Part shown: piece by piece, positions 1-64,000 of the stretch
How positions within the stretch are numbered: the stretch's first letter is position 1
How the letters are laid out: each line of letters begins with the position of its first letter
Origin: Amphiscolops sp. MND2022
Taxonomy: Eukaryota
Direction: 5' to 3'
NCBI GenBank assembly: GCA_964187785.1
Contig: OZ076409.1
Span: 52,020,001-52,084,000, forward strand
Length of the DNA: 64,000 nt
Notes under the pieces: model-generated
The model's database searches: none
The model's input: the letters and a program-made list of their open reading frames with translations, nothing else
What the model was told of the DNA's origin: nothing
Made by a program: the position numbers and the translations under genes

Positions 1-399
1 CAAGTTTGTGTGAGTTTCACAACATAGTCGATTTTTCTAACAACATTGTCAAGCTATCGTAAGTCACGTAGAGTCAATCTTAGCACAATCAGTGGTGATT
101 TTGCCACGATTCAGCTCTTTTAGTATACTCTGTGAAATTTACAGGTCGCTACTTGCTCTAGAAGTGATTTTCACTATTCCCAGACGTGCATATTGTCACG
201 TTGTTGATTTTGTTGAAAAATTGTTGATTTTGTGAAATTTTACAATAAAGCACATAGTTTCCGCAACCGTAATCGCAAGGGAGGCCTCAAACGACCCCAT
301 TATTATACCATTAGCCCATGGCACGTCCTGCCGAAGGACTTTTCTTAGAGGTTAGTAAACCCTAAGACCTCGGGTCTCGGAGAAAACGGTCTACGAGTG

Positions 400-2004
400 A
401 CATAGAGGTGAAAAACCAAAAATCGAAATTCACCTCCTAACTGCTTTCAAAGTCACCTTAGTGCAAGTTATCCATTGTGAACACGCATGCTTGGTTCTCT
501 ATGTACCCTGCGAGTGCTGAACTTCCTTAATAGGCAATTTTAGTGGTGTAGACTTTGAACGCAGTGCGTCTCCAGACAGAACAACAAATACATTAGTGAC
601 TAACATTGTTGAACAAGAACGTTTTGTCTGATCGTACTACAATCGAAAGGCAAGAAATCACTTCAAAATCAGTGTCCATCTTTCTAATCGCCCTATAGGT
701 CTCTCCCCAGTCCCTGATCACACTAACGTTTTTACTTGTGCTCTCCATAAACAGGGCAGCTTGAGTGACAGAAAGACTTTTCTGACATTCTAACGTCCGT
801 AGCCTAGCAGGCTTCTCAAAAATCAGCGTTCGTTGCTCAATTCATGCCAAAGGTGTACCGCGGTTCTCGTTACCACAGTTGGGTGAATCATGTCGATGTT
901 AAAACACCGGACAAGAGATTGGCCCGGGGAGTACCTGTACCCTCCCGAGAGAAAGCAACACCGAGCATGATAAAACACCCAGAGCCTCGAAGCTCTGAAG
1001 ACTGCTTTGCCAACGGTCGTGTTTTTAAATTTCAAATGAATGCTCTGGAACTTGTTTCCAATGCCAAAAAATGTTTTAATGATCTATCATGACTGATTTT
1101 ACACTTCCATGGGTCCTTGTTTACCATAGCCATCGACATAATCATCCTCTAGAGAAACAGTTTACTATCATCTCTTACATACACACTGGTGCTTATAATA
1201 CCTAGACGATACTTTTGTCTGAGCGTACACTGCTAAAACAATAGACTGAAAGGGTCCTCACGTTTGGTGTTATTTATGATTCTTTGAGGACTGTTTCACC
1301 ATTGGTGCTATTTATTGTGCAGTTTCTGGTGGCCATGAACTACAACACTTTAGCAAGACCACAGCTGTTACTTTTACTTTTCGCTTCTCAAGAGCTATCG
1401 TGCATTTTGTAAAACCGACCTTATCAGGTGGGCCCCAGACCAGTGCCAAATCTGTTGTGATGAGAGCTTTTTATACAGATGCAGTAACATAAAGTGCTAG
1501 AAATTTTGGTGCGAAATTAAGAGTTTGAAAACTTTTTGAGTATAATGCCGTGCATTTAAAGTTGCTAATGCTATTCCAGTGCAAGACCTAATATTGCTGT
1601 AGAATCTGAGGGAGCCTGCTAGGCTAGCGCCAAAAACTCATCTTTTCGGACAATGACTTCTATCTGGGCAACAACTTCCATTTAGATTCCTGAAGTACTA
1701 TGTTGCAACATCATCACTGGACGACGGCAACCAAGACGTGAACATCCTCTCTTGTTTGTTGAGGATAACAAACTACGGTCTGGGGATGATGTAACGTCCA
1801 GCAGTCGGCGAACGAATATTACAAAATTTCGATGAAAAATTCGAAATGTGCAATTCAAAATGGCCGATCTGGCAGGTACCGAAAAACGTATAAGAAACAA
1901 AAAACGCACAAAAAACACCACCACCCAGCCTGAGAGAATCTTAGGATACGTTTTTACAGGCTTGTGGGACGTGTCCGGACTTTGAGTGCGCCGGCACGTC
2001 GCCA
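400..2004 (-). mobile_element. Highly decayed Gypsy-like LTR retrotransposon remnant (PBS plus gag/protease debris)
   Basis: Minus-strand TGGCGACG at 2004-1997 resembles a tRNA-Ser-type PBS. It is followed by stop-riddled, coding-like sequence with a Cys/His-rich patch near 1200-1360. No intact motif; boundaries approximate. Confidence 0.3.
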
Positions 2005-4899
2005 CGGAGCTCTAACCGAGGAGCCTCCTTTGACGTTTGAAAAATTCCCATTTAGGAGACCATTTCGGGATTAAGAACTAATGTCTAGGGCTGTAGTAAG
2101 ACAACGGTCTCCTGTAGAAGCACCCTAGGCATTATCCCACTTCTTTGATGTACTCTGCTAGGTGGACGTTACACTTGAAACATGGGACATTAGAGTGGAG
2201 CAAAATCAGTTTTTATCCAGTTTCAAAAACTTGGAAAACTAAAACTTGAAGGGTGCATTCAGCGCTACAAGAAGAGTATCCTCAAGATGGCAATTGCCAA
2301 GATTCTTACCAAGGGTTTCAGGAAATTGCAAGATTCTTGGCAAGAATGTCAAGATATTTTACACAGGGAATCTCAGTTTTATCAACACGAATTTACACCA
2401 AGACAACGCAATTTTGTATGAATTGGTCGAACACGACGTTTCCATAACTTCACAAAAAGGGAAAAAGGTTCTCGTTTGCTAATGCTATGTTTATCTGTCC
2501 CCCAAAATTTAAGCACAGAATATCCACCTACGCAGAAATAATTTATTTCCCATATTAAAATGTATTGCTCGCATGTTTGAACGATTAGAACCTTTAACAT
2601 TTCTGGGAACTTTTTCGATATGGAGGCTTTGTACATAAAAGCAAATATCCAAAAAAAATTCAAGCGAATTGCTTTAGCCACAATCAAAGTTTAGTCAACA
2701 AGTTGTATTGACAAGCTTGGGGGAAAGAAAAAAGTTCCATAATTATTTCGGTAATTTTCTACAGTCGAGTACGTGTTTTGTGAAGGTTTTAAAACATTTC
2801 CGTTCTGATCAGACCACTTCCGTTCTGAAAATTATAATTTCAGACTTTTCAACTTTTGGAATGACATTTTCAAGACTTACGTTGTAACTTCTTGCAAGCG
2901 TATTGTGACTCATCCATAAAAAGGGAAATCTGAACGAATCTGAGTCACACTCGAAGTCACACTGAACAACAAAAGTAAGGTACCACCTGACAAAAGTTTT
3001 TTGGAAAAATGCCCTCCTCTTCGCCTCTGGCACACCCTAATTCGCAGTGGCATTAAACGAATGAGTGCTTTAATGGTACTTTGGGGGTAGGTTGACCATA
3101 GGCATTGTAGTGCTTTTTTTGAGTTCGGACACGTTTCGAGGCTGAGGTTCGATTTTTGCAATTTCTTTCTCATGGATCATGGAATGTCATAAATGTTCTT
3201 TTGGGTTCATATCTGGGGAATAACTGAGCCATGGTTAGGCTGAAATTTGATGTGTAGCTGGTTTTCAAAATTCATTTTTCAATTTCAAATTGAGTTTTTC
3301 GACTCTCGATCCAGTTGCCGTTGGAAGTCTAAACATATTTTAGATTTCTGGAAATGTGTAAAAATTGAAGTGGAACCTTACTTTTGCTGTTCAGTATACA
3401 AAACTTGTACTTGAATTTATCCAAATTCTCCCATTGTAATTTTGATATTATCATCTCCAATTGACCTAGAGTTCCATTTCTTCGTATGGGGGGTGCAGGT
3501 GCTGATGCCGCCAAAAAGGGTGGCAACCCTTGCAAAGTCAACTGGTATTTGGTGGGTGCGGGACTTTGCATTGTCGTTACTTTTGTCATCATCATGATTC
3601 TCATTTAAATTTACTGCATCTTGAATCAGTTAGTATTTATCCAGATTCATACAATGAGGCACATTTAACTTGTGTTCTAAACACCCAGATGTTTAGTGAA
3701 CGAATAGGAGTCAAATTCATACTGTCAATTCACCATCCCGATAGTATGATTGATCTCCAGACGGTCGTATGATAAAGCGCCACTCGGCTCTTTTCTGCCA
3801 TCCCACCATCAAAATTTTTCAATGGAAAATTTCAAAACTTGTTTCAGACTGGCATGATTAGAAGAGAAATCTTCTTCCAAACCAAGAAGTTAACTTGTAT
3901 TGGAATAAATTTGGCTCTTTTCTGTCCTTCCCCGCCCACCATCAAAGCTTTTTGAAAGTATATTTCCTTAGAAACCACATAGTCAGATTTTTTAGTGCTA
4001 TAATGAGTCAGGGCGATGTGAATAATTTTAGACAAAACATTGTTCCCTTGAAAAGTCAACATTCACTTCATTCATTTTTCAAACTTTCCATTCATTCTAG
4101 AAGTCAGTTGAATTCTCGGGCGTATAATTGTGGGGCTTATAATTCATATCTGGGAAAAGTCGAATTTTTCGTACGGCAGGACAGGTAGCTTCACGTTGAA
4201 CAAGTGAGCCAATTTTTGTGGCAGATAAAGCAGAAAAATTGCTAAAAAGTTTGGATAAATTCTCATTTAGTAACATGCAACATTGCCAATTTACTTTCAA
4301 TTCCAATTAATCATCTCCTGTAATATTCCTTTTGGATTACACCTCGTGGTTTCTAAATACATTAGAGTATATCAATTATACGTCCGCGGCAAATAAAACC
4401 CACCTCGGGCGCAAACTAATATATACCAAAAAAGTTCAGTGTTGAAACTGTAGTTCTCGGTAACTAAAGTTCGTATAGAAAAACAGTAAAAAAGGAACGG
4501 ATTAATTAAACTGTCAAAGTGGGTTCCCTCAATTCCGCAGTTTTCAAACCAAATCATGAAGAAAACAAATCATAGCAAGGCCTTTCTCAAGGTTATCTAG
4601 AACGTCCATTAACAAAAATTAGATGTTTTGGACATTTTTTAAGTATTTTTCACAAACGACTACTATTTGCTAACAAAGCTACATTTTCCGGACCCAAGAA
4701 GACGACGAATGTTTGATGATCAAAACAAAAATTGTTGTCTCATTTTTTTGACTTTTTGTCTCATCATTTTTCCAACTTTTTTCTCATGTTTTTCATAATT
4801 GGTATGGAACAAAGTAAATGATACATGTTTTGAAGATAAATGTGGTTTAACCATCAAATACAAATAATACGGGTTACAATAAAGAAGATAAATCGGGGG

Positions 4900-7800
4900 A
4901 AGGAAGGATTGGGGCTATTTTCATGACTGGACGGACGAAGTTTCCGGACGTGGTTTTATCTTAAACCGAACGGGCAACTGCATCGCTGCCAAAGTTGAGT
5001 TTGCAGCCAAGTGCAAGATAGTAGTAGCCTCTCGGGCTGCTGGGTTCTGCGATCCAAACGAGGTCTCCGGTTTTCAATTACCTGTCAGCCTGTGTGGACC
5101 ACTTTGTGAGAACTCGGAGTCGGCACGTATTCTTTCAGCCATTTGTTCCAGATAGTGTCGGAATAGGCTTGTGCGCGTGCATATCGCTTGCGGAGGTCGA
5201 AATCACAGTTCGAATGGGACGACATAGACGAACCGACTGTTCCAAGCAAGAAGTGGTTCTGCGTAATTGCATCCAAATCACTTGCATCTGTGCTTGTTGG
5301 AACCAGCGAACGAGCGTTGAGGCTCTGCTCCACCAGACAAAACACAGTTGTTAGAATTTTGTCAGGCAAGCCTGTTGCTGAGTATCGCATAGAAAGTATG
5401 CTTGAAACTTTTCACAGCCTTTCCCAGACACCGCCATGGTGAGGGGCACAAAGAGGATTAAACTTCCCATTGACACTTTTCTTTTCCAGAGACTCAGCAA
5501 ATGATTGTTGATTCCACTTGATAACATTCTCGAGGAGTTCTTTTTCTGACGCAACAAAATTGGTTCCATTGTATGACCAGATAACGAAAGGTGTGCCTCG
5601 AGGGAAAACAAATCTCTCGATTACCTTGACGCAACGGCTGGTGTCCATTGATGGCAGAATTTCGAAATGGACAGTGCTAGTTGTAACACATCTGAAGAGA
5701 AATCCCCACCGCTTCCTGTGGAGCGTTCAACAGAGATGTAGGAGGGGCCAAAGTAGTCCAAACCAGGGTTGGTGAAAGGTCGCGATGCCAGGCATTCTTT
5801 TGACAGATCGGCCATTAGCGTCTCAGCTTTGCGCTTGCGATAGGTACACATCTAGTTTGGCATATCCTTATGTTGTTCTCAGTTTGACAATGGTAAACCT
5901 TTGCTGTATCAAGACTCTAAAGTATTTTACGCCTTGATAGCTGTGTTTCTCATGTACATGTTCCAGGAATAATCGAACAACTGCGGGTCGTCGGCTCTCA
6001 AACAAGGTGGGATGTTTGACGTCAAAGGTAGCAACTTCTAGATGTTTTGTTCGACCTTGAGCACGGAGAAGGGCGTTTGAACCGATGACGGGAAAAATCT
6101 TTTATAATTGAAAACTTGCTCTATGGGCAGGACTCGAGAAGATTTGGGAATGATTCGGACAGTACCAAGAGAACTATTTTTGCTCAATAAATTCAAGCTC
6201 GAAAGGATCAAAAAGTGCTCCTGTTTCAGTTCTTATACCAGAGAATTTCAGAGAAATACGCAAAATGTAAACCATATGGCGCAAAAAATTCTCATTCGAG
6301 CTGTATTTTTGCCACTCGAGAGTTAGGACATTGGAAGCTACAGTTACAATCAATTTTCTGCAATTTAGTTCTCAAGACTTCTGGCGACAGCTGAAAAAGC
6401 GAATCAGAAGTCATCAAGAACTTGGGTGCCCGCGTCTGCCGGGTTGTCGACTGTTGGCACGTGGTTCCCTTCATCAGCAGTCGTCAGTTCAAGAACTTCG
6501 GCATTTCTGTTGGCGACAAATACGGTTTTTTTCGATGGAATAGAGCTATTGAAGAACAGTTGTACTATTGGTCCACATGAAGGTTTGCTCAAAAATAATT
6601 GTGAGTTCTTGTTGAGTTCATTTTTCAGTCGAGCTGCAAAGACCGCGTCTTAAAGTTCCAGTTTCGGGATTGTAAGCGCATTCATCGGCGCATTACGAGC
6701 TTTCTCAAAGACAAAGGCTACCTGGGTTTCAGTCCCTTCGTTGCTTCTCAATCACTCCTGGAGGAAAACAACAGCGCAAGAGACGTCTTGAGGGCTGTCT
6801 CCGATTACATGTAACTCAACACTTTCCATTATTGCGCAAATATACCATCTCGGAGTTGTTATTTCACTCAAATTGGGAAGATTGCGTCCCATTCGAGGAA
6901 CTTTTTGCTAACGTCAGGCAGATTTTTGTCCCATTGATGTCCCATCATGCACCAAATGCCTTCCAATGAAAGGTGAGTTTTTACAGTGTATGGCGCGACA
7001 ACACCAATGGTGCCAAACACTCCAGACAGTAAGCTAAGGATAGCTGTGTTACTTGTCGGTTCAAATCATGTAGTTCCTCTGCTGACAACCAAAGTGTCAC
7101 GACTGTGATTCCATTTCAGATCCAATTCGTGAGAAGTCTCTTCGTCTGCTGCTAAGACGTTCTTTTTCAATTCGTTGGGTTGGGAATTCGGGTCGACGCT
7201 GTTGACCATACTAGGAACATTGATCACGAACTTGGTTAGTTTGAAACCACCTTTGGTTAACATTTCAACAAGATCTTGAGCCTTCTTGGTTGCCTCGTCG
7301 ACGGTTGGGCTTGACTCAAGATGATCGTCCATGTAAAAATTGTTTTCGACACAGTTGGCAGCTTCAAGGAATTGGCTTCGGTAGTCACGATCAGTCTGCT
7401 GCAAAGCGTAGTTGGCAATCCTTCTAACCGAAAGTGTGATGCACGTGTTGATACACAGCAACTTCTGTTGCTGTGTCCTCCCGCGACAGAAAACGAAAGA
7501 CGGTCGGGCTTAAGGAATCACACTAACTTGAAATCACAATCCCTCGATTTAAGCGGATACGGCGTAGGGATGTTGTCGGGAACGCATGAGCACATGGATT
7601 AACTTTTGCAATAAGTTAGGACCAGTTAAAAAGTTGCTGTGTAGGAGAACACCATGAAATCCCGCTGCACCATTGTCTACACTCGTACGTTTTCTGGCTT
7701 GTGAGGTCACACTTGTAGATCGAAAAGTGACTGCAGGCAGAATCGCACAGTGCCAATACTTTGACAGAAGTAGTAGAAGTGTGAACTTCAACTTCAGTTA

Positions 7801-9790
7801 TTTTGAGCAGTCCTTTCACATCGCTCACGAAACAAACTCCGGATTTTTCTCCTGCTTTATGCACAGTTGGTTTAGGTCTACGCGATTAAATTGCTTTGTA
7901 AGTGGACGATTTCAGTGTTGTTCTTGGTTGAAAAACTCTCTGCGCAATGTAGCAGGGTGTTGTGAGGGCTGTTACATTCATCTTTGTTGCCTTTGCGTGG
8001 TTGCGGACATTGCCGGAAGGAACTCTTTCCTTTTAGACAGGAGAAACAAAGTTTGGTTTTGGCAACAATCTTTGTCTGTTGGTAGGCGTTGTATCAAGGA
8101 TCACGCGACAGCGCCACACCTTATGGTTGTGTTTGCACACGATACAATTTAATTGCATTCGGTTAGGCTTGATTGGAGTTCAATTTGAAGATGCGCTAGA
8201 ACTAGCAGCGGCAAAAACATTCGCACCATTTTTGTTCGAGTTAAAGATTGCGTAGTTTCTTGGGTTTTGTGTTTTTGACTTTTTTCTCTCGCGCGCTTCG
8301 GTTTTATCCTTCAACCATTTGTTAAAATCCCAGATGGTGGGTCGGCTCCAATCTTTCTAGACAGTGTGCACATACCAAGCTTCCTTCACATTCGGAGGAA
8401 GTTTCTGCACTGCTTGAAATCGTGTTCGTATTTCGAGGAACCAAATGCTTCTACCAACACCGATTTGTTGTAGAGAAAGCAATCACGTTGCCACTGTTGT
8501 GCATTTTCAACCGTGGGAAGCCACTCAGTTTCTCCAAGTGAGCTCTAACAACAGCGCATGGATAGCCACAATTACGCTCGAGAGTCGTAAGTGCTTCTTG
8601 AGGTATTTTGGGGCAATAAGCCAACTCAGCTATGGCCTTACCAGTTATACGCATTTTCAATTACATGAGTTTAACATCATTTGAGAGTTGTGCAGAGTTG
8701 ATAGCACTTCTATATTGACCCATCCACTCGAGCCACTGCAGTGGATCTGCGTTGTATTGCTCTAGTTTCCACTCGGAAAGATGGACTTTTTTGGAAGCCG
8801 TCATTAGTACTTAGTGGCGCAAGATCTTGGACAGTAACGGCATTTGGCGTAGTAGGGTGAACGGTTGACTGAGCTGTAATCGGAAACAACGGAAACGGAA
8901 AGATCACTGGGGGTTTTGTAGACTGTGACTTCAGTAAAGCCGTTGTTGGAGTTGTTGTCGCAAGAAGATTACAGTAGAAAGTTGTTCCTCTACTTTGAAA
9001 TGGAACAACTGGTGCAAAAATCCCGGTTCTGGTCACTATCCGTGCTGCAGATGTGCTCGTTAAAGTTACTGGTACTCTCACAGGTTGTAATACTGTAGCA
9101 TGTACTATGGGAAAGCTACTCGGATCAGGAAATGTCTCAGCTGACAAGTTTGGTATGACTTTGTTTGTCAGCATGTTAACTCGAGGCAGCATCGTTGTAG
9201 GGTTGACAGAACGCTGTGCTTGCGAGAGCACGGGTGAGTTCTGAGTTGAGGTTTTTAGACACAGGACCTTTAGAGGCTGAGGAAGCTGCTATTGATTGTG
9301 GTGCATTCTCTGTTTGAGAAGCTTCGGATGTGATTGAAACGATTGGTGGGTTGGAAACTAATGCTGCTGTGTTAGATACAGAAATCTATGGATAATTCTG
9401 ATCACTTTCGTTGTCATTGACTCTGTTGACACAGTGGGACTTTCTCTGTGACCTTTTTTGCTGAGTGTGTTTACTAATGCGAAACAAAGTTCCCTGAAAT
9501 TCATCTGTCACTTTAGGTAGATTTACCATTAGCTCCAGTTCAAGGAGCGCGGCTTCGGTAAGTTTCTGTCTGTTCTCTTCTGCAAGTTGTTTTATTTGCA
9601 GCGCTTGTTCTTCTTCCAAGCGTTCTTTTTCGCGTTCCGATTGTTTTTGAGCGAAACTTTGTTTCTGTTTGGCCAAACGAATAGCGTTCGCATTTTGCCG
9701 TCCTAGTTTTTCTCGACTGTGGGTTGCTAGAAGAATTTTTTGGCTTGGGTCAGTAATTTTGACTGTTTTTAGTCGGCGCATTTTAGTAGA
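4900..9790 (-). mobile_element. Degenerate BEL/Pao LTR retrotransposon, frameshifted gag-pol
   Basis: ORF fragments in BEL order: coiled-coil/gag (9781-8451), RT with FLTGPNLLQ and NNFYMDD (7791-7066), RNase H region (WSDSTTV-like, FVANR), then integrase GLDYFGP, SYNGTNF, PHHGGVWERL and LNARSL (5851-5085). Many stops and frameshifts; LTRs not resolved. Confidence 0.85.
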
Positions 9791-11299
9791 AAATGTGCCT
9801 GACTCTTACAGTGGGTAATTTTTTCAGACACGAAAGGTCCATTTTTTGTTCAGTTCGTTTGTTCAACAACTTGGGCGAGGTTCAAAACGCGGAGGTTCAA
9901 AACACTCAAAATCTCAGAACCTTGTGCAAAACAAAAAAAAGAAACAATCGGACGTCCTGGAAAACAAGAAAAGAGACATTTACAATTTTTTTGGCACTAT
10001 CAGACATTTTTTCGAAGTTTTTTTGTTACTGGATCCCCTTTTTCGTACTTTGGAACAAACTGGATATTCTAAAAGCCTAAAAGGTCCACCTTTTCACAAT
10101 TTTAAACACTTCGCGCTTTTTGAGTTTTAGATATAGCGCCGACTTTGGCCATTCCCGGCTTGTTTTGGGTTAAAAAGGGCGGTTAAGGTGGTCCGTACAC
10201 CGTACGGATAACTAAAGGGAGTAACGAGTTGCTGAGCTATGGGTCGTTCCTTTTGCGCATCAACAGAGCATTGAAGCTCGGGCAGAGCACAAAAAAGGGG
10301 CGATGAAGTTCCTTCTGAGCGTAACCCGAGCGGTGAAGCTCGGACACAGCAGAGACAGGGAAGGCGGAAGCGGGTTGTAGCGTCAACCGGTCAATTATGT
10401 CCGGACACGGCTACAACTTGAACAATGGGGTGGTTTACTCATTGGCAGCCGACAACGTGTTCTTGATCGCCTTGCGGGTGCGTTTGGAGGCGTGTTTGAG
10501 GCGACTACGGGCAGTAAATTGTGATAAATCATATTCATCTTTCAGAAGAAAACTCAGATGTTTCAGTTCTATATCAGGAATCTTATGTAGCGCCCTTAAA
10601 TTCTGCAAATACTCCAAATCTTTTTGTTTTCTCAGGGAAATGAAATCTTTTTCAATACAGCAAACAAAGATGTTGTTTCTTTCAATTGCGAAAAAATGTC
10701 AGGAATTCGGTTTCTCCGACAATACCCATGAGCCAAGATACGGTTTTGATAAGATTTCAACACTTCTACCAGATACAACACTTCTACCAGATAAATATCA
10801 ACGCTAAAAATTTGATTTTGTGTCTGCAAACAATGTTATTATTAGCGTCGTGCCAGATTTTTGTTTTGAAATCCTTTTTCATTAGATTTTGCACAATTAA
10901 CGAGGATTTTTGCATGAATGGTCAAACCATAGCCCATAAATGAATAAGTTTTTTCATTGAGGGTTTTTGATCTTCAAGTCTAACAGTTTCAAATGCGTGG
11001 TGCAAACAACTTGCAGCTGATATTAAAACCGTTCACTTTTTTTCTTTCGTTTAACTTTTACTTCCTTTTTACTGGATGTTTGACTTTTTTGCGCGAAAAT
11101 TGTTTTTTCCCCAAAATTTTTCCAATGTCGTTTTTTTATGTCTCACTACCCCAAGTAGTTTGTATAGGAAAACAGTGAGAAATGAACGGATTCATTCAAC
11201 TGTCAATGTGAGTTCACTGAAACCTCGGTTTTCAAACAAAATCGGACCAATTTTATTTCGGATAATTGAATAGCCTAGGGCCATGCGCCGTAAACAGCC

Positions 11300-12704
11300 T
11301 ACTCGTAGACAGAATGGCAGTAAAGGGCGCTTGGCAGGACAAGGCTTTATTATTACAAAACATTGATGCTACTGTTTCGAGTGCTGTATTAATAGTTATG
11401 GATTGAAGAGTATACCAAACGCAGAAACGAGAAAGAAACTTTTTGAAATAGCTTGGCCTGTTGGACTACCAGTCCAAATTACGATTAACCAATCAGAGGC
11501 GCTTATTTTATGAAACTGTGTTGACAATGCTGTGTTAACATTTAGATACATTTACGTGCTGAATTAGATCAAAAGCCGAGTACCGCCAAGTGCTTCGCGG
11601 AGACAAACATATCAAAGTTAGCTGGTTACGGCTTTCTTCTCACCAAACTAGAATAGGACTGTTGGATGCATGCTTATATGATATGAAATAATTATGCCAA
11701 ATTTTATTGTTGACCAAGGAAAATAAAATTGAAACATTCCATTATTTGGAGCTTCCACTTCAACTAGAGTTGAAGTATGCCCTCCTTTGGTGATTGCCCA
11801 AAATAAATTCGGACAAGTAGGGCATCATACCTTTTGTAGTAAATGATGTGCATTTAAATATATATATATATCTCGTTGAATTACATGTACGTTAGCTGAG
11901 ATGATGTCCATGTAGCCGAAGTCGGCCTCGTAAACAAAATACCAAAGGCCTTTGATAGTTGTTTTTAGAACGAAGCTGTCGTCACGGCGCTGTTTTCAGA
12001 TAATTGTGATCTATAAACAGATTGTTGACGTTCTCAATTAGTGATGTCATGTAGATTTGGGTATGTATACCAGGAACACGTATTCCCGGGATACATTTCG
12101 TGACACTAATATCAAAACAACCCTCAAAACTGTTGATTTAAATTACATAAATAATTAACTTTTCCTTCTGTTCATCTTTCGTATGAAAACCACTAGAAGA
12201 CGGAAAGTTAAAGCGAGAAGCTGTAGAGAAACGGACATTTTGTCCCATTGTGATAACGTGGACGTGATCCTAGGTGGTGACAAGATTAACTTTATTCAGA
12301 GAGAATTAGCAATTACCACCAACAGTTCAGTTAGTCATCACGACACTGAGGCCTTTTCTCACTCTACCTATAGGGAGAATGCATCACAGCAAATTGAGAC
12401 TAAAAACATTGGAGGTACGGGTGGGACCACTAGGCCGGATAGACTCTTGGAGTCTATGGAAACGTTATCAGGGGAATTAAGTCTCAAGTTATCTCAAGTG
12501 ATCGGTTCACTCATGAACATCCTTCAAGCGCAGATAAGTAGAGCGATCAATTCTGCGATCATCGATAGTGTGATCCCAGAGATACAAAAAATATCGGTTT
12601 GCTGTCTTCTGGACAGAGAGACACCTTGTCCGGAATGTCCACTAATAATCACGATATAGAAACTTTTTCTCACTCTACCTATAGGGAGAATTTTTCACAG
12701 CAAA
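11300..12704 (+). mobile_element. Old LTR relic of a Gypsy family related to the 21510-37201 element, retaining the LTR-encoded Gag N-terminus
   Basis: ORF 12183-12659 (MKTTRRRKVKAR..DNVDVILG..LSLKLSQ..QISRAINSAI..VIPEIQ) aligns by eye with ORF 21499-22053 (MPSTRRQKAKAR..DNLDVMIG..FNLRLSQ..QINRAISTAI..VLPEIQ). Left boundary approximate. Confidence 0.75.
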
Positions 12705-12926
12705 TATATCAACCACGTGATTTTATGGAAAGAAAGTCCATTGGTGATGCAATGATAAATCATGTTTACGAATTCGACGTTTATAGTATCAATAATGATA
12801 TAAGTCTCTCATTGAAATTGCGAGCGATTGCAATCAGTTTCAATTCTTTATTAACTATAGCATGTAAGCGATATATTTATAAGGAACTCTTTTTAAGCTT
12901 TTTTGCCTGATTTGACTATTTTTCAG

Positions 12927-13643
12927 CAATATTCTTCGCCAACCATGGGAGCGTTATCGCAAAATGTGAACGGTTTGAATTACTTACACAATGGCGAAAT
13001 TCCCTCAGAAATCAATTACTTTACCAACCCCGACGATGAATTTTTTATGCAAATGGCATTAACTTCGAATTCAAGAGCTCTCATCGGGAATCGAGGTCAA
13101 AAGTACTGCATGGAAGCATTCTCAAATCTGGAGTTATCCTATGATGATGTAACCACTCATGCTGAGGGGTCAATGGAAGTATCCTTGGGTGATTGCATAA
13201 TACACTTTGTTGAAGTCGTGTTCAACTTTTTCCCTTATTCACTGATGAATTTTCAATTTCTTGAAGAAATTTTCCAAACATTTGTTATGCCCGAGGTTGA
13301 AACCTTGCTGAATAGTTTGCAGGGAAAGTTTTTCTGCAGAAGAGGTGCCACGCGCTTGTTGGAAGTTATTACAGACTTACTCTGGCCCAATTCGAAATTG
13401 ATTGTCGTGGAATCCGAAGAAAGACAGCTGGAAGAAAAAATAGTGACAGAAAAACAAGCAATCTCATCGCTAGCTCGTTTCATAGAGAATAAATCGAAAT
13501 TCATCAACAGCCAACAAGCTTTCAAAATGAGTGCCGAAATTATATCGTCTTTCAGGGATCAAGAAATTAATAAACACTTGATATTTTGTTTCGTTGACAG
13601 TGTATTACTGAAACTGTATCAGTCCAGAGGCAAAGCGAAGTGA
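12927..13643 (+). CDS. Terminal exon of a PXA/PX sorting nexin (SNX13/14/19/25 type, Nexin_C domain)
   Basis: Long ORF preceded by the acceptor tttttcag (12926). Motifs DLLWPN and FRDQEINKHLIFCFVDSVLLKLY match the Nexin_C pattern. Upstream exons not identified. Confidence 0.65.
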   Translation, partial: QYSSPTMGALSQNVNGLNYLHNGEIPSEINYFTNPDDEFFMQMALTSNSRALIGNRGQKYCMEAFSNLELSYDDVTTHAEGSMEVSLGDCIIHFVEVVFNFFPYSLMNFQFLEEIFQTFVMPEVETLLNSLQGKFFCRRGATRLLEVITDLLWPNSKLIVVESEERQLEEKIVTEKQAISSLARFIENKSKFINSQQAFKMSAEIISSFRDQEINKHLIFCFVDSVLLKLYQSRGKAK

Positions 13644-15129
13644 TATCAGCTTTTCCTGATTGAATGTTTCAAGTTTGATGAATTTATAGTTATTTTCTTT
13701 TTTTTTTCAGATTGATTTCGAATAGTCCGACAGCGTTGTATGTATTTGACAACAGGTTTAGGTTACTTTTGACCAGAAGATATTATTCTATAAAATTTTT
13801 GTTTGGAAACTCTGCGACAAAAATTACAGAAGTAAAATTGACAAAATATTTCTATAAAAATTTTAGCAAAGGGTTTGCCCCCAAATCTCCTGAGGATGCT
13901 AGTAAAATTTGAACGGAAAACCTTTTAGATTTCAAAAATCGTTTCGTTCACTCTTCAAGTATAATGAATTTGTTCAAATTGGTTGATTTTTGTTCAATCA
14001 GAGAAAATGCCATCAAATATTTACAAAATAAAGCCATTTTACACTGAACGAAAATGCGGATGCGGCTCGGATATGTAATTCTCTTCAGTTTACAAATCAG
14101 CCTTGTGAAAATCAAGGGTTGGGGGAAACTGAAATTGTACAGGGGTTATAAATGTCAGCTAAGAATGTTAGCTTGAGGTCCGTCGAAAAGTAGTTGAAAT
14201 TTTTAAAAACCTGAAACTTTTTTTTCATAAGTGACAAAGTTCTGAATTTGTGACAGATTCCGTGATAACTGATTTTGAATTTTGATATTTCGAGCAATGG
14301 ATTTGTGATATTTTAAAACGCAATTGTTATTGTGGTACATTAACTAGTGCCGCAAGTCTAGTTTTCAACGGAAAAACAAAGATAGTATGGTTTAAATATC
14401 GAGTATGAAATTATGCCGAGGTATTATAACTCAAGTTATAATTATGCATAAGCTGTTTCTAATGTAGTTTGAACACGCCTGAAACCTAACTTGGGCTTCC
14501 TGACCAAGGCTTAAAAATGAGAGAGAATGTGGTACGAAACGTTTGAAACTTTCATTAGCAAAAAATTTCTTTAATGCAAAAATATGGTGCCTACATAGAA
14601 TCGATCTCTGAACGTCATAAAATCACCACAATACCATCCTGTGAATAAAACCTTTGACCAGGTTCAACACCAAGCTTTTCTGCCGATATCCCTCGTGCTG
14701 CAATCACAAGTTTAATTCGCGCAAAATTTCTCATATTTCACAAAGTGGAAAAACTGGTTGAACTATTGTTATTGTGGTCACTTAGAAGAGAGTGACGAAA
14801 AAATGGCATGGAAGCTAGTAATATAGAGTCCTATACACAAGGGTTGGCGTTTAATTAGAGCGAAATAATTCAATCATTTTATTCCGAATCAACGGAAATA
14901 AACAGATTAAATCGATTAAACTTCATGTGTTGAAGAAAACATTTCCCAAACTGCAGAAGAAAAATCAGTCCTTTGAGGAGAACCATTCTACTATAACTTG
15001 AAACCAGTCGGGAACGGCATAAGTCAGCGCCCCGCTTATAGCTCCATAACAGCGAAAGTATTTCAAAGCGTCAAATGTTCTCTCGCATCGCACCCGAAAA
15101 AGCATCCATTTTTAGCATCCATTCTCATG

Positions 15130-16686
15130 ACCTTTGAGGCTGAGAAGAGTTGGTAGTTTCAATTCAACGGTATTCCGAGAAACTAACAGAAACGCGATTT
15201 ACAAAATAAACACCAGAAGTTAATTATCTCCCACTGAAATACAAAAACGGTTGATTTCTAACTGGAGAAGTTGTTCATACATATTAGGAATTTTGTTTCT
15301 AGCTTCGAAACATGCAATAACTTCTATATATCTTACAACTACCCCTTATCGGGCTTGAATACATGTTATATTCTCCGGAGAGTCTGTTGCTGAACATTTC
15401 AATTTTAACGTTTGCCAACAGTTTAGTTAGCAAGTCGGCCATCATTTCACTGGTTTCACATGTTCCATGGTCCATGTGACCTCGGCCTGTCACTATCAAA
15501 ATTCAGAAGATATCGTTTTGGATCTGCAAAGTTTTTAGCTTTCGTGAAAACTTGAAAACGGTTACCAACTTTGCAAAACTGTTCTGCAAACCTTTCACGA
15601 CTACCGAGCCTATTATTGGATTACAAATGTTTTTTTCCAACATCTGTTAGATCGAGCTAAAGTTCTTTCAGTTCTCATCAAATGATAGCGCATAGTTATT
15701 TGTGATTTCATTCCAAGGTTCGTTAACTTATTCAACGTTGATAGATACGAGGACGTTCACGACGTTTGAAACCGTCTTGCAAAAAGTTCTACGCCGAGTA
15801 CCGTTAGAATTCGCTGTTTTAATTAAACTTGATAACTTTCTATCTAGACATTGCACCAGTTCACACCAAACATCAAACTGTTTTTCTTTCAACTTGTTTT
15901 GCTCATTAGCAAAGTTTACAGCTGTTTCATTCGCAGGCATTTTCTCCTGATCAAAGAAGATTGTCCTCAACTCATTTCGAAATTAGACTGTACGGTACAG
16001 TTGTTAGTCATTCTATGTCCGAGTCGTCTATTTTAAAAGACACTCGAAATTCTATAGCTTTGTGATTCTGACCTTGTACTCCTTGTCCTTGTGATAATGT
16101 TTCGCTGGTTGTTACAAATAGTGACGCTTCTCTGGATTATAAACAACTTACATACAAAAAGCTCGAATGGCAGGCGATTTGCAGCAAACACTGAGTTCAG
16201 AAAAATTCTTACTACCCGTGCATAGAGCTGCGTGCTTTTTGGAAACTAACCAAATTAGATAAATGCTTTTAAAAAGTCTTAAAAGTCTAATGCTTAAAAG
16301 TCTGTCATAAAAATTGTCACCACGAGTTTTTTGTCAAGCCTTCATATGTTTCCCTAAAGTGTTTTTGAAATCTTTTCAGTCTATCTTTTCTAGCAAGTGA
16401 CTTTTCACCAAAATCTGACAGCAACCTTAGTTTTAGATGATTGAATAAAGCCCCATAACATCTTGACGTTTGAGGCTGAGTGACACGAAGAGTTGGTAGT
16501 TTCAATTCAATTGTCTTCAGAGAAAATATGAGAAAAGTGATTTACAAAACAAACATCAGACGTGAATGATTACCTCCCGCTGAAAAACGAAAAAGTGACT
16601 CCTTCTAACTGGAGAAGTTGTTCATACAATATAGGAATCTTCTTTTAGCTTCGAAACATGCCTTGACTTCTTTATATCTTGAATCA
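15130..16686 (-). mobile_element. Decayed, internally deleted Copia-like LTR element
   Basis: Diverged direct repeats of about 210 bp (about 15130-15340 and 16470-16686). PBS-like TGTTATGGGGC at 16460-16450 (copia PBS is GGTTATGGGCCC) and PPT-like AAGGGG near 15345. Gag fragment WCELVQCLDRKLSSLI resembles copia YAELIQ.LDDKSLSLV. Confidence 0.5.
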
Positions 16687-17119
16687 TTCTAGTACTATTT
16701 ATCCAAAATTTTGAAAAGAGACCCCCCTTGCAAGACTTTGTAAATGTTTCGAAAAAAATGAGAATTTTGAACAGTCTGGTAGTGCCAAAAATGTCAAAGG
16801 GGGATATTCAGTTGCAAATTATTTGAAAAATGGAAGAGGACATTTTAGAGACATTGAAAAAACTTCGAAAAGCAAGACTCATAGTGCACTAAAACTACAA
16901 AAATTCCATTAAAGATTAAAAATGGTGACCTTTTAGAATCGTTTGTCAATTTTGGTGCCATTTTTGTCATAACCAAAGTAGTTCAAACATCTGTCCGCTT
17001 TTCCTTTAGGTATTACTTTGAAACATGGCAAATTTTGAAATAAAATGAAATTTGGATTTTGTGTTTTATGTCAGTTAGGAAAAGGTCTTCCCTTTTCGAT
17101 ATTTCTCAGAACTGTTTAG

Positions 17120-17512
17120 TTCCTGAAATTTTTCTCAAAAATTTCAGAGGAGCTTGTTTGAGCGATTATTCTTGTTTTGAGCCTTGATCGTGGCTCCAAC
17201 TTATGCTGTTCCCGGGTTGTTCGTGTTTCATGACGTTTCCGTTTACTTTCGCCACTTTTAAGTTCGCCACATATGAGTTACCAGAAATGTAGACAAAATA
17301 TACGTGGCGAACTTATATGGTGGCTAACTTAAATGTGGCCAAGTTTTACGGGCTAACTTATTTGTGGCGAACTTAAAAGTGGCGAACTTAAGCGGACACG
17401 ACATGAAACAAAAACAACCCGGGACCAGCATAAGTCCGACCCATGCCCAAGGCTCAAAACAAGCATAATCGCTCAAATAAGCTCCTCTGAAATTTTCAAG
17501 AGAAATTTCAGA
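17120..17512. repeat. Foldback palindrome of about 390 bp: two head-to-head HINE-like ends around a core of GTGGCGAACTTA repeats
   Basis: 17120-17275 is an imperfect reverse complement of 17350-17512 (for example cttgttttgagccttg / caaggctcaaaacaag). Confidence 0.8.
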
Positions 17513-18526
17513 ATTAAACATCATAGAAGTTCCCAAGATGATCTGATTTATTCGGTCCTGAAAGACTTTCTGAAACTTTCTCAGAAACATGTTTTTTTTT
17601 CAACTTGAAGATTTTTGCGTTTTGTTTTTTGAGCATTGAGCTGACGCCGACTTTGTTGTTGACGCCTCGTTTTGTTTAATGTTTTGGTTTTTCAGTATGA
17701 TTCGAATTAACATAAATAATGAACTGATTTTTTGTCTTTTTCAAAAAAATAGTTGGATGTTTTTAGAGCATTCTATAGATGGTCAGGTAATGAAAATATC
17801 CCACTTCACTTTGCAATGAAAGCTTTCATAGGATATTTTTAAATCGTAGTTCAGTTTGCTGCTCAAAGTCAAAGTAAAGTTCTAGAACTAATCTTCAGAG
17901 AAAAATGTCTGACTGATGATGATAAGCTTGCTGTACATTAGGATGTTACGCGAAACGAGCAGAAGCAAACCAAGTCGTCAGCCCGTTTAGGAACCCTCAA
18001 ATTTTGCAAAGAGGTTAAAAGGAAATGAAATATTCAAACAAAAAACATCTAGTTCTAGATAATTGTTACTTCATTTTGAAAAAAAAACGAAGAGGGACTC
18101 TTCGGTGAAGTAAAAAATTTTTCAAGAAAAATTGCAGATTGCCGACAAAACATTAAAATAGACACTTTGGTTTCACCTAGCTTTTTAATTGGCTAAAAAT
18201 TTCAGTAAGAAGCTGGAGGAAAAAACCCAGTCACTGTGTTAGTCTGATTTTTTCAAAAAGCACGGAACCAACATGCAGTATAGCTGAAACATTGAGACAA
18301 ATACTATTGATTTTTCGCGGAAAACATTTGGATTCAGAAAAGTTTGATTAAGTGCAATTCCATAAAAGTTATTACAATAAACATTTCCAAAAGAGTCACA
18401 AATCTCTACAATAAAAATTCATAAAGTTCAGAAACTAATCAGGAATCACTAGATATACTGAAGCGGCGGTCTCTCAACCTTGATTTTTTTCTTAGTTTCC
18501 ATTCATATGCTCGAGGGAAGATATCG

Positions 18527-19464
18527 TTACCAGTAATTACAACCCCTTCCACCCAACAACTTGAAACAGGCTAAAGATGGGGTTAAAGTTGCGATTGCCA
18601 TTGCTAGTGAGAGCAAGAAAGCGAGACATATTATGACCAAAAAGAGCGCTGCTAGTTTTGGATACCGTTTTTTCGTCGCTTTAAGTTCCCGTATATGCTC
18701 CTTCTGTTTAGGGAGGTACATTAAGAGAGGGGTAGTAACCACCTGCACAATTAGGGTCACCCCGAATGACCAGGCCACTTGTTTGCGATCTTCAAAAGTG
18801 TCGTTGAAGAACCGTTCGTCGGTGCCTATCTCGAAAGGAGCTGCCATACCATTGGCTATTGGGATTCCGATCGTCATCCCTACTATGAATGACGTAACCA
18901 AAAGGCTGTGGAAGAGGGCCTCCAGACCAGTCGGGCAAATCTCGATCAGCATCAGTGACCCCACGAGGTGACCCATGCCCTCGGGGATTGCCGAAATGAC
19001 GTCATCGGCAAAATAGAAGTAAGGGTTTCTTACAACATTGAAGATGGTCAAAAATTCGACTGAGTATTCTGTCACCAGATGCACAATGCGTGAAAAAAGA
19101 AAAATTCCTCTCCAAGATGTGTTTAGGAAAAATGTCTTCAATATATAGACGCCCAAAAGCTCTAATCCAGTTGTCACAAAGGTACTGATGGTTGTAATTA
19201 GAGGGGTCACTTTCGCCCAATTTTTTTTGACCTTTACACCTGCCGGGGACGAAATTCGTATAGTGACTGCCCAGAAAAAGAGGACGATGAAGGTCTGAAG
19301 AACTTCCCTGGATTGGAAGGCGTCCCAAAATGAATACGCTATTTCCTTCATCTTTGGCACGTAGATCACTTTTTTATCATGCAACATGAAAATACTGTTG
19401 AGAACAGCGGTGAAACAGACAATTGACATGATAGCCGAGACTGTTGAGAGGCAGAGATGTAAAA
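18527..19464 (-). CDS. BT1-family (folate/biopterin-type) MFS transporter, last exon
   Basis: Multi-TM ORF with VVRNPYF, EICPTGLEALFHSLL and C-terminal LACFKLLGGRGC. The acceptor position (19464) is inferred. Confidence 0.75.
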
Positions 19465-19577
19465 CTTTATTGAATACCTGTATGCATTCAACATTTCTCG
19501 TTGGAACTACATACACGAAAACTATACATCTTTTAATACTATCTTTATACTATCGTATGCTATACGTCTTTACATCC

Positions 19578-19743
19578 CTGTGCGGTAGGAGACTGAGAAA
19601 CAGAAAGTGCCACCATACTCGACGCCGTTCATGAGGAAACCGACCAGCAGTAGACTGGTGAGGGTGCTCAACTCAAGAAACATGTAGATGATGATGCTGA
19701 TTGTTCCCCGTCTCTTTGCACTTTCCAGCTGAGAGTATTCTAT
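19578..19743 (-). CDS. BT1-family transporter, exon 4
   Basis: Acceptor tcttcag at 19744, then IEYSQLESAKRRGTISIIIY..GFLMNGVEYGGTFCFS in phase 0 with the exon ending at 46127. Donor position uncertain (19578 or 19574). Confidence 0.75.
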
Positions 19744-21229
19744 CTGAAGACATGCATCATGACTTGGCTCGCAAAATTATGTAACTACAAGTTCTCGTAA
19801 TTTTTTTGAAATAACTGAAACACGAAGTGCAGGGTAACTGCTAAATTTTCTATTCCTTAGAAAAAATGTAAAAGAAACATTCGGTGATCCTCAGGTAGCG
19901 TGGACTCGCTCAATCATGTTGAACCACATTGTTGGGTAGCGTAGTCCCGGAAAAGTACCTCCTTAAGTAGAGTGGACCCGAAAACTTTTTGTTTACATAG
20001 TCGCCCTCGCCGTCGAAAAGGCCCGATATTCGTGATATTCGCTCCCGCTAAGTATTTTTCTTGCTCGACTATGCTTAGCAAGACAACCATTGATGACCGT
20101 ATGGCACTAGTAAAGGTGCACATGTCCAAAAAATTGCAATACTTGCGTGATTTTTGGTGGGAAATCAATAGAGGTTTTCAGAATGCTCGGGTCCTCGCCA
20201 CCTAAGGTTGTTCCGATTGGGTCCACGCTACTTAAACACCACTGAAAATTCTAATTGCAAATGATTCAAAACTCCGAAACTCAGAAACATGTGATATCAA
20301 AAGTGGCTTCAATGGAGCCTTAACTCATTACTGCCTCAAATTTTTTTACGATCCAAAAAGCGTTGTCAGTGTTTTCACCTATCCGTTTAACTAAATGCTT
20401 TAATTGCACTCCTCGAAAACATTTTTGTTCGTAGACTAGAACAACAAGCAAAAATATTAGCAGAAAATATACAAAGCAGACGTACAGTACTGTGATGATA
20501 AGAAAACGTCCCCCGGGGAAATTTTTAGCTCGATTTTCTCGAAATCTGTTGAGAATTTTGAAAAACATTAGAAATAAAAGTTTCTTAGAATTTCATCTAG
20601 TTTACATTAGTGTTTTTAAAATTTTTCTGGGACAAAAATTGAGAAAGTTACAATTAGCTGATTTTGAGCAAATTTGAGGCTTTTTTCCGTATTACCAATT
20701 TTTGCCCCTTTTTTCCACAGTGTTTTTTGGCAAGTTTTATGCTCAAATAACTCGCAGAAATCTACTGAATCTATGGATATTATTCGATTTCAAAAACTAT
20801 CAACCGTTTTTCAAATATCATGCTCGAAAGGTAAAATTTCGTCGATTTACATGTATTAAGATCGGAAATGAACGTTTCGCGGCGGAAAACTGCGATTATT
20901 TTTCGATTTAGAATATTTTGAAACAAAAAATATATCATTGAATTCTATACAATCTGCAGAATTCGATGAATTTAAAATTTTTAGGAAAAAAATCAAAAAC
21001 CTGTCCAAAACTGGGAAAATAGCAGAAGTGTTTTTTCTGCGCCGGAGATTTCACTTGATACGGCAATCAGAATTGAAAGTGAGAGCAAATAAGCAATTCT
21101 AATTGGTTGATAACGACGCTCAGCGCATAGGGGGACGATTTCTTAATCACAGCACTGTATACTTAACAAAAAATTTTGTAGTGATATACGACATACTGCC
21201 ATAAAGGCACCAATGTCCAGATAGGTACT

Positions 21230-21343
21230 AGTACCTGATGAAAGTCGAAATTGATCTACTTTTAAGCAGCGATTTTGCAATAGTACCTATTATTGCAAAA
21301 TGGCTGTTTAAAAATAGGTCAATCTCGACTTTCATCAGGTACC
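21230..21343. repeat. Near-perfect hairpin (MITE-like foldback), arms about 55 bp
   Basis: gtacctgatgaaagtcg..ttttgcaata is mirrored by tattgcaaaa..cgactttcatcaggtac with about 6 mismatches. Confidence 0.85.
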
Positions 21344-21498
21344 AGGTATTATAGAGCAATTGACGAATACGCGTAAGCCGACTTGCACGAGAATTGTAGT
21401 TGATCAGCCTTTTTGTCTCGTTTTCTTGAAAAAAAATCAGAAACTTTTTCTTGAGAGAAAAGAGCATAGAACTGCCCAAACTTAGATTCTATTACCAG

Positions 21499-22053
21499 TC
21501 AATACTTTCTGTAAGAGCCACGTCCCGTGGTGTCTCTCAAATCACCAACGGACCGTGAATCCTTTTTCAATAATTTTGTTTTCAAGCCAGATGGATTTTC
21601 CCTATTTTCCTGACTACTAGGAGACATACTCATCTCAGTGTCCCTGTTCCCAGAGGAAGACATTGAACTCACAATATTCTGAATCTCCGGTAACACCTTC
21701 TCTGATATGGCGGTACTGATTGCTCTATTTATCTGACTATGTACCATGGCCATCATGGAATCCATCTCTTGAGATAACCTAAGATTAAATTCATTTGAAA
21801 AGGTTTCAAAGGATTGTCTTATGTCGTTTCGACCATGAGGCTCATTTCCTTGAATGAAATTTCCAAGATCATTTCTTGAGTGACTACCAATTTCTATGTC
21901 ACCATTAATGGAAGATTGGTCTATTACATCTGCTAACTCTCTTTCTAAAGGATTTTCACTCCCTATCATCACGTCTAAATTATCCATATCGGACAACATG
22001 TCCATCTCTTTGGATTTTCTAGCTTTCGCTTTCTGTCTTCTTGTGGAAGGCAT
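21499..22053 (-). CDS. Truncated Gag N-terminus (184 aa) encoded by the 3' LTR, ending in flanking host DNA
   Basis: Identical to Gag residues 1-181 except one D/N change. The last codons (RKY, stop) come from the TSD and flank. Expression unknown. Confidence 0.6.
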   Translation of the reverse strand: MPSTRRQKAKARKSKEMDMLSDMDNLDVMIGSENPLERELADVIDQSSINGDIEIGSHSRNDLGNFIQGNEPHGRNDIRQSFETFSNEFNLRLSQEMDSMMAMVHSQINRAISTAISEKVLPEIQNIVSSMSSSGNRDTEMSMSPSSQENRENPSGLKTKLLKKDSRSVGDLRDTTGRGSYRKY

Positions 22054-23140
22054 AAGAGTTTATTGCAAGAGATAAGAATTTAAATTAAGTTCTCAGGCTT
22101 GCAAACAGAGTATGTTGAAACGATTTTAACAAGTTTGAGTATTACGGTATCAAGGAAATTGAAAAAGTCCTTGGGACCTAGGGTCCACGGTATATATACT
22201 CAGGTTTACATGACTTGCAAAATAATGAGGGTCACGTTCTAAAAATAGCCTTCACAGCTATCTAAAAATAGCACCTACTATTTATAGCCATGAAGGCGGC
22301 ATGACGAAAGGGTCACTTCAAAGGGGTGATTTATTCAAGCGCCTTCAACAATTCCATATATAGAAGGATTGTAGGTCCAAGCATCCCTCAAGGCCTTTCA
22401 TATGTGAGGTTTAGCAACATTACATGCAATTACATTTGATCAACCATAACTTACATGTACCAACTCATTAATCTGAGTATTCATGTAAATTATTAATATC
22501 TAGCATCAAATGGTACAAATGGTCCAGTAATCTTCATCAAAACGAGTATTTATTAGAAACACCAATCATAGCCCTTATTTACCACTGTAAATTGCACTTT
22601 ACTTTAATTTGGACTCAGTGTCCATTTGCCGTAAATAGGCAGCAAATTACTACTAGCTGACGGCGCGTGGCCTTAGAGTCCTTTAATTTAGAATACTGCG
22701 CACAGTGAATGAAATGAATGGCGTGTTCTGATTGGCTAAGAATTTGGACGGACTGCGTGTCCAGCGAGACAGGAGAGGAAACATTTGAACTCGTTTCCTT
22801 TCCTGTACGCCTTGGTGTCCAATTTCTTAGCTAATACATTAAATATACAGTGTTTACATGCATCAATGTATCAAAATCAACTTCGTAGTTTTCAACTAAC
22901 CAAATGGTATTTCCGATTAATAATTTGCACAAGATTTTATATATAAGGCTGTCAAAACTGAAAATAGAATAATAGACATGCCGTAAAAATATTACAAATT
23001 CAGTTTGAAGTTTTTGTCCCGTCATGACAATGGGACACATGGTCCTTTCCTCTAGTTTATTGGCAGAGTACCTGGGAGGGCGCGAAAACAGCTGTAATTG
23101 ATGGTGTAAAAGTTCCCATCGCAGGCGGGAGCCTGCGACA
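21510..23140 (-). repeat. 3' LTR of the Gypsy element
   Basis: Direct repeat of 35571-37201 at offset 14061; only about 4 substitutions seen by eye. Confidence 0.97.
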
Positions 23141-23891
23141 CTCCCCCTGGCATGAGAAGAAAAGTTCCGGCTGTCATCCCGTCTAGAAATGCTCTCTTTC
23201 TTGCTTGCGTCTCCGCTAGCGTTTCTCCCACTGCGACCGTCTTGCTGATGTAATCATCTGCAGCTTCCTCGCGTATTTGATGTGTTGATTTACCACAGAT
23301 CACACAGTCCGAATAGGTCGATTCAGCTGTAGGCACCCCGATTTCCAAGTCATTAAAATGATTGGCCATAGAATCAATCGTCGGGGCATCTGATACGTAA
23401 GACCCACTCGATGTCGGTTGAGGGCAGTATTGTCCTCTGTCTGCATCTGGTGGGGATAGTGGCGTATCGACCATCGGGACAAGATTGCGGCACAAGTTTA
23501 TCGGGTGGTTCCGCTTAATTCTACTGTCTGCCCTTAGGGGCCCATTGCCTCTCCCCAGGCTAAAGTAAGTCTGGTCGAACTTAGGAAACGGAGGCAAGTT
23601 TGGCCTTCTGTGTTCGTTTGCCTGATTCGCGGCAGAAGAAGAGGTGTAGGGAATCGCTATGGGCTCGGACATCTGTGTTTCGACGCATAAGGCCATCTGA
23701 GCAACTTCTTCCGACTCATCCTCCGAGGAGGACAAGAAATCGGTTATCGAGGAAACGCTCCTGCATTCCATTGTCTCCTCTTCGTCGCTTGAAATGTAAA
23801 TGATCCCATCTCCTGGGGCAGCTCCTTGGAAGTCCTCCGGATAGGTCCTTTCGGGTTCGGAGTCATACAAAGGCGAGACAAGGCTATTCAT
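23052..23891 (-). CDS. Accessory ORF3 of the Gypsy element (279 aa, unknown function, not env-like)
   Basis: ATG-initiated open frame in the env position. Acidic N-terminus with IIYISSDEEE, a CVIC motif, no signal peptide or TM segment. The last 89 nt lie inside the 3' LTR. Confidence 0.75.
   Translation of the reverse strand: MNSLVSPLYDSEPERTYPEDFQGAAPGDGIIYISSDEEETMECRSVSSITDFLSSSEDESEEVAQMALCVETQMSEPIAIPYTSSSAANQANEHRRPNLPPFPKFDQTYFSLGRGNGPLRADSRIKRNHPINLCRNLVPMVDTPLSPPDADRGQYCPQPTSSGSYVSDAPTIDSMANHFNDLEIGVPTAESTYSDCVICGKSTHQIREEAADDYISKTVAVGETLAETQARKRAFLDGMTAGTFLLMPGGVSQAPACDGNFYTINYSCFRALPGTLPIN
23141..23148 (-). other. Polypurine tract
   Basis: Minus-strand AGGGGGAG directly abuts the TG of the 3' LTR. 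Confidence 0.85.
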
Positions 23892-25181
23892 ATCGAATCT
23901 TTTTTTGAATATTTTCTTCGCTATCTTGAAGGAATTTAGTGGTTTTCAATTCAGAAATGTTTGAAGAGGACGGCTGAATTCAAGAATGAAACTGAGAGGA
24001 ATAGCGGATTTATTTCCGACAGTCCGTGAGTCTCTTCGTTTCGTTTTTCCCGGGGTTCCGCTACCTCTCCAAGTAATAACTTCTCGACAACAAAATTCTT
24101 CCCTTTTGAATTCTTTCATCAAGCCGCAGAGTTGCTTTGTAATTGTCGGCGCCGCCTTAACTATCTATCAACAACTAAGTTAACACTTCTAACTTAAGAG
24201 CGCGGTCTCGAGTGTTTATTAACACTCATCAGATACTTGAGGATTTCAAGTGGGTGAAGATATGACGGCCAGCCACGCCGTCCACCATCGATATGCTCAG
24301 CCAATAAGAAAGCAGCAAAATTTCTCCCAAGCTAACATGGCTTCTCAAGGTCGCGAACCCGTATAAGGAATGATATAAAATGACCTTGAAAATAAAATAA
24401 AATAAAATAAAGTGAAACAAGATAAAATCATGAAATAACTCTGCAAAATAATAAAGTTTTCGAAATAAATAGGGGAAATGTAGATATCGCTGGCGGACCC
24501 TATCCACATAATGCCATAAATTGTAAATAGTAATAAATTTGACACCAAATTGTACAGCCACGAACTCCAATCTTGACATCTTGTCACATCGCCAATTCTT
24601 CTTTCAATTCTTTATCATCCAGTTGTATTATTCACTTCTTGTATTATCCAGTATTTAATCACCACATTTACTCTACATCGTAATTAATCCATAGTTAGTT
24701 TCAGTCTACAAGTCGTTTTTATTTATATATTTCTTTATATCTCCATCCCACTTTCATCTTCGGACTCAGCGTCCACACGTCCCTAATCCTACGGATCCGC
24801 AAGGAATACTCTGTCTAATCGACATCCAGTCCAGCTCGGTGATCTTAGTCAGTTTCAACATCCCCAACTTTCTTCACACATACGGTGCAGCAACTTCCAT
24901 CTTCATCGCTACATACTACTTCAGAAGCCGATTTGTGTCTTTGCGAGGATCTACTGATATACTGCCGGTACTGAATTCCAAGTAAGTAGTTGCTCTTCTT
25001 TTGTTTTGAATAGAGATTAGGCTTGATCAGGGCTTTAATCACTTTCATTGACTTCCTGTCCATATAACACAAGCGTTCACAAGTGTTCAAACAAATCAAC
25101 TTCCGGAAGATTTTTAAATGCGGTAAAATGGATTTTAATTCAGGAAGGTTCCCGCTTGATTTCTTCTCTTTTTATTTAGAC

Positions 25182-26876
25182 ATGTCGTCAGAGAACGTTC
25201 TCGAAGAAGCTACTACAATACCTCCTGGCACAGAGGGACAAGAACAGTCAGCAAATCCCCTCCCTGCCGTTGTCAGCTTAACACAAGTCATTCCCCAGGA
25301 GACTTTAACCCCCAGTCCATCAACAGAAGAGAGTGTCAGTGCATATGTAGAGCGCACATTACAAGAATTAGGGCCCCAGCATGAAGTTTGCTTCAACCCG
25401 ACCATTGAGGCCGAATCGACAGAGCCAACTCCGGAACAGCCCATACCAAAGGCATCCGTCTCAGATGCAATCGACAAGCCCATTGAAGGGAATGAGGGCC
25501 AGCCAGACGTATTAGTGGAGACTGAAACTCATGATGAAGAAATGAGTGAAGAGGGCCAATTTAAGCTCAAAGCAGACTACTTTCAAACTGATACTAGTTC
25601 GGTAGAGGAGCTTTACGATAGTGCCGGGGCGGATACCACGACTCGTAAGCTCACATTTATAACTTCTGGGGTTGCTGATCCAGAGGAGGAGGGACAAGAA
25701 GATCTGGATACAGGCCGCCTAGCTGAGACATCCAGTGTTGTTACTCGCGTACGACAATCGAAGGAAAAGACTGGCCTTACTGTCCCTGGTCGAGCATTAC
25801 TTAAGAAGTATTTCGATGAGGCCCCACCGGTTCACTTGCCTGTTGGACACCGAACCCTGGCTCTTAGTGAGCCACAAGTCCATGCATTACTCAAGGTTGT
25901 CTCAGATGAAGCCGTTTCGTCGTCGTTGCACACGATGCATTCACTGGTCAACGAAGTTCTCAAAGCCGGCAGTAGGATGAACAGGGAATGGACCGTACCC
26001 GGAGGTTCTCGGGGTCCCCGTACAAATTCTGAGAGCTCAGCAGACGATACATCCCGAGGCGGACACACTACCGATGACTATACAAGTGGGGCTTTAAGTT
26101 CCGATGACGATTTCATCACCCGGCGACCCACACTTCCCCAAATGTCGACGGACAATCAGGCTACTACGACTGAAGCAGTTACGTCCAGTGAAATGATCCC
26201 TAGTCCGGGGTTTACTGCCTCTGACTACAGGCCATTATCCCAGTTGTGTTCTCCTCAATCACCCGAGGGTCCCAAAAGACCCGTTCGAAAACGCAGGAAG
26301 GTGGCTGGGTCTACAGGAAAAGTCATGAAAGAAGCTTATTTTAAAGGCATAAAATGGACCAAAACCTTTGTGACCGGCCCCTTGGACCCAGAGCACAATA
26401 AACACAAATTTTATTGTCAAATCTGCAAGTCCAATATTTCCATGTTCTCAAAGGGGGCCAGGGAAATCGTCAGGCACTACCAGTCAGAGTCGCACCTTCG
26501 AAAAGACCAGCGCTGGAGGTACGAAAACCTACGGCTTGTGGACCCGGTGACTGGCCAAGTGAGACACGAAGTCCGGGGCAGAGACGGACAAGTCCTTACG
26601 CCAGTCGAGTTGGAGAAGGAAAAACCCCTTTTTGAGAACGCCGTTTTAGTTGACATAGGGGACAAGCACCCCTTTTACGACGACTACATTGCCGGAACAA
26701 TCGCTACACCCAGCTCTGAAGAAATTAGAATTTGTACTCAGATTTCCCTGATTGGCCACTTCGTCCCTCAGTGTGGAGACGTCCTGTTACTCCAGACTTT
26801 GTGGAACCAGATTGGCATAGCAGCCAACCACAAGGAACCATTTTCACCTCTCGAGTGGGGCGCTACCACTTTGACC
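25182..26876 (+). CDS. Antisense cargo gene, coding exon 1: acidic low-complexity region, NLS, BED/C2H2-like zinc finger
   Basis: ATG at 25182 follows a pyrimidine tract and AG (25178-79). Contains PKRPVRKRRK and FYCQICK..IVRHYQSESH. Phase-0 donor GTAAGT at 26877. Confidence 0.85.
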
Positions 26877-26958
26877 GTAAGTATTCTTTCCTTTCTGACT
26901 CCGTTATCGTCGTAAGGTTTCCAATTGTCATCGTCTCATCTATCCCTTTATATTTCAG

Positions 26959-27444
26959 ACTATCTTCCACCACATTTTCCTCTGCGGAAGGAGCGACATA
27001 GCACACCACGTGAACGTCTCCGGCAAGTACTCCCTGGAGTTTGAACCTTCAGGCCTTCATTGTATTGTGTCAATCCGTTTCTGGAAGGCAGACACTTTGT
27101 GTACCGTTCGCCTCATGCAGTACCGCCTCGCCAGTGACCATGCCGCTGGACTGTTGACAGCAATAGCGCGCATCTTCTCATTCTTGTCAGTACAGCCTCA
27201 GTTGGTCAGTGTGTCCTGCTGTCCGTCGGAACTCATTCCTATTTTGGAACAGTCGGGCCTGTTAACGAAAGGGATCCAGTACCCATTTAGATTTGATACA
27301 TTTTCTTTGCCCAAGCTCATGCATCAGAAATGGGGAAGCGTCTTCGGAGGGATCAACTTTTTCTCTCAACTCCGATTCTTAGTCACATTCCTAGATGGTT
27401 GTCAGGACGAGATCTGGGCCACTCAGTCTCCTGAACTCGGCAAG
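26959..27444 (+). CDS. Antisense cargo gene, coding exon 2
   Basis: Acceptor tatttcag (26958), open frame TIFHHIF..PELGK, phase-0 donor GTAAAT at 27445. Confidence 0.8.
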
Positions 27445-27518
27445 GTAAATATAATCAAATCTGTTTTGGCGGGTGGACTAATAGTCAGATTTCGCTCCCA
27501 AGTAATCCTTTCGTTTAG

Positions 27519-27735
27519 GCGATTTCAACTTGTTCTCTTGAAATCACATCAGTTCCTGCAATATGTTCCGAGCTGCTGGCGGACTGGAGGGCGGTGCATG
27601 ATTATATGACCCGAGTTGCTCCGACGCAAGAAAACCAGGGAGTGAGGCATAGACCCCAAAGTTTAGAGTGGAGCATAATTGGTGATGAGTTCTTTCATCT
27701 CAAACTCGAATTCTTTGGCCGAATTGTCCGTGATT
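27519..27735 (+). CDS. Antisense cargo gene, coding exon 3
   Basis: Acceptor cgtttag (27518), open frame AISTCS..LLADWRAVHDYM..HLKLEFFGRIVRD, phase-1 donor GTTAGT at 27736. Confidence 0.75.
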
Positions 27736-27884
27736 GTTAGTATTTTCTTTTCTTTCATGGGCCAATTATGTGTATAAGCATAGTTACTCGCATTCAAGCT
27801 CACGTAGGGCCATTATTGTCCGAACGGACTAGGGGTCTACTCATCTATCACTAGTGTATTCTCAAAAGGTTCGTTGTTTTGCAG

Positions 27885-29038
27885 ATACCAAGTGCTTCGA
27901 GGGCAGTCTCTCTCAGCGGAAAGACTCTGGCTTCCTTACGTACCGCGAGTTACGGCAGTTCGTGCGGAAGCTCTGCTACAGATCCTTGCTTCCAAAACAT
28001 TTGCCTGATGAGGCCGACTGGACTGGGCTACACTCATTACAGGGAGAGTCGCTCACTCAGCTTTCGTCACGGGATTTCCTCAATCGGTTAAAACTTAAAG
28101 GAGACCTGGACGCAGCTTGTCGGGCCAGAGCCAAACGTGAGGCCGACGATCCCCAAAGTGTGTACACTGATTCTGAAGCCGCGGTTGAAGCAGTTAAGGA
28201 AGAATTTGCCTCCAAGGCTCGCAGTTACCTGGTTCGCCTTCTGGAACGTTTCCTTGATGACATCAGCTTCAATTCTGACATCGTTAAGGGTATGAGTTGC
28301 TTTGACCCTGTGGTCCTCCTTTCCGTGAGCTTTGATCAAGCTGCTCTTTGTTTTTCTACCCTCTATTACTCCTTCAGCTTGCGAGGATGGGTGTCCAATA
28401 CCCCAGAGACTGAGGCCCGGGATGAGTACCTTGAGTTCGTGGACTTCTTCCGTACCAAGTACCACGACTTTAAAGATGTTCCAGAAACTTTTACTGACAT
28501 GATTGGGTTACTGACTCCCATGCCTGAGTTGAGGTCCCGTCGGCACTTGTTCCATTTATTCCAGTTGAGTTGTCTTTGCTTGACTTCCCAGATTCCCAAG
28601 CTGCCAGCTATCAAGTTCCAGGGCGTAAATAGCAATGATCCTCGCTGTCGATTGTCCAGTGTCTTACTTCCTGCTCAGTCCTATTTAGCAAACGTGGTTG
28701 GGTCAGTAGCTGTATGTACAACTGAGGCTTATTTGGAGAAATATCGCGCGCTTGAGTCCAGATTCATCAGTGGGAATGTTGCAGGTGACCCCTGGGTCCA
28801 CATTGACAGCTTTGGCAAGGCCAATTTCCTTAAGACTCTTATTTCTGCTCAGAAGGCTTTGAAAGATAAACCTCGCTCTGCTAGTCGGTCACCTTCGTCA
28901 TCGGTATCCAGTACTGGATGTCAGCGGCGTAAACGCAGTCCAATCAAAGATAAGAAAGGAGTGAAGTTTGGGGCTGTCTCCTTTTCTAAAGCACCCACTG
29001 CCAGTGATACTCTGTTGCCCGGGAGCTCTAAAGACTAA
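27885..29038 (+). CDS. Antisense cargo gene, last exon (hAT-transposase-like helical C-terminal half)
   Basis: Acceptor gttttgcag (27884) joins in phase 1 to the long ORF ending TAA at 29038. The four exons total 3552 nt, or 1183 aa plus stop. Confidence 0.85.
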
Positions 29039-29236
29039 ATGTACATAGAGTACATTTGTTTCATATTCTGTCAACTTGTATTTATCATATTATCTCGTTT
29101 GTTGAAATTTCTTGAGTTTATTTGTAGTATTTCTTGATTTTTGTTTTCATTTGTATCAGTTGGGAAGTCCAGTGAAAAAATAGTAAGAAGATCAAGTAGC
29201 CTAAAAGGCTGTCTGGACGTTAATTTACATATCTAG

Positions 29237-32200
29237 TTAATATCTGTATTCGTCAGTGAAGTTGGGGGTTGGGTTAGGTCGAAGATTATATTTCCCTCCT
29301 CTAGGGCTAGAAGTTTCTTCATCTTTTCCATTTTCCGATATTCCGGGCACGGTAATATCTACGCCTCCTTTTGAAGCAATTTCCGCATTTTCTAAATCAT
29401 TTGTGACGTCATTTTGATTTGCCGTCCCACGTGGCGTTTCGCTCAGTGGGGACGACGCGTCACGGCTGCCAGCCGGTCTCGGCCTTATTTCATTCTCGTT
29501 GACGTCATTTGCATTTTCCGCCCCAGTAGTCGATTCATGTGGAAGGGACGACGCGTCACGGCTGCTAGCCGGTCTCGGCCTTATTTCATTCTCGTTGACG
29601 TCATTTTCATTCATTCTCTCGCTGCTGCATTCACTTTCATTTACTCTGCTGCTTTCATTCTCGGTGACGTAATAGTCGACTCCACCATTCGTGGCGTCTT
29701 GCGGCAGACGCGTGGCCGTGTCTGGCCAATCATTTTTCTTCGGCTCGAATTGCTCGTATTCAAAGTCCGCTTCCCATGAAATGGTATACAAATCATCTTG
29801 CGGTATTACGATTTCTTCATCAGGCTGTAATTTCTCTTCTTGGTATTTGTCCTCTAACGGAGCATTTGGGCCAAATTTTTTGAGCCTGATCCGGTGCAAA
29901 ATCTGCGTTTTATTCGTATTTAAACGACGCACTATGTAATTGTTATTTGGTAGAGTTTTTTGAACGACAAAAGGACCAATCCAACGGAAGTCCCTGAATG
30001 GTATTTTAGAGCCTTGACTATCCGCTTTTGGTTGAAGAACAAAACAATAGTCCTTTTCTTGTAGCGGAGCCGCTTTGGCCTTGCGGTCGTAGTATTCTTT
30101 GTACTTTAAATACGACTGCATAATATTCTTTTTGGTCTGATCAATGAGGATTTGCGTCCTCTGCTGTAATTCTTCCGCGAATTCAGTCGTCGGTAGGAAA
30201 TTTTTGTTAGGATTATTCCCTAATTTGTGATCCAGGACGTTATAGGGAATGCGGCCATGAAAGACTTTGCTAGGCTCACAACCAATACTAGCGTGATAAG
30301 TAGTGTTATAGTTAAGCACAGCTAATGGTAAATATTTGTGCCATTGACGACGGTATTCCCCTGAGGCCATCTTTAGGTTGGTTTTTAAAGAGGCGTGTGT
30401 CCTTTCGAGTTTACCAATAGTTTGCGGATGTTTAGTAGTGGCACACTTCAATGTGATCCCCAATATTGCAGTAATTTCTTCTAAAATTTTTGATGTAAAT
30501 GCGGATCCCTTGTCCGTGATGAGTGTTGTTGGCAAATACGAATGTTTCGTCATGATGTCAATTATCACCTTGGCTACGTTTGCGGCTGTTGCCTCAATTA
30601 GTGGGTAGGCGAATAAATATCTTGAAAATACATCTATTGCCGTCATCACCGTTTGGTATCCACCGCTAGTTGGTAAGTTTGGCAATAAATCGATTTGCAT
30701 GGCATCTTCTGGGCCTAGGTCCCATTCAGGTAAATTCAGTAATTCTGGGGTGATTACCGTGTTGGGGACTCTTTTGTCCTTGGCACATGTTTCGCAGCCT
30801 TCTACCCATTTTTTGACGTGTTTAGCAATTCCGGGGTAGTAGTATTTCTGGCGAATTTCTTGTAGCATTTTAGAAATGCCCGGGTGTCGATGTGCCGTGC
30901 CATGTATTGCTTGTAATAATTCTTTGAGCAAATGCTTTGGCAATAAGATTTGATGATATTTGACCTGTCCGGTTTCATCGTAGTACTGCCGTGTCACTAT
31001 CTCGTCTTTGAGGATTATTCGGTCTATGTTGTTCAAGTAATACTTGTACCGAATATCCTGTTGAAGGATTTCTTCAGAGTATTCTTCTTTTTGAAGTTTC
31101 GCCTTCAATTGGAGGAGAATCGGGTCTCTGGACTGTTCAAGCAGTATCTGATTTGTTCTTCTTAATTTCTGCGTGAAATTAGTAATCTCTTCGACGGTAT
31201 TTTCTGATATAGCGTCAATTTGGATTACTGTCTCAGGGACTATGAGACCTTTTTTGGATTGTTGTTTCCGTTTCCAAATCTGTTCTTCTGTTTCATTGTC
31301 CTCCTCAGTGAAGAAAATTGGCTCTTCTTCTGATACGCCGGCCGATTGGACATTGACTTCGATTGGTCTAGTTTCTACGTCCTCTCGTATTTTCAGGACC
31401 AACTTTTCGGTAGGGTCCATTTCCATGCGGGACAAGTAGTCTGCCGCTGTATTGTTTTTGCCTGGAATGTGAGCTATAATGAAGTTGAATTGAATGACAA
31501 AATCACAAGCATTCCAGAGAGGCGGTGGAATTATCTTTGTCTGGAAGAACCTCGTGACCGATTTGTTATCTGTGAGGATAATCACGGGTTGAGGTGTTCC
31601 CCAGAAGATATGTCCAAACTCCTTAAATACATAATATATAGCTAGGAATTCCTTTGCATATATCGACATTTTAAGTTGAGAAGGCGTGAAAGTTTTGGAT
31701 CCATATGCAATCGGCGCATAGGACTTTTTAACAGAAGTGTATTTCTGATTTGGGTCGTCTTCGGTCAATATGGCGTAACCGGCTGCTGTAAAACTCGCGT
31801 CAGTCATAAGGACCAGTTGTTTGTTCGGCAGAGGTTGTTTCAACGCCAATTGACTACATCGGTCTAAATCGCGGTTGATCTCATTAAATTGTTCAACTAG
31901 CTCTTGCGTAACTAGTACTTTTTCATCCTTTTTGAGCAATTGGAAGAAGGGAACTAGTTTTTCGGATAGCCTTGGAATATAATTCCTGTAGTAATTGAGG
32001 AAACCAAGGTAGCGTTGTAAGGCCTTCTTGGACTTTGGGAATTTCGTCTTTTCCAAGAAGTTAGTGATTCTTTCTTTTTGGGGTTTTACGCCTTCAGGTG
32101 TAATGGTTCTCCCAAGAAAGTCAATTTCAGTAGCGCCGAAATGGCACTTGTGCATGGACAATTTCAATCCTGCTTCTCTGATACATTGGAAGGTTGCTCT

Positions 32201-34402
32201 TAAGTTGACGATAAGCTGGTCGGCGTCTGTCGCCGCAACACCAATATCGTCCACATATTGAGCACATTGGTCTGCTTTTATGACACGATCCAAGTATTCC
32301 CTCATGAAACTGGAGAAGGCCGACAGGGCTCTACTGAGTCCTTGGGCTAATCTTCTATATGCAAATGTCCTGCTAGCGAAGTTAAATGCTAGCATTTCAA
32401 TCGACTTCTGGTCTGCCATAGGAAGGCAATGATAAGCTTGAGAACAGTCAAGTTTGCAAAAGAGCTTTTTGCCTGCCATATGTTGCGCCGCATCCGTCAG
32501 GGTACTGACTGGGTGATTGTTGTTGATATAATCGTCTGAGATGAGATTATTTATTTTCCTCAAATCAACCAACAGTCTCAATTTCCCATTGGGCTTTTTC
32601 TGCGCGAAGATGGGACTGGCATACTTTGAGAATGATAATGTCGTTATAATACCATATTTATGAAGTAACGCCAGTTCGACCAATATGTCCTCTTTGAGGT
32701 TGACTGGTGTAGGTAGGCTCTGACTGTAGGCAGGTGATTCGTCTTTTGGGGTCAGTTTGACCGTAAATTCCTCATTGACACCAATGTCAAATCTATGGCG
32801 CGCAAAGATGTCATGGAATTCCACTAATAGAGTTTCTATTTGTCTGATTTCATGTTGTTGTAACATTGAATCCTTCCAATCAAAATTACTGAGGAATTTT
32901 CGACGAGATTCCGCATCGTCGTGCGGGTTGAGTTGTTCTAAACTTTGCAGATTTCGTAATTCTTTGAGAATTCTTTGTTGTATTGGGGTGTGGGTCGTTT
33001 CGTCCCCTGGGTTTTCAGGCGTCGGGAACCAATATTGTTCGTATTGGTCATTATTTCTGTTAGCTTTAAGAAGGCTACTTATATAATAAATAGCGTCGTC
33101 TTCATTTTCATTCAGTAAGTGCCAGGTGGACACTGGGTCTATTGGCCTGACGTGTTTCATCTGTTCAGGGGTCATCACTGAGAAGTTTGCAATGTGCATC
33201 CCTTTCTTTATTTTATAGGGTTGATCAGTGAAATTGTTAACGTGTATTCTCATAACCCCTTCGTGTAGTGTGACTATGGCGGCGCAGAAGGTTATGTCGC
33301 CTTCTTCGTGCAGAAGATCGCTGGGTTGCAATATGCCCGTAACTGCATTTTCTGCGTAAATTTGTGATTGAATGGGTATGACCACATGGTCATTGGGCGG
33401 AATTGTGACATCCTCAGGATTGAGGATGGGTTCCAAAACATTTGAGTATTTATGGTCAGCCGTCTTGAGTTGCATCGAAAAATAGGGGAAGTTGAGTATA
33501 CCTTGGCGCATATCCAGGACAGTGTGGTTCCTTTGAAGGAACATTAGTCCAATTATGGGGCTTGACAGTTTTTCCATTACAATGAAAATTTCGTGAAATT
33601 CTATGTCGCCCACTTCGAATTTTAGTTCGACTGTGCTCTTTGGGGTTTCTAAGTCTCCATTTGCGACCATTATTTGGAAAGATGGGGCAGGACCTTCTTT
33701 TACAATGGATTGAGGGGCCAATAGGCGTATTTTCCTGAGGTCTGCCTCCGGGATTGCACTGGAGTGAGCTCCAGTGTCTATCAGGCCAACTAGAGTTAAT
33801 TCCCCAAAGTCCATTGGGAAATAGAGCATTCGTCGTTTGAATTTAAGTCCAAGGTTTGTTGAAAGGGGAACGTATGGTAATTCTCCTTCGTTGGTCACTA
33901 GAAGGTGTAAGAAGACTGTCTCGTCTAAAAGACTATTAGGAGCCTTGTGGTCCTCCTGTGTGTGTATGGTGTCTACTTCTTGTATAGTTGCCTCAAAGTT
34001 CGGCTGCCAAAGATCAATGAGGGCCCGAGACAGTGTGTTATCTTCAATGTCTGGGTCGTCCTCGTCGTCAGTTGGGGGGTAATCTTCATTTCGAAATTGT
34101 AAATTGGTTTTGTCATATAGTTCTTCGTCCCAGTATGGGTCTTTGCCATACTCGGGGTCATAGTATTGAGGGTTATAATCTTCGACAGTTTTTAAAGGGC
34201 GAAAGTGAGTTTCCAAATCGTTGCGGTTACTGTTCCGTCGATATAAGTATGGATGATCACTGTGGATGATATATTGAGTTTCTCTGCGGGCGTCGGCCAT
34301 CTGCTGCTGCCAGACAGTCGATGGCATCCCTGTGGTGTCGTTTTGAGTTTGTTTATATGTAATGTTTGCAGGGTCAGATATGACGTACTGTCGTACTGAC
34401 AT
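29237..34402 (-). CDS. pol: Pol polyprotein: aspartic protease, dUTPase-like spacer, RT, RNase H, integrase with GPF motif
   Basis: LIDTGA; LDCSQAYH and YVDD; LMTDAS, KEFLA, TDNKS; HGTAHRH..CETC, IDLL, TDKG, LERTH; WIGPFVV; terminal YNLRP. 1721 codons without a stop. Confidence 0.97.
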   Translation of the reverse strand: MSVRQYVISDPANITYKQTQNDTTGMPSTVWQQQMADARRETQYIIHSDHPYLYRRNSNRNDLETHFRPLKTVEDYNPQYYDPEYGKDPYWDEELYDKTNLQFRNEDYPPTDDEDDPDIEDNTLSRALIDLWQPNFEATIQEVDTIHTQEDHKAPNSLLDETVFLHLLVTNEGELPYVPLSTNLGLKFKRRMLYFPMDFGELTLVGLIDTGAHSSAIPEADLRKIRLLAPQSIVKEGPAPSFQIMVANGDLETPKSTVELKFEVGDIEFHEIFIVMEKLSSPIIGLMFLQRNHTVLDMRQGILNFPYFSMQLKTADHKYSNVLEPILNPEDVTIPPNDHVVIPIQSQIYAENAVTGILQPSDLLHEEGDITFCAAIVTLHEGVMRIHVNNFTDQPYKIKKGMHIANFSVMTPEQMKHVRPIDPVSTWHLLNENEDDAIYYISSLLKANRNNDQYEQYWFPTPENPGDETTHTPIQQRILKELRNLQSLEQLNPHDDAESRRKFLSNFDWKDSMLQQHEIRQIETLLVEFHDIFARHRFDIGVNEEFTVKLTPKDESPAYSQSLPTPVNLKEDILVELALLHKYGIITTLSFSKYASPIFAQKKPNGKLRLLVDLRKINNLISDDYINNNHPVSTLTDAAQHMAGKKLFCKLDCSQAYHCLPMADQKSIEMLAFNFASRTFAYRRLAQGLSRALSAFSSFMREYLDRVIKADQCAQYVDDIGVAATDADQLIVNLRATFQCIREAGLKLSMHKCHFGATEIDFLGRTITPEGVKPQKERITNFLEKTKFPKSKKALQRYLGFLNYYRNYIPRLSEKLVPFFQLLKKDEKVLVTQELVEQFNEINRDLDRCSQLALKQPLPNKQLVLMTDASFTAAGYAILTEDDPNQKYTSVKKSYAPIAYGSKTFTPSQLKMSIYAKEFLAIYYVFKEFGHIFWGTPQPVIILTDNKSVTRFFQTKIIPPPLWNACDFVIQFNFIIAHIPGKNNTAADYLSRMEMDPTEKLVLKIREDVETRPIEVNVQSAGVSEEEPIFFTEEDNETEEQIWKRKQQSKKGLIVPETVIQIDAISENTVEEITNFTQKLRRTNQILLEQSRDPILLQLKAKLQKEEYSEEILQQDIRYKYYLNNIDRIILKDEIVTRQYYDETGQVKYHQILLPKHLLKELLQAIHGTAHRHPGISKMLQEIRQKYYYPGIAKHVKKWVEGCETCAKDKRVPNTVITPELLNLPEWDLGPEDAMQIDLLPNLPTSGGYQTVMTAIDVFSRYLFAYPLIEATAANVAKVIIDIMTKHSYLPTTLITDKGSAFTSKILEEITAILGITLKCATTKHPQTIGKLERTHASLKTNLKMASGEYRRQWHKYLPLAVLNYNTTYHASIGCEPSKVFHGRIPYNVLDHKLGNNPNKNFLPTTEFAEELQQRTQILIDQTKKNIMQSYLKYKEYYDRKAKAAPLQEKDYCFVLQPKADSQGSKIPFRDFRWIGPFVVQKTLPNNNYIVRRLNTNKTQILHRIRLKKFGPNAPLEDKYQEEKLQPDEEIVIPQDDLYTISWEADFEYEQFEPKKNDWPDTATRLPQDATNGGVDYYVTENESSRVNESECSSERMNENDVNENEIRPRPASSRDASSLPHESTTGAENANDVNENEIRPRPAGSRDASSPLSETPRGTANQNDVTNDLENAEIASKGGVDITVPGISENGKDEETSSPRGGKYNLRPNPTPNFTDEYRY
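29449..29606. repeat. In-frame duplication with a 96-bp period in the integrase C-terminal tail
   Basis: gacgacgcgtcacggctgc..gacgtcattt at 29451 and 29547; peptide NDVNENEIRPRPA(S/G)SRDASS occurs twice. Confidence 0.9.
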
Positions 34403-34431
34403 CTTGTTACATATTTGGAGTCGTGGCGAAA

Positions 34432-36114
34432 TTAGTTTTTTGAGTCCGTTTTTCGTGGGTTTGATTGGCTCGAAGATGCAGTTTCGGGGTTAGTTGATTT
34501 TTTAGACAACTTTTCATCGCCGGAGTTTTCATCGGCTTTATCTTCGGGTCTTGTCCTTTTGGGACGTAGATGTGCTCCAGCCCCTTTCCAGCATCTTTCA
34601 ACGGGGTGATTTTTCTTTCCGCAAGTAGGACATTCTGGGTATGTGGGACGTTGGGGCTTTTTGCCATTTTTGTCCTCCAATTCTTTCTTCTTTTTCAATT
34701 TGGGGCAGCTCTTATAAAAGTGGCCTGTGGCTTTACAATAAGAGCATTGTGCGTCCTTATTAGTATTTATGCCATTAGAGAGCAGATTGTTGTTACTGGT
34801 GGACGCAGAGGCCATTGTGGCGATTGGCAAATCGTCTGACTCTTCTAATGCGTTGAGTTCAAGCTCTCTTTCAAGATGAGCGACGATTTCCTCATATGTC
34901 CCGTTCTCCAGGCGGGCCATATTGACAGATCGTTTTAATTTTGGAGGCAGTTTTGCATACAATAAGCTGTCAATCATGCTTTTTGCATTCTCACCGAAAG
35001 CTTTTTCTGCCCCCTGGTTCAGTTCTTCTAAGAAATCCGGCAGTTTCATGGTATTCGGATCGAAAGTCAGCCGATGCCATTTGTGTTTTGCCGTTGCTTG
35101 GGATTCCGGTTTGACATATTTTCTCCGGAATATGATCAGCACGTCCTCGAGTGTTTGGCGGTTAATTGAGTTTATGTTCCTGAAGGTCTGCAAGGCTCCT
35201 TTCCTGAGCAGTGAATGGAAATGGTTAATTTTCATTTGCTCTGTCATGGCCGGTTGCATTTTGATCATTGTGTGGAACAAATCTTCAAAGAGTTCGAATT
35301 TCTCACTCTTTCCGTCAAACGTCATAGGGGTTGTTTGGACAGGCCGGATAGTCATCGTTTGGGGTTTGTTTTGCAAATTGACTAGTACATCAGCCAATCT
35401 ATTGAGCGGGTCCTGAGGTGGCTCTGTGACCTCTGGTTCTGGCGCTGGCAGAGTGGTGTCCAAAGAGACATTGTGGTTAGATTGCTGTCTCTCTAGGTTC
35501 GGGATTGAGTGGATTCGTCCAGTAAGAAATTCAGGTATAGGCTGTTGGGCTTCGTTAGCTCCTGTCACCATGTAAGAGCCACGTCCCGTGGTGTCTCTCA
35601 AATCACCAACGGACCGTGAATCCTTTTTCAATAATTTTGTTTTCAAGCCAGATGGATTTTCCCTATTTTCCTGACTACTAGGAGACATACTCATCTCAGT
35701 GTCCCTGTTCCCAGAGGAAGACATTGAACTCACAATATTCTGAATCTCCGGTAACACCTTCTCTGATATGGCGGTACTGATTGCTCTATTTATCTGACTA
35801 TGTACCATGGCCATCATGGAATCCATCTCTTGAGATAACCTAAGATTAAATTCATTTGAAAAGGTTTCAAAGGATTGTCTTATGTCGTTTCGACCATGAG
35901 GCTCATTTCCTTGAATGAAATTTCCAAGATCATTTCTTGAGTGACTACCAATTTCTATGTCACCATTAATGGAAGATTGGTCTATTACATTTGCTAACTC
36001 TCTTTCTAAAGGATTTTCACTCCCTATCATCACGTCTAAATTATCCATATCGGACAACATGTCCATCTCTTTGGATTTTCTAGCTTTCGCTTTCTGTCTT
36101 CTTGTGGAAGGCAT
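34432..36114 (-). CDS. gag: Gag (560 aa), starting inside the 5' LTR
   Basis: Capsid-like FDGKSEKFELFEDLF region and two CCHC knuckles (CSYCKATGHFYKSC, CPTCGKKNHPVERC). The first 181 codons lie within the LTR. Confidence 0.95.
   Translation of the reverse strand: MPSTRRQKAKARKSKEMDMLSDMDNLDVMIGSENPLERELANVIDQSSINGDIEIGSHSRNDLGNFIQGNEPHGRNDIRQSFETFSNEFNLRLSQEMDSMMAMVHSQINRAISTAISEKVLPEIQNIVSSMSSSGNRDTEMSMSPSSQENRENPSGLKTKLLKKDSRSVGDLRDTTGRGSYMVTGANEAQQPIPEFLTGRIHSIPNLERQQSNHNVSLDTTLPAPEPEVTEPPQDPLNRLADVLVNLQNKPQTMTIRPVQTTPMTFDGKSEKFELFEDLFHTMIKMQPAMTEQMKINHFHSLLRKGALQTFRNINSINRQTLEDVLIIFRRKYVKPESQATAKHKWHRLTFDPNTMKLPDFLEELNQGAEKAFGENAKSMIDSLLYAKLPPKLKRSVNMARLENGTYEEIVAHLERELELNALEESDDLPIATMASASTSNNNLLSNGINTNKDAQCSYCKATGHFYKSCPKLKKKKELEDKNGKKPQRPTYPECPTCGKKNHPVERCWKGAGAHLRPKRTRPEDKADENSGDEKLSKKSTNPETASSSQSNPRKTDSKN
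34435..34441 (-). promoter_or_regulatory. -1 ribosomal frameshift heptamer A AAA AAC
   Basis: Gag ends TCA AAA AAC TAA. The -1 frame reads CTA ATT TCG..AAG ATG without a stop into the pol ORF. Confidence 0.85.
35559..35570 (-). other. Primer-binding site TGGTGACAGGAG
   Basis: Starts with TGG immediately after the terminal CA of the 5' LTR. The cognate tRNA is not identified (similar to a Leu-type PBS). Confidence 0.85.
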
Positions 36115-37201
36115 AAGAGTTTATTGCAAGAGGTAAGAATTTAAATTAAGTTCTCAGGCTTGCAAACAGAGTATGTTGAAACGATTTTAACAAGTTTGAG
36201 TATTACGGTATCAAGGAAATTGAAAAAGTCCTTGGGACCTAGGGTCCACGGTATATATACTCAGGTTTACATGACTTGCAAAATAATGAGGGTCACGTTC
36301 TAAAAATAGCCTTCACAGCTATCTAAAAATAGCACCTACTATTTATAGCCATGAAGGCGGCATGACGAAAGGGTCACTTCAAAGGGGTGATTTATTCAAG
36401 CGCCTTCAACAATTCCATATATAGAAGGATTGTAGGTCCAAGCATCCCTCAAGGCCTTTCATATGTGAGGTTAAGCAACATTACATGCAATTACATTTGA
36501 TCAACCATAACTTACATGTTCCAACTCATTAATCTGAGTATTCATGTAAATTATTAATATCTAGCATCAAATGGTACAAATGGTCCAGTAATCTTCATCA
36601 AAACGAGTATTTATTAGAAACACCAATCATAGCCCTTATTTACCACTGTAAATTGCACTTTACTTTAATTTGGACTCAGTGTCCATTTGCCGTAAATAGG
36701 CAGCAAATTACTACTAGCTGACGGCGCGTGGCCTTAGAGTCCTTTAATTTAGAATACTGCGCACAGTGAATGAAATGAATGGCGTGTTCTGATTGGCTAA
36801 GAATTTGGACGGACTGCGTGTCCAGCGAGACAGGAGAGGAAACATTTGAACTCGTTTCCTTTCCTGTACGCCTTGGTGTCCAATTTCTTAGCTAATACAT
36901 TAAATATACAGTGTTTACATGCATCAATGTATCAAAATCAACTTCGTAGTTTTCAACTAACCAAATGGTATTTCCGATTAATAATTTGCACAAGATTTTA
37001 TATATAAGGCTGTCAAAACTGAAAATAGAATAATAGACATGCCGTAAAAATATTACAAATTCAGTTTGAAGTTTTTGTCCCGTCATGACAATGGGACACA
37101 TGGTCCTTTCCTCTAGTTTATTGGCAGAGTACCTGGGAGGGCGCGAAAACAGCTGTAATTGATGGTGTAAAAGTTCCCATCGCAGGCGGGAGCCTGCGAC
37201 A
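35571..37201 (-). repeat. 5' LTR of the Gypsy element
   Basis: TG..CA ends. On the minus strand: CCAAT near 36792, TATAAATA at about 36347-36340, AATAAA at 36125-36120. Confidence 0.97.
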
Positions 37202-38319
37202 CTTTCTATCCATGATTCATCCTTGATTAATGGGTTCACCATACCGAGAACAAATTTATGATGAATTCACGTTTTGAAATAGTTTGTATCAAAAATTTTT
37301 TGTTTGCTCTTTAAAAGACTTGACAGTAATTGATGCTTTCAAACACTAGTAATGAAGTTTCTGTTCAGAAAGTTATTTCTCGAAAAGTTTCTCAGGAATC
37401 CTTCCTTTACTTTACTGGGTTTTTACAGCCAAAATTTTCATCAACATAGTTCTTTCCATTCTAATTACTCCGCTGAAATGTTTGAAAAATTTCACATTTG
37501 ATGGAGCATTCCATGGTTAACAAAAACATGTGATTTTTTGTCATTAATCTTCTTGGGTGATTCATGGGTTATTCTGATTGAAGCCACGATCAAGGATGAA
37601 TATCGACACTGCAGAATGTGAAGACAATCATGAAAATTTGCCATGAAACGGGATATTAAGGTCATGGAAAAGTCGAGATAATGGTTGAAACGTCGAGAAC
37701 GAGCCTAGTTGGTCAACCAGGGAACAAAAAGCGCAGTGGAACGACGGAAGTTGACCTTTCAGAAATATATCCAGACAGAGTTGCGTGCTTCAGCATAACC
37801 ATACCCAACACACACACATTGCTCCAGCCCTGCTTATAATCTACATGGAAACGAATCAATCTCTCATCTGCAGTTTTCTTCTACTTTTTGCCGTTTTCCA
37901 AACTAACATTTAAAAATATAAAGACGGAAAACAAAGCCGAAAAAAAATAGGTTTGTAGGGTGCACAGTGGTTTCTTGCATTTTCGAACAAAATGCTTTTT
38001 ATGAAGAGCAAAATAGGAGATAACTTTTCGATTTTTAACCATTTCACGCATTTTTGGTACGTTTTTTGAATGATTCCGTGGGTATGATAATCGACAGTTC
38101 AACAGAGCAATTAGCTTTTTAGCAAATTTTTCTATGGCAAAGAGTTCGTTTTTCAATTCAAAAAACTTCCCAAAATGTACCAAATTTTTCTGCTCCAACA
38201 AATTCAAATTGTTGCGTCTGATTGTGTTATCGTCTCCAAAGAAATGCGCAGAATAATATTTTGATCAACTAAAGTCATATATTTATTTATGCCATAGTGA
38301 GTTTTTCAAATATAGGGTA

Positions 38320-38710
38320 GAACAAGTCGGGAACGGCATAACTCGGCGCCATATCTAAGGCTCGAAAAAATAACGAAAGGACTTCAAAGTGTCAAGTATT
38401 CTTTTACAGTACCCGAAAAACCCAAAAGTTGAAGCGAATTGGCGCGCTAAAAGGGGGACCCGTTCAGATGTTTTAACATCCTTTGTTGCAAAACATCAAA
38501 AAATTGGAGGAGGGACCCTTTGGGAATTTTTTTTACAAAAAAGTCTCACAATGCCGAACAAAACTGAAAGGGGGGACCTTTGGGATTTTCCCTTTCTGTC
38601 GCCAAGCATCAAAAAAATTGAAGCGGGCCCTTTGAGGAAAAAAAATTTTCAAAAAAAGTCTCTCAATGCCGAAAAAAAACTAAAAAGGGGGACCCTTCAG
38701 TCTCGCCAAA
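38320..38710. mobile_element. Partial copy of the HINE-like dispersed repeat with internal AAGGGGGACC repeats
   Basis: Family end motif aacaagtcgggaacggcataactcggcgccatatctaaggctc, followed by repeated gggggaccc units. Confidence 0.65.
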
Positions 38711-41152
38711 TTTCAAGCCAATTTCAGGCCAAATGGGGAACATTTTATCAAGTTTTTGGTTAGAGCTGTCTAAAGTGTTTACATTCAATTTATTCGACTT
38801 TTACTGTCAGTATTTTATTCCTAGATGCATCTAGGATGCAATCTTATCCAAGCTTGTCACCGTGAAGGATAAACGAAACGTTTTCCTAGGAACAAGTCTC
38901 AAATTGACACCGGAATGGCGAAGAATACAAAAGTAAAAAAATTCTGTCAGTTTTCATGCAATTTGGATACAAGGGTTTCCGTGGGTTAGAGGACTCAAAC
39001 TTTCAAAACGATAAGCGTTCAAAACGATATTAGCTTTCCACTACGCTTTTTTAAAGCGAAATGTGTAATGTTTTGCTTCGAAAACACTCCAGAATTATCC
39101 CAATATGTCGAAAAATCAAAAAAATCTTCCATCAATCTTCCTACCTACAGTGCCAAGGTAAACAATTTCCAACAATGCTTGCACTTGATATCCAGTTGGT
39201 TTTTGCGATCAGATTTTTGCAAGTTTAAAACGTAAAAAAAGCACAAATTGACCCCAAAAAAAAGACAGAAGTAAAAAATTTTCTAAGTTTTGACATTTCA
39301 GTGAAGTTTTGTGGAAAATTTTGTAGTTAGACGGTTCAAGAAACCCCGGACGAAATAGGTAAATGTTCAGTGCGCTTTTGAAGGAGAATTTGAAGGATGG
39401 CAGTTATCCATGTAAAACTATACCTCAGATAAACTCAAAAATCTTGAAAATCCAATATTTTCAGTCTTGAGTTTTTTTTAAAATTCTGTGAAAATTTCGA
39501 GAGCTCTGTAGTTTTTTGTATTTTTCCTCTATCAGATATCATGGATCTTCGTCATCAATCAAGTGCCATGTGTATAATCATGTTGGGGGGAGAAGACACA
39601 CAGTCGGGAGCGCATCTTCTGTACCATTTTCTGTAGTTTGAAAAAGAGGACACTAACAGTAACGAACAAAATCGTTATCGAGTATGCGTTTTGAAAGACG
39701 AGTCAAAATTCTTGTTAGAACTCGGCCTCAGAATGTCTCCAAAATAGTATGAAAAAACGGAAAGTTTTTTCCATTTTGGATAATTTCGGTGATTTTCCCC
39801 CTGAAAATTAGACAGCCTTCTTCTGGTAGAAGTTTCAGAAAGCTCTAAAAGTTTTACTGAGGTACGTTGTTTGTTTTTAGAGGACAAATATGTAGCTTTG
39901 TTTGCAGTAAAAGACCTCGGAAGGACAAAAAGTAATCGAAACTCCAAAAGATCCAACTGTTTTACTTTTTATGCAATTTTTTGTGAATCTTTAGAAAGAC
40001 TTCGTGTGTAGAAATGGTGTCGGCGTTCCACAACAACTGGACCTGGTATCCAGTGGATTGTTTTTGAAAAGACATCTACAGGTTTTGGGAAAAGTGCCTC
40101 AAAATGAACGCCGCAAAATAATGAAAATATCAAAACTTTCCAGAATGCCCCCAGAAGTTTCCTGTTGTCGTTTTCTGTTGTCCACTTTTCGGAAAACGTT
40201 CACAAAAATCCTATATTAGCAAAATAAAACTGTTCAACGACAGTAAAGTTTTCTTCTAGTAAGCTTTTCACAAAAAATATCTGCAGTTTGTGTTGAAAAA
40301 CAGTTCAAACGTGTCAAAAACTGAAAAAAACAGAGTCACGCATTCAATATTCGTGAATTTTTTGAGACATCGGTAGAATGACAAAAACATTTAAAAACGA
40401 GTTTACTAATTATCCAGTAGATAAAGAGATAACTGCGGTTTCTTGTTTGAAGAAGACAAGTATATGAGTTTTTCAGAACCAAACGTCCAATGACAAGAAT
40501 TTTGAAACAGGAAGCAAATCGAAACGTTATTCAGGAGAAACAGTTCGATGGATTTCTTCAAAATTGTCCGAAAATATCAAAATTCCCAAAGGGCTTCGCT
40601 TTAAAAAACGTCGCCATCAGTACGCGTTTCAAAAAAAACTGGACCAAATTGGTTGCACGATTACAATAGACTTGCATCAAAAACATTAAAATACAATTTT
40701 CGACCCTTTTTGCCGAGTTTTATTCAATAGACTCCAGACGAAAACATTAGGTTATGCAGTACTCCTTTTTGAAGGAACAACTTGCAGTTTTCTAGATAGA
40801 AAAGGAACTCGGATTGACTAAAAATGCAGTAGTTTCTGACGTTTTCATGCATTTATCCAAGCAATTTTGTTGGCTGCAGAATGGTGTCAACATTCTAAAA
40901 GATTGAACCCGGTATACAGTGAGTATTTTCAGAGTAATATCTGCAGTTTATTGTTCAAAAAGCGCCTAAAATGAACCCAAAGTAGTTGAAAAGATCGGAT
41001 TTTTCATATTTTGACATTTTCAGTAACTTTCCGTGCAAAATTTTGAAAATTCTGTAGGTTAGGTAGTGGTATCGACACATTTCGACAGCGAAAGAAGTAG
41101 GTGTTCATTGTGTTCTCAAATTAAAAGTCCCTTTTGAAGTAGGGATGACATG

Positions 41153-44100
41153 TGTCACAGCCCGCTCCCGGCTGTTATCGCTTTAAACGCGATTGTTTTG
41201 GTTAAATATACTAGTGTGAACTAATTGAAATCCTTTTTGTGACGTCATCGACACAGCCACGCTAGCAGTACGTTATTATTTGGAATGATTTTGTGACGTC
41301 ACTAATTAGACAATTGGAATGATTTTCTAATGCGCAACGTAACGTCTCCAAAAACCGCTGGTCAGCTATAGCTAATTTTATTACGTACGGAGTGCTTACG
41401 GAGCAAATTGTAAAGTTCTAAAGCTATACCTAATTTTATTACGTACGGAGCGCTTACGGAACAATTGTAAGATTGTAATTATCAAATTAGGGTCGTAAAA
41501 ACAATTTAGTAGGAAATTTCCTCAGGAATTAATGAATTTCAAAGATTTTCTGAAAAGAATGCAACGTAAGGGCAACGTCATATTATTGGATATTTTCTTT
41601 TGAATGAAGTTTATACTAATATTTTCATCAAGTGTTCTGCATTTATATTATGAAATCGAAATTGTCAATCGAAGTAATAACGTGTTAATGTCACTAATCG
41701 ATGTTCTGATTAGCGTTTTCTCAAGTGTGGAATTTGTTGACCGAATGGTCCCCGTTGTTTTAGTATTTATGTGATTGTATGTTTATCTTAGATATATTTA
41801 CGTCGTTTTATGTTCGTGCTAATAATAATGGCAATAACTTGAAACTGTTATTCCGGTATCATTTGTTCCTTTTCATCAGTATTCAAATGTTTCCGCATTC
41901 AAAATTATTTGCTCCGTTTTAGTTGCGTTGCCATTTTTGCTAGTCATACTTTTATCTTGAAAATTTGGATTCCCAACTTGGAAATTGACTAATTAATCAC
42001 GCCGGCGTGCCTCCGTTGTTGAAAATATCAAGCAGGCTCTCATTTTGCCGCCATTTTAACGCTGAAACAGGAAGTGTATCGTTCGAACAGAAATGATTTC
42101 AACAAATATTACGGAAGGTTGACGCGACTAGAATTTCGATACCTGATTTAGTGACGCGGGACTGAAATAATATGAATCAACTGGGTTGTTGCATGAACAA
42201 ACCCAATTTTTATGATACCTAGGAATTTTTAGGTGAGGAACAAATGATGCTAGGAAAGTATAAATATGTTTGTTTTGTAAATTAAATCAGCTAGTTAATA
42301 GTGATCATTGTTGCATTGTTTTACTCCGTTGTTGAAACGATTTTGGAAATTCAAATTCTTTCAATCTCCTTGTCTCAACTCAAATATGAAAACTCAAAGT
42401 GAGAAAAGCCTTAAAACATTTTCATTGCATCCACATCAACTTCCATAAAAAAATAAAACGACTACCTAAAATAATCCTCCGTTAGGTAGTCGTAACATGG
42501 TGACAGGAATTAAAACGATTCCACGAACGACCAAATCAACATCAAGAGATGCGCAACAGGAACAGAACAGAAGCAAGGACGACAGCCGAATTCAATTGGA
42601 ACTCGGATAGAGAAGAGATTACGAACTGAATTCGTAAGTGGTTACTTTAGAATGGAACAATTAGAGTTACGTTTTGACCACGAAAATGAGCAGTCAGTAA
42701 CAGAAACTAACCTTCAAAAATTGTGCCAGCATTGAACATGTGATTGTGGTCGAAAAAGAATCGTGAATTTATTGCTTTCTCCAGAAAAATGGAACAAGGT
42801 ACCTTCAATTTTTTCACCTAATTCGTCCCCGACTGAAGAGTCCAAGCCAACGACTGCATGACGTGATAAACAAGACAGTGGAAAAACTCCCTGAAATTAT
42901 ATTAAATGTCGACTGATAAATGCAGGAATGCCTCCTAGCAATCACAAGCAATCCTTGTTACCGTGTTTTCTACGTTACACAACTCTCCAAAAATGTTCCG
43001 TAATACACCCACGGATCATTGAGCCAGTACAGAATGAAATGAAAGACTATATCTTTGTCAGTTTTTTTCCAAACGAGGGGGAAACATCTCGCTCGGACGA
43101 AATGTAGCAATTTTTAACCGATTCAGTATAACACTGAGCAGCGACAGAAAGAACATCTTCATCGACGGAAGTCTGACGTGGGGTGACTGGGACAGAAATC
43201 CAGGACTTGGGACTATGAATTCTTCTCATTCGACAGCAACAGTAAAAGAAATAAAACTGAGATAAATGACATCGGGAGCTACTTCAGTTACAGTTTGGCC
43301 GAAGTTGGAAGCCAAGATGGTGGAAACGGAAGGCGACGTTGTTGTGCCGGACGGACGAAACACGTCCGAAATCCCAAAAGGAACAACTCCCGAAGTGTCA
43401 GGTTGAGTTACTGAAAATCAAGATCTGGATTCAGACGCGTCAGGTAATCGGGTAGGACTCAAAGGCTGATCACCAAAACAACAGTCCAACAACCCATGGA
43501 AGTCAGAAAGATTTTACCAACCTGAAGCAACGAGCGCAACTTCCACCTCCGAGAGAACAACGTCATCGTCGGAGTAGTTGTAGTTTATCCCCTTTCCACT
43601 AACAAAACCTGCCACAGGAACAGCAGTAGAACGAACAATTTCGGCGTCCCCCATTGAAACTAGCAGAAGTTTCTTCGAAACAACATAAAAGAAAAGAACA
43701 ACTGAAAGAAAAAATCAAGAAAAGCACTTTGAAAACAGTGACGTCACATCGACGTAATTGCTTCGGAAAGGATTGACAACGTCATAACGACGTAGCTGAA
43801 GAAGAAACGGAGAATGAAAATCAGAAATATTTTTATTCACGTTTCGGCCAATAACAGCGCAGACAGAAGCAAAACGCTTTCAAAAATTCAGGCGAACCGC
43901 AACGAAGAATGAAAATCAACAAATAGGATATCTGTGAAAATACTGACCTCAAAAGACTACGAATATCAGTCGGAATTTGAGAATCCTCGCTGACGTAAGA
44001 AAGAAGTGAAACGACAAAAACCCGCATATCGTCTTCTTTTCTTCCCGAGTGGTCCTGTCACAACCCGCTCCCGGCTGTTATCGCTTTAAAAGCGATTGTG

Positions 44101-45347
44101 TTGGTTAAATATACTAGTGTGAACTAATTGGAATGCTTTTTGTGACGTCACTAATTAGACAATTGGAATGATTTTCTAATGCGCATCGTAACGTCTCCGT
44201 AAACCGCTGGTCAGCTATAGCTAATTTTTTTACGTACGGAGTGCTTACGGAGCAAATTGTTAAGTTCTAAAGCTATACCTAATCTTAATACGTACGGAGC
44301 GCTTACGGAACAATTGTAAGATTGTAATTATCAAATTAGGGTCGTAAAAACAATTTAGTAGGAAATTTCCTCAGGATTTGATGAATTTCAAAGATTTTCT
44401 GAAAAGAATGCAACGTAAGGGCAACGTCATATTATTGGGTATTTTCTTTTGAATGAAGTTTATACTAATATTTTCATTAAGTGTTCTGCATTTATATTAT
44501 GAAATCGAAATTGTCAATCGAAGTAATAACGTGTTAATGTCACTAATCGATGTTCTGATTAGCGTTTTCTCAAGTGTGGAATTTGTTGACCGAATGGTCC
44601 CCGTTGTTTTAGTATTTATGTGATTGTATGTTTATCTTAGATATATTTACGTCGTTTTATGTTCGTGCTAATAATAATGGCAATAACTTGAAACTGTTAT
44701 TCCGGTATCATTTGTTCCTTTTCATCAGTATTCAAATGTTTCCGCATTCAAAATTATTTGCTCCGTTTTAGTTGCGTTGCCATTTTTGCTAGTCATACTT
44801 TTATCTTGAATATTTGGATTCCCAACTTGGAAATTGACTAATTGATCACGCCGGCGTGCCTCCGTCGATGAAAATATCAAGCAAGCTCTCATTTTGCCGC
44901 CATTTTGACGCTGAAACAGGAAGTGTATAGTTTGAACAAAAATGATTTCAACAGATATTACGGAAGGTTGACGCGACTAGGAGTTTCGATGTCTGATTTA
45001 GTGACGCGGGACTGAAATAATATGAATCAACTGGGTTTTTGCATGAACAAACCCAATTTTTATGATACCTAGGAATTTTTAGGTGAGGAACAAATGATGC
45101 TAGGAAAGTATAAATATGTTTGTTTTGTGAATTAAATCAGCTAGTTAATAGTGATCATTGTTGCATTGTTTTACTCCGTTGTTGAAACGATTTTGGAAAT
45201 TCAATTTCTTTCAATCTCCTTGTCTCAACTCAAATATGAAAACTCGAAGTCAGAAAAGCCTTAAAGTATTTTCATTGCATCTACATCAACTTCCATAAAA
45301 AAATAAAACGACTACCTAAAATAACACTCCGTTAGGTAGTCGTAACA
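41153..45347 (+). mobile_element. Non-autonomous LTR retroelement, 4195 bp (large LTRs, 1.56-kb internal region without gag/pol)
   Basis: LTRs 41153-42497 and 44056-45347 with TGTCAC..GTAACA ends, TSD ACATG (41148-41152 and 45348-45352), PBS TGGTGACAGGAA at 42498. Confidence 0.93.
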
Positions 45348-46126
45348 ACATGAATCAAAAAGTCACTTTTGTCAAACTTCTATGCATCTTCATAATACAT
45401 TGGCTACTCTTGAGCCTCAAAATTATGTCGTTGCTAGAACAGCTTGGACGGAAAATATGCTGCTACTCAGCGGTCGTCTAGTTGAATATCAACACTTTTA
45501 GACGTTTATTTCTATTGACGGTATTTACCGTCCTCGTAATTATTTGGGAGAAATATCTATAACCTAAATGCTTTGGCTAGGAACCTATGATTTTAAGCAA
45601 CAGGGCCACTTGGTCGTTAGCTAAACCGGAATTGCTGACGTTCAGCGGGTCTATTTTCATTATCAAAATGAACTCAAACTACAACCTGATGATAATCATC
45701 AAATTGAAGCCGCAGATTTTTATTTTAACCAAGATATAGAGGTCTTGTGAATAATCTAATTTGTTTTTTTTTTCAAGAGCATGTGATGTCACTATTTACA
45801 GCTATTTACAGCTACTTATATAATGTTGAAGTTACAAAAACGTCTATCAGCTTTCCTTGATTTCCTCAAGTTTTTCGCTTTCCTTGATGGAAGCAAGGCA
45901 GAAAGCGGCATATGCCTATATATGACACCAAAATGAATGAGCTGAATGAAAACTTTCGAGCAATACTTTCAACTCTAAATATCTGATCGCCAATGATCAC
46001 GAGCGAACTGCAAATATAACATCAGACTCTATTTTAGGTGACCAACATTTGTTGAATGACCTATAATTCATGTGACCTACAGACGACGATACACTGTTAA
46101 TCTTTGTAGATCTGGGATCGCCTAAC

Positions 46127-46431
46127 CTTTAAACCATCTGCTGCTACGTCTGCGAAAGATAACATAAGGAAAGCCAAGGCGTTGATGATGACGTATTGCA
46201 GGCCCTGTTCTTTCGCTCCTGGGTTGTTGACGGAAGTTCTGTTCACATAGCACGTACCATTAGCCTCGTCGTGGATTGCTTCGTAGTAGGGTTCCGGTAC
46301 GGGTTTCAGGGTGATAACCGCTAGGGGGATGAATGCTAGACCCATACCCAGGATGAGGTACGGTTTTCTACGATAGTTGAAAATAGGACGAACATCACTG
46401 ACAACCCCGATTATGGTTTTTAAGGCCCAGG
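46127..46431 (-). CDS. BT1-family transporter, exon 3
   Basis: AWALKTIIGVVSDVRPIFNYRRKPYLILG and SFADVAADGL are BT1 signature segments. Acceptor tttgtcag; donor GTTAGG at 46126. Confidence 0.85.
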
Positions 46432-46957
46432 CTGACAAAGAACAACGATGATCATTGCAATTGACATTTACAGACCAAAGTTTTCAGGTAAAATTTATTT
46501 TCCTAAAATAGTGATATTTTCATTAAATGGCTTGGGAATTTTCGTGGCATTTTTCTGAGTGGTGGCGGAAAGAACGTTAAAGTAATTGGTTCTCATAGTG
46601 TTTCAGGAATAACGTCTGAAAAAATAACGTCTACAAATCTATGTCTTAAGATAAGGAACTTGCATGATTTAGTTTTTGATAATAATCCCGTTTTGCATTT
46701 AGACTTTTTTCCTTATAACGTAAAAATCAAATCTAATTCATGAGATTATCATGAGAACTTAATGGCAAACAAAAATCAACGGAAAAAATTGGTAGCGAAT
46801 GTGGGTGGAACAAGTGGAACAAGAAACCTTCAAAACTTCAGACAGTTGAGCTAACAAAAATTTATACAAAGCTACGATCTTTAGAAAAATTAGGAAATGT
46901 GTATCAGTGAGTGGTCTATGTTCATTTCAACACATCAATGGATATCAATGGTCATGC

Positions 46958-47152
46958 CTGATAAAGGGAGGGTGTGCGCTGCTCTGTACTGGTGACTGTC
47001 CAGATTCAGGTAGTTAGCGTAGAAGGGGTATATGATGGAAAAGAGGGTTTTCACGATGAAGCCTTGGAATAAGAAATGGAAAAAGAGGCCGTATCCAAAG
47101 GAGTTCCATTTCACGTCTTGGCCTTCGGTCGATTCATCGTCCGATTCGTCCT
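46958..47152 (-). CDS. BT1-family transporter, exon 2
   Basis: First TM helix and IIYPFYANYLNLDSHQY. Joins exon 3 in phase 1 through a GC donor (CAG|GCATGA, 46957). Acceptor inferred. Confidence 0.7.
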
Positions 47153-48793
47153 CTTCAAGTTTGCAAACAAATGAAGTTGTCAAGGCTCATTTCAACATAC
47201 AAAAAGTTATTATGTGCTGCAAAGGTCAATTTGATTTGCTTTTCACTCCTACTGAAGAAAACAGATTTAACGGGAAAAAAGCGTTCGTACCAACAGGAGA
47301 CGAAACTTAGTCCATAAATTAGCCCAACTCTAAGTATAACACTTCAATGAATGCTTTCCATTTTTGATTTTCGAATGAAGTTTACTAAAAAGTTTCCACA
47401 ATAAACAAAAGCAAAACCCGAGTGTCAAAACCATCGAAACGAAAACCAACCATCTATGCTTTTGAGTAAGATGCAGCTGCTTTTTTCCATCTTGCACAAG
47501 TCTTGTCAAATCTTCTTCGTCATAATAAACTTCTTGCAATAGTGCTTCCTCAAAAATTTGCACATTACTTACTAATGTTTTACTATCTTGGCAACGAACT
47601 TGACAAAAGATTTATAATTTATGTTTATCGAACAATAAAATGCCCCCGAATAGTTAAGTATAACCCATTCAAAAGCTTTCGAATTAGAAGTTCATGTCAC
47701 AGAAGACATTAAAATGTGTACCTTATAAACATTGGGTTCATCTAACTGCTTTTCCGACCTTTATTATGACGCAACCGAAATTTGTCAATGGAATTAAAAA
47801 CTGAATACAATTCTATTGCTACTTGCTAGTCATATTGACCCAAATACTTTAGGTTGCCTCGATAGTTTCAGGCTAATTTCCAAAATCAGATACCGTATTT
47901 GCCGTATTTTACCGTATTTTGTTGTATCAGTCGACTCTCTGAAGCTCAGCGGAAATTTACTATTTTATGCTTTGCATTAGTTTCATGACTCGCTGTATAA
48001 GTTGAGCTCAAGTTTTAGGTCAGTTTTCGGTCGGAGAAGGTAGAACTATACACTGGAAAAAACGGCATGCGGCATTCCGGTACTATTTTTAGTCGGTGCT
48101 TCATGGAAAAAACGAGTCTATTATAGTTGCTTTTTGTCCGGTTTTTTAAAATCTGGTCGAAGTATCAAAAATATCTCAAAAATCTACAATACGCCGGAGT
48201 TCTAGAGAGGGCCAAAATGATTCAAAGGGCACTTCCTTCACAATTTGGCAATTTCATTCCAATTAAGAAGCTGTATGTGGGTTTTTCGGCACTCTATGAC
48301 ATTTTTCTAAAGTTTTTCCAAAATGGCTATCCATTTGATTTTTTGGATATTTTCAAGTTGAAATGTTTTAAAATTTTTTGAGCTTCTTGCGAAGGGCGCC
48401 GACTATGCCATTTGCAACTTGCTTCTTTCAGTTTGTATAATTATCCCGCATTTTTCTCTTTTAAAGCAGAAAAAGATGAAATTGCTTGTTGTTTGGCGTG
48501 ATCAGGTTGGCAATCAATCGTACCCCGCCGGTGCTAAACGATAGTCTATCAAAGTACCACCGGTAAATCACCAAGATGGCATCTGCAGCTTTAACAGCGA
48601 TCAATGATGGACCACCTGGTGGAATCACTTTGATCCCACGTGAGGTCACGGGTGGACATCGATAGACCCACGGGCGCTACAAATGGTTCGGACGATACAT
48701 CTGGCAAAAAACCAGAGGATTGTATGTTATAAAACTACAACTGGCACCCAGACAACAAGCTATTGGGTAGCTTCAGAAACACACCAAAATGGA

Positions 48794-48879
48794 CCTTTCG
48801 TGGTCTCATTTTATTTCAGACGTTTTTAAATGCCAGCTGGCATTCAAAACCGTCCGAATTAAAATGAGACCACGAAAGG
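48794..48879. repeat. Loopless 86-bp palindrome
   Basis: 43-bp arms with 4 mismatches, centred on gccagctggc. Confidence 0.9.
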
Positions 48880-49127
48880 ACAGAAAGATATATGAAATCA
48901 ATGCTAATTTGGTCCAAAAATTGTGGGATTTTGATTCATAACTCCGATATATTTTTTACAATCCTGATATTACCACCACCCAATTGCAGGATTTAAATCC
49001 GAACTGTAGAGGAGATTCTCAATCTCCAAATACATCGGGAGTTTTTTAAACTTGAAATGATTACAGCATTACAGCAGCACATTATATCTTTAAACAAAAC
49101 TTCTGTGATAGACAAAAGTAACCGTAT

Positions 49128-49327
49128 NNNNNNNNNNNNNNNNNNNNNNNNNNNNNNNNNNNNNNNNNNNNNNNNNNNNNNNNNNNNNNNNNNNNNNNNN
49201 NNNNNNNNNNNNNNNNNNNNNNNNNNNNNNNNNNNNNNNNNNNNNNNNNNNNNNNNNNNNNNNNNNNNNNNNNNNNNNNNNNNNNNNNNNNNNNNNNNNN
49301 NNNNNNNNNNNNNNNNNNNNNNNNNNN
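49128..49327. other. Assembly gap (200 N)
   Basis: Run of N. Confidence 1.
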
Positions 49328-50345
49328 AAAAATTTTGAATTCATCAAATTCATTTGATGAAATGATCAAAACATAAAAAATCTTTTGTGTACCATTGAAA
49401 AAATGTTCAAAGAGTTAATGCATTCATATTTACCATTTATACAGAGAGGGTACCCGCTTATAGAGAACATCACATCAAGTTGTATGAAATTTTCAAGAAA
49501 AGCTTTTTGTCGTAAGCAGTTAGGATACAGTTGACTCTCAATACTGCACGATCACGTTACTGTACAAACGCCGTTACTGAGGTATTGGAATTCAATCTCT
49601 GTGACACGTCGCTCCACTTCACTTCGCTTTTGCACTTAAAGCACTAGGGGTCGCTGAGCAAGAAATGATTACATTATCGTAATTAGTTCGTCGCCTATTT
49701 TACTGGAATTTGATTGGCTCATCGAATAAAATTTTGCTCACATGATTATGATGCGCAATATCCACTGCGTGTAAACTGCTTTGAAATAATCGGTGAGCGA
49801 GATGCGGATTTGAGATAATCCCAATTACTTGTCAAGAACCCTGGATTTAACTATTTTTGTAATGAGTTTAGGGTAAAAAGTGAAACGATACTTGTGGTAG
49901 AGTTGATGTAATACTATATCATAACCTTGACATAGCGTGAGAAAGTTGATTTTGTGAAAAAGAATAAACAAGTATTTATTCAAAACCTGCCAAAGTGAAC
50001 TAAAGTGACAGAACATCACAAACTGTCATAATAGACCGTTACAAAATATAGTTTTGCTATCTATCTACTTCTTCAGCTGCATCAGTTCGTTAGTGGTCAA
50101 CAATACTGCTAAAAGGGTATAATTACGATACGATTTCCTTTACCAAAATTCAGTTCAAAAGTTTTTTTCATAATTCTGGAATAATTGGTTCACCAAACGA
50201 TACACCATTTTTTGAGCGTAAGTTGTCATCGAAGAGAAAAGAGCCCTAAAGCGTGAGTTCATTAGAAAATCATTCGGTAGAATTTGTAGTTGTTGAATTA
50301 AGTAGTCAGTGAAGTCACATCCGACACCAAAGTCACCTAGAATCG

Positions 50346-50750
50346 AAACAAAGCGGGACCGTCCCAAGTCGGCGCCATATCTAACGCTCAAAAATAGCAA
50401 AAGGAATTCAAGGTGTCGAAGTATTCTCTTCTTTAGCACGCGAAAAACCCAAAATTTGGACCAAATTGGCGCGCCAGGGGGACACTTCGAGATTTTTCAA
50501 CATCCATTCTGTCGCAAAACTAAAAAAAATACTGAAAAGCGGGACCCTGTAGTCTCGCCCGGTTTTGTATGTTACGCGGAAAAAAAGAAAAACTTTTTTG
50601 GTTCAGTTCCTTGGGCCAACAGGTACAATTTAAAACTCTGTAGAACTTTTGGCAGAACAGTTTTGGTCACTGCAGGTGTATCGGAAAAAACACTGACGAA
50701 AAGCCTTGACTATAGTCGCCTCTTTTCTTAAGAAAAGCGCCGACTAAAAA
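50346..50750 (-). mobile_element. Complete HINE/DINE-1-like non-autonomous Helentron-type element
   Basis: Subterminal inverted repeats AGTCGGCGC (50368) and GCGCCGACT (50737), short stem-loop GGGACCGTCCC next to one end, A/T-run ends, no TSD. Confidence 0.65.
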
Positions 50751-52962
50751 GAGATCGAGGCCTTAAAGTCGTACGTAAAAGGATTTAACCAATGAGATAC
50801 AAAAAAGATAGCAAAGTTCCAGAAAGAACTTCTTCATTAGTTGAACTTAGAACGTCAAAATGCCGTTGTAAAAAATGTTGAGAACTAAAGGAGATTCTTA
50901 TATCTTTTATGCTCCTGATAAAAATCCTCGAAAAACGTTGACGCTCAAAACAGAGGGACTCTAGCTAATTTCGCTTGATATTTTGATCAGCGATACTGTT
51001 CAATGATACTCTTCTGTGTGTTTACTGTGAACGACCTTCAATGAAGAGTTTCTGCATTATTTTGCTGTTGCTGAAAAAAACGGAACACATTTTATGGTCA
51101 AAAATTTGCAAAAACTCTTGGTGTCCGTGGATTTCAGGTTCCCCAATATATCTATGAGTCAAAACATTTTTGTGCCTGTCTGCAAAAAAAATCGTATTAG
51201 GAACGCTTTTGTCATATTGATTTCAACATAATGTTTTTTGATCAAAATGAGCCTATTTTGAACTTTCAGTCTAATACAAAATTCATTGAAAAAAAAATTA
51301 ATGCGTTTTGTTTTTGAAACAATCAACATGCTCGAAAAAATTGAAACTAAACTGTCAGTTACTTTTGTGAGGCAATGTAGATAACAGGTAAGTAAGACAA
51401 GAATCATCAAAGTGAACTCTCTATTACATGGTATTTGAATGAAACACCAAAAGTAGTTAGAATCACTTCGCCTTCCCGTGTTTTTTATTAAAGTTACTGA
51501 AAAAAATTAACACTTTTAAGCAAGGATGTTATCGTGACTGAGCAAGGCCATTATTTTGATTCGAACTTCAGGGTAAACTCGTGAGTTTTACTTTCTTTCA
51601 ACAGGAACACGATCATAAAATTCAAAAAAGTTGATTTAATTCAAATGGTTGATGTAGGAATAAAAAGTTTCTACTTGAAACAGCAGAAAAAATCTCATGA
51701 TGACAATCACTAATTTATCTTTTGAAAGGGATTAGGAGTCAGTTTTTTCATGCAAACCTTCAAGTGGTCCGTCTTAAAAAATTTCAATTGAGTAACAAGA
51801 CGGCAACTGACCAGCAAGATATTTTCCGTCCAACCTGTTCAGGCAACGACGTATTTTTGAGGCTCAATAGTAGTCTTCGCACTTTGAAAACGCATAGAAA
51901 TCTGCTGAAAAGGGTTTTTGATCAATGCCATTCAATTTCAGGAGGAAACACTTCAGGAACACCAAAACCAACCGACCAATTTTTTGTAATTTTGCACGAA
52001 AGTTCCAAAAACGTCAAAATCTTTAGAAACCTTTAATTTTTCGACAACTTTGCGGTCATTTGAGGCACTTTCTAAGGAACTGCAGGTAAATTTTCCGAAC
52101 ACGCCGATGTGATACCGGTTTCAAACGTTCTTGAATCACGAAACTATTCGAAAGGCTTACAAAAAAGTATGTTCAAATTTAGAAAGACAAAAAACTTTGG
52201 ACCTTTTGGTTATTTAAGTTGGTCTGACAAGCTATTCACACAAAAAAGTGAAACTTCTTTTTTAAAATTCTGCGTGCCTATTTAAAAATAGATTTCTCGA
52301 ATTTTACGAAAGTTTGGTAATTTATCAAAAATCCATCGAATCCTCAAACAGCTGCCAAAATCAGATTTCTTTCTACTATTTTGGGGGTCATTTTGAAGCT
52401 CTTTTCTGACGTGAAACTGCCATTAATCTTCGAAGAGCCTACTTGAAAACTCATTTAATGGCTGTTGATTCTTCTCGTTCTTCCAACGACGGAAACGAGT
52501 CGAAGAATTCAGAAACTTTGCAAAAAACGTTGCATTGGCTTTTTTTCATTTCCAACTCATCAGGGTCAATTTTGAAGTGTTTTTGAAGCAAAACGTTGCA
52601 ACTCCTTTTTCAAAACAGCTTACTGATTAGCCAGTTTTATCGCTTTTGAGTGTATTGAACCTTCTAGCCACAAAAAAACCACAAACTGTACACATTTTAC
52701 AGGAAGAACGTCAAAATAGAAAGATTTGGGGTTGCAATGTTTTAGGGTAAAATTGAGGCAGATTTCTATTCATAACTTGCATTTTAGGAAAGCCTACTGG
52801 ACATCATCTTCGAAAGATGATGAAACGTTCCAAAGTTCTAATTTAGAAAATTTTTCAAAATTGTGAAAAAAAAGTTGCGTTAAGAAGTGAAAAATTATAA
52901 AACTTCGGTCTCTTTGTTAATTTGCAGTCATTTTGAGGCTCCCTTTGAACATGAAACTGCAT

Positions 52963-54660
52963 TTGATTTTCAAAATGTTTACTTTATTTTGCGTTTGTTT
53001 GCAGTTGAAACTTTTATTTTTGCTAGAACACGGAAATTACGAAATTTCCAACAAAACTAGTTTTCAGAAAAAATTTGGATTTTTGACTCCTTTGTGTCAT
53101 TCTTAGAAAATGTTCTACCTAGTAAACAACATTGTTTTCCTTCAAAATTCGTGCTGCAAAGCTGGATGTATTGTCTGGAGCTTGAGGACCATCTGACTCA
53201 CTAAAACTTTCACAGACAATCACTAAATTTTTCGGAAGTAGGTAAATTTCGGTATTTTATATTTTCACGGGTTTTATGGAGTAATTTTCCAATCACAAAT
53301 CAGCAATTACCTCCGACAAAGGCCAACTGGATGTCAACTGCAATCGTTCTTGAACCATTTAACTTTCCAATACGAATTTTGTAAATGAAATTTAACAGAC
53401 TTTGCACAAAAACGTTTAAACCTTCCATTTTCTGCACCTTCCGACTAACCACGGTTGTTCTGAAGTGTGGCTGATGTGAAAAACTTAGTTTTCTCGTTTA
53501 AAAAACTACCTACCGTCTTTTTTCGCCTTTGATTGTTTTGATCCTTCTAACTCACAAAAACACTCAAACATTACTCAAATAACATGAGAAATTACATGAA
53601 CTGGAAATTTTTGGACTTTTTGAGTTTTGGTCTCAAATTAGGCGCATTGTTCATCAAACAAGACGAGACCGTCTAAAGTCGGCGCCATATTTAAGGCTCA
53701 GAAAGCGCAACCTTTTTTTTGAAAACAACTTGTAATTTTTGAAAAAAAAATTTCTCTCACAAAAAAAGTCGCATAGTGCCAAAAAATGTAAAAGGGGGAC
53801 CTTTCTGGGTTTGATTTTCAAAATATTTACTCTAATTTGCGTTTGTTTGCAGTTGAAACTTTTATTTTTGCTAGAACACGAAAATTACGAAATTTCCAAC
53901 AAACCTAGTTTTCAGGAATAATTTGGATTTTTGTTTCCTTTGTATCATTCTTAGAAAATGTTCTACCTAGTTAACAACATTGTTTTTTTCAAAATGCGTG
54001 CTGCAAAGCTTGATGTATTTTTTGGAGCTTGAGGACCATCTGCCTCACTAAAACATTCACAGACAATCACTGAACTTTTCGGAAGTAGGTAAATTTTGGT
54101 ATTTTATATTTTCAATGGTTTTATGGAGACATTTTCCAATCACAAATCAGCAATTACCTCCAACAAAAGCCAACTGGATATCAACTGCAATCGTTCTTGG
54201 ACCATTTAATTTTCCACTACGCAATTTTTTAAATGAAATTTCACAGACTTTGCACAAAAACGTTTAAACCTTTCATTTTTTCCCCTTCCGACTAACCACG
54301 GTTGTTTTGAAGTGTGGCTGATGTGAAAAACTCAGTTTTCTCATTTAAAAAACTACCTACCATCTTTTTTGCCTTAGATTGTTTTGATCCTTCTAACTCA
54401 CAAAAATACTCAAACATTACTCAAATAACATGAAAAGTTTAATAAACTGGAAATTTTTGGACTTTTTGAGTTTTGGTCTCAAATTAGGCGTATTGTTCAT
54501 CAAACAAGACGAGAACGTCTAAAGTCAGCGCCATATCTAAGGCTCAAAAAGCACCAAACATTTTTCTGGAAAAGAAACTTGTAATTTTTTGAAAAACTTT
54601 TTTCTTTCAAAAAAAGTCGCATAGTGCCGAAAAATGTAAAAAGAGGGACCCTTCTGGATT
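52963..54660. repeat. Tandem duplication, unit about 848 bp
   Basis: 52963-53810 is repeated at 53811-54660 with scattered substitutions. Each unit ends inside a HINE-like copy. Confidence 0.92.
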
Positions 54661-54977
54661 TTAAGATATATGCCGTTGCCATTGGGAACATTAAAAAATT
54701 TTCGAAAAAAAGGCGCACAGTGCCGATAAAAATTCAAGGGGGGACCCTTTAGGCACTTCCGGTTTTGTAGGTTTCCTTGAAAAGTGAAAAAATGAAAGCG
54801 GGAAACCCTTTGGACCAAGTCTCTCTTGGCCGGACTTGGCCTCAGGTGCTCAGGTGGTTTCAGGATTGTTTCTAAAAAGTAGACCGATCAGTGAGAGGAT
54901 TGTAGTCTGAAGAAAAAAAAAACAGTCACTGCTATAGTCGGGCATTTTTCACTTACAGGAAAAGCGCCGACTAAAAA
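54502..54977 (-). mobile_element. Complete HINE-like element
   Basis: aaacaagacgaga..aagtcagcgccatatctaaggctc at one end and atagtcgggc..aaaagcgccgactaaaaa at the other, as at 50346-50750. Confidence 0.65.
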
Positions 54978-56397
54978 CTGCATCTATCCCCTTCAAAAGC
55001 CTTCTGGACATAAAATCAGTTGTTGTTGTTGAACGGTGCCAGAGTTCTAATCCTTGGAAAGGTAGAAAACTTCACGAAAATTGGGTTAGAAAATCAAAAA
55101 TTAAAAAAAATCAACAACTTTTGAGTTTTGGGTCAGTGTGGCTTTTTTCGTACAAAACAGCAATTTACCACCCGAACAACCCTATTGGACAACAAGTACA
55201 TTCGTTGTTGAAAGTTTTCAACGTTCTGATCCACGAAATCTTTTGAAAAGTTGACTAAAGTTATGTAGAAACGTGAAATATTGATAAATTTTGGAACTTT
55301 TGTCAGTTTCGGTCGCAATTTGAACCTTTTTTGTACGAAAACAGTTGATTTCTTCATGCAAACGTCCCGAACATCGAATTCGTTCCTTGTTGAACTTCTT
55401 GAACATTCTAAGCCAGCAAGTTTATCAAAAATTTGACAAAAACTGCAGAAACATGTTAAAAATCTAAACTTTTTGGAGTTTTTTCAATTTCCGTCTGAGT
55501 TTAAGGCATTTTCCATTGAAAAATTGCATTTATTTTTTTTCAAAAAGGACATTTTTTTTCGTTTTTGAACGTTTTCAACATTCTAAGCCATCAAATCTAC
55601 CGAAAAGCTAAAAACATTTGCATGAATTTCTTCCCAGTTTTGTCATACTTGTGTCAACCAAATAAGGTCAAAAATCTCTACAAATACATATCGGACGATA
55701 ATAATTTTCAGTCAGTTGAATTGTATGGGTAAAACTCTTCAACGTGGATATAAATTTGGTGCTTGGCATATTTTGTGAAAAAACTGTTTGATTTAAACAT
55801 TTTCCTTTTCCATGCGAAATTTGGACGGAAAATAATAAACTTAGACCTTAGACCCAATAAGGCTTGTGTTCTTGAGTTGAAGGATTTAGTCTAGCGCCAT
55901 TTCAAGGGGAGTTGGTTTCTTTTACGGTGATTATAAGGTTCTTACTGATTAATTGCGAAACGTTGCAGCATGTTCTCTAATGCTTTTGATTTTAATATAC
56001 AAGATAGATAAACTTTATAGATCTATAGAAGCTTCCTTAATTACACGATAAAACGTGAGCAAAAACAACAAAATCATGAAAAATTGCTCTTACTGATATC
56101 AAGTGTCTTTTCTCAGCCAATCATTTTCCTTTATCCTTTGATTACCTTCTAATCAACTCAATAATTGAAACCTCAATTTTGTGTTAAAGGAATTTTTGTT
56201 GAGTTTATTGGATTAAATTTACCTTTACTCAACTTCCGAAGCGAATATAAGTTTTAAGCGGAAGCTATCATTAAATAAAAGGTTTTCAAAATGGGTTTTT
56301 AGAAACTGGTTTCGAATTTGGTCGAATTCTTGAGGAGCATTGTAAATGTACTTGATTTTAAACGGTTGATTTGAAACGAGCCTTTTTTCAATATTAC

Positions 56398-56611
56398 CTG
56401 GATCTTCCGGTAGAGTTTTCAACTCCATACCTTGTGCTCCGCCTTCTTTCTCAGCGTTGTGGTTAGAGTTTCGTCGACTTCCGTCAAAGTCGGGTCTGAG
56501 ACTGGAACTTCGTCTACTCCCCAAAAACCGACCCGTGTCGGGTAACTCGATACTTTGCAAATCAGTAGAGAAACGTCTCACATCAAGTAAATTTTGTTCA
56601 GCAATGCTCAT
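56398..56611 (-). CDS. Probable first coding exon of the BT1-family transporter (hydrophilic N-terminal tail)
   Basis: ATG-initiated Ser/Arg-rich frame ending at the donor CAG|GTAATA in phase 1, which fits the phase of exon 2. Linkage crosses an assembly gap. Confidence 0.55.
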
Positions 56612-59307
56612 TTCAGAAGCTTATTGCGGAGAAATATTAGGAAGGAACAAAATGATAATAATTTTTTGTATTGATAATGTGCCGTGCTTGTAATAAGTTA
56701 TGTTAATTGACAATATGTGCTACAGTTATAAAGTATATGAAGAGAAATGAAATGCGATTAGAATCAAATTACAGTTTCATTTCTTTTCATCATGGAAATA
56801 TTCTTGTGATCATTTCTTAGGCTGAATTGGAATTTAAGCTAGCTATACAGTAGTAGTTAGCTCTATCCAACGTGGCTGGCTGGTTATTTTCTGTTTCTTG
56901 TGCTTCAAGAGCAGAAGAATTACCGAATATCTTCTCGATAAATCAAGCAATAGAAGAAGTTGTAGAACTATTATCGGATAAGGCTGCAAAGTAAGTATGT
57001 TCAAGCGAACACCCTTATCTGGTTTGAATAATCTTACAATATCTCCACTAACTTAACTCAAGGAGGCAAAAATATGAATGAGGCAAATCTTTCATTTAAT
57101 TAAACTAAGTACGCTCGTACATTTATCATAACCCAAACTATTCGGTTTATAATGAAAGGTCTCCGAAATGAGTACATAGCAGTATTTTTTTTTACAAACT
57201 GCCACCTGCTAAAATGGCTGTTTCCTCTCCTTTTGAAATCCAGAATTGTGAGGAGTTCACTGATTTATGAGTAGCCGGGGAAATGAGAAAAGGATGAAGT
57301 TTGAGGTTATGTAAACTTGGGATACAAACAGTGTTCAAATAGAGGAATCTTAAGATGAGCGATTAGACACGGTATGTCAACTTGAACGACTCAAAGAGCC
57401 CGCCGTTTTATTCGCCTTCCTATCTCAAACGCCTTCTGAACTGAGATAAAACTCAATGGAAGAAAAATCAACAGCTTTGCGAAGCAAACACGCTTTTATT
57501 TTAAGTTACTACTACACGACTCAGCTCCAAATGCCTTATAGAGGAAATTGGGCTCCGTAACTTTGATTGACGTTTTCATGAACACAATTTAATGTCAAAC
57601 TTGCGGAGATTGATTCAAGAATCGGGTCAAATTGATGCAAAGTTGATAAAAACATGAATGCGATTCCTGCAAGCACTTTTGAACTTGGGGTTAAAGCCAA
57701 TTTAAGCAAAGTGCTCCGAAAGTAGATTCTGACCCTATGCTGTTTTATGTGCTTTCATCAAAAGAATACCTGCACGCTTAACTGTTTTTATGAGAAACTA
57801 TGTATGAATAAACTTTTGTTCTCAAATGACACTAAGTTCATAATAAAACGCAATTTTTAATCTCGCTGTAAAATTCGCACGTATCAACTGGGGAGAGGTA
57901 CGTTCCTCAGGTGCAGGGTTACAGACCCGAAAGCTCTGGGATACTCACAAATCCCGTTGCTGGTAAGAGGTTGCTTACTAGAGTAATTCGGGGTAAACCA
58001 ATCCGCCGAAGTTACCCTAAGAAAACCTATGGAGAATGCACTCAGTCCACAGGGTTCTTGTACCCACTTGTAAAAATGCTCTGGCGACAGTTGACGGAAA
58101 ATTACTTTAACTAAATCGACTGAAGAATTTAGTTTGAAAGAATAGGCTTGAATTAGTAAAGGAACTTGGAGCTTTGATTAGAATACCCGCCTTCTGATTG
58201 GCAGGACAAAAAAGCAAGAATAGTAGTACATAGGTATTATGTACAATATATTCGAATTGTATTATCAGAAAAAAAACTTTTGGTATTGTTTATGAAATCA
58301 TAAACATATTTGACCAAAGTGGGGTTCAAAATAACAACCGTTCATTCTGAAATCCCGCTCAAACGACTGAGCTTTCTCATATCTGGCCTGTTTCAAGTCG
58401 ACAGGTCGGATTTTATGTGGAATATTTTTTCGACTTGGTGTGAAATCGATAAGAACCGAAAAAGAAATCGATAATTGATTTTTTAAAATTTATTGAAAGC
58501 GCCGACCGAAAACGTTTTAGTTGCAAATACCTAAAATTATGACATCCAATGTTTCATCTTCCTATGCAATTGATGAATCGTCGCCGAATTGCATTCTTTG
58601 CCGAATTAGGCTTTCCAATTTTTCATAAATGTTGGCAACATTCACTACTTCAGTTTATTGCTCATGGCGAAAATGACTATTTGCATTCACTTCTCGAAGG
58701 TCACAAAATCTATCAGTGAACTGGAAACAGGCCCCAGCAGGACACAATATTATTTTTGTTTTAGGCTACAATAACCATAAACTTCAAAGTTCAATAATAC
58801 AAACATACTGTGCGTCAAATAACTACAGTACTGTGATAAAAGAATGGAACCCTTAAGTGAATATGTATTGAACTCTCCATTTTTCTGCTAAAATCTCTAA
58901 AACAATTAATTATCAGAGTTTCAGTGTCTCTTACAAAATATGCTTAGAAATTGATCTAATTTACATTCGTGTCTGCTTGCAATTTCTATGACAAATATGG
59001 CGGATTTGAGTTCAAGACATCTATGTATTAGGATTGAAATTTGTTTTACAATTTAAGTTTCTGCTTCTTGTGTACTCTAGAGACAAATTTAATTGGGTTT
59101 GTATTTATCTGGCTGTTTTTCAGTGTCCATTGATTGCATTGTCAAATTTTGAGGCCCTTGGTTCGCACGTCAGAAGAAAATTCACATGCTGCTATGAAAA
59201 CTTTCCGGTACAGTTTAACTTCAGGATTACACACCTAGATGGGAGAAAACGCTCAAGTACGTTATTCTGGAGTGTGTGTTATAAGCAAAAAGACAAAATG
59301 ATGAAAA

Positions 59308-60545
59308 TCAATTGAAATAATCAGTTATGGAAGTTTGAACTTTATTCTTCATTATTGATATAAATATAGCAACACCAATTTTCTCGGATTGTTGAGCTAA
59401 ATCTCCGAGTCCCAATGAGCGCAGCTTCCGAGCAAGTTTTTCGGTATATTCAAAAGCTTCAAGATCGGAAAGTCCCAATTCTTGAATTTCTCCTTCATTC
59501 TCTTCACAATTCTGCTCATCTTCAAGACTGATTTCAGTGTCTTCTGACTGTAAATCTTTCGGGTCAACGGTTTCCGAAGTTGCAAGAATGTCATCGTTAA
59601 ACTGCGGAATTTCATTGTCTTCAAACACTTCATCTTCATTTTCGTCGGTGACAACTTCAATTTCAACCGGTTTGACCAACCCAGCTTTTCGGAAAAAAAA
59701 TTTGATTGATTGCTCTTTCATTTTGTTGGTCCAGACGTTTTTGATCAGAAACAATGAGTCGAAAAGAGTCAATTTGGGCATTTGAGGGTTCATGTTGAGA
59801 GGCTGAAAGTTTTTTTTCATTGAATTTCGCTCTTATAATGAAGCTTAGAAGCTGTAATGACACCCATATCTAGAGGCTGGCAACGTGGCGTAACTTTGGA
59901 GGAAAGAACTGCAAAGTCACGTTCTTCAGCTCTATCTTTGGGTGAGCAGAACAATTATCCAAGAAGAGCAAATTCATGCGTTTCTGGATCCCCATAGCAC
60001 GGTCAAATTTGTTAAGAGTCTCCGCAAATGTTTCGGCAGTCATCCATGCTTTCTTGGTGTTATAATACTGAAGCAGTAATCTTGTGTGGCGAAAACCCCT
60101 TGGGTTTTTGAATTGACCAATAACAATAGGAGGTAGCTTTTCACCCGTCATTGAACATCCTAACAAGCGTTATGCGTAGCACCTCGAGCATCTCGGTTTT
60201 TTGCTTCTTCTTCTGTCACAAGTGACGCATGCATTTTCCGTTTGCAGAAAACACAATGCGGATTCATCCCATTTGTAGATGTCTTTTTGATCTAAGCTCT
60301 TTATGTAACTGTGGATGATCTACTTGTCGAAGTTTTGTTCGGTTAGAAGGCATACTGGATTGAAACGCGTTCGAAGTTTCTTCTGTTTTGGTAAGAATTG
60401 TGTTTAATGATGAAATTTTAGGCAGTTGAAACCACGAAATAATTGGTGCTTTAGCGCCCTTTTGTGTTGAAACTTCTTCATAAGGTTTTATGATGGTAAA
60501 ATTTTGTTCAGTGGTACGTTTTGTACGCTGAGCAGGCATTTTGGA
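59308..60545 (-). mobile_element. Decayed pogo/Tigger (DDE_1) transposase
   Basis: TGEKLPPIVIG..KNPRGF..KKAWMT..LLFLDNCSAHP..FFPP, an acidic tail ending QTSITDYF, and HTH remnants at 60264-60545. Frameshifted and internally deleted. Confidence 0.85.
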
Positions 60546-60586
60546 ATGAATTGGTGATTTATGCAGGGAATTCCCAAACAGCAGAA

Positions 60587-62712
60587 GTTCCATAGAGCAG
60601 AAAATGAAAATTCGGTCCTATACAGCAGAAACCTTTTCGACAGCCAATCAAATTTGAGGAAAATATTTTCAACAGTCGATCAAATTTGAGAAAATAAAGT
60701 AACGTCATTTGTCGGGAACCAATCACAAATCGATGAAAAAACCGAACTGAAGAAAAATTAAATTATTTCAAAAATCACATAACCAATTTTGGTCATGCCA
60801 AGAAAGTTGTCGCGTTCTAGTAATGGAAAATATTGATCCCACGAAAAGTTTTACAATTATTGATGCTAGAAATGCCGGAAAAAATACCTTGTTTTCGACG
60901 GAAATCCGTTTTCCGTCAATAAAAAAACTACAAGTACCTGGTATATGGTGTGCGCTTCAAGATGCGGAACAAAAATGAGTGTTTCTTCAAATTATGGAGA
61001 AAATAAAAAAATTCCCGGCACCCATACACCCACATCCACCAAAAAATCCGGAAGAAGGCCGAAACTTTTTTGACAAACTTAAAAAAGCCGTCCGAAAATA
61101 TCCAATGAAAACGGTCTATGAAGATATATGCGCAAAAAATTCGTCGAAAATACCGCCCCCTTTGCTTCTATGAAAAGTAGCCTTTATCGAACTCGATCGG
61201 AAAAACTTCCGAAAATTCTAAAAGATGCAAAAAAATTTTCGAATTTCCGGAAAGTGGAAATATCCACTGGAGAAGAAAAAATTCTTGGCGAAGCAGCATG
61301 ACAAAAAGGTATAGAACCTCCGAAAAAATTTTGAATGTTTCCGAACTTTTCTTTGTTTTTCACTTTTTTTGTTTTTCAAAATTTCCCGAATTTTTCGGAG
61401 CTTCTTAACAGGCCGGTGTCGCAGCGTTCGCAACAGAGAAAATGCTTAAAACTCTTGGTGAATGCTCAGCAATTATGATCGACGGGACTTTCAAATCTTG
61501 CCCAAGACCTTTTCAGTAAATTTTAACCATTCATGGCTTGAAAATTAACCGGAAAGTTTCGCTGGCCTGGGCATACGTTGAAGGGAAACAAATTCCCACT
61601 ACAGAAAAGTTTTCCGCATCATAAAACAAAAAATCGAAGAATTATCCTACGAAAAGCCTAAATGGCAACCGGCCGAAATCGTTTCCGATTATGAAAGGGC
61701 AACATTTTTGGCCGTTGAAAGTGAATTTCCACAATGTGCCCATGTGGGGTGCTATCTCTACTTGACGCAAGCCATTTATCGGAATATCGGAAAATTAGGG
61801 CTAACAAACGCCTACAAAGAAGACGGAAACTTTCGAAAATTTGCCAGATTGATCATGTCAACTCCATTTTTGCCCGTATCTAAATTACAAGAATTGATTT
61901 TGTATTTATGCTACCTGCAATTCGTCAAAGACGCCTTCCGGGATCACCCTCAAATGGCAGACTTTTAAAAATATTTCCATTCGACATGGATTCTAACTTT
62001 GGAACCGAAAATATGGAACTGCTTCAAACGTCAAAACTGCCTTCGTACCACAAACTCTTGTGGAAGTTGGCATGCTCAATGGAATCAAAAGCTTTCGAGA
62101 TCACGCCCAAGTTTCTGGACTTCCTTGAGAATGCTGAAAAAAGAGGAAGTTCAAGTCAAAAATGCCATTTGTCAAGTCGAAATGGGCTATCTTCCACCAT
62201 TACAAAAGAAAAATGGCGTATTTTCGATGCTCAATTGGGCGATCTTAAAAGTTCTTTCATGGCCGGAGAACTAACCGTTTTTGAATTTTGGGAGGGTGTT
62301 TCCCATTGTTCCGGCCCGATTAATAACTAAAAACTGCATTACTAACTGTTCGGAGTTAATTGAGGCTGTATTTCATAATTTGTAATTACTGCTACTGTTC
62401 GGAATTAATTTCGAAGGTAATTTGTAATCTGTAATTTCTTCTGATGGTTAGAATTAATTGCAGTTGTAATTACTAATTGTTTCTTCTGTTCGCAATTAGT
62501 TCTATTCTCTATTTTCAATTCTCTACTCCTTAATTGCGAACAGAAGAAATAATTGCTAATTACAGCAAATTTCATTCTGGCTTCTTTCTGGTAAATTATT
62601 CTTTTGAATTCTGCTGTATTGTTTTCAATTTTGACCGCAAAATAATCTAATTTGATTAGTTAATTTTTCGGCTGTATGGGACCGAATTTTCATTTCCTGC
62701 TGTATGAACAGG
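60587..62712 (+). mobile_element. Decayed Mutator-like (MULE) DNA transposon with terminal inverted repeats
   Basis: IMIDGTFKSCP, SDYERA, GCYLYLTQAIYR and RTTNSCGSWH fragments. Imperfect TIRs of about 45 bp (aaatgaaaattcggtccc / gggaccgaattttcattt) at 60587-60631 and 62665-62710. Confidence 0.85.
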
Positions 62713-62918
62713 CCCCATTTGTGCGTGTTAAAAGACGCTACATACAATAACACGTGGTTAATAAACTGTTAGTATGCGTGGAAACGATGTGGAGCCCAGC
62801 GCATTCGGTCTTTTCGTTACTTAACAAATGGAGCCGGAGCAAAGAATGTTTATGATTGGTCGCGAGACAAATTGCGTAATAGCCGAGTTTGTTTGCATGG
62901 CGTTCTAGCGAGTCTAGC

Positions 62919-63115
62919 TCAATTGGACGACCGCTCAACTAACCAATTGATCAATTGGAAGACTATCAGCTGTTTCTAAAATATTATTGGTTGATTGATC
63001 TTCGCTGACAGACTCCGATTACGTAATCATTACAAATTGTGAGCGGAACTGAAAATGGAATGCGTGCAAAATAGATCAATTGCACAGTCGTCTAACTGAG
63101 CGGTCGTCCAATTGA
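62919..63115. mobile_element. MITE-like element, about 200 bp
   Basis: Perfect 19-bp inverted repeat tcaattggacgaccgctca / tgagcggtcgtccaattga. Confidence 0.6.
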
Positions 63116-64000
63116 ACGGTTCCCCATTCTAGCATTTCGGCCAAACAATTACGTCACGCTATACTGAATGTTGCCTAAAAGCGCCAGTGCGTTTTAAGCG
63201 TTATTTTCTAGCTTTAAACTGTCAATTCTGTACGCGGGGGCTTAAAATATGTGCGTTATTCCGAAGGTTACACTATAGTGCACGTGTGCGATACTGAAGT
63301 TATACTGTACAGACTTTTGATTTGTGATGTTATTTCACATGTAAACATCGAGGAGCTCAAACGTTCTGAGTGCAATTAGTCAATGATGAAAATTATAATT
63401 AGTCAATAATACCATTTGTTGATACCGTGAACAATGTAAAAACAAATAATGACTTGTTTTCTGCTCTTAATTTAGTCTCTGTTCATATCCATTATAGTGC
63501 TGAGACGATTATATTGCTAGATAAAAAGCTGAGACGATTTCGTTTCTATCATATTTTGGAATGTTTACAATTTTTGAGAAATCGCAAACTTCTAAACTAC
63601 CAAATTCGAAATTCCAAATTGTTACAAAACAAAGATTTAATTATTTCATCACAAAACTGTATACACTCCTGTCAGTTCATCATAAAGTGTACAACTAATA
63701 ACTGTACCAATTCACACCGTGTTTTTGAATCTCTGGCTATAAGCTTTGTTACGAAAGAATACATCTAAGCGTACATAACGTTTCGCAGTTGTACTTGAAT
63801 GCAGGCGAAGCTCTCGGTGGACGAATCATTAACACTCCTTCGCTTGATCTCTATAAAGCGCTGCCTTGCTGCCGCGAGAACTAAATATTTCAGCTAAAGA
63901 ATAGTGCGAGTTATTTGGGGGGTCGACAAATAGGTCTTTAAAAGATCAAATTTACGGCTTCTATATAAACTCTCAGCTTACGCAGAAAAACTAATAATTA

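What the first reader, a model, noticed from the sequence alone, without database searches (positions are those of the whole stretch)
23052..23891. Non-env ORF3 with a SUMO-interacting-like motif runs through the PPT into the 3' LTR
Seen: a 279-aa ORF in the env position with no signal peptide or TM helix. The PPT is coding (PGGV) and the last 89 nt are in U3, so both LTR/internal junctions are crossed by ORFs. IIYISSDEEE fits the known SIM pattern (hydrophobic core followed by Ser and acidic residues), and a CxxC is present. Inferred: a nuclear accessory protein placed like retroviral nef or sag, possibly interfering with SUMO-dependent transposon silencing.
Basis: partly seen in the sequence, partly recalled or inferred. 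Interest (0 to 1): 0.7.

Follow-up and report, generated by a model that had tools for sequence, protein, structure and literature searches.

The report
Retrotransposon accessory gene with SUMO-type motif
A recently inserted jumping gene carries, where retroviruses keep their envelope gene, a small extra gene that is conserved in many relatives and has a short motif of the kind that binds the cell's SUMO tag, so it may help the element deal with host silencing, though that job is untested.

Summary
Observation confirmed. A young, intact 15.7-kb Ty3/Gypsy element (minus strand, 37201-21510; LTRs differ at 4 of 1631 bases; 5-bp target duplication) has a 279-aa ORF3 without a membrane helix that runs through the PPT and 89 nt into the 3' LTR. 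ORF3 is a real gene family: 99 relatives at 26-99% identity, clusters of up to 163 members. The SIM-a pattern holds in 143 of 176 relatives covering it and is lost in one clade; it occurs in 3.9% of shuffles and not in gag or pol. The U3-coded tail shows synonymous change, but the invariant PPT/hairpin stretch with Cys257 is partly DNA-constrained. No family or fold was assigned; the model is mostly disordered with a helical hairpin. Added here: an in-frame basic leader (KIAKK) before the ATG in 13 of 14 extended relatives, suggesting a non-AUG start; a dUTPase in pol; and a four-exon antisense gene (1183 aa predicted, C2H2 finger, possibly a dead hAT transposase) between pol and ORF3. Best reading: a nuclear, SUMO-binding accessory protein that keeps the element expressed (0.4). 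SUMO binding, location and expression are untested.

The parts
21510..37201 (-). Full-length Ty3/Gypsy LTR retrotransposon, 15,692 bp, 5-bp target duplication CTTTC (21505-21509 and 37202-37206)
35571..37201 (-). 5' LTR, 1631 nt; holds a CCAAT box (36798), a candidate splice donor (36515) and the first 544 nt of gag
   Evidence: promoter and donor roles inferred
34432..36114 (-). gag, 560 aa, starts inside the LTR, crosses the PBS (35570-35562), CCHC knuckle; A-AAA-AAC slippery site before the stop
   Evidence: (DUF1759 E=2.7e-5; zf-CCHC_2 weak, E=0.052)
29237..34489 (-). pol in the -1 frame: protease, dUTPase-like, RT, RNase H, integrase
   Evidence: dUTPase PF00692 E=4.7e-5, 23.6 bits against cutoff 22
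25182..29038 (+). Antisense gene, predicted coding exons 25182-26876, 26959-27444, 27519-27735, 27885-29038 (1183 aa, no internal stop); upstream donor 24982 and acceptor 25179; C2H2 finger; possibly a catalytically dead hAT transposase
   Evidence: splicing predicted, not observed; C2H2 below Pfam cutoff; 93 relatives of exon 4; weak Hermes match
23974..23992 (-). Candidate splice acceptors about 100 nt upstream of ORF3, with no ATG between 23991 and the ORF3 ATG; the TCTCAG is shared with L001
   Evidence: use inferred
23892..23927 (-). In-frame basic leader KIAKKIFKKRFD; ATA at 23924-23922 has A at -3 and G at +4, a candidate non-AUG start
23052..23891 (-). ORF3, 279 aa, non-env accessory protein
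23775..23804 (-). SIM-a-like motif, residues 30-39, with Ser-Ser-acid tail (CK2-type sites, recalled)
23667..23747 (-). Second Ser/acid tract (residues 49-62) and predicted helix 59-75
23448..23507 (-). Conserved H129/C134 and D-T/S-P-x-S-P-P (residues 129-148)
23169..23360 (-). H178, CxxC (196/199) and helical hairpin 203-241 (pLDDT about 90)
23141..23148 (-). Polypurine tract, coded inside ORF3
21510..23140 (-). 3' LTR; first 89 nt code the ORF3 tail; a 9-bp hairpin opens the LTR; AATAAA at LTR position 80 overlaps the last codons

Best explanation
ORF3 is a genuine accessory gene of a Ty3/Gypsy lineage (shown). It is probably made from a short RNA spliced to an acceptor about 100 nt upstream, with two starts: a near-cognate ATA that adds a 10-11 aa basic leader and the ATG (inferred). 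The protein is a mostly disordered adaptor. Its N-terminal SIM with phosphorylatable Ser-Ser-acid tail binds SUMO or SUMOylated nuclear proteins; its C-terminal Cys/His and helical-hairpin module binds metal and a second partner or nucleic acid (inferred). Its net effect is to keep the element expressed by competing with or displacing SUMO-dependent silencing factors (inferred, the weakest step).
For: Family: 99 real relatives at 26-99% identity, clusters of 66, 163, 128 and 80 members; 280 hits among 50%-identity representatives. SIM-a pattern as published (PMC3631770, passages) in 143 of 176 relatives; aliphatic at positions -4, -3 and -1 in 173, 160 and 170 of 176, while the free position varies (Y125, C33, I8, W3); kept across most deep branches; in a low-pLDDT region; absent from gag, pol and two antisense exons. 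S35 uses AGC here and TCG in L001, a codon-family switch that keeps Ser. C134, C196, C199 kept in 225/241, 236/251, 244/255; H178 in 201/232. Leader in frame in 13 of 14 extended relatives and in L001, spaced 2, 6 or 7 codons from Met in the K-I-A-K-K cases. SUMO is needed for piRNA-guided transposon silencing in flies and for ERV silencing in mammals (bioRxiv 10.1101/533091 and PMC10144533, passages).
Against: No binding, location or expression data. One clade of 5 relatives (support 100/100) lacks the SIM core but keeps Y-x-S-S/L-acid; 33 of 176 fail the pattern overall, many by single changes. The pattern occurs in 3.9% of shuffles. Only 1 of 6 identical SIM codons differs synonymously from L001, against 35 of 62 in the body (P=0.09), so a DNA-level contribution is not excluded. 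No classical NLS by inspection. A SIM says nothing about direction: the SIM-acid region could serve activation or RNA export. Whether this host uses SUMO-dependent silencing is unknown. The protein collection under-samples broken copies; only 9 of 14 and 5 of 14 listed members of two other clusters are full length.
Confidence: 0.4

Rival explanations
1. ORF3 is a Tas/Tax-like transactivator: the acidic N-terminus and helix 59-75 activate transcription, the Cys/helix module binds the LTR or a host factor on it, and the SIM only tunes it.
For: 11 acidic and 1 basic residue in 30-62; conserved R231 and basic helix 225-241; 3' position and a CCAAT-like site about 410 nt upstream that L001 shares; foamy viruses drive tas and bel2 from an internal promoter (PMC3798896, passages).
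Against: The upstream DNA match is weak: 84 of 2000 shuffles reach two colinear 9-mers, and one of the two lies in the coding leader. No Pfam DNA-binding family was hit.
Confidence: 0.22
2. ORF3 is a Rev/CERV-like factor that exports or protects the unspliced genomic RNA, perhaps through the hairpin at the LTR start.
For: Candidate donor at 36515 and acceptor at 23992 would make the genomic RNA intron-retaining. CERV of C. elegans Cer1 is a phospho-regulated nuclear protein with a Cys-rich loop needed for export (PMC10309623, abstract and section 9). ORF3 has a conserved S-P motif and Cys residues. The hairpin is nearly identical in L001.
Against: CERV is 517 aa and shares exons with gag; here a stop at 23948 closes the frame just upstream and no longer fused form scored (weak test). 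The splice sites are only predicted.
Confidence: 0.15
3. ORF3 is a cytoplasmic, Nef-like adaptor: the basic leader binds membranes and Y-x-S-S-D-E acts as a phospho-FFAT-like motif (pattern recalled).
For: A loose FFAT-like pattern fits 111 of 176 relatives, and the SIM-less clade keeps the Tyr; the leader is basic and hydrophobic.
Against: The Tyr is replaced by Cys or Ile in 41 of 176, including multi-member clusters; the acidic tract lies downstream; no Gly2 for myristoylation.
Confidence: 0.1
4. ORF3 is an open frame kept by DNA constraints and recent copying, with no protein function.
For: Over the PPT and hairpin only 2 of 10 identical residues differ synonymously from L001 (P=0.04 against the body), so that block is DNA-constrained.
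Against: Relatives down to 26% identity keep the frame and motifs; 35 of 62 identical body residues and 6 of 7 in the distal U3 part differ synonymously from L001.
Confidence: 0.03

Closest known systems
Non-env ORF3s of bdelloid rotifer LTR retrotransposons (PMC5408684, passages)
   Same: Animal Gypsy-type elements with dUTPase in pol and a non-env ORF3, said there to be typically expressed from spliced messages.
   Different: Those ORF3s are GDSL esterase, DEDDy exonuclease, coiled-coil or membrane proteins; this one hit none of those Pfam families, has a SIM-like motif and runs into the LTR.
CERV of C. elegans Cer1 (PMC10309623, abstract and section 9)
   Same: Lineage-specific non-env regulator of an animal LTR retrotransposon; Cys-rich part; phospho-Ser control.
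   Different: CERV is 517 aa, shares exons with gag and has three folded domains; ORF3 is 3', mostly disordered, and homology was not tested directly.
Retroviral 3' accessory genes: HIV nef and MMTV sag (overlap with U3 recalled), foamy tas/bel2 (PMC3798896, passages)
   Same: Accessory ORF at the 3' end; for nef and sag, coding across the PPT into U3 (recalled).
   Different: No env in this element; no Pfam match to any of them; no Gly2 or membrane helix.
Plant Retand/Grande/RIRE2 antisense ORFs (PMC11963269 passages; PMC7264820 first third)
   Same: A long pol-to-3'LTR region (6.1 kb here) with a conserved antisense gene carrying a transposase-like label.
   Different: Here the host has the look of an animal, the antisense gene is predicted to be spliced, has a C2H2 finger, lacks TRP28, and a sense ORF3 follows it.
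Viral SIM-bearing regulators such as cytomegalovirus IE2 and herpesvirus ICP0 (recalled; no call)
   Same: Aliphatic core followed by Ser-acid tail in a disordered nuclear regulator.
   Different: Resemblance of a short motif only; no homology shown.

Membership tests
Ty3/Gypsy LTR retrotransposon | Two TG...CA LTRs, target duplication, PBS, PPT | tested here: met
Ty3/Gypsy LTR retrotransposon | pol order protease-RT-RNase H-integrase after a gag with CCHC knuckle | tested here: met
   RT clade not determined
Envelope (env) protein | Transmembrane helix | tested here: not met
   best 19-aa hydropathy 1.04; 3 of 147 near-full-length relatives reach 1.6
Envelope (env) protein | N-terminal signal peptide | tested here: not met
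   no hydrophobic stretch; residues 1-29 hold 6 acidic residues; by hydropathy only
SIM-a motif | [quoted passage not shown] | tested here: met
   residues 30-36; pattern
SIM-a motif | Conserved and in a disordered region | tested here: met
   143 of 176; one clade of 5 lacks it; pLDDT about 50
SIM-a motif | Binds SUMO | not testable with these tools
Zinc finger (ORF3) | Four Cys/His ligands forming one site | tested here: inconclusive
   one CxxC plus conserved H129, C134, H178, C257; model confidence low around them; C257 lies in the DNA-constrained block
Nef / Sag / Bet | Sequence homology | tested here: not met
   no such Pfam family among 81 aligned members at E<=0.05; works-like claim rests on position only
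Rotifer enzymatic ORF3 (GDSL, DEDDy) | Catalytic domain | tested here: not met
CERV-like export factor | Required for genomic RNA export | not testable with these tools
   needs depletion and RNA localisation
hAT transposase (antisense gene) | Zinc finger, split RNase H fold and helical insertion in order | tested here: inconclusive
   C2H2 below Pfam cutoff; exon-4 model to Hermes 8edg_A Z 4.5, rmsd 6.1, 164 aligned, rank 24 among tied rows; exon 2 resembles the RNase H strands by eye only (recalled)
Retand antisense ORF | TRP28 domain PF04195 | tested here: not met

The most novel reading that the evidence does not exclude
This is an envelope-less animal retrotransposon lineage organised like a complex retrovirus, with a two-gene counter-silencing kit: a SIM-bearing ORF3 with a non-AUG-extended isoform that jams SUMO-dependent silencing, and a spliced antisense DNA-binding protein taken from a dead hAT transposase. 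My searches listed no retrotransposon-encoded SUMO antagonist.
Probability: 0.15. Interest if true: 0.88.

Novelty: new variant of a known kind. Interest (0 to 1): 0.58.

Why it matters
SUMO is a shared hub of piRNA-guided and KRAB/TRIM28 transposon silencing, and DNA viruses attack it with SIM proteins (recalled), but my searches listed no transposon protein that does. A small, multi-copy, conserved SIM protein gives a direct test of whether animal retrotransposons counter silencing at this hub. The family also offers a natural control, a clade that lacks the SIM. Even if that fails, the element shows that an env-less retrotransposon can carry two conserved accessory genes, coding overlap with both LTR junctions and probably non-AUG initiation.

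Tried and rejected
No whole genome is held, so DNA copies could not be counted; copy evidence comes from called proteins. No RNA holder was listed, so no reads were laid; this is no evidence on expression. Pfam: 0 families for ORF3 and 6 scattered weak hits among 81 members. PDB sequence profile: best E 0.98. Fold searches of the ORF3 model gave nothing clear: Foldseek PDB best E 3.0, viral best E 0.015 to a low-complexity protein, VIA best Z 5.5 on the helical hairpin; the model is poor (pTM 0.32), so this shows neither novelty nor absence. ESM Atlas: only hits under 0.9 for ORF3, none for antisense exon 4. Longer fused forms: none scored, a weak test. Homodimer of residues 120-279 with zinc: no answer, neither for nor against. 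Viral contigs: 62 pattern matches, 0 relatives; metagenomes: 1 of 273. Antisense exon 4: no PDB sequence, Pfam or Foldseek match. Dropped as spurious before counts: P0100 (short chance overlap) and P0301 (repeat protein). By inspection against recalled patterns I rejected LxCxE, BC-box and classical NLS matches; no conserved SUMOylation site was seen in 26 chosen members. Earlier scan notes: nothing. Literature searches listed no description of this element; supplements and repeat libraries were not examined and could hold one. My notebook's '13 of 13' for the leader is wrong; the count is 13 of 14.

Full report
The element. Two 1631-nt repeats at 21510-23140 and 35571-37201 differ at 4 positions, begin TG and end CA on the minus strand, and are flanked by CTTTC on both sides. 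Between them lie gag (36114-34432; it starts at LTR position 1088 and reads through the PBS) and pol (34489-29237, -1 frame, A-AAA-AAC just before the gag stop). Pfam finds protease, dUTPase, RT, RNase H and integrase in Gypsy order. This is a young, intact Ty3/Gypsy element. An acoel flatworm is my recalled guess and was not tested.

The observation. ORF3 is 279 aa at 23891-23052, with 89 nt in the 3' LTR and the 8-nt PPT inside P-G-G-V. The best hydropathy window is 1.04, and only 3 of 147 near-full-length relatives reach 1.6, so it is not an envelope protein.

A real gene. The word-indexed search gave 100 hits, 99 of them real, at 26-99% identity, in clusters of up to 163 members, all unnamed. 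The exhaustive search gave 280 hits. In the query's own cluster 15 of 66 members were listed: 14 keep the whole frame and one shifts near the PPT. Other clusters list 12, 9 and 5 full-length of 14. The collection holds only called proteins, so broken copies are under-counted. One DNA relative, L001 (34% identity), allows a codon test: 35 of 62 identical residues in the body differ synonymously, 6 of 7 in the distal LTR-coded tail, but only 2 of 10 over the PPT and first LTR bases (P=0.04 and 0.015). Those bases form a 9-bp hairpin in both elements. So the tail is selected as protein, while the most invariant block, with Cys257, is partly a DNA or RNA signal and should not be over-read.

The motif. 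The published SIM-a pattern (PMC3631770, passages) matches residues 30-36. It appears in 3.9% of 20,000 shuffles and in none of gag, pol or two antisense exons. Of 316 sequences aligned, 176 cover the region and 143 match; the three core positions stay aliphatic while the free position varies among Tyr, Cys, Ile and Trp, which favours a SIM over an FFAT-type reading. All 26 members that I chose by hand as subfamily examples match, but that choice left out a distant group: in a 32-row tree, one clade of 5 (100/100) lacks the core and keeps the Tyr and acid tail (midpoint root for drawing only). Only 1 of 6 identical SIM codons differs synonymously from L001, though that one is an AGC/TCG switch. 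C134, H178, C196 and C199 are kept in 87-96% of rows. AlphaFold gives a mostly disordered chain (pTM 0.32) with helix 59-75 and a confident hairpin 203-241. No family or fold was assigned.

The start. Just upstream of the ATG, in frame, is KIAKKIFKKRFD. A like leader stands in frame in 13 of 14 relatives called with longer N-termini and in L001, while the sequence before it is unrelated. Its first three codons differ from L001 only at third positions. A stop at 23948 closes the frame here, and the Ile codon has A at -3 and G at +4 in both DNAs. I infer a near-cognate start giving an extended isoform with a basic tip (about 0.5). Longer gene calls favour open frames, which biases the count. Acceptor-like sites at 23992 and 23974 precede an ATG-free stretch, and a donor-like site lies in the 5' LTR at 36515, so a spliced short RNA is plausible; the scores are hand-set and crude.

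The neighbour. Between pol and ORF3, four plus-strand exons joined at GT-AG introns of 82, 74 and 149 nt give 1183 codons without a stop; two of the three donors score low. Exon 4 has 93 relatives in clusters of up to 177, and six longest-contig lengths are shared with ORF3 relatives, one only 21 kb, indirect evidence that the two travel together. It has a weak C2H2 match. I expected a dead hAT transposase by eye; the exon-4 model aligns to Hermes residues 293-570 over 164 residues, but at Z 4.5 among tied rows, so this is a lead only.

Mechanism. Shown: a conserved protein-coding ORF3 with a conserved SIM-a pattern. Inferred: nuclear action, SUMO binding (about 0.6) and relief of silencing (0.4 overall), given that SUMO is needed for piRNA-guided and ERV silencing elsewhere (passages). 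Rivals are a Tas-like activator (0.22), a CERV-like export factor (0.15), a cytoplasmic adaptor (0.1) and no function (0.03).

What is known. Non-env ORF3s with dUTPase-bearing pol occur in rotifers (passages), CERV in nematodes, antisense extra ORFs in plants, and 3' accessory genes in foamy viruses (passages, abstract); nef and sag overlap of U3 is recalled. PMC13524379 and PMC9911081 were searched for terms only. Seven searches listed no account of this element or of a SIM-bearing retrotransposon ORF3; the library lacks most subscription papers, and supplements were not read.

Verdict. Real, conserved and apparently undescribed, a new variant of a known kind; the function is a testable hypothesis. 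Interest 0.58.

Noticed in passing
window 25182-29038 (+): Predicted four-exon antisense gene inside the element, 1183 aa, C2H2 finger, many relatives; possibly a catalytically dead hAT transposase. Worth its own study.
   Followed up: partly
window about 33170-33420 (-), pol residues 358-440: dUTPase-like domain between protease and RT.
   Followed up: partly
window 23892-23927 (-) and L001 428-460: Conserved in-frame basic leader suggesting a non-AUG start.
   Followed up: partly
window 23118-23139 (-) and L001 about 1194-1215: Near-identical 9-bp hairpin at the very start of the LTR in elements only 34% alike in ORF3.
   Followed up: partly
window 23056-23061 (-): AATAAA overlaps the last ORF3 codons and is followed by a U-rich stretch; may end a short ORF3 RNA.
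   Followed up: no
window 24270-24305 and LTR positions 400-490: A CCAAT box and a similar GC-rich word occur both in the LTR and about 400 nt upstream of ORF3; possible internal, perhaps two-way, promoter.
   Followed up: partly
window 29404-29611: Two in-frame 96-nt repeats in the acidic tail of integrase.
   Followed up: no
window 12183-12593 (+): Decayed piece 40% like the LTR-coded gag N-terminus: remnant of a related element.
   Followed up: partly
window 18527-19429 (-) and 46097-46483 (-): BT1-family transporter ORF (E=4e-8); the second piece looks by eye like another exon of such a gene, which may then span the element.
   Followed up: no
window 12945-13643 (+): Weak sorting-nexin C-terminal match (E=0.003).
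   Followed up: no
window 41153-45360 and 52962-54661: Local duplications with 2.85-kb and 847-bp spacing; a 200-N gap at 49128-49327.
   Followed up: no
window 7066-10807, 59308-59832, 61582-62330: ORF pieces that by eye resemble BEL/Pao, pogo-type and MULE transposon remnants (recalled, untested).
   Followed up: no

Follow-up and report, generated by a model that had tools for sequence, protein, structure and literature searches.

Background

Transposases are known to have been domesticated by their hosts. One such protein, ZBED1, is a DNA-binding factor whose hAT domain mediates self-association and which maintains the activity of its target genes, and in both ZBED1 and DREF the finger and hAT scaffold serve sequence-specific DNA binding and gene regulation, as set out in the available part of the source (PMC7471704). 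Accessory proteins are also encoded by mobile elements themselves. The VANC protein is described, in the sections available, as acting in family-specific anti-silencing through a short DNA motif (PMC6719617). Captured ORFs have been reported in LTR elements of rotifers, planarians, orchids, and Arabidopsis (available text of PMC5408684, PMC6431247, PMC9289625, PMC13547354, PMC5418596). The extra ORF3s of the rotifer elements encode a DEDDy exonuclease or a GDSL lipase, and neither "transposase" nor "intron" appears as a word in the accessible portion of that paper (PMC5408684).

An arrangement similar to the one reported here has been found in plants, where Ty3/Gypsy elements carry antisense ORFs, including Grande gene23, RIRE2, Retand TRP28 (PF04195), and PvRetro13 (PMC7264820; PMC11963269). 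According to the parts of these papers available, the ORFs are present in most copies, their products are nuclear, and Grande supplies an ORF-specific promoter, while both origin and function are left open (PMC7264820; PMC11963269). The review, as far as its available text goes, finds the plant ORFs to be without similarity to other transposable elements (TEs), which was taken to argue against an origin by nested insertion (PMC7264820). In a search of the full-text literature by title and start of abstract, with subscription journals and Repbase Reports mostly outside it, no LTR element was found to be reported as carrying a spliced gene derived from a transposase; a prior description of such a gene is possible.

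The carrier element and its accessory genes

The window is a stretch of 64,000 nucleotides from Amphiscolops sp. MND2022 (contig OZ076409.1, positions 52,020,001 to 52,084,000), and all coordinates given here refer to it. It contains a whole 15.7-kb LTR retrotransposon on the minus strand (21510..37201), recognized by its TG...CA ends and by a 5-bp target site duplication (TSD) at 21505-21509 and 37202-37206. Comparison of the LTR pair places the 1631-bp 5' LTR at 35571..37201 and the 3' LTR at 21510..23140 (both minus strand), with 4 differences (0.25%) between them. A TGG sequence resembling a primer-binding site directly adjoins the 5' LTR, and a short purine tract precedes the 3' LTR. An open gag frame of 560 amino acids (34432..36114, minus strand) starts within the 5' LTR; its Pfam matches, to DUF1759/Retrotrans_gag and to zinc knuckles, are weak and below the cut-off. 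The pol frame, which is open for 1750 amino acids from stop to stop (29237..34489, minus strand), has Pfam domains in the order protease, dUTPase-like, RT, RNase H, and integrase, which is the Gypsy order. No env-like Pfam match was returned when seven frames of the element were scanned. A second copy of the element (L005-L006) is likewise flanked by a 5-bp TSD. By its LTR ends, TSD, and pol order, the carrier is a Ty3/Gypsy LTR retrotransposon.

A gene on the opposite strand (25182..29038, plus strand) runs tail-to-tail with pol. The first-pass annotation of this DNA, made from the sequence alone, had put its stop about 200 bp from that of pol, and the measured distance is 198 bp. It had also placed the gene antisense between pol and the 3' LTR, which is correct, except that the gene does not adjoin the LTR: the two are separated by 2 kb, which include another conserved ORF. 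This second accessory ORF (279 amino acids; 23052..23891, minus strand) is in the sense orientation and ends inside the 3' LTR. It has no Pfam match. A hydrophobic-acidic word, which we take to be SUMO-interacting-motif-like, and a CxxC are retained in all nine aligned copies, and dN/dS is 0.14-0.17, near saturation. With this ORF and the antisense gene, the element carries a head-to-head pair of accessory genes.

Two conserved blocks accompany these genes. The first, which is non-coding (25010..25181, plus strand), is 76-91% identical in four relatives, versus 49-84% for the exons. It contains GGAA words, presumably ETS-like, and has neither a stable RNA fold nor an Rfam family match. This block is a candidate internal promoter or binding site, and it may simply be a promoter. 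The second block (24180..24700, minus strand) is intergenic and conserved across copies; it includes a pyrimidine tract and an AG (24386-24385), retained in 7/7 aligned copies, that could serve the second ORF as a sense-strand acceptor.

Structure and predicted splicing of the antisense gene

As the first-pass annotation had described, four exons separated by GT-AG introns of 82, 74, and 149 bp (phases 0, 0, and 1) join into 3552 nt, encoding 1183 amino acids plus a stop with no internal stop. Exon 1 (25182..26876, plus strand, as is the rest of the gene; residues 1-565) encodes a disordered N-terminal part, a helical motif, a nuclear localization signal (NLS), and a zinc finger. Beyond intron 1 (26877..26958), exon 2 (26959..27444; residues 566-727) sits where the RNase H-like core would be. 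Intron 2 (27445..27518) is followed by exon 3 (27519..27735), with the beginning of the hAT insertion domain, and intron 3 (27736..27884) by exon 4 (27885..29038), which encodes the helical insertion domain and the C-terminal region and whose predicted structure is confident and all-helical (pLDDT 88.9). The helical motif of exon 1 (residues about 204-260; 25791..25961) is conserved within an otherwise fast-evolving N-terminal part, and its LP.GH-type motif is present in 75 of 120 database relatives. The NLS and zinc finger named earlier were both recovered. An NLS-like basic run (residues 365-373; 26274..26300) is found in 79 of the 120, and a C-x2-C..H-x5-H finger (residues 412-438; 26415..26495) retains all four ligands in 16/16 relatives covering that region.

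An open frame is weak evidence for any one set of junctions, since introns 2 and 3 could be drawn with 1077 GT..AG choices that likewise leave the frame open. The splice junctions are fixed by comparison with relatives (the window plus 23) rather than by the open frame alone. Donors and acceptors have the same position and phase in most of the 23. The intron-2 donor GT is present in 22/24 sequences, the exceptions being one that is deleted there and one that does not have the intron. Of the 21 sequences with a matched anchor, 19 have the intron-1 acceptor AG, L034 and L036 being the exceptions, and L033 and L039 have a damaged intron-3 donor. The anchor for the intron-1 donor required GT and thus gives no unbiased test of that site. 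Relative L038 is without introns 2 and 3, and its frame continues precisely at the predicted joints. Furthermore, an extra intron splits exon 3 in 10/10 distant relatives. Nucleotide identity to four relatives is 42-73% in the introns versus 60-84% in the conserved exons, and it is 49-76% in the disordered 5' part of exon 1. From these comparisons we infer that the gene is spliced at the three predicted junctions. Its start at 25182 is less secure: just upstream lie an in-frame ATG (25128) and a strong acceptor (25179).

Evidence for hAT ancestry

The first-pass annotation had likened the protein to a catalytically dead hAT transposase. In profile tests with controls, this resemblance held for one hAT subgroup, which has a PHSNA..ER.FS motif (loci L061, L066, L083, L085, and L106), but not for eight Ac/Buster/Tip100-like hATs of this genome. 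The subgroup was chosen post hoc, by a motif selected after the antisense protein had been seen; Pfam PF05699 is at or over the cut-off in three of the four members scanned. Against the subgroup profile, the insertion domain aligned collinearly over 209 columns (probability 87.9, E 3.3e-6), with a score of 61 versus at most 27 in 13 controls. The zinc finger matched at E 6e-4, and at 8.7e-5 when the finger region was taken alone (hhalign), and a global profile-profile alignment gave E 7e-10 and a score of 53 versus at most 10.7 in nine controls. In the reverse test, the hAT profile placed 16/17 relatives above all 358 decoys. In addition, an unsteered language-model search returned hAT-clan families exclusively (lead score 0.82), and in a structure search Hermes gave the longest alignment among the top 50 of 48,161 chains.

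Other searches were negative. A Foldseek search, of the kind that the first-pass annotation had recommended, gave no hAT link, and neither did the PDB or Pfam. There was no Pfam hAT match in 100 exon-4 and 23 exon-2 sequences, no PF05699 C-terminal dimerisation region in any of the 100 exon-4 sequences at E <= 0.1, no zf-BED Pfam match for the finger, and no PDB sequence match for the protein. The C-terminal dimerisation region alone did not align significantly to the subgroup. The idea that the hAT fold has been kept is borne out in two places, the finger and the helical insertion region, but not in exon 2, which alone was not significant against the hAT RNase H core and did no better than shuffles. 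Taken together, the profile results support the descent of the antisense gene from a hAT, the match being to the one subgroup with the PHSNA..ER.FS motif.

The DDE residues had also been thought to be lost. The Glu is, as are the RW and the CxxH His, whereas for the two Asp residues the register is uncertain. The hAT catalytic Glu column corresponds to Ile1042 and holds Val or Ile in 82/86 sequences; the ER.FS motif, which contains this Glu, occurs in 0/100 exon-4 sequences, and the CxxH His (at +3 in either register) and the RW are absent in 17 sequences. By eye, with the register uncertain, the first Asp position is Glu in 13/17, Asp in one, and Gln or Ala in three, and the second is Cys or missing. 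A conserved Gly-Cys (652-653) fits two registers, either as the Cys of CxxH, the assignment of both hhalign and the first-pass annotation, or in the place of the second Asp; in the aligned sequences, neither exon-2 register leaves a DDE triad. The predicted antisense protein is thus shown by these alignments to be without a canonical hAT active site. Position 592 is acidic in 17/17 sequences and position 594 in 14/17, Cys 653 is conserved in 16/17, and the exon-2 core may have a changed activity.

Retention of the gene by the element

A DNA search of the 1.07-Gb assembly found at least 32 full-length copies at >=96% identity, including the window, among the best 40 scored of 1272 candidates, and further copies at 68-80%. 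A second family gave at least 150 matches (150/150 scored of 5249 candidates), and many more families lie at 30-50% identity. Every large contig has copies, and these show no obvious clustering. When relatives were fetched and aligned, as the first-pass annotation had suggested, 29/29 (16 + 13; down to 30-40% identity) had the gene tail-to-tail with the end of pol, the pol match in L022 being just 16 residues at the locus edge. These 29 were selected by the gene, so that their position shows that the gene is not found alone, rather than how many elements lack it. In agreement with the earlier annotation, no TIRs with a TSD were found around the gene: a scan for 8-bp TSDs gave none, and there was no credible TIR pair.

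The gene has diverged together with its carrier. For 14 loci, the gene tree and a tree of 155 integrase residues contain the same three clades, with some disagreement within clades, and the two sets of distances have a correlation of 0.54, a value as high being reached in 0/5000 permutations. Between clades, identity is 39-43% for the antisense gene versus 71-83% for integrase. The first-pass annotation had also proposed dN/dS as a check, and for residues 381-1126 the values are far from 1: 0.08-0.10 against 12 close copies, which are mutually non-independent, 0.07 and 0.09 against two older copies, and 0.04-0.12 in three other pairs, with remoter pairs saturated. The corresponding values are 0.02-0.08 for integrase, 0.16-0.28 for the N-terminal 380 residues of the antisense protein, and 0.04-0.10 for exon 2, which is constrained like the rest of the gene. 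All exons are unbroken in 8 of 12 copies at about 96%.

In L035 and L039, internal deletions removed most of pol, and the antisense gene was retained. Both loci are decayed in places, and retention of the gene may merely reflect where the deletions fell.

Exon 4 is matched by 450 unnamed cluster representatives, and 10/10 clusters looked up were without a name. The best matches of two representatives in this genome are at just 28% and 42%, which suggests that relatives of the gene exist in other genomes.

A nested insertion was considered and largely ruled out by the fixed position, the integrase co-divergence, the kept splice sites, and the dN/dS of 0.04-0.12. The proposal of the first-pass annotation, a hAT-derived accessory gene domesticated by a retrotransposon, is well supported by position, co-divergence, and purifying selection.

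Models for function

The comparisons show that an ancestor of the Gypsy clade acquired a hAT-type transposase gene, antisense, between pol and the 3' LTR; the captured gene lost its TIRs and was retained by the clade. Introns of an antisense gene are not removed from the packaged RNA, and such a gene needs its own mRNA, whose product can act in trans. Thus, with the opposite strand being the one packaged, the introns would survive retrotransposition, and the protein must consequently come from its own spliced mRNA, probably started from the conserved block at 25010-25181. The alignments show that the protein still has the DNA-binding finger, the NLS, and the helical insertion scaffold, that a long disordered N-terminus was added, and that the cutting chemistry is gone, the exact state of the two Asp residues excepted. 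As a nuclear, sequence-specific, oligomeric factor, the protein would most likely bind integrated copies of its own family and recruit host chromatin or transcription factors, so that these copies are expressed or unsilenced.

Drawn from analogy with ZBED1/DREF and VANC, the reading of the protein as a non-cutting scaffold that binds DNA in the nucleus and either promotes the expression of its own family or protects that family from silencing is given slightly less than an even chance of being right. Fast divergence between clades with constraint within them fits a family-specific specificity factor. The fixed position, co-divergence, dN/dS, hAT match, invariant finger, and pol-deleted L035 and L039 were counted in favor of this scaffold, and the poor alignability of exon 2 and the conserved 592 and Cys 653 against it. 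An extension, which we consider unlikely, would join a transposase domesticated as a family-specific anti-silencing factor with the ORF bearing the SUMO-like motif in a two-gene counter-defence cassette. If true, the cassette would recognize element DNA and divert SUMO-dependent silencing, and it would have helped the clade to radiate, within a genome of 1 Gb, to dozens of families.

Binding to element ends and to target DNA is a general property of transposases. A protein of this ancestry that retains an NLS and a finger could instead help integration, by binding cDNA ends or a class of host site and tethering or importing the integration complex, and a role in nuclear import or retrotransposition has been proposed for the plant antisense ORFs in the available text of the review (PMC7264820). 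However, the protein would be the product of a separate antisense mRNA, outside Gag-Pol, it diverges far faster than integrase, and its copies are not obviously clustered, and so this role seems unlikely as well. It is also rather improbable that the protein or the antisense transcript represses the element and so limits harm to the host. TE products with self-control are known (accessible part of PMC6719617), silencing can be fed by antisense RNA (available text of PMC7264820), and transcription here is convergent with pol, the stops lying 198 bp apart; nevertheless, the carrier families are very numerous and some are recent, and the protein-level selection across every exon rules out a version based on RNA alone. 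The conserved 592, 594, and Cys 653, the constraint on exon 2, and the captured nucleases of rotifer LTR elements (PMC5408684, in the part available) would all suit a changed enzyme, in which an RNase H-like core with a non-canonical site works on the element's RNA or DNA intermediates. Such an enzyme is quite improbable, given the absence of the Glu motif from the exon-4 sequences, the Val or Ile in its column, and the missing CxxH His and RW.

Two further explanations would deny the gene its hAT origin or its role in the element. If the hAT resemblance were convergent or due to chance, the gene would come from an unrelated host protein, and the empty Pfam and PDB searches, the lack of any match to eight hATs of this genome, and the post hoc choice of reference subgroup would be accounted for. 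Yet two separate regions match in the correct order, the global score far exceeds that of its controls, nearly all relatives outrank the decoys, and the language-model and Hermes results point the same way, which makes chance a highly improbable explanation. Nested insertions are common (available text of PMC7264820), and hATs are plentiful in this genome, so that a passively carried hAT insertion, or a gene that benefits the host only, might also be entertained. With no TIR or TSD, dN/dS far below 1, co-divergence with integrase, and 0/29 fetched relatives outside an element, this last reading is largely refuted and is given almost no weight.

On the domestication reading, it was a mobile element of another class, not the host, that did the domesticating, and the gene has been kept under pol-like constraint through 60-70% amino-acid divergence and the gain and loss of introns. 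The biochemistry of the ancestor is well known, which makes the function of such an ORF testable: the finger is defined, there is a candidate cis block, and the families supply many natural variants. Annotation can miss such genes, as the empty Pfam, PDB, and Foldseek searches illustrate.

Comparison with known systems

The accessory protein aligns end to end with the PHSNA..ER.FS hATs in the order of finger, insertion domain, and C-terminal region. One family of these hATs has 15-bp TIRs and is mobile; the duplications of the reference family are 6 bp rather than 8 bp (exact in three of four copies), which presumably corresponds to the Repbase label "hAT6". In contrast, the accessory protein gene has no TIRs, its product has neither the catalytic Glu, the CxxH His, nor the RW, an N-terminus of 380 residues has been added, and it moves by retrotransposition. 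ZBED1/DREF are likewise hAT-derived and reuse the finger and hAT scaffold (PMC7471704, as available); compared by description, they are fixed host genes, whereas the gene here is kept by a multicopy mobile element. VANC, from the Mutator-like VANDAL elements, and the Gypsy-borne plant mobile domain resemble the present protein as lineage-specific TE accessory proteins (available text of PMC6719617, PMC13547354, PMC5418596). VANC differs, however, in fold and origin, being MAIN/PMD-related in the text available, and is borne by a DNA transposon, so that the analogy is functional only.

Like the carrier, the rotifer LTR elements and planarian Burro (PMC6431247) are described in the accessible text as Gypsy-like, with a dUTPase-like domain and captured genes after pol; unlike the gene here, their captured ORFs appear there as enzymes with intact catalytic residues. 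The plant antisense ORFs, as presented in the available sections, share with this gene its orientation, its location between pol and the 3' LTR, and its conservation across copies. Frames of the element and the gene gave no Pfam match to TRP28 (PF04195) or the plant mobile domain. The gene here has two to four conserved introns, and the word "intron" does not occur in the portion of the plant ORF paper available (PMC11963269). For the plant cases, the review lists the origin as unknown in its available text (PMC7264820), whereas for the antisense accessory ORF described here an origin, that of a transposase, has been traced.

The antisense gene in relatives and its start

The antisense gene, the hAT-derived accessory gene that lies tail-to-tail with pol in the Ty3/Gypsy carrier, is retained in two relatives with internal deletions (locus L035, 3490-4543, and locus L039, 3533-4555), in which gag or protease has been fused to the final part of pol. 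The start of the gene at 25182 is a candidate, to be considered alongside a conserved in-frame ATG at 25128 (+), upstream of exon 1, and two candidate 5' UTR introns (24982-25181, +), with donors near 24982 and 25123 and an acceptor at 25179. Furthermore, some members of the second family, another abundant group, have an intron 1 that is in frame and without stops, and reading through it yields an 827-aa frame (relative at locus L023, 2158-4641, -).

Other coding regions of the carrier

The gag frame begins within the LTR (21499-22059 and 35571-36120, -); consequently, each of the two LTRs contains about 180 gag codons. The variable C-terminal tail of pol carries a 96-bp tandem duplication at 29404-29611. 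The second accessory ORF (23052-23891, -) shows only about 55% identity to its counterpart in copies that are 95% identical in the antisense gene, so this region either has been swapped between subfamilies or evolves much faster.

Other features of the window

Two direct repeats of about 1.3 kb each (41153-42497 and 44056-45347), which are 97% alike and start with TGTCACA, look like a short non-autonomous LTR element. A 166-aa frame at 12159-12656 (+), judged by eye to resemble the beginning of gag and having no Pfam match, is probably the remnant of an old LTR. An intronless 340-aa frame (18527-19549, -) matches the BT1 transporter family (E 2.4e-7), and a 248-aa frame (12897-13643, +) has a weak sorting-nexin C-terminal match, below the cut-off. 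The interval 52962-54661 holds a tandem pair of units that are each about 848 bp long and 91% alike; parts of these units are also present elsewhere in the window.

hAT-type elements in the genome

One hAT-type transposon family (locus L125, 366-2901; also loci L050, L061, and L122) has 15-bp TIRs and 6-bp duplications, and its copies are more than 99.7% alike. In addition, the same genome contains weak matches to the subgroup transposase, the hAT reference for the antisense gene (contig G000:C12:25138020-25138835 and others); these may represent donor-related elements.

Follow-up and report, generated by a model that had tools for sequence, protein, structure and literature searches.

The gag gene of a retrotransposon in this DNA starts well inside the 5' LTR, and the LTR end and the primer binding site (PBS) are read in frame as Gag codons. 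The reading that seems rather probable is of a recent Ty3/gypsy-type insertion in which the LTR end and the PBS lie inside a linker of gag, one long Gag is made, and the border between LTR and gag has probably moved inwards by steps. LTRs are normally treated as non-coding control DNA.

Within the window, that is the whole stretch of 64,000 nucleotides analysed, a complete LTR retrotransposon of 15.7 kb lies on the minus strand from 37201 to 21510, with flanks of roughly 36% GC. Its parts are as follows.

35571..37201, minus strand: 5' LTR, 1631 bp, TGT...ACA
21510..23140, minus strand: 3' LTR, 1631 bp, holding a second copy of the gag start
37202..37206 and 21505-21509, no strand: target-site duplication CTTTC, flanking both element ends
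34432..36114, minus strand: gag ORF, 560 aa, with LTR-coded part, linker, capsid-like helical core (about 256-424) and two CCHC-type knuckles
35571..36114, minus strand: LTR-coded part of gag, 181 codons and 1 nt
36025..36114, minus strand: basic tip, codons 1-30, with 7 K/R in the first 20 residues; a conserved block
35716..35895, minus strand: long helix, codons 74-133, pLDDT about 82-92 over residues 81-130; a conserved block, modelled as a three-chain bundle
35569..35571, minus strand: junction ATG, codon 182, made of the final LTR A and the PBS TG
35559..35570, minus strand: PBS TGGTGACAGGAG, read as Gag, its first 11 nt common to locus L001 and the non-autonomous element (both below)
34435..34441, minus strand: slippery-type heptamer A AAA AAC just 5' of the gag stop, pol being in the -1 frame
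29237..34489, minus strand: pol frame with protease, dUTPase-like domain, RT, RNase H and integrase
25128..29038, plus strand: three antisense frames with a C2H2/BED-like finger, with counterparts in L001
23052..23891, minus strand: sense ORF3, 279 aa, crossing the polypurine tract and stopping 89 nt into the 3' LTR
23141..23151, minus strand: polypurine tract, ...GGGGGAG immediately before TGT
21499..22053, minus strand: LTR-only ORF, 184 aa, 181 Gag codons and then into host flank

The two LTRs differ at 4 positions, and this together with CTTTC at both ends indicates that the insertion is young and the LTR borders exact. The gag ATG at 36114 is LTR position 1088 and leaves 544 nt of gag inside the 5' LTR, and it is the earliest possible start because an in-frame TAA stands 3 codons upstream. 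The LTR/PBS junction reads TAC A/TG GTG ACA GGA (YMVTG) in frame. A preliminary description had placed the gag start 544 nt inside the LTR, counted 181 Gag codons there, noted that the LTR-end CA and the PBS TGG together spell an in-frame ATG, and put an AATAAA about 5 nt before the gag ATG; all of these coordinates hold, the AATAAA (36125-36120) ending 5 nt before the start codon. In 3000 resamplings matched for composition, an ATG-started open frame of 181 codons reaching the LTR end never occurred (the 99th percentile lay at about 50 codons), and this frame is not a chance product. Passage from gag to pol would be by frameshifting at the heptamer, and the three antisense frames are probably exons of one accessory gene. 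A tRNA scan of the window gave 0 genes and so no primer tRNA within it, and the LTR holds no complement of the PBS start of at least 7 nt such as Tf1-type self-priming would use.

The element shows the traits of Metaviridae: LTRs in direct orientation that begin TG and end CA, a short duplication of the target site, a pol order of protease, RT, RNase H and integrase, a Gag with a capsid-like domain and CCHC knuckle, a PBS after the 5' LTR and a polypurine tract before the 3' LTR. Membership of Ty1/copia (Pseudoviridae) was rejected, as integrase does not precede RT. With phmmer against solved structures the best RT matches are foamy virus RTs (1e-29), ahead of a caulimovirus polyprotein and Ty3, with E-values too close to place the clade, and Pfam gives one gypsy-type RNase H region in pol. 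The RT match invites comparison with the Odin retrotransposons and lokiretroviruses (PMC9040795, available part); the RNase H, which in that group is dual (tether plus active domain), is where the element may differ. In layout, with an ORF that begins inside the LTR and runs in frame across the PBS, both this element and L001 are of the Ty1 type. By pol order the element belongs to Ty3/gypsy; as judged from its sequence, it would work like Ty1. The LTR/GAG overlap of Ty1 is about 40 nt or 13 codons, whereas here it is 388-586 nt and takes in a whole predicted domain, in an element of another superfamily with RT before integrase. Ty1 of Saccharomyces cerevisiae shares with the window element a PBS inside the GAG ORF (PMC4974528), and its transcription starts at +238 in the LTR (bioRxiv 10.1101/176248); these and the other papers cited here were available in part, and what is said of them refers to those parts.

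Other known systems share single features. The coding of plant CRM group A chromoviruses extends into the LTR and encodes a motif there (PMC3059260), which is comparable with ORF3, L001 having an ORF3-like frame that stops 80 nt into its LTR; in CRM, however, it is the end of pol in the 3' LTR and not the start of gag in the 5' LTR. The rotifer Juno, Vesta and TelKA and the planarian Burro are dUTPase-bearing gypsy-like elements (PMC5408684, PMC6431247), alike in the dUTPase-like domain between protease and RT, the extra ORFs and the large size, but with no gag start inside the LTR described in the parts available. Such a start is likewise absent from the available parts of PMC4600332, PMC7175516, PMC9040795, PMC6431247, PMC5408684 and bioRxiv 10.1101/2023.10.26.564294, and the open-access literature searched gave no account of an LTR of this lineage whose coding part reaches the size of a domain. 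A Ty1-like layout is thus known as such; its scale, the selection on it and the creeping border appear to be new. An acoel flatworm is the suspected host; the GC of the flanks would fit, as would acoel genomes, which are described as LTR-rich (PMC9911081).

The layout recurs among relatives. A search with Gag residues 1-330 gave 2504 proteins, the databases holding only open frames, and in the best 120 (77-100% identity), a near-length set whose ranking favours proteins with a long start and a junction, the ATG equivalent to that of the window is the protein start in 117 and the junction MVTG is present in all 120. Clustering at 50% left 1805 representatives; among the best 150, 25 matches begin within the LTR part and run out into a tail of unrelated sequence, in 16 cases at residues 180-184 (identity 47-90%). 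These LTR-only matches are 3' or solo LTRs and mark the LTR end at the same codon. LTR-only ORFs in four families (129 to 195 LTR codons) lose similarity exactly at the junction codon, though the families are related and their counts are therefore not independent events.

A metagenome search added at least one locus, L001, of a second family (core 46% identical), with an LTR of 1792 bp, 388 coding nt, the same 3n+1 phase, and the same polypurine tract, TGT start and PBS. Because L001 has only one LTR its LTR end was tested on proteins, its LTR frame having 7449 short matches: 107 of the best 120 diverge right after codon 129, and in all save one of these (106/107) the next residue is one that a codon beginning with A can encode, A being the last LTR base. 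No tail resembles another. Four short members of two further clusters (194 and 195 LTR codons) break at the junction alike. Both the junction motif and Gag sequence downstream of it are present in 39 representatives; 11 begin at the motif itself and 28 have upstream sequence, at least 113 residues of it in 12, and in 28/28 the residue before the MVTG-like motif is Y, H, D or N (background 24%), the four residues that an NAC codon gives when the LTR ends in ACA. On these sequences a gag start inside the LTR is lineage-wide, and the LTR frame is conserved among related families. No relatives were found among the viral contigs or prokaryote genomes searched, and a search with P0160 matched P0160 itself only. 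The N-terminus of the L001 family has no detectable similarity to that of the window (80/200 shuffles score as high), and so a common ancestry of all the extensions remains a supposition.

For transcription, three further features are needed.

36340..36347, minus strand: candidate TATA box TATAAATA, 233 nt upstream of the gag ATG
36120..36125, minus strand: candidate poly(A) signal AATAAA, the sole AATAAA 3' of the candidate TATA box in the 5' LTR
41153..45347, plus strand: non-autonomous element with a 1345-bp 5' LTR, ACATG duplication, the same PBS and no long sense ORF

Three LTRs carry a single TATAAATA each, at -233 in the window element, -197 in L001 and -127 in the non-autonomous element (chance per LTR 0.008, 0.023 and 0.034). 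From its position transcription would start behind it, the cap lying about 200 nt upstream of the gag ATG with a single minimal ATG on the way. In the LTRs of animal Metaviridae no motif is better conserved than AATAAA, and exact U3/R/U5 borders require RNA (both PMC3601003). The position of AATAAA is not conserved across the LTRs here (-11; -61 and +15; +66), a G/T-rich stretch directly after it is absent, and no hairpin hiding it is predicted. In the proposed cycle the cap-proximal AATAAA would be passed over in the 5' LTR and would serve as the signal in the 3' LTR, giving a short R and a U5 of about 500 nt that is wholly coding, and a single long Gag would be made from the LTR ATG. As minus-strand strong-stop DNA would run from PBS to cap (about 750 nt), the 5' third of gag would be copied into the 3' LTR in each cycle. 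Of the earlier statement that U5 is protein-coding, the coding nature of this LTR part stands, on a frame kept across families and a third-position excess, and is independent of the U5 label; the label itself is a prediction from TATAAATA and AATAAA.

Two Gag isoforms had also been called possible. One would be long and begin at the LTR ATG; the other would be short and capsid-first, begin at the junction ATG and arise through leaky scanning, use of an internal start site, or a transcript of internal origin, in the way that Ty1 makes p22 from internal RNA (PMC5408680). The junction Met of all 120 near-length homologues would fit this, as would the initiation contexts, fair at the junction (T at -3, G at +4) and poor-looking at the LTR ATG (C at -3, C at +4), and the 11 of 39 representatives that begin at MVTG. 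However, CA followed by TGG spells ATG whether or not it is used, and does so in the non-autonomous element too; and 19 ATGs, 12 of them in frame, precede the junction ATG when counted from the predicted transcription start. The junction-start proteins fall in clusters of 1-2, a weak point as several long-form representatives are also singletons, but a 37-member cluster has the long start in 15/15 listed members, and the 14-member cluster of P0123, which itself has an apparent near-junction start, has it in 12/13 of the other listed members. A second isoform is therefore improbable, though an internal transcript of the Ty1 p22 kind might still yield one, and the suggestion stays unsupported: the junction ATG is automatic, and the inspected multi-member clusters carry the long form.

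As to what the LTR part encodes, a basic and helical N-terminus had been described, and the basic residues prove to sit at the tip and the helix in the middle. Among 12 N-termini examined the first 20 residues hold 5-8 K/R in 11 and 4 in the twelfth, and the rest is net acidic in 12/12. In the AlphaFold2 model residues 74-133 form a confident helix and residues 135-234 are disordered, which places the LTR end and PBS within a linker. Residues 68-140 as a three-copy model score 0.57 against 0.02 for the best control, with shared contacts of at least 87% and pLDDT of at least 74; the calibration, built on two copies and not three and with few animal cases, had the mark reached by 21/30 solved homo-pairs and 0/23 single chains of microbes, and by 17/29 homo-pairs (animals 7/16) and 0/30 single chains of eukaryotes. 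The model supports self-association of residues 68-140 and leaves the number of chains free. A hydrophobic period near 3.8-3.9 is seen in the closer families, and the amphipathicity of the window helix (1.24) is below the best of 15 shuffles (1.32).

Searches place this part poorly: Pfam gives nothing below E 0.02 on the LTR-coded part, an Atlas search with it no lead (best 0.77), and Foldseek with the whole Gag model nothing at E<=0.001, capsid chains appearing only at E>0.4. Gag matches DUF1759 at E 2.7e-5, just under the cut-off, and relatives give weak matches to Retrotrans_gag, Ty3_capsid and zf-CCHC. In most Ty3/gypsy Gags the capsid comes first, and Cer1 of C. elegans has a large Gag with a predicted N-terminal coiled coil instead of a matrix, proposed for targeting and capsid spikes (PMC10309623). 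The likeness to Cer1, a helical N-terminal domain ahead of the capsid, is by analogy and from its description alone, and the domain in Cer1 is not LTR-coded, since changes at nt 957 and 1175 are given as 5'UTR, beyond the 492-bp LTR. By that analogy the basic tip and the self-associating helix may act in place of a matrix domain, in RNA binding or targeting and as a helical stalk on the capsid.

A second, decayed copy in the window served to look for selection on the LTR part.

12183..12770, plus strand: old decayed LTR-coded gag part of another family, 40% identical as protein over residues 1-127 and not followed by a PBS; partner in the codon test

The codon test is thus one DNA pair with one member decayed, and on a DNA-guided alignment identity at codon positions 1, 2 and 3 is 122/175, 118/176 and 84/175, positions 1 and 2 together exceeding position 3 (240/351 vs 84/175, p=7e-6; p=7e-5 in ungapped blocks alone). 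In two conserved blocks pN/pS is 0.51 (bootstrap 0.35-0.74). Across the ungapped blocks the gag frame has a ratio of 0.57 and 0 stops, the other sense frames 1.05-1.5 and 11-14 stops, and one antisense shadow frame 0.51 and 3 stops. The upstream U3 barely aligns with that of the old copy (score 235; shuffled mean 185, maximum 210). When neutral substitution was simulated down to 70, 50 and 40% identity, the frame survived open in 16, 1 and 2 of 400 runs, and natural relatives keep it open at 32-41% identity. Third codon positions diverging most, the LTR part is selected as protein.

That constraint is patchy and far weaker than on the capsid, the LTR part being 70% identical where the capsid stays 98%. 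In 4 subfamilies, to which 92 of 101 full-length proteins belong, changes between subfamilies relative to private changes give a ratio of 0.62 for codons 1-30, 1.55 for 31-75, 0.81 for 76-133, 0.83 for 134-181 and 0.05 for the capsid. Conserved blocks differ from the variable stretch (p=0.039); taken across the full 181 codons, the changes that separate subfamilies are not more conservative than the private changes (p=0.24). Little constraint is apparent at codons 31-75 and 134-181. On all the evidence a coding LTR is well supported.

The rapid divergence and the weak overall conservativeness would also suit a true Gag that starts at the junction, the upstream frame being a gag fossil swallowed by the LTR and kept solely for cis signals in DNA or RNA. 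This is very unlikely given the third-position excess, a pN/pS of about 0.5 in the gag frame and a frame open at identities where neutral runs nearly always close it, and given that the basic tip is kept in families whose extensions cannot be aligned. The non-autonomous element also argues against it: between its candidate ATG (chosen by eye) and the junction there are 37 codons with two stops, and it retains TATAAATA, the LTR ends, the PBS and the junction ATG without the long coding stretch, which suggests that the stretch is not needed in cis. Least likely of all is that translation of the LTR frame chiefly yields a short protein in its own right, with read-through into gag secondary, from 3' or solo LTRs or by splicing to another exon as in Cer1, whose CERV shares peptides with GAG through splicing (PMC10309623): the short proteins matching the L001 LTR frame are indeed many, but the phase through the junction is kept in every family examined, the tails of the LTR-only ORFs have nothing in common, and a simple donor-site pattern gave no convincing donor in the first 1.1 kb.

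Returning to one long Gag with an LTR border inside it, how the border may have come there is suggested by the short L001-family proteins (best 120 of 7449). Thirteen of them continue with an MVTG-like peptide; 7 of these are broken 5' copies running on into Gag. The other 6, and with them two that had been classed as unrelated tails, keep similarity for 11-14 codons more and lose it at a second boundary, PH or SH. In 8/120 LTR ORFs the border thus lies 11-14 codons further into Gag, with a relic MVTG-like (PBS) peptide ahead of it, and an A-first-type residue again follows the second boundary. In L001 itself CCCTCACATGG recurs in frame 42 nt downstream, and P0126 shows three CCCTCACATGG-type repeats. 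The LTR-end/PBS motif (ACA/TGG) may thus duplicate in frame in short steps, a downstream copy becoming the working border and the relic being left inside the LTR. The simplest reading of these proteins suggests that the LTR crept into gag, rather than that U5 gained codons. An N-terminal extension had been said to be added to Gag; the N-terminal part is real, and the direction may have been the reverse, since movement of LTR end and PBS into gag fits at least as well.

Overall about one third of the LTR is a selected protein domain, encoding the first third of Gag. A coding LTR forces a long strong-stop DNA and puts tRNA priming in the path of translating ribosomes, and every insertion copies a Gag fragment behind a promoter, each leftover LTR holding a ready-made piece of protein. 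The subfamilies with shifted borders offer a visible route by which an LTR may gain coding sequence. LTR-only ORFs will inflate host gene annotations, and their number makes a dominant-negative or gene-birth role testable. A further and rather doubtful proposal is that a lineage-wide walk of the LTR into gag brought an oligomerisation domain under LTR coding, so that thousands of LTR cassettes could brake the element or seed genes. If so, thousands of 3' and solo LTRs would be promoter-plus-ORF cassettes, whose truncated product, a basic tip and helix with no capsid, could co-assemble with full Gag, and this would constitute a built-in brake dependent on copy number, an N-terminal mirror of Ty1 p22, or a source of new host genes.

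The window pol carries a dUTPase-like domain at residues 329-411, between the protease and the RT (E 4.6e-5, above the cut-off), and an RT with the motif YVDD, for which the foamy virus RTs are the top solved-structure matches, by a narrow lead over caulimovirus and Ty3. An in-frame tandem repeat of 96 nt occupies the integrase tail (window 29404-29611), and at L001, the metagenome locus holding a second family of this lineage, a short repeat is found immediately 3' of the pol stop. The coding and related features are as follows.

Window 34435-34441: slippery-type heptamer A AAA AAC, directly 5' of the gag stop, pol in the -1 frame
L001 about 10954-10963: slippery-type heptamer T TTA AAC, directly 5' of the gag stop, pol in the -1 frame
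Window 25128-29038 (+), L001 2518-6888 (-): antisense frames of the main element and their L001 counterpart
Window 23052-23891 (-), L001 7282-8016 (+): acidic sense ORF3
Window 41153-45347 (+): 4.2-kb non-autonomous element, LTRs 97% identical, ACATG duplication

The non-autonomous element has the same PBS as the main element, and its predicted coding U5 is reduced to 37 codons, two stops among them. A short fragment at window 2000-2145 matches one Gag-family representative (P0146). Elsewhere in the window lie an 847-bp tandem duplication (52957-54661), a 400-bp MITE-like palindromic repeat (17113-17520), an array of 175-180 bp repeats (55201-55622) and two host-like ORFs, one matching the BT1-family transporters (18527-19429 (-), E 4e-8) and the other, weakly, a sorting-nexin C-terminal region (12945-13643 (+)).

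The CCCTCACATGG motif recurs in frame at L001 9720-9780, 42 nt 3' of the junction where the LTR end and PBS are read as Gag, and the Gag-family representative P0126 has three peptide repeats of this type. At the other end of the element ORF3, for which a Pfam search gave no match, crosses the polypurine tract in both families and extends 80-89 nt into the predicted U3, and the LTR therefore appears to be coding at both ends.
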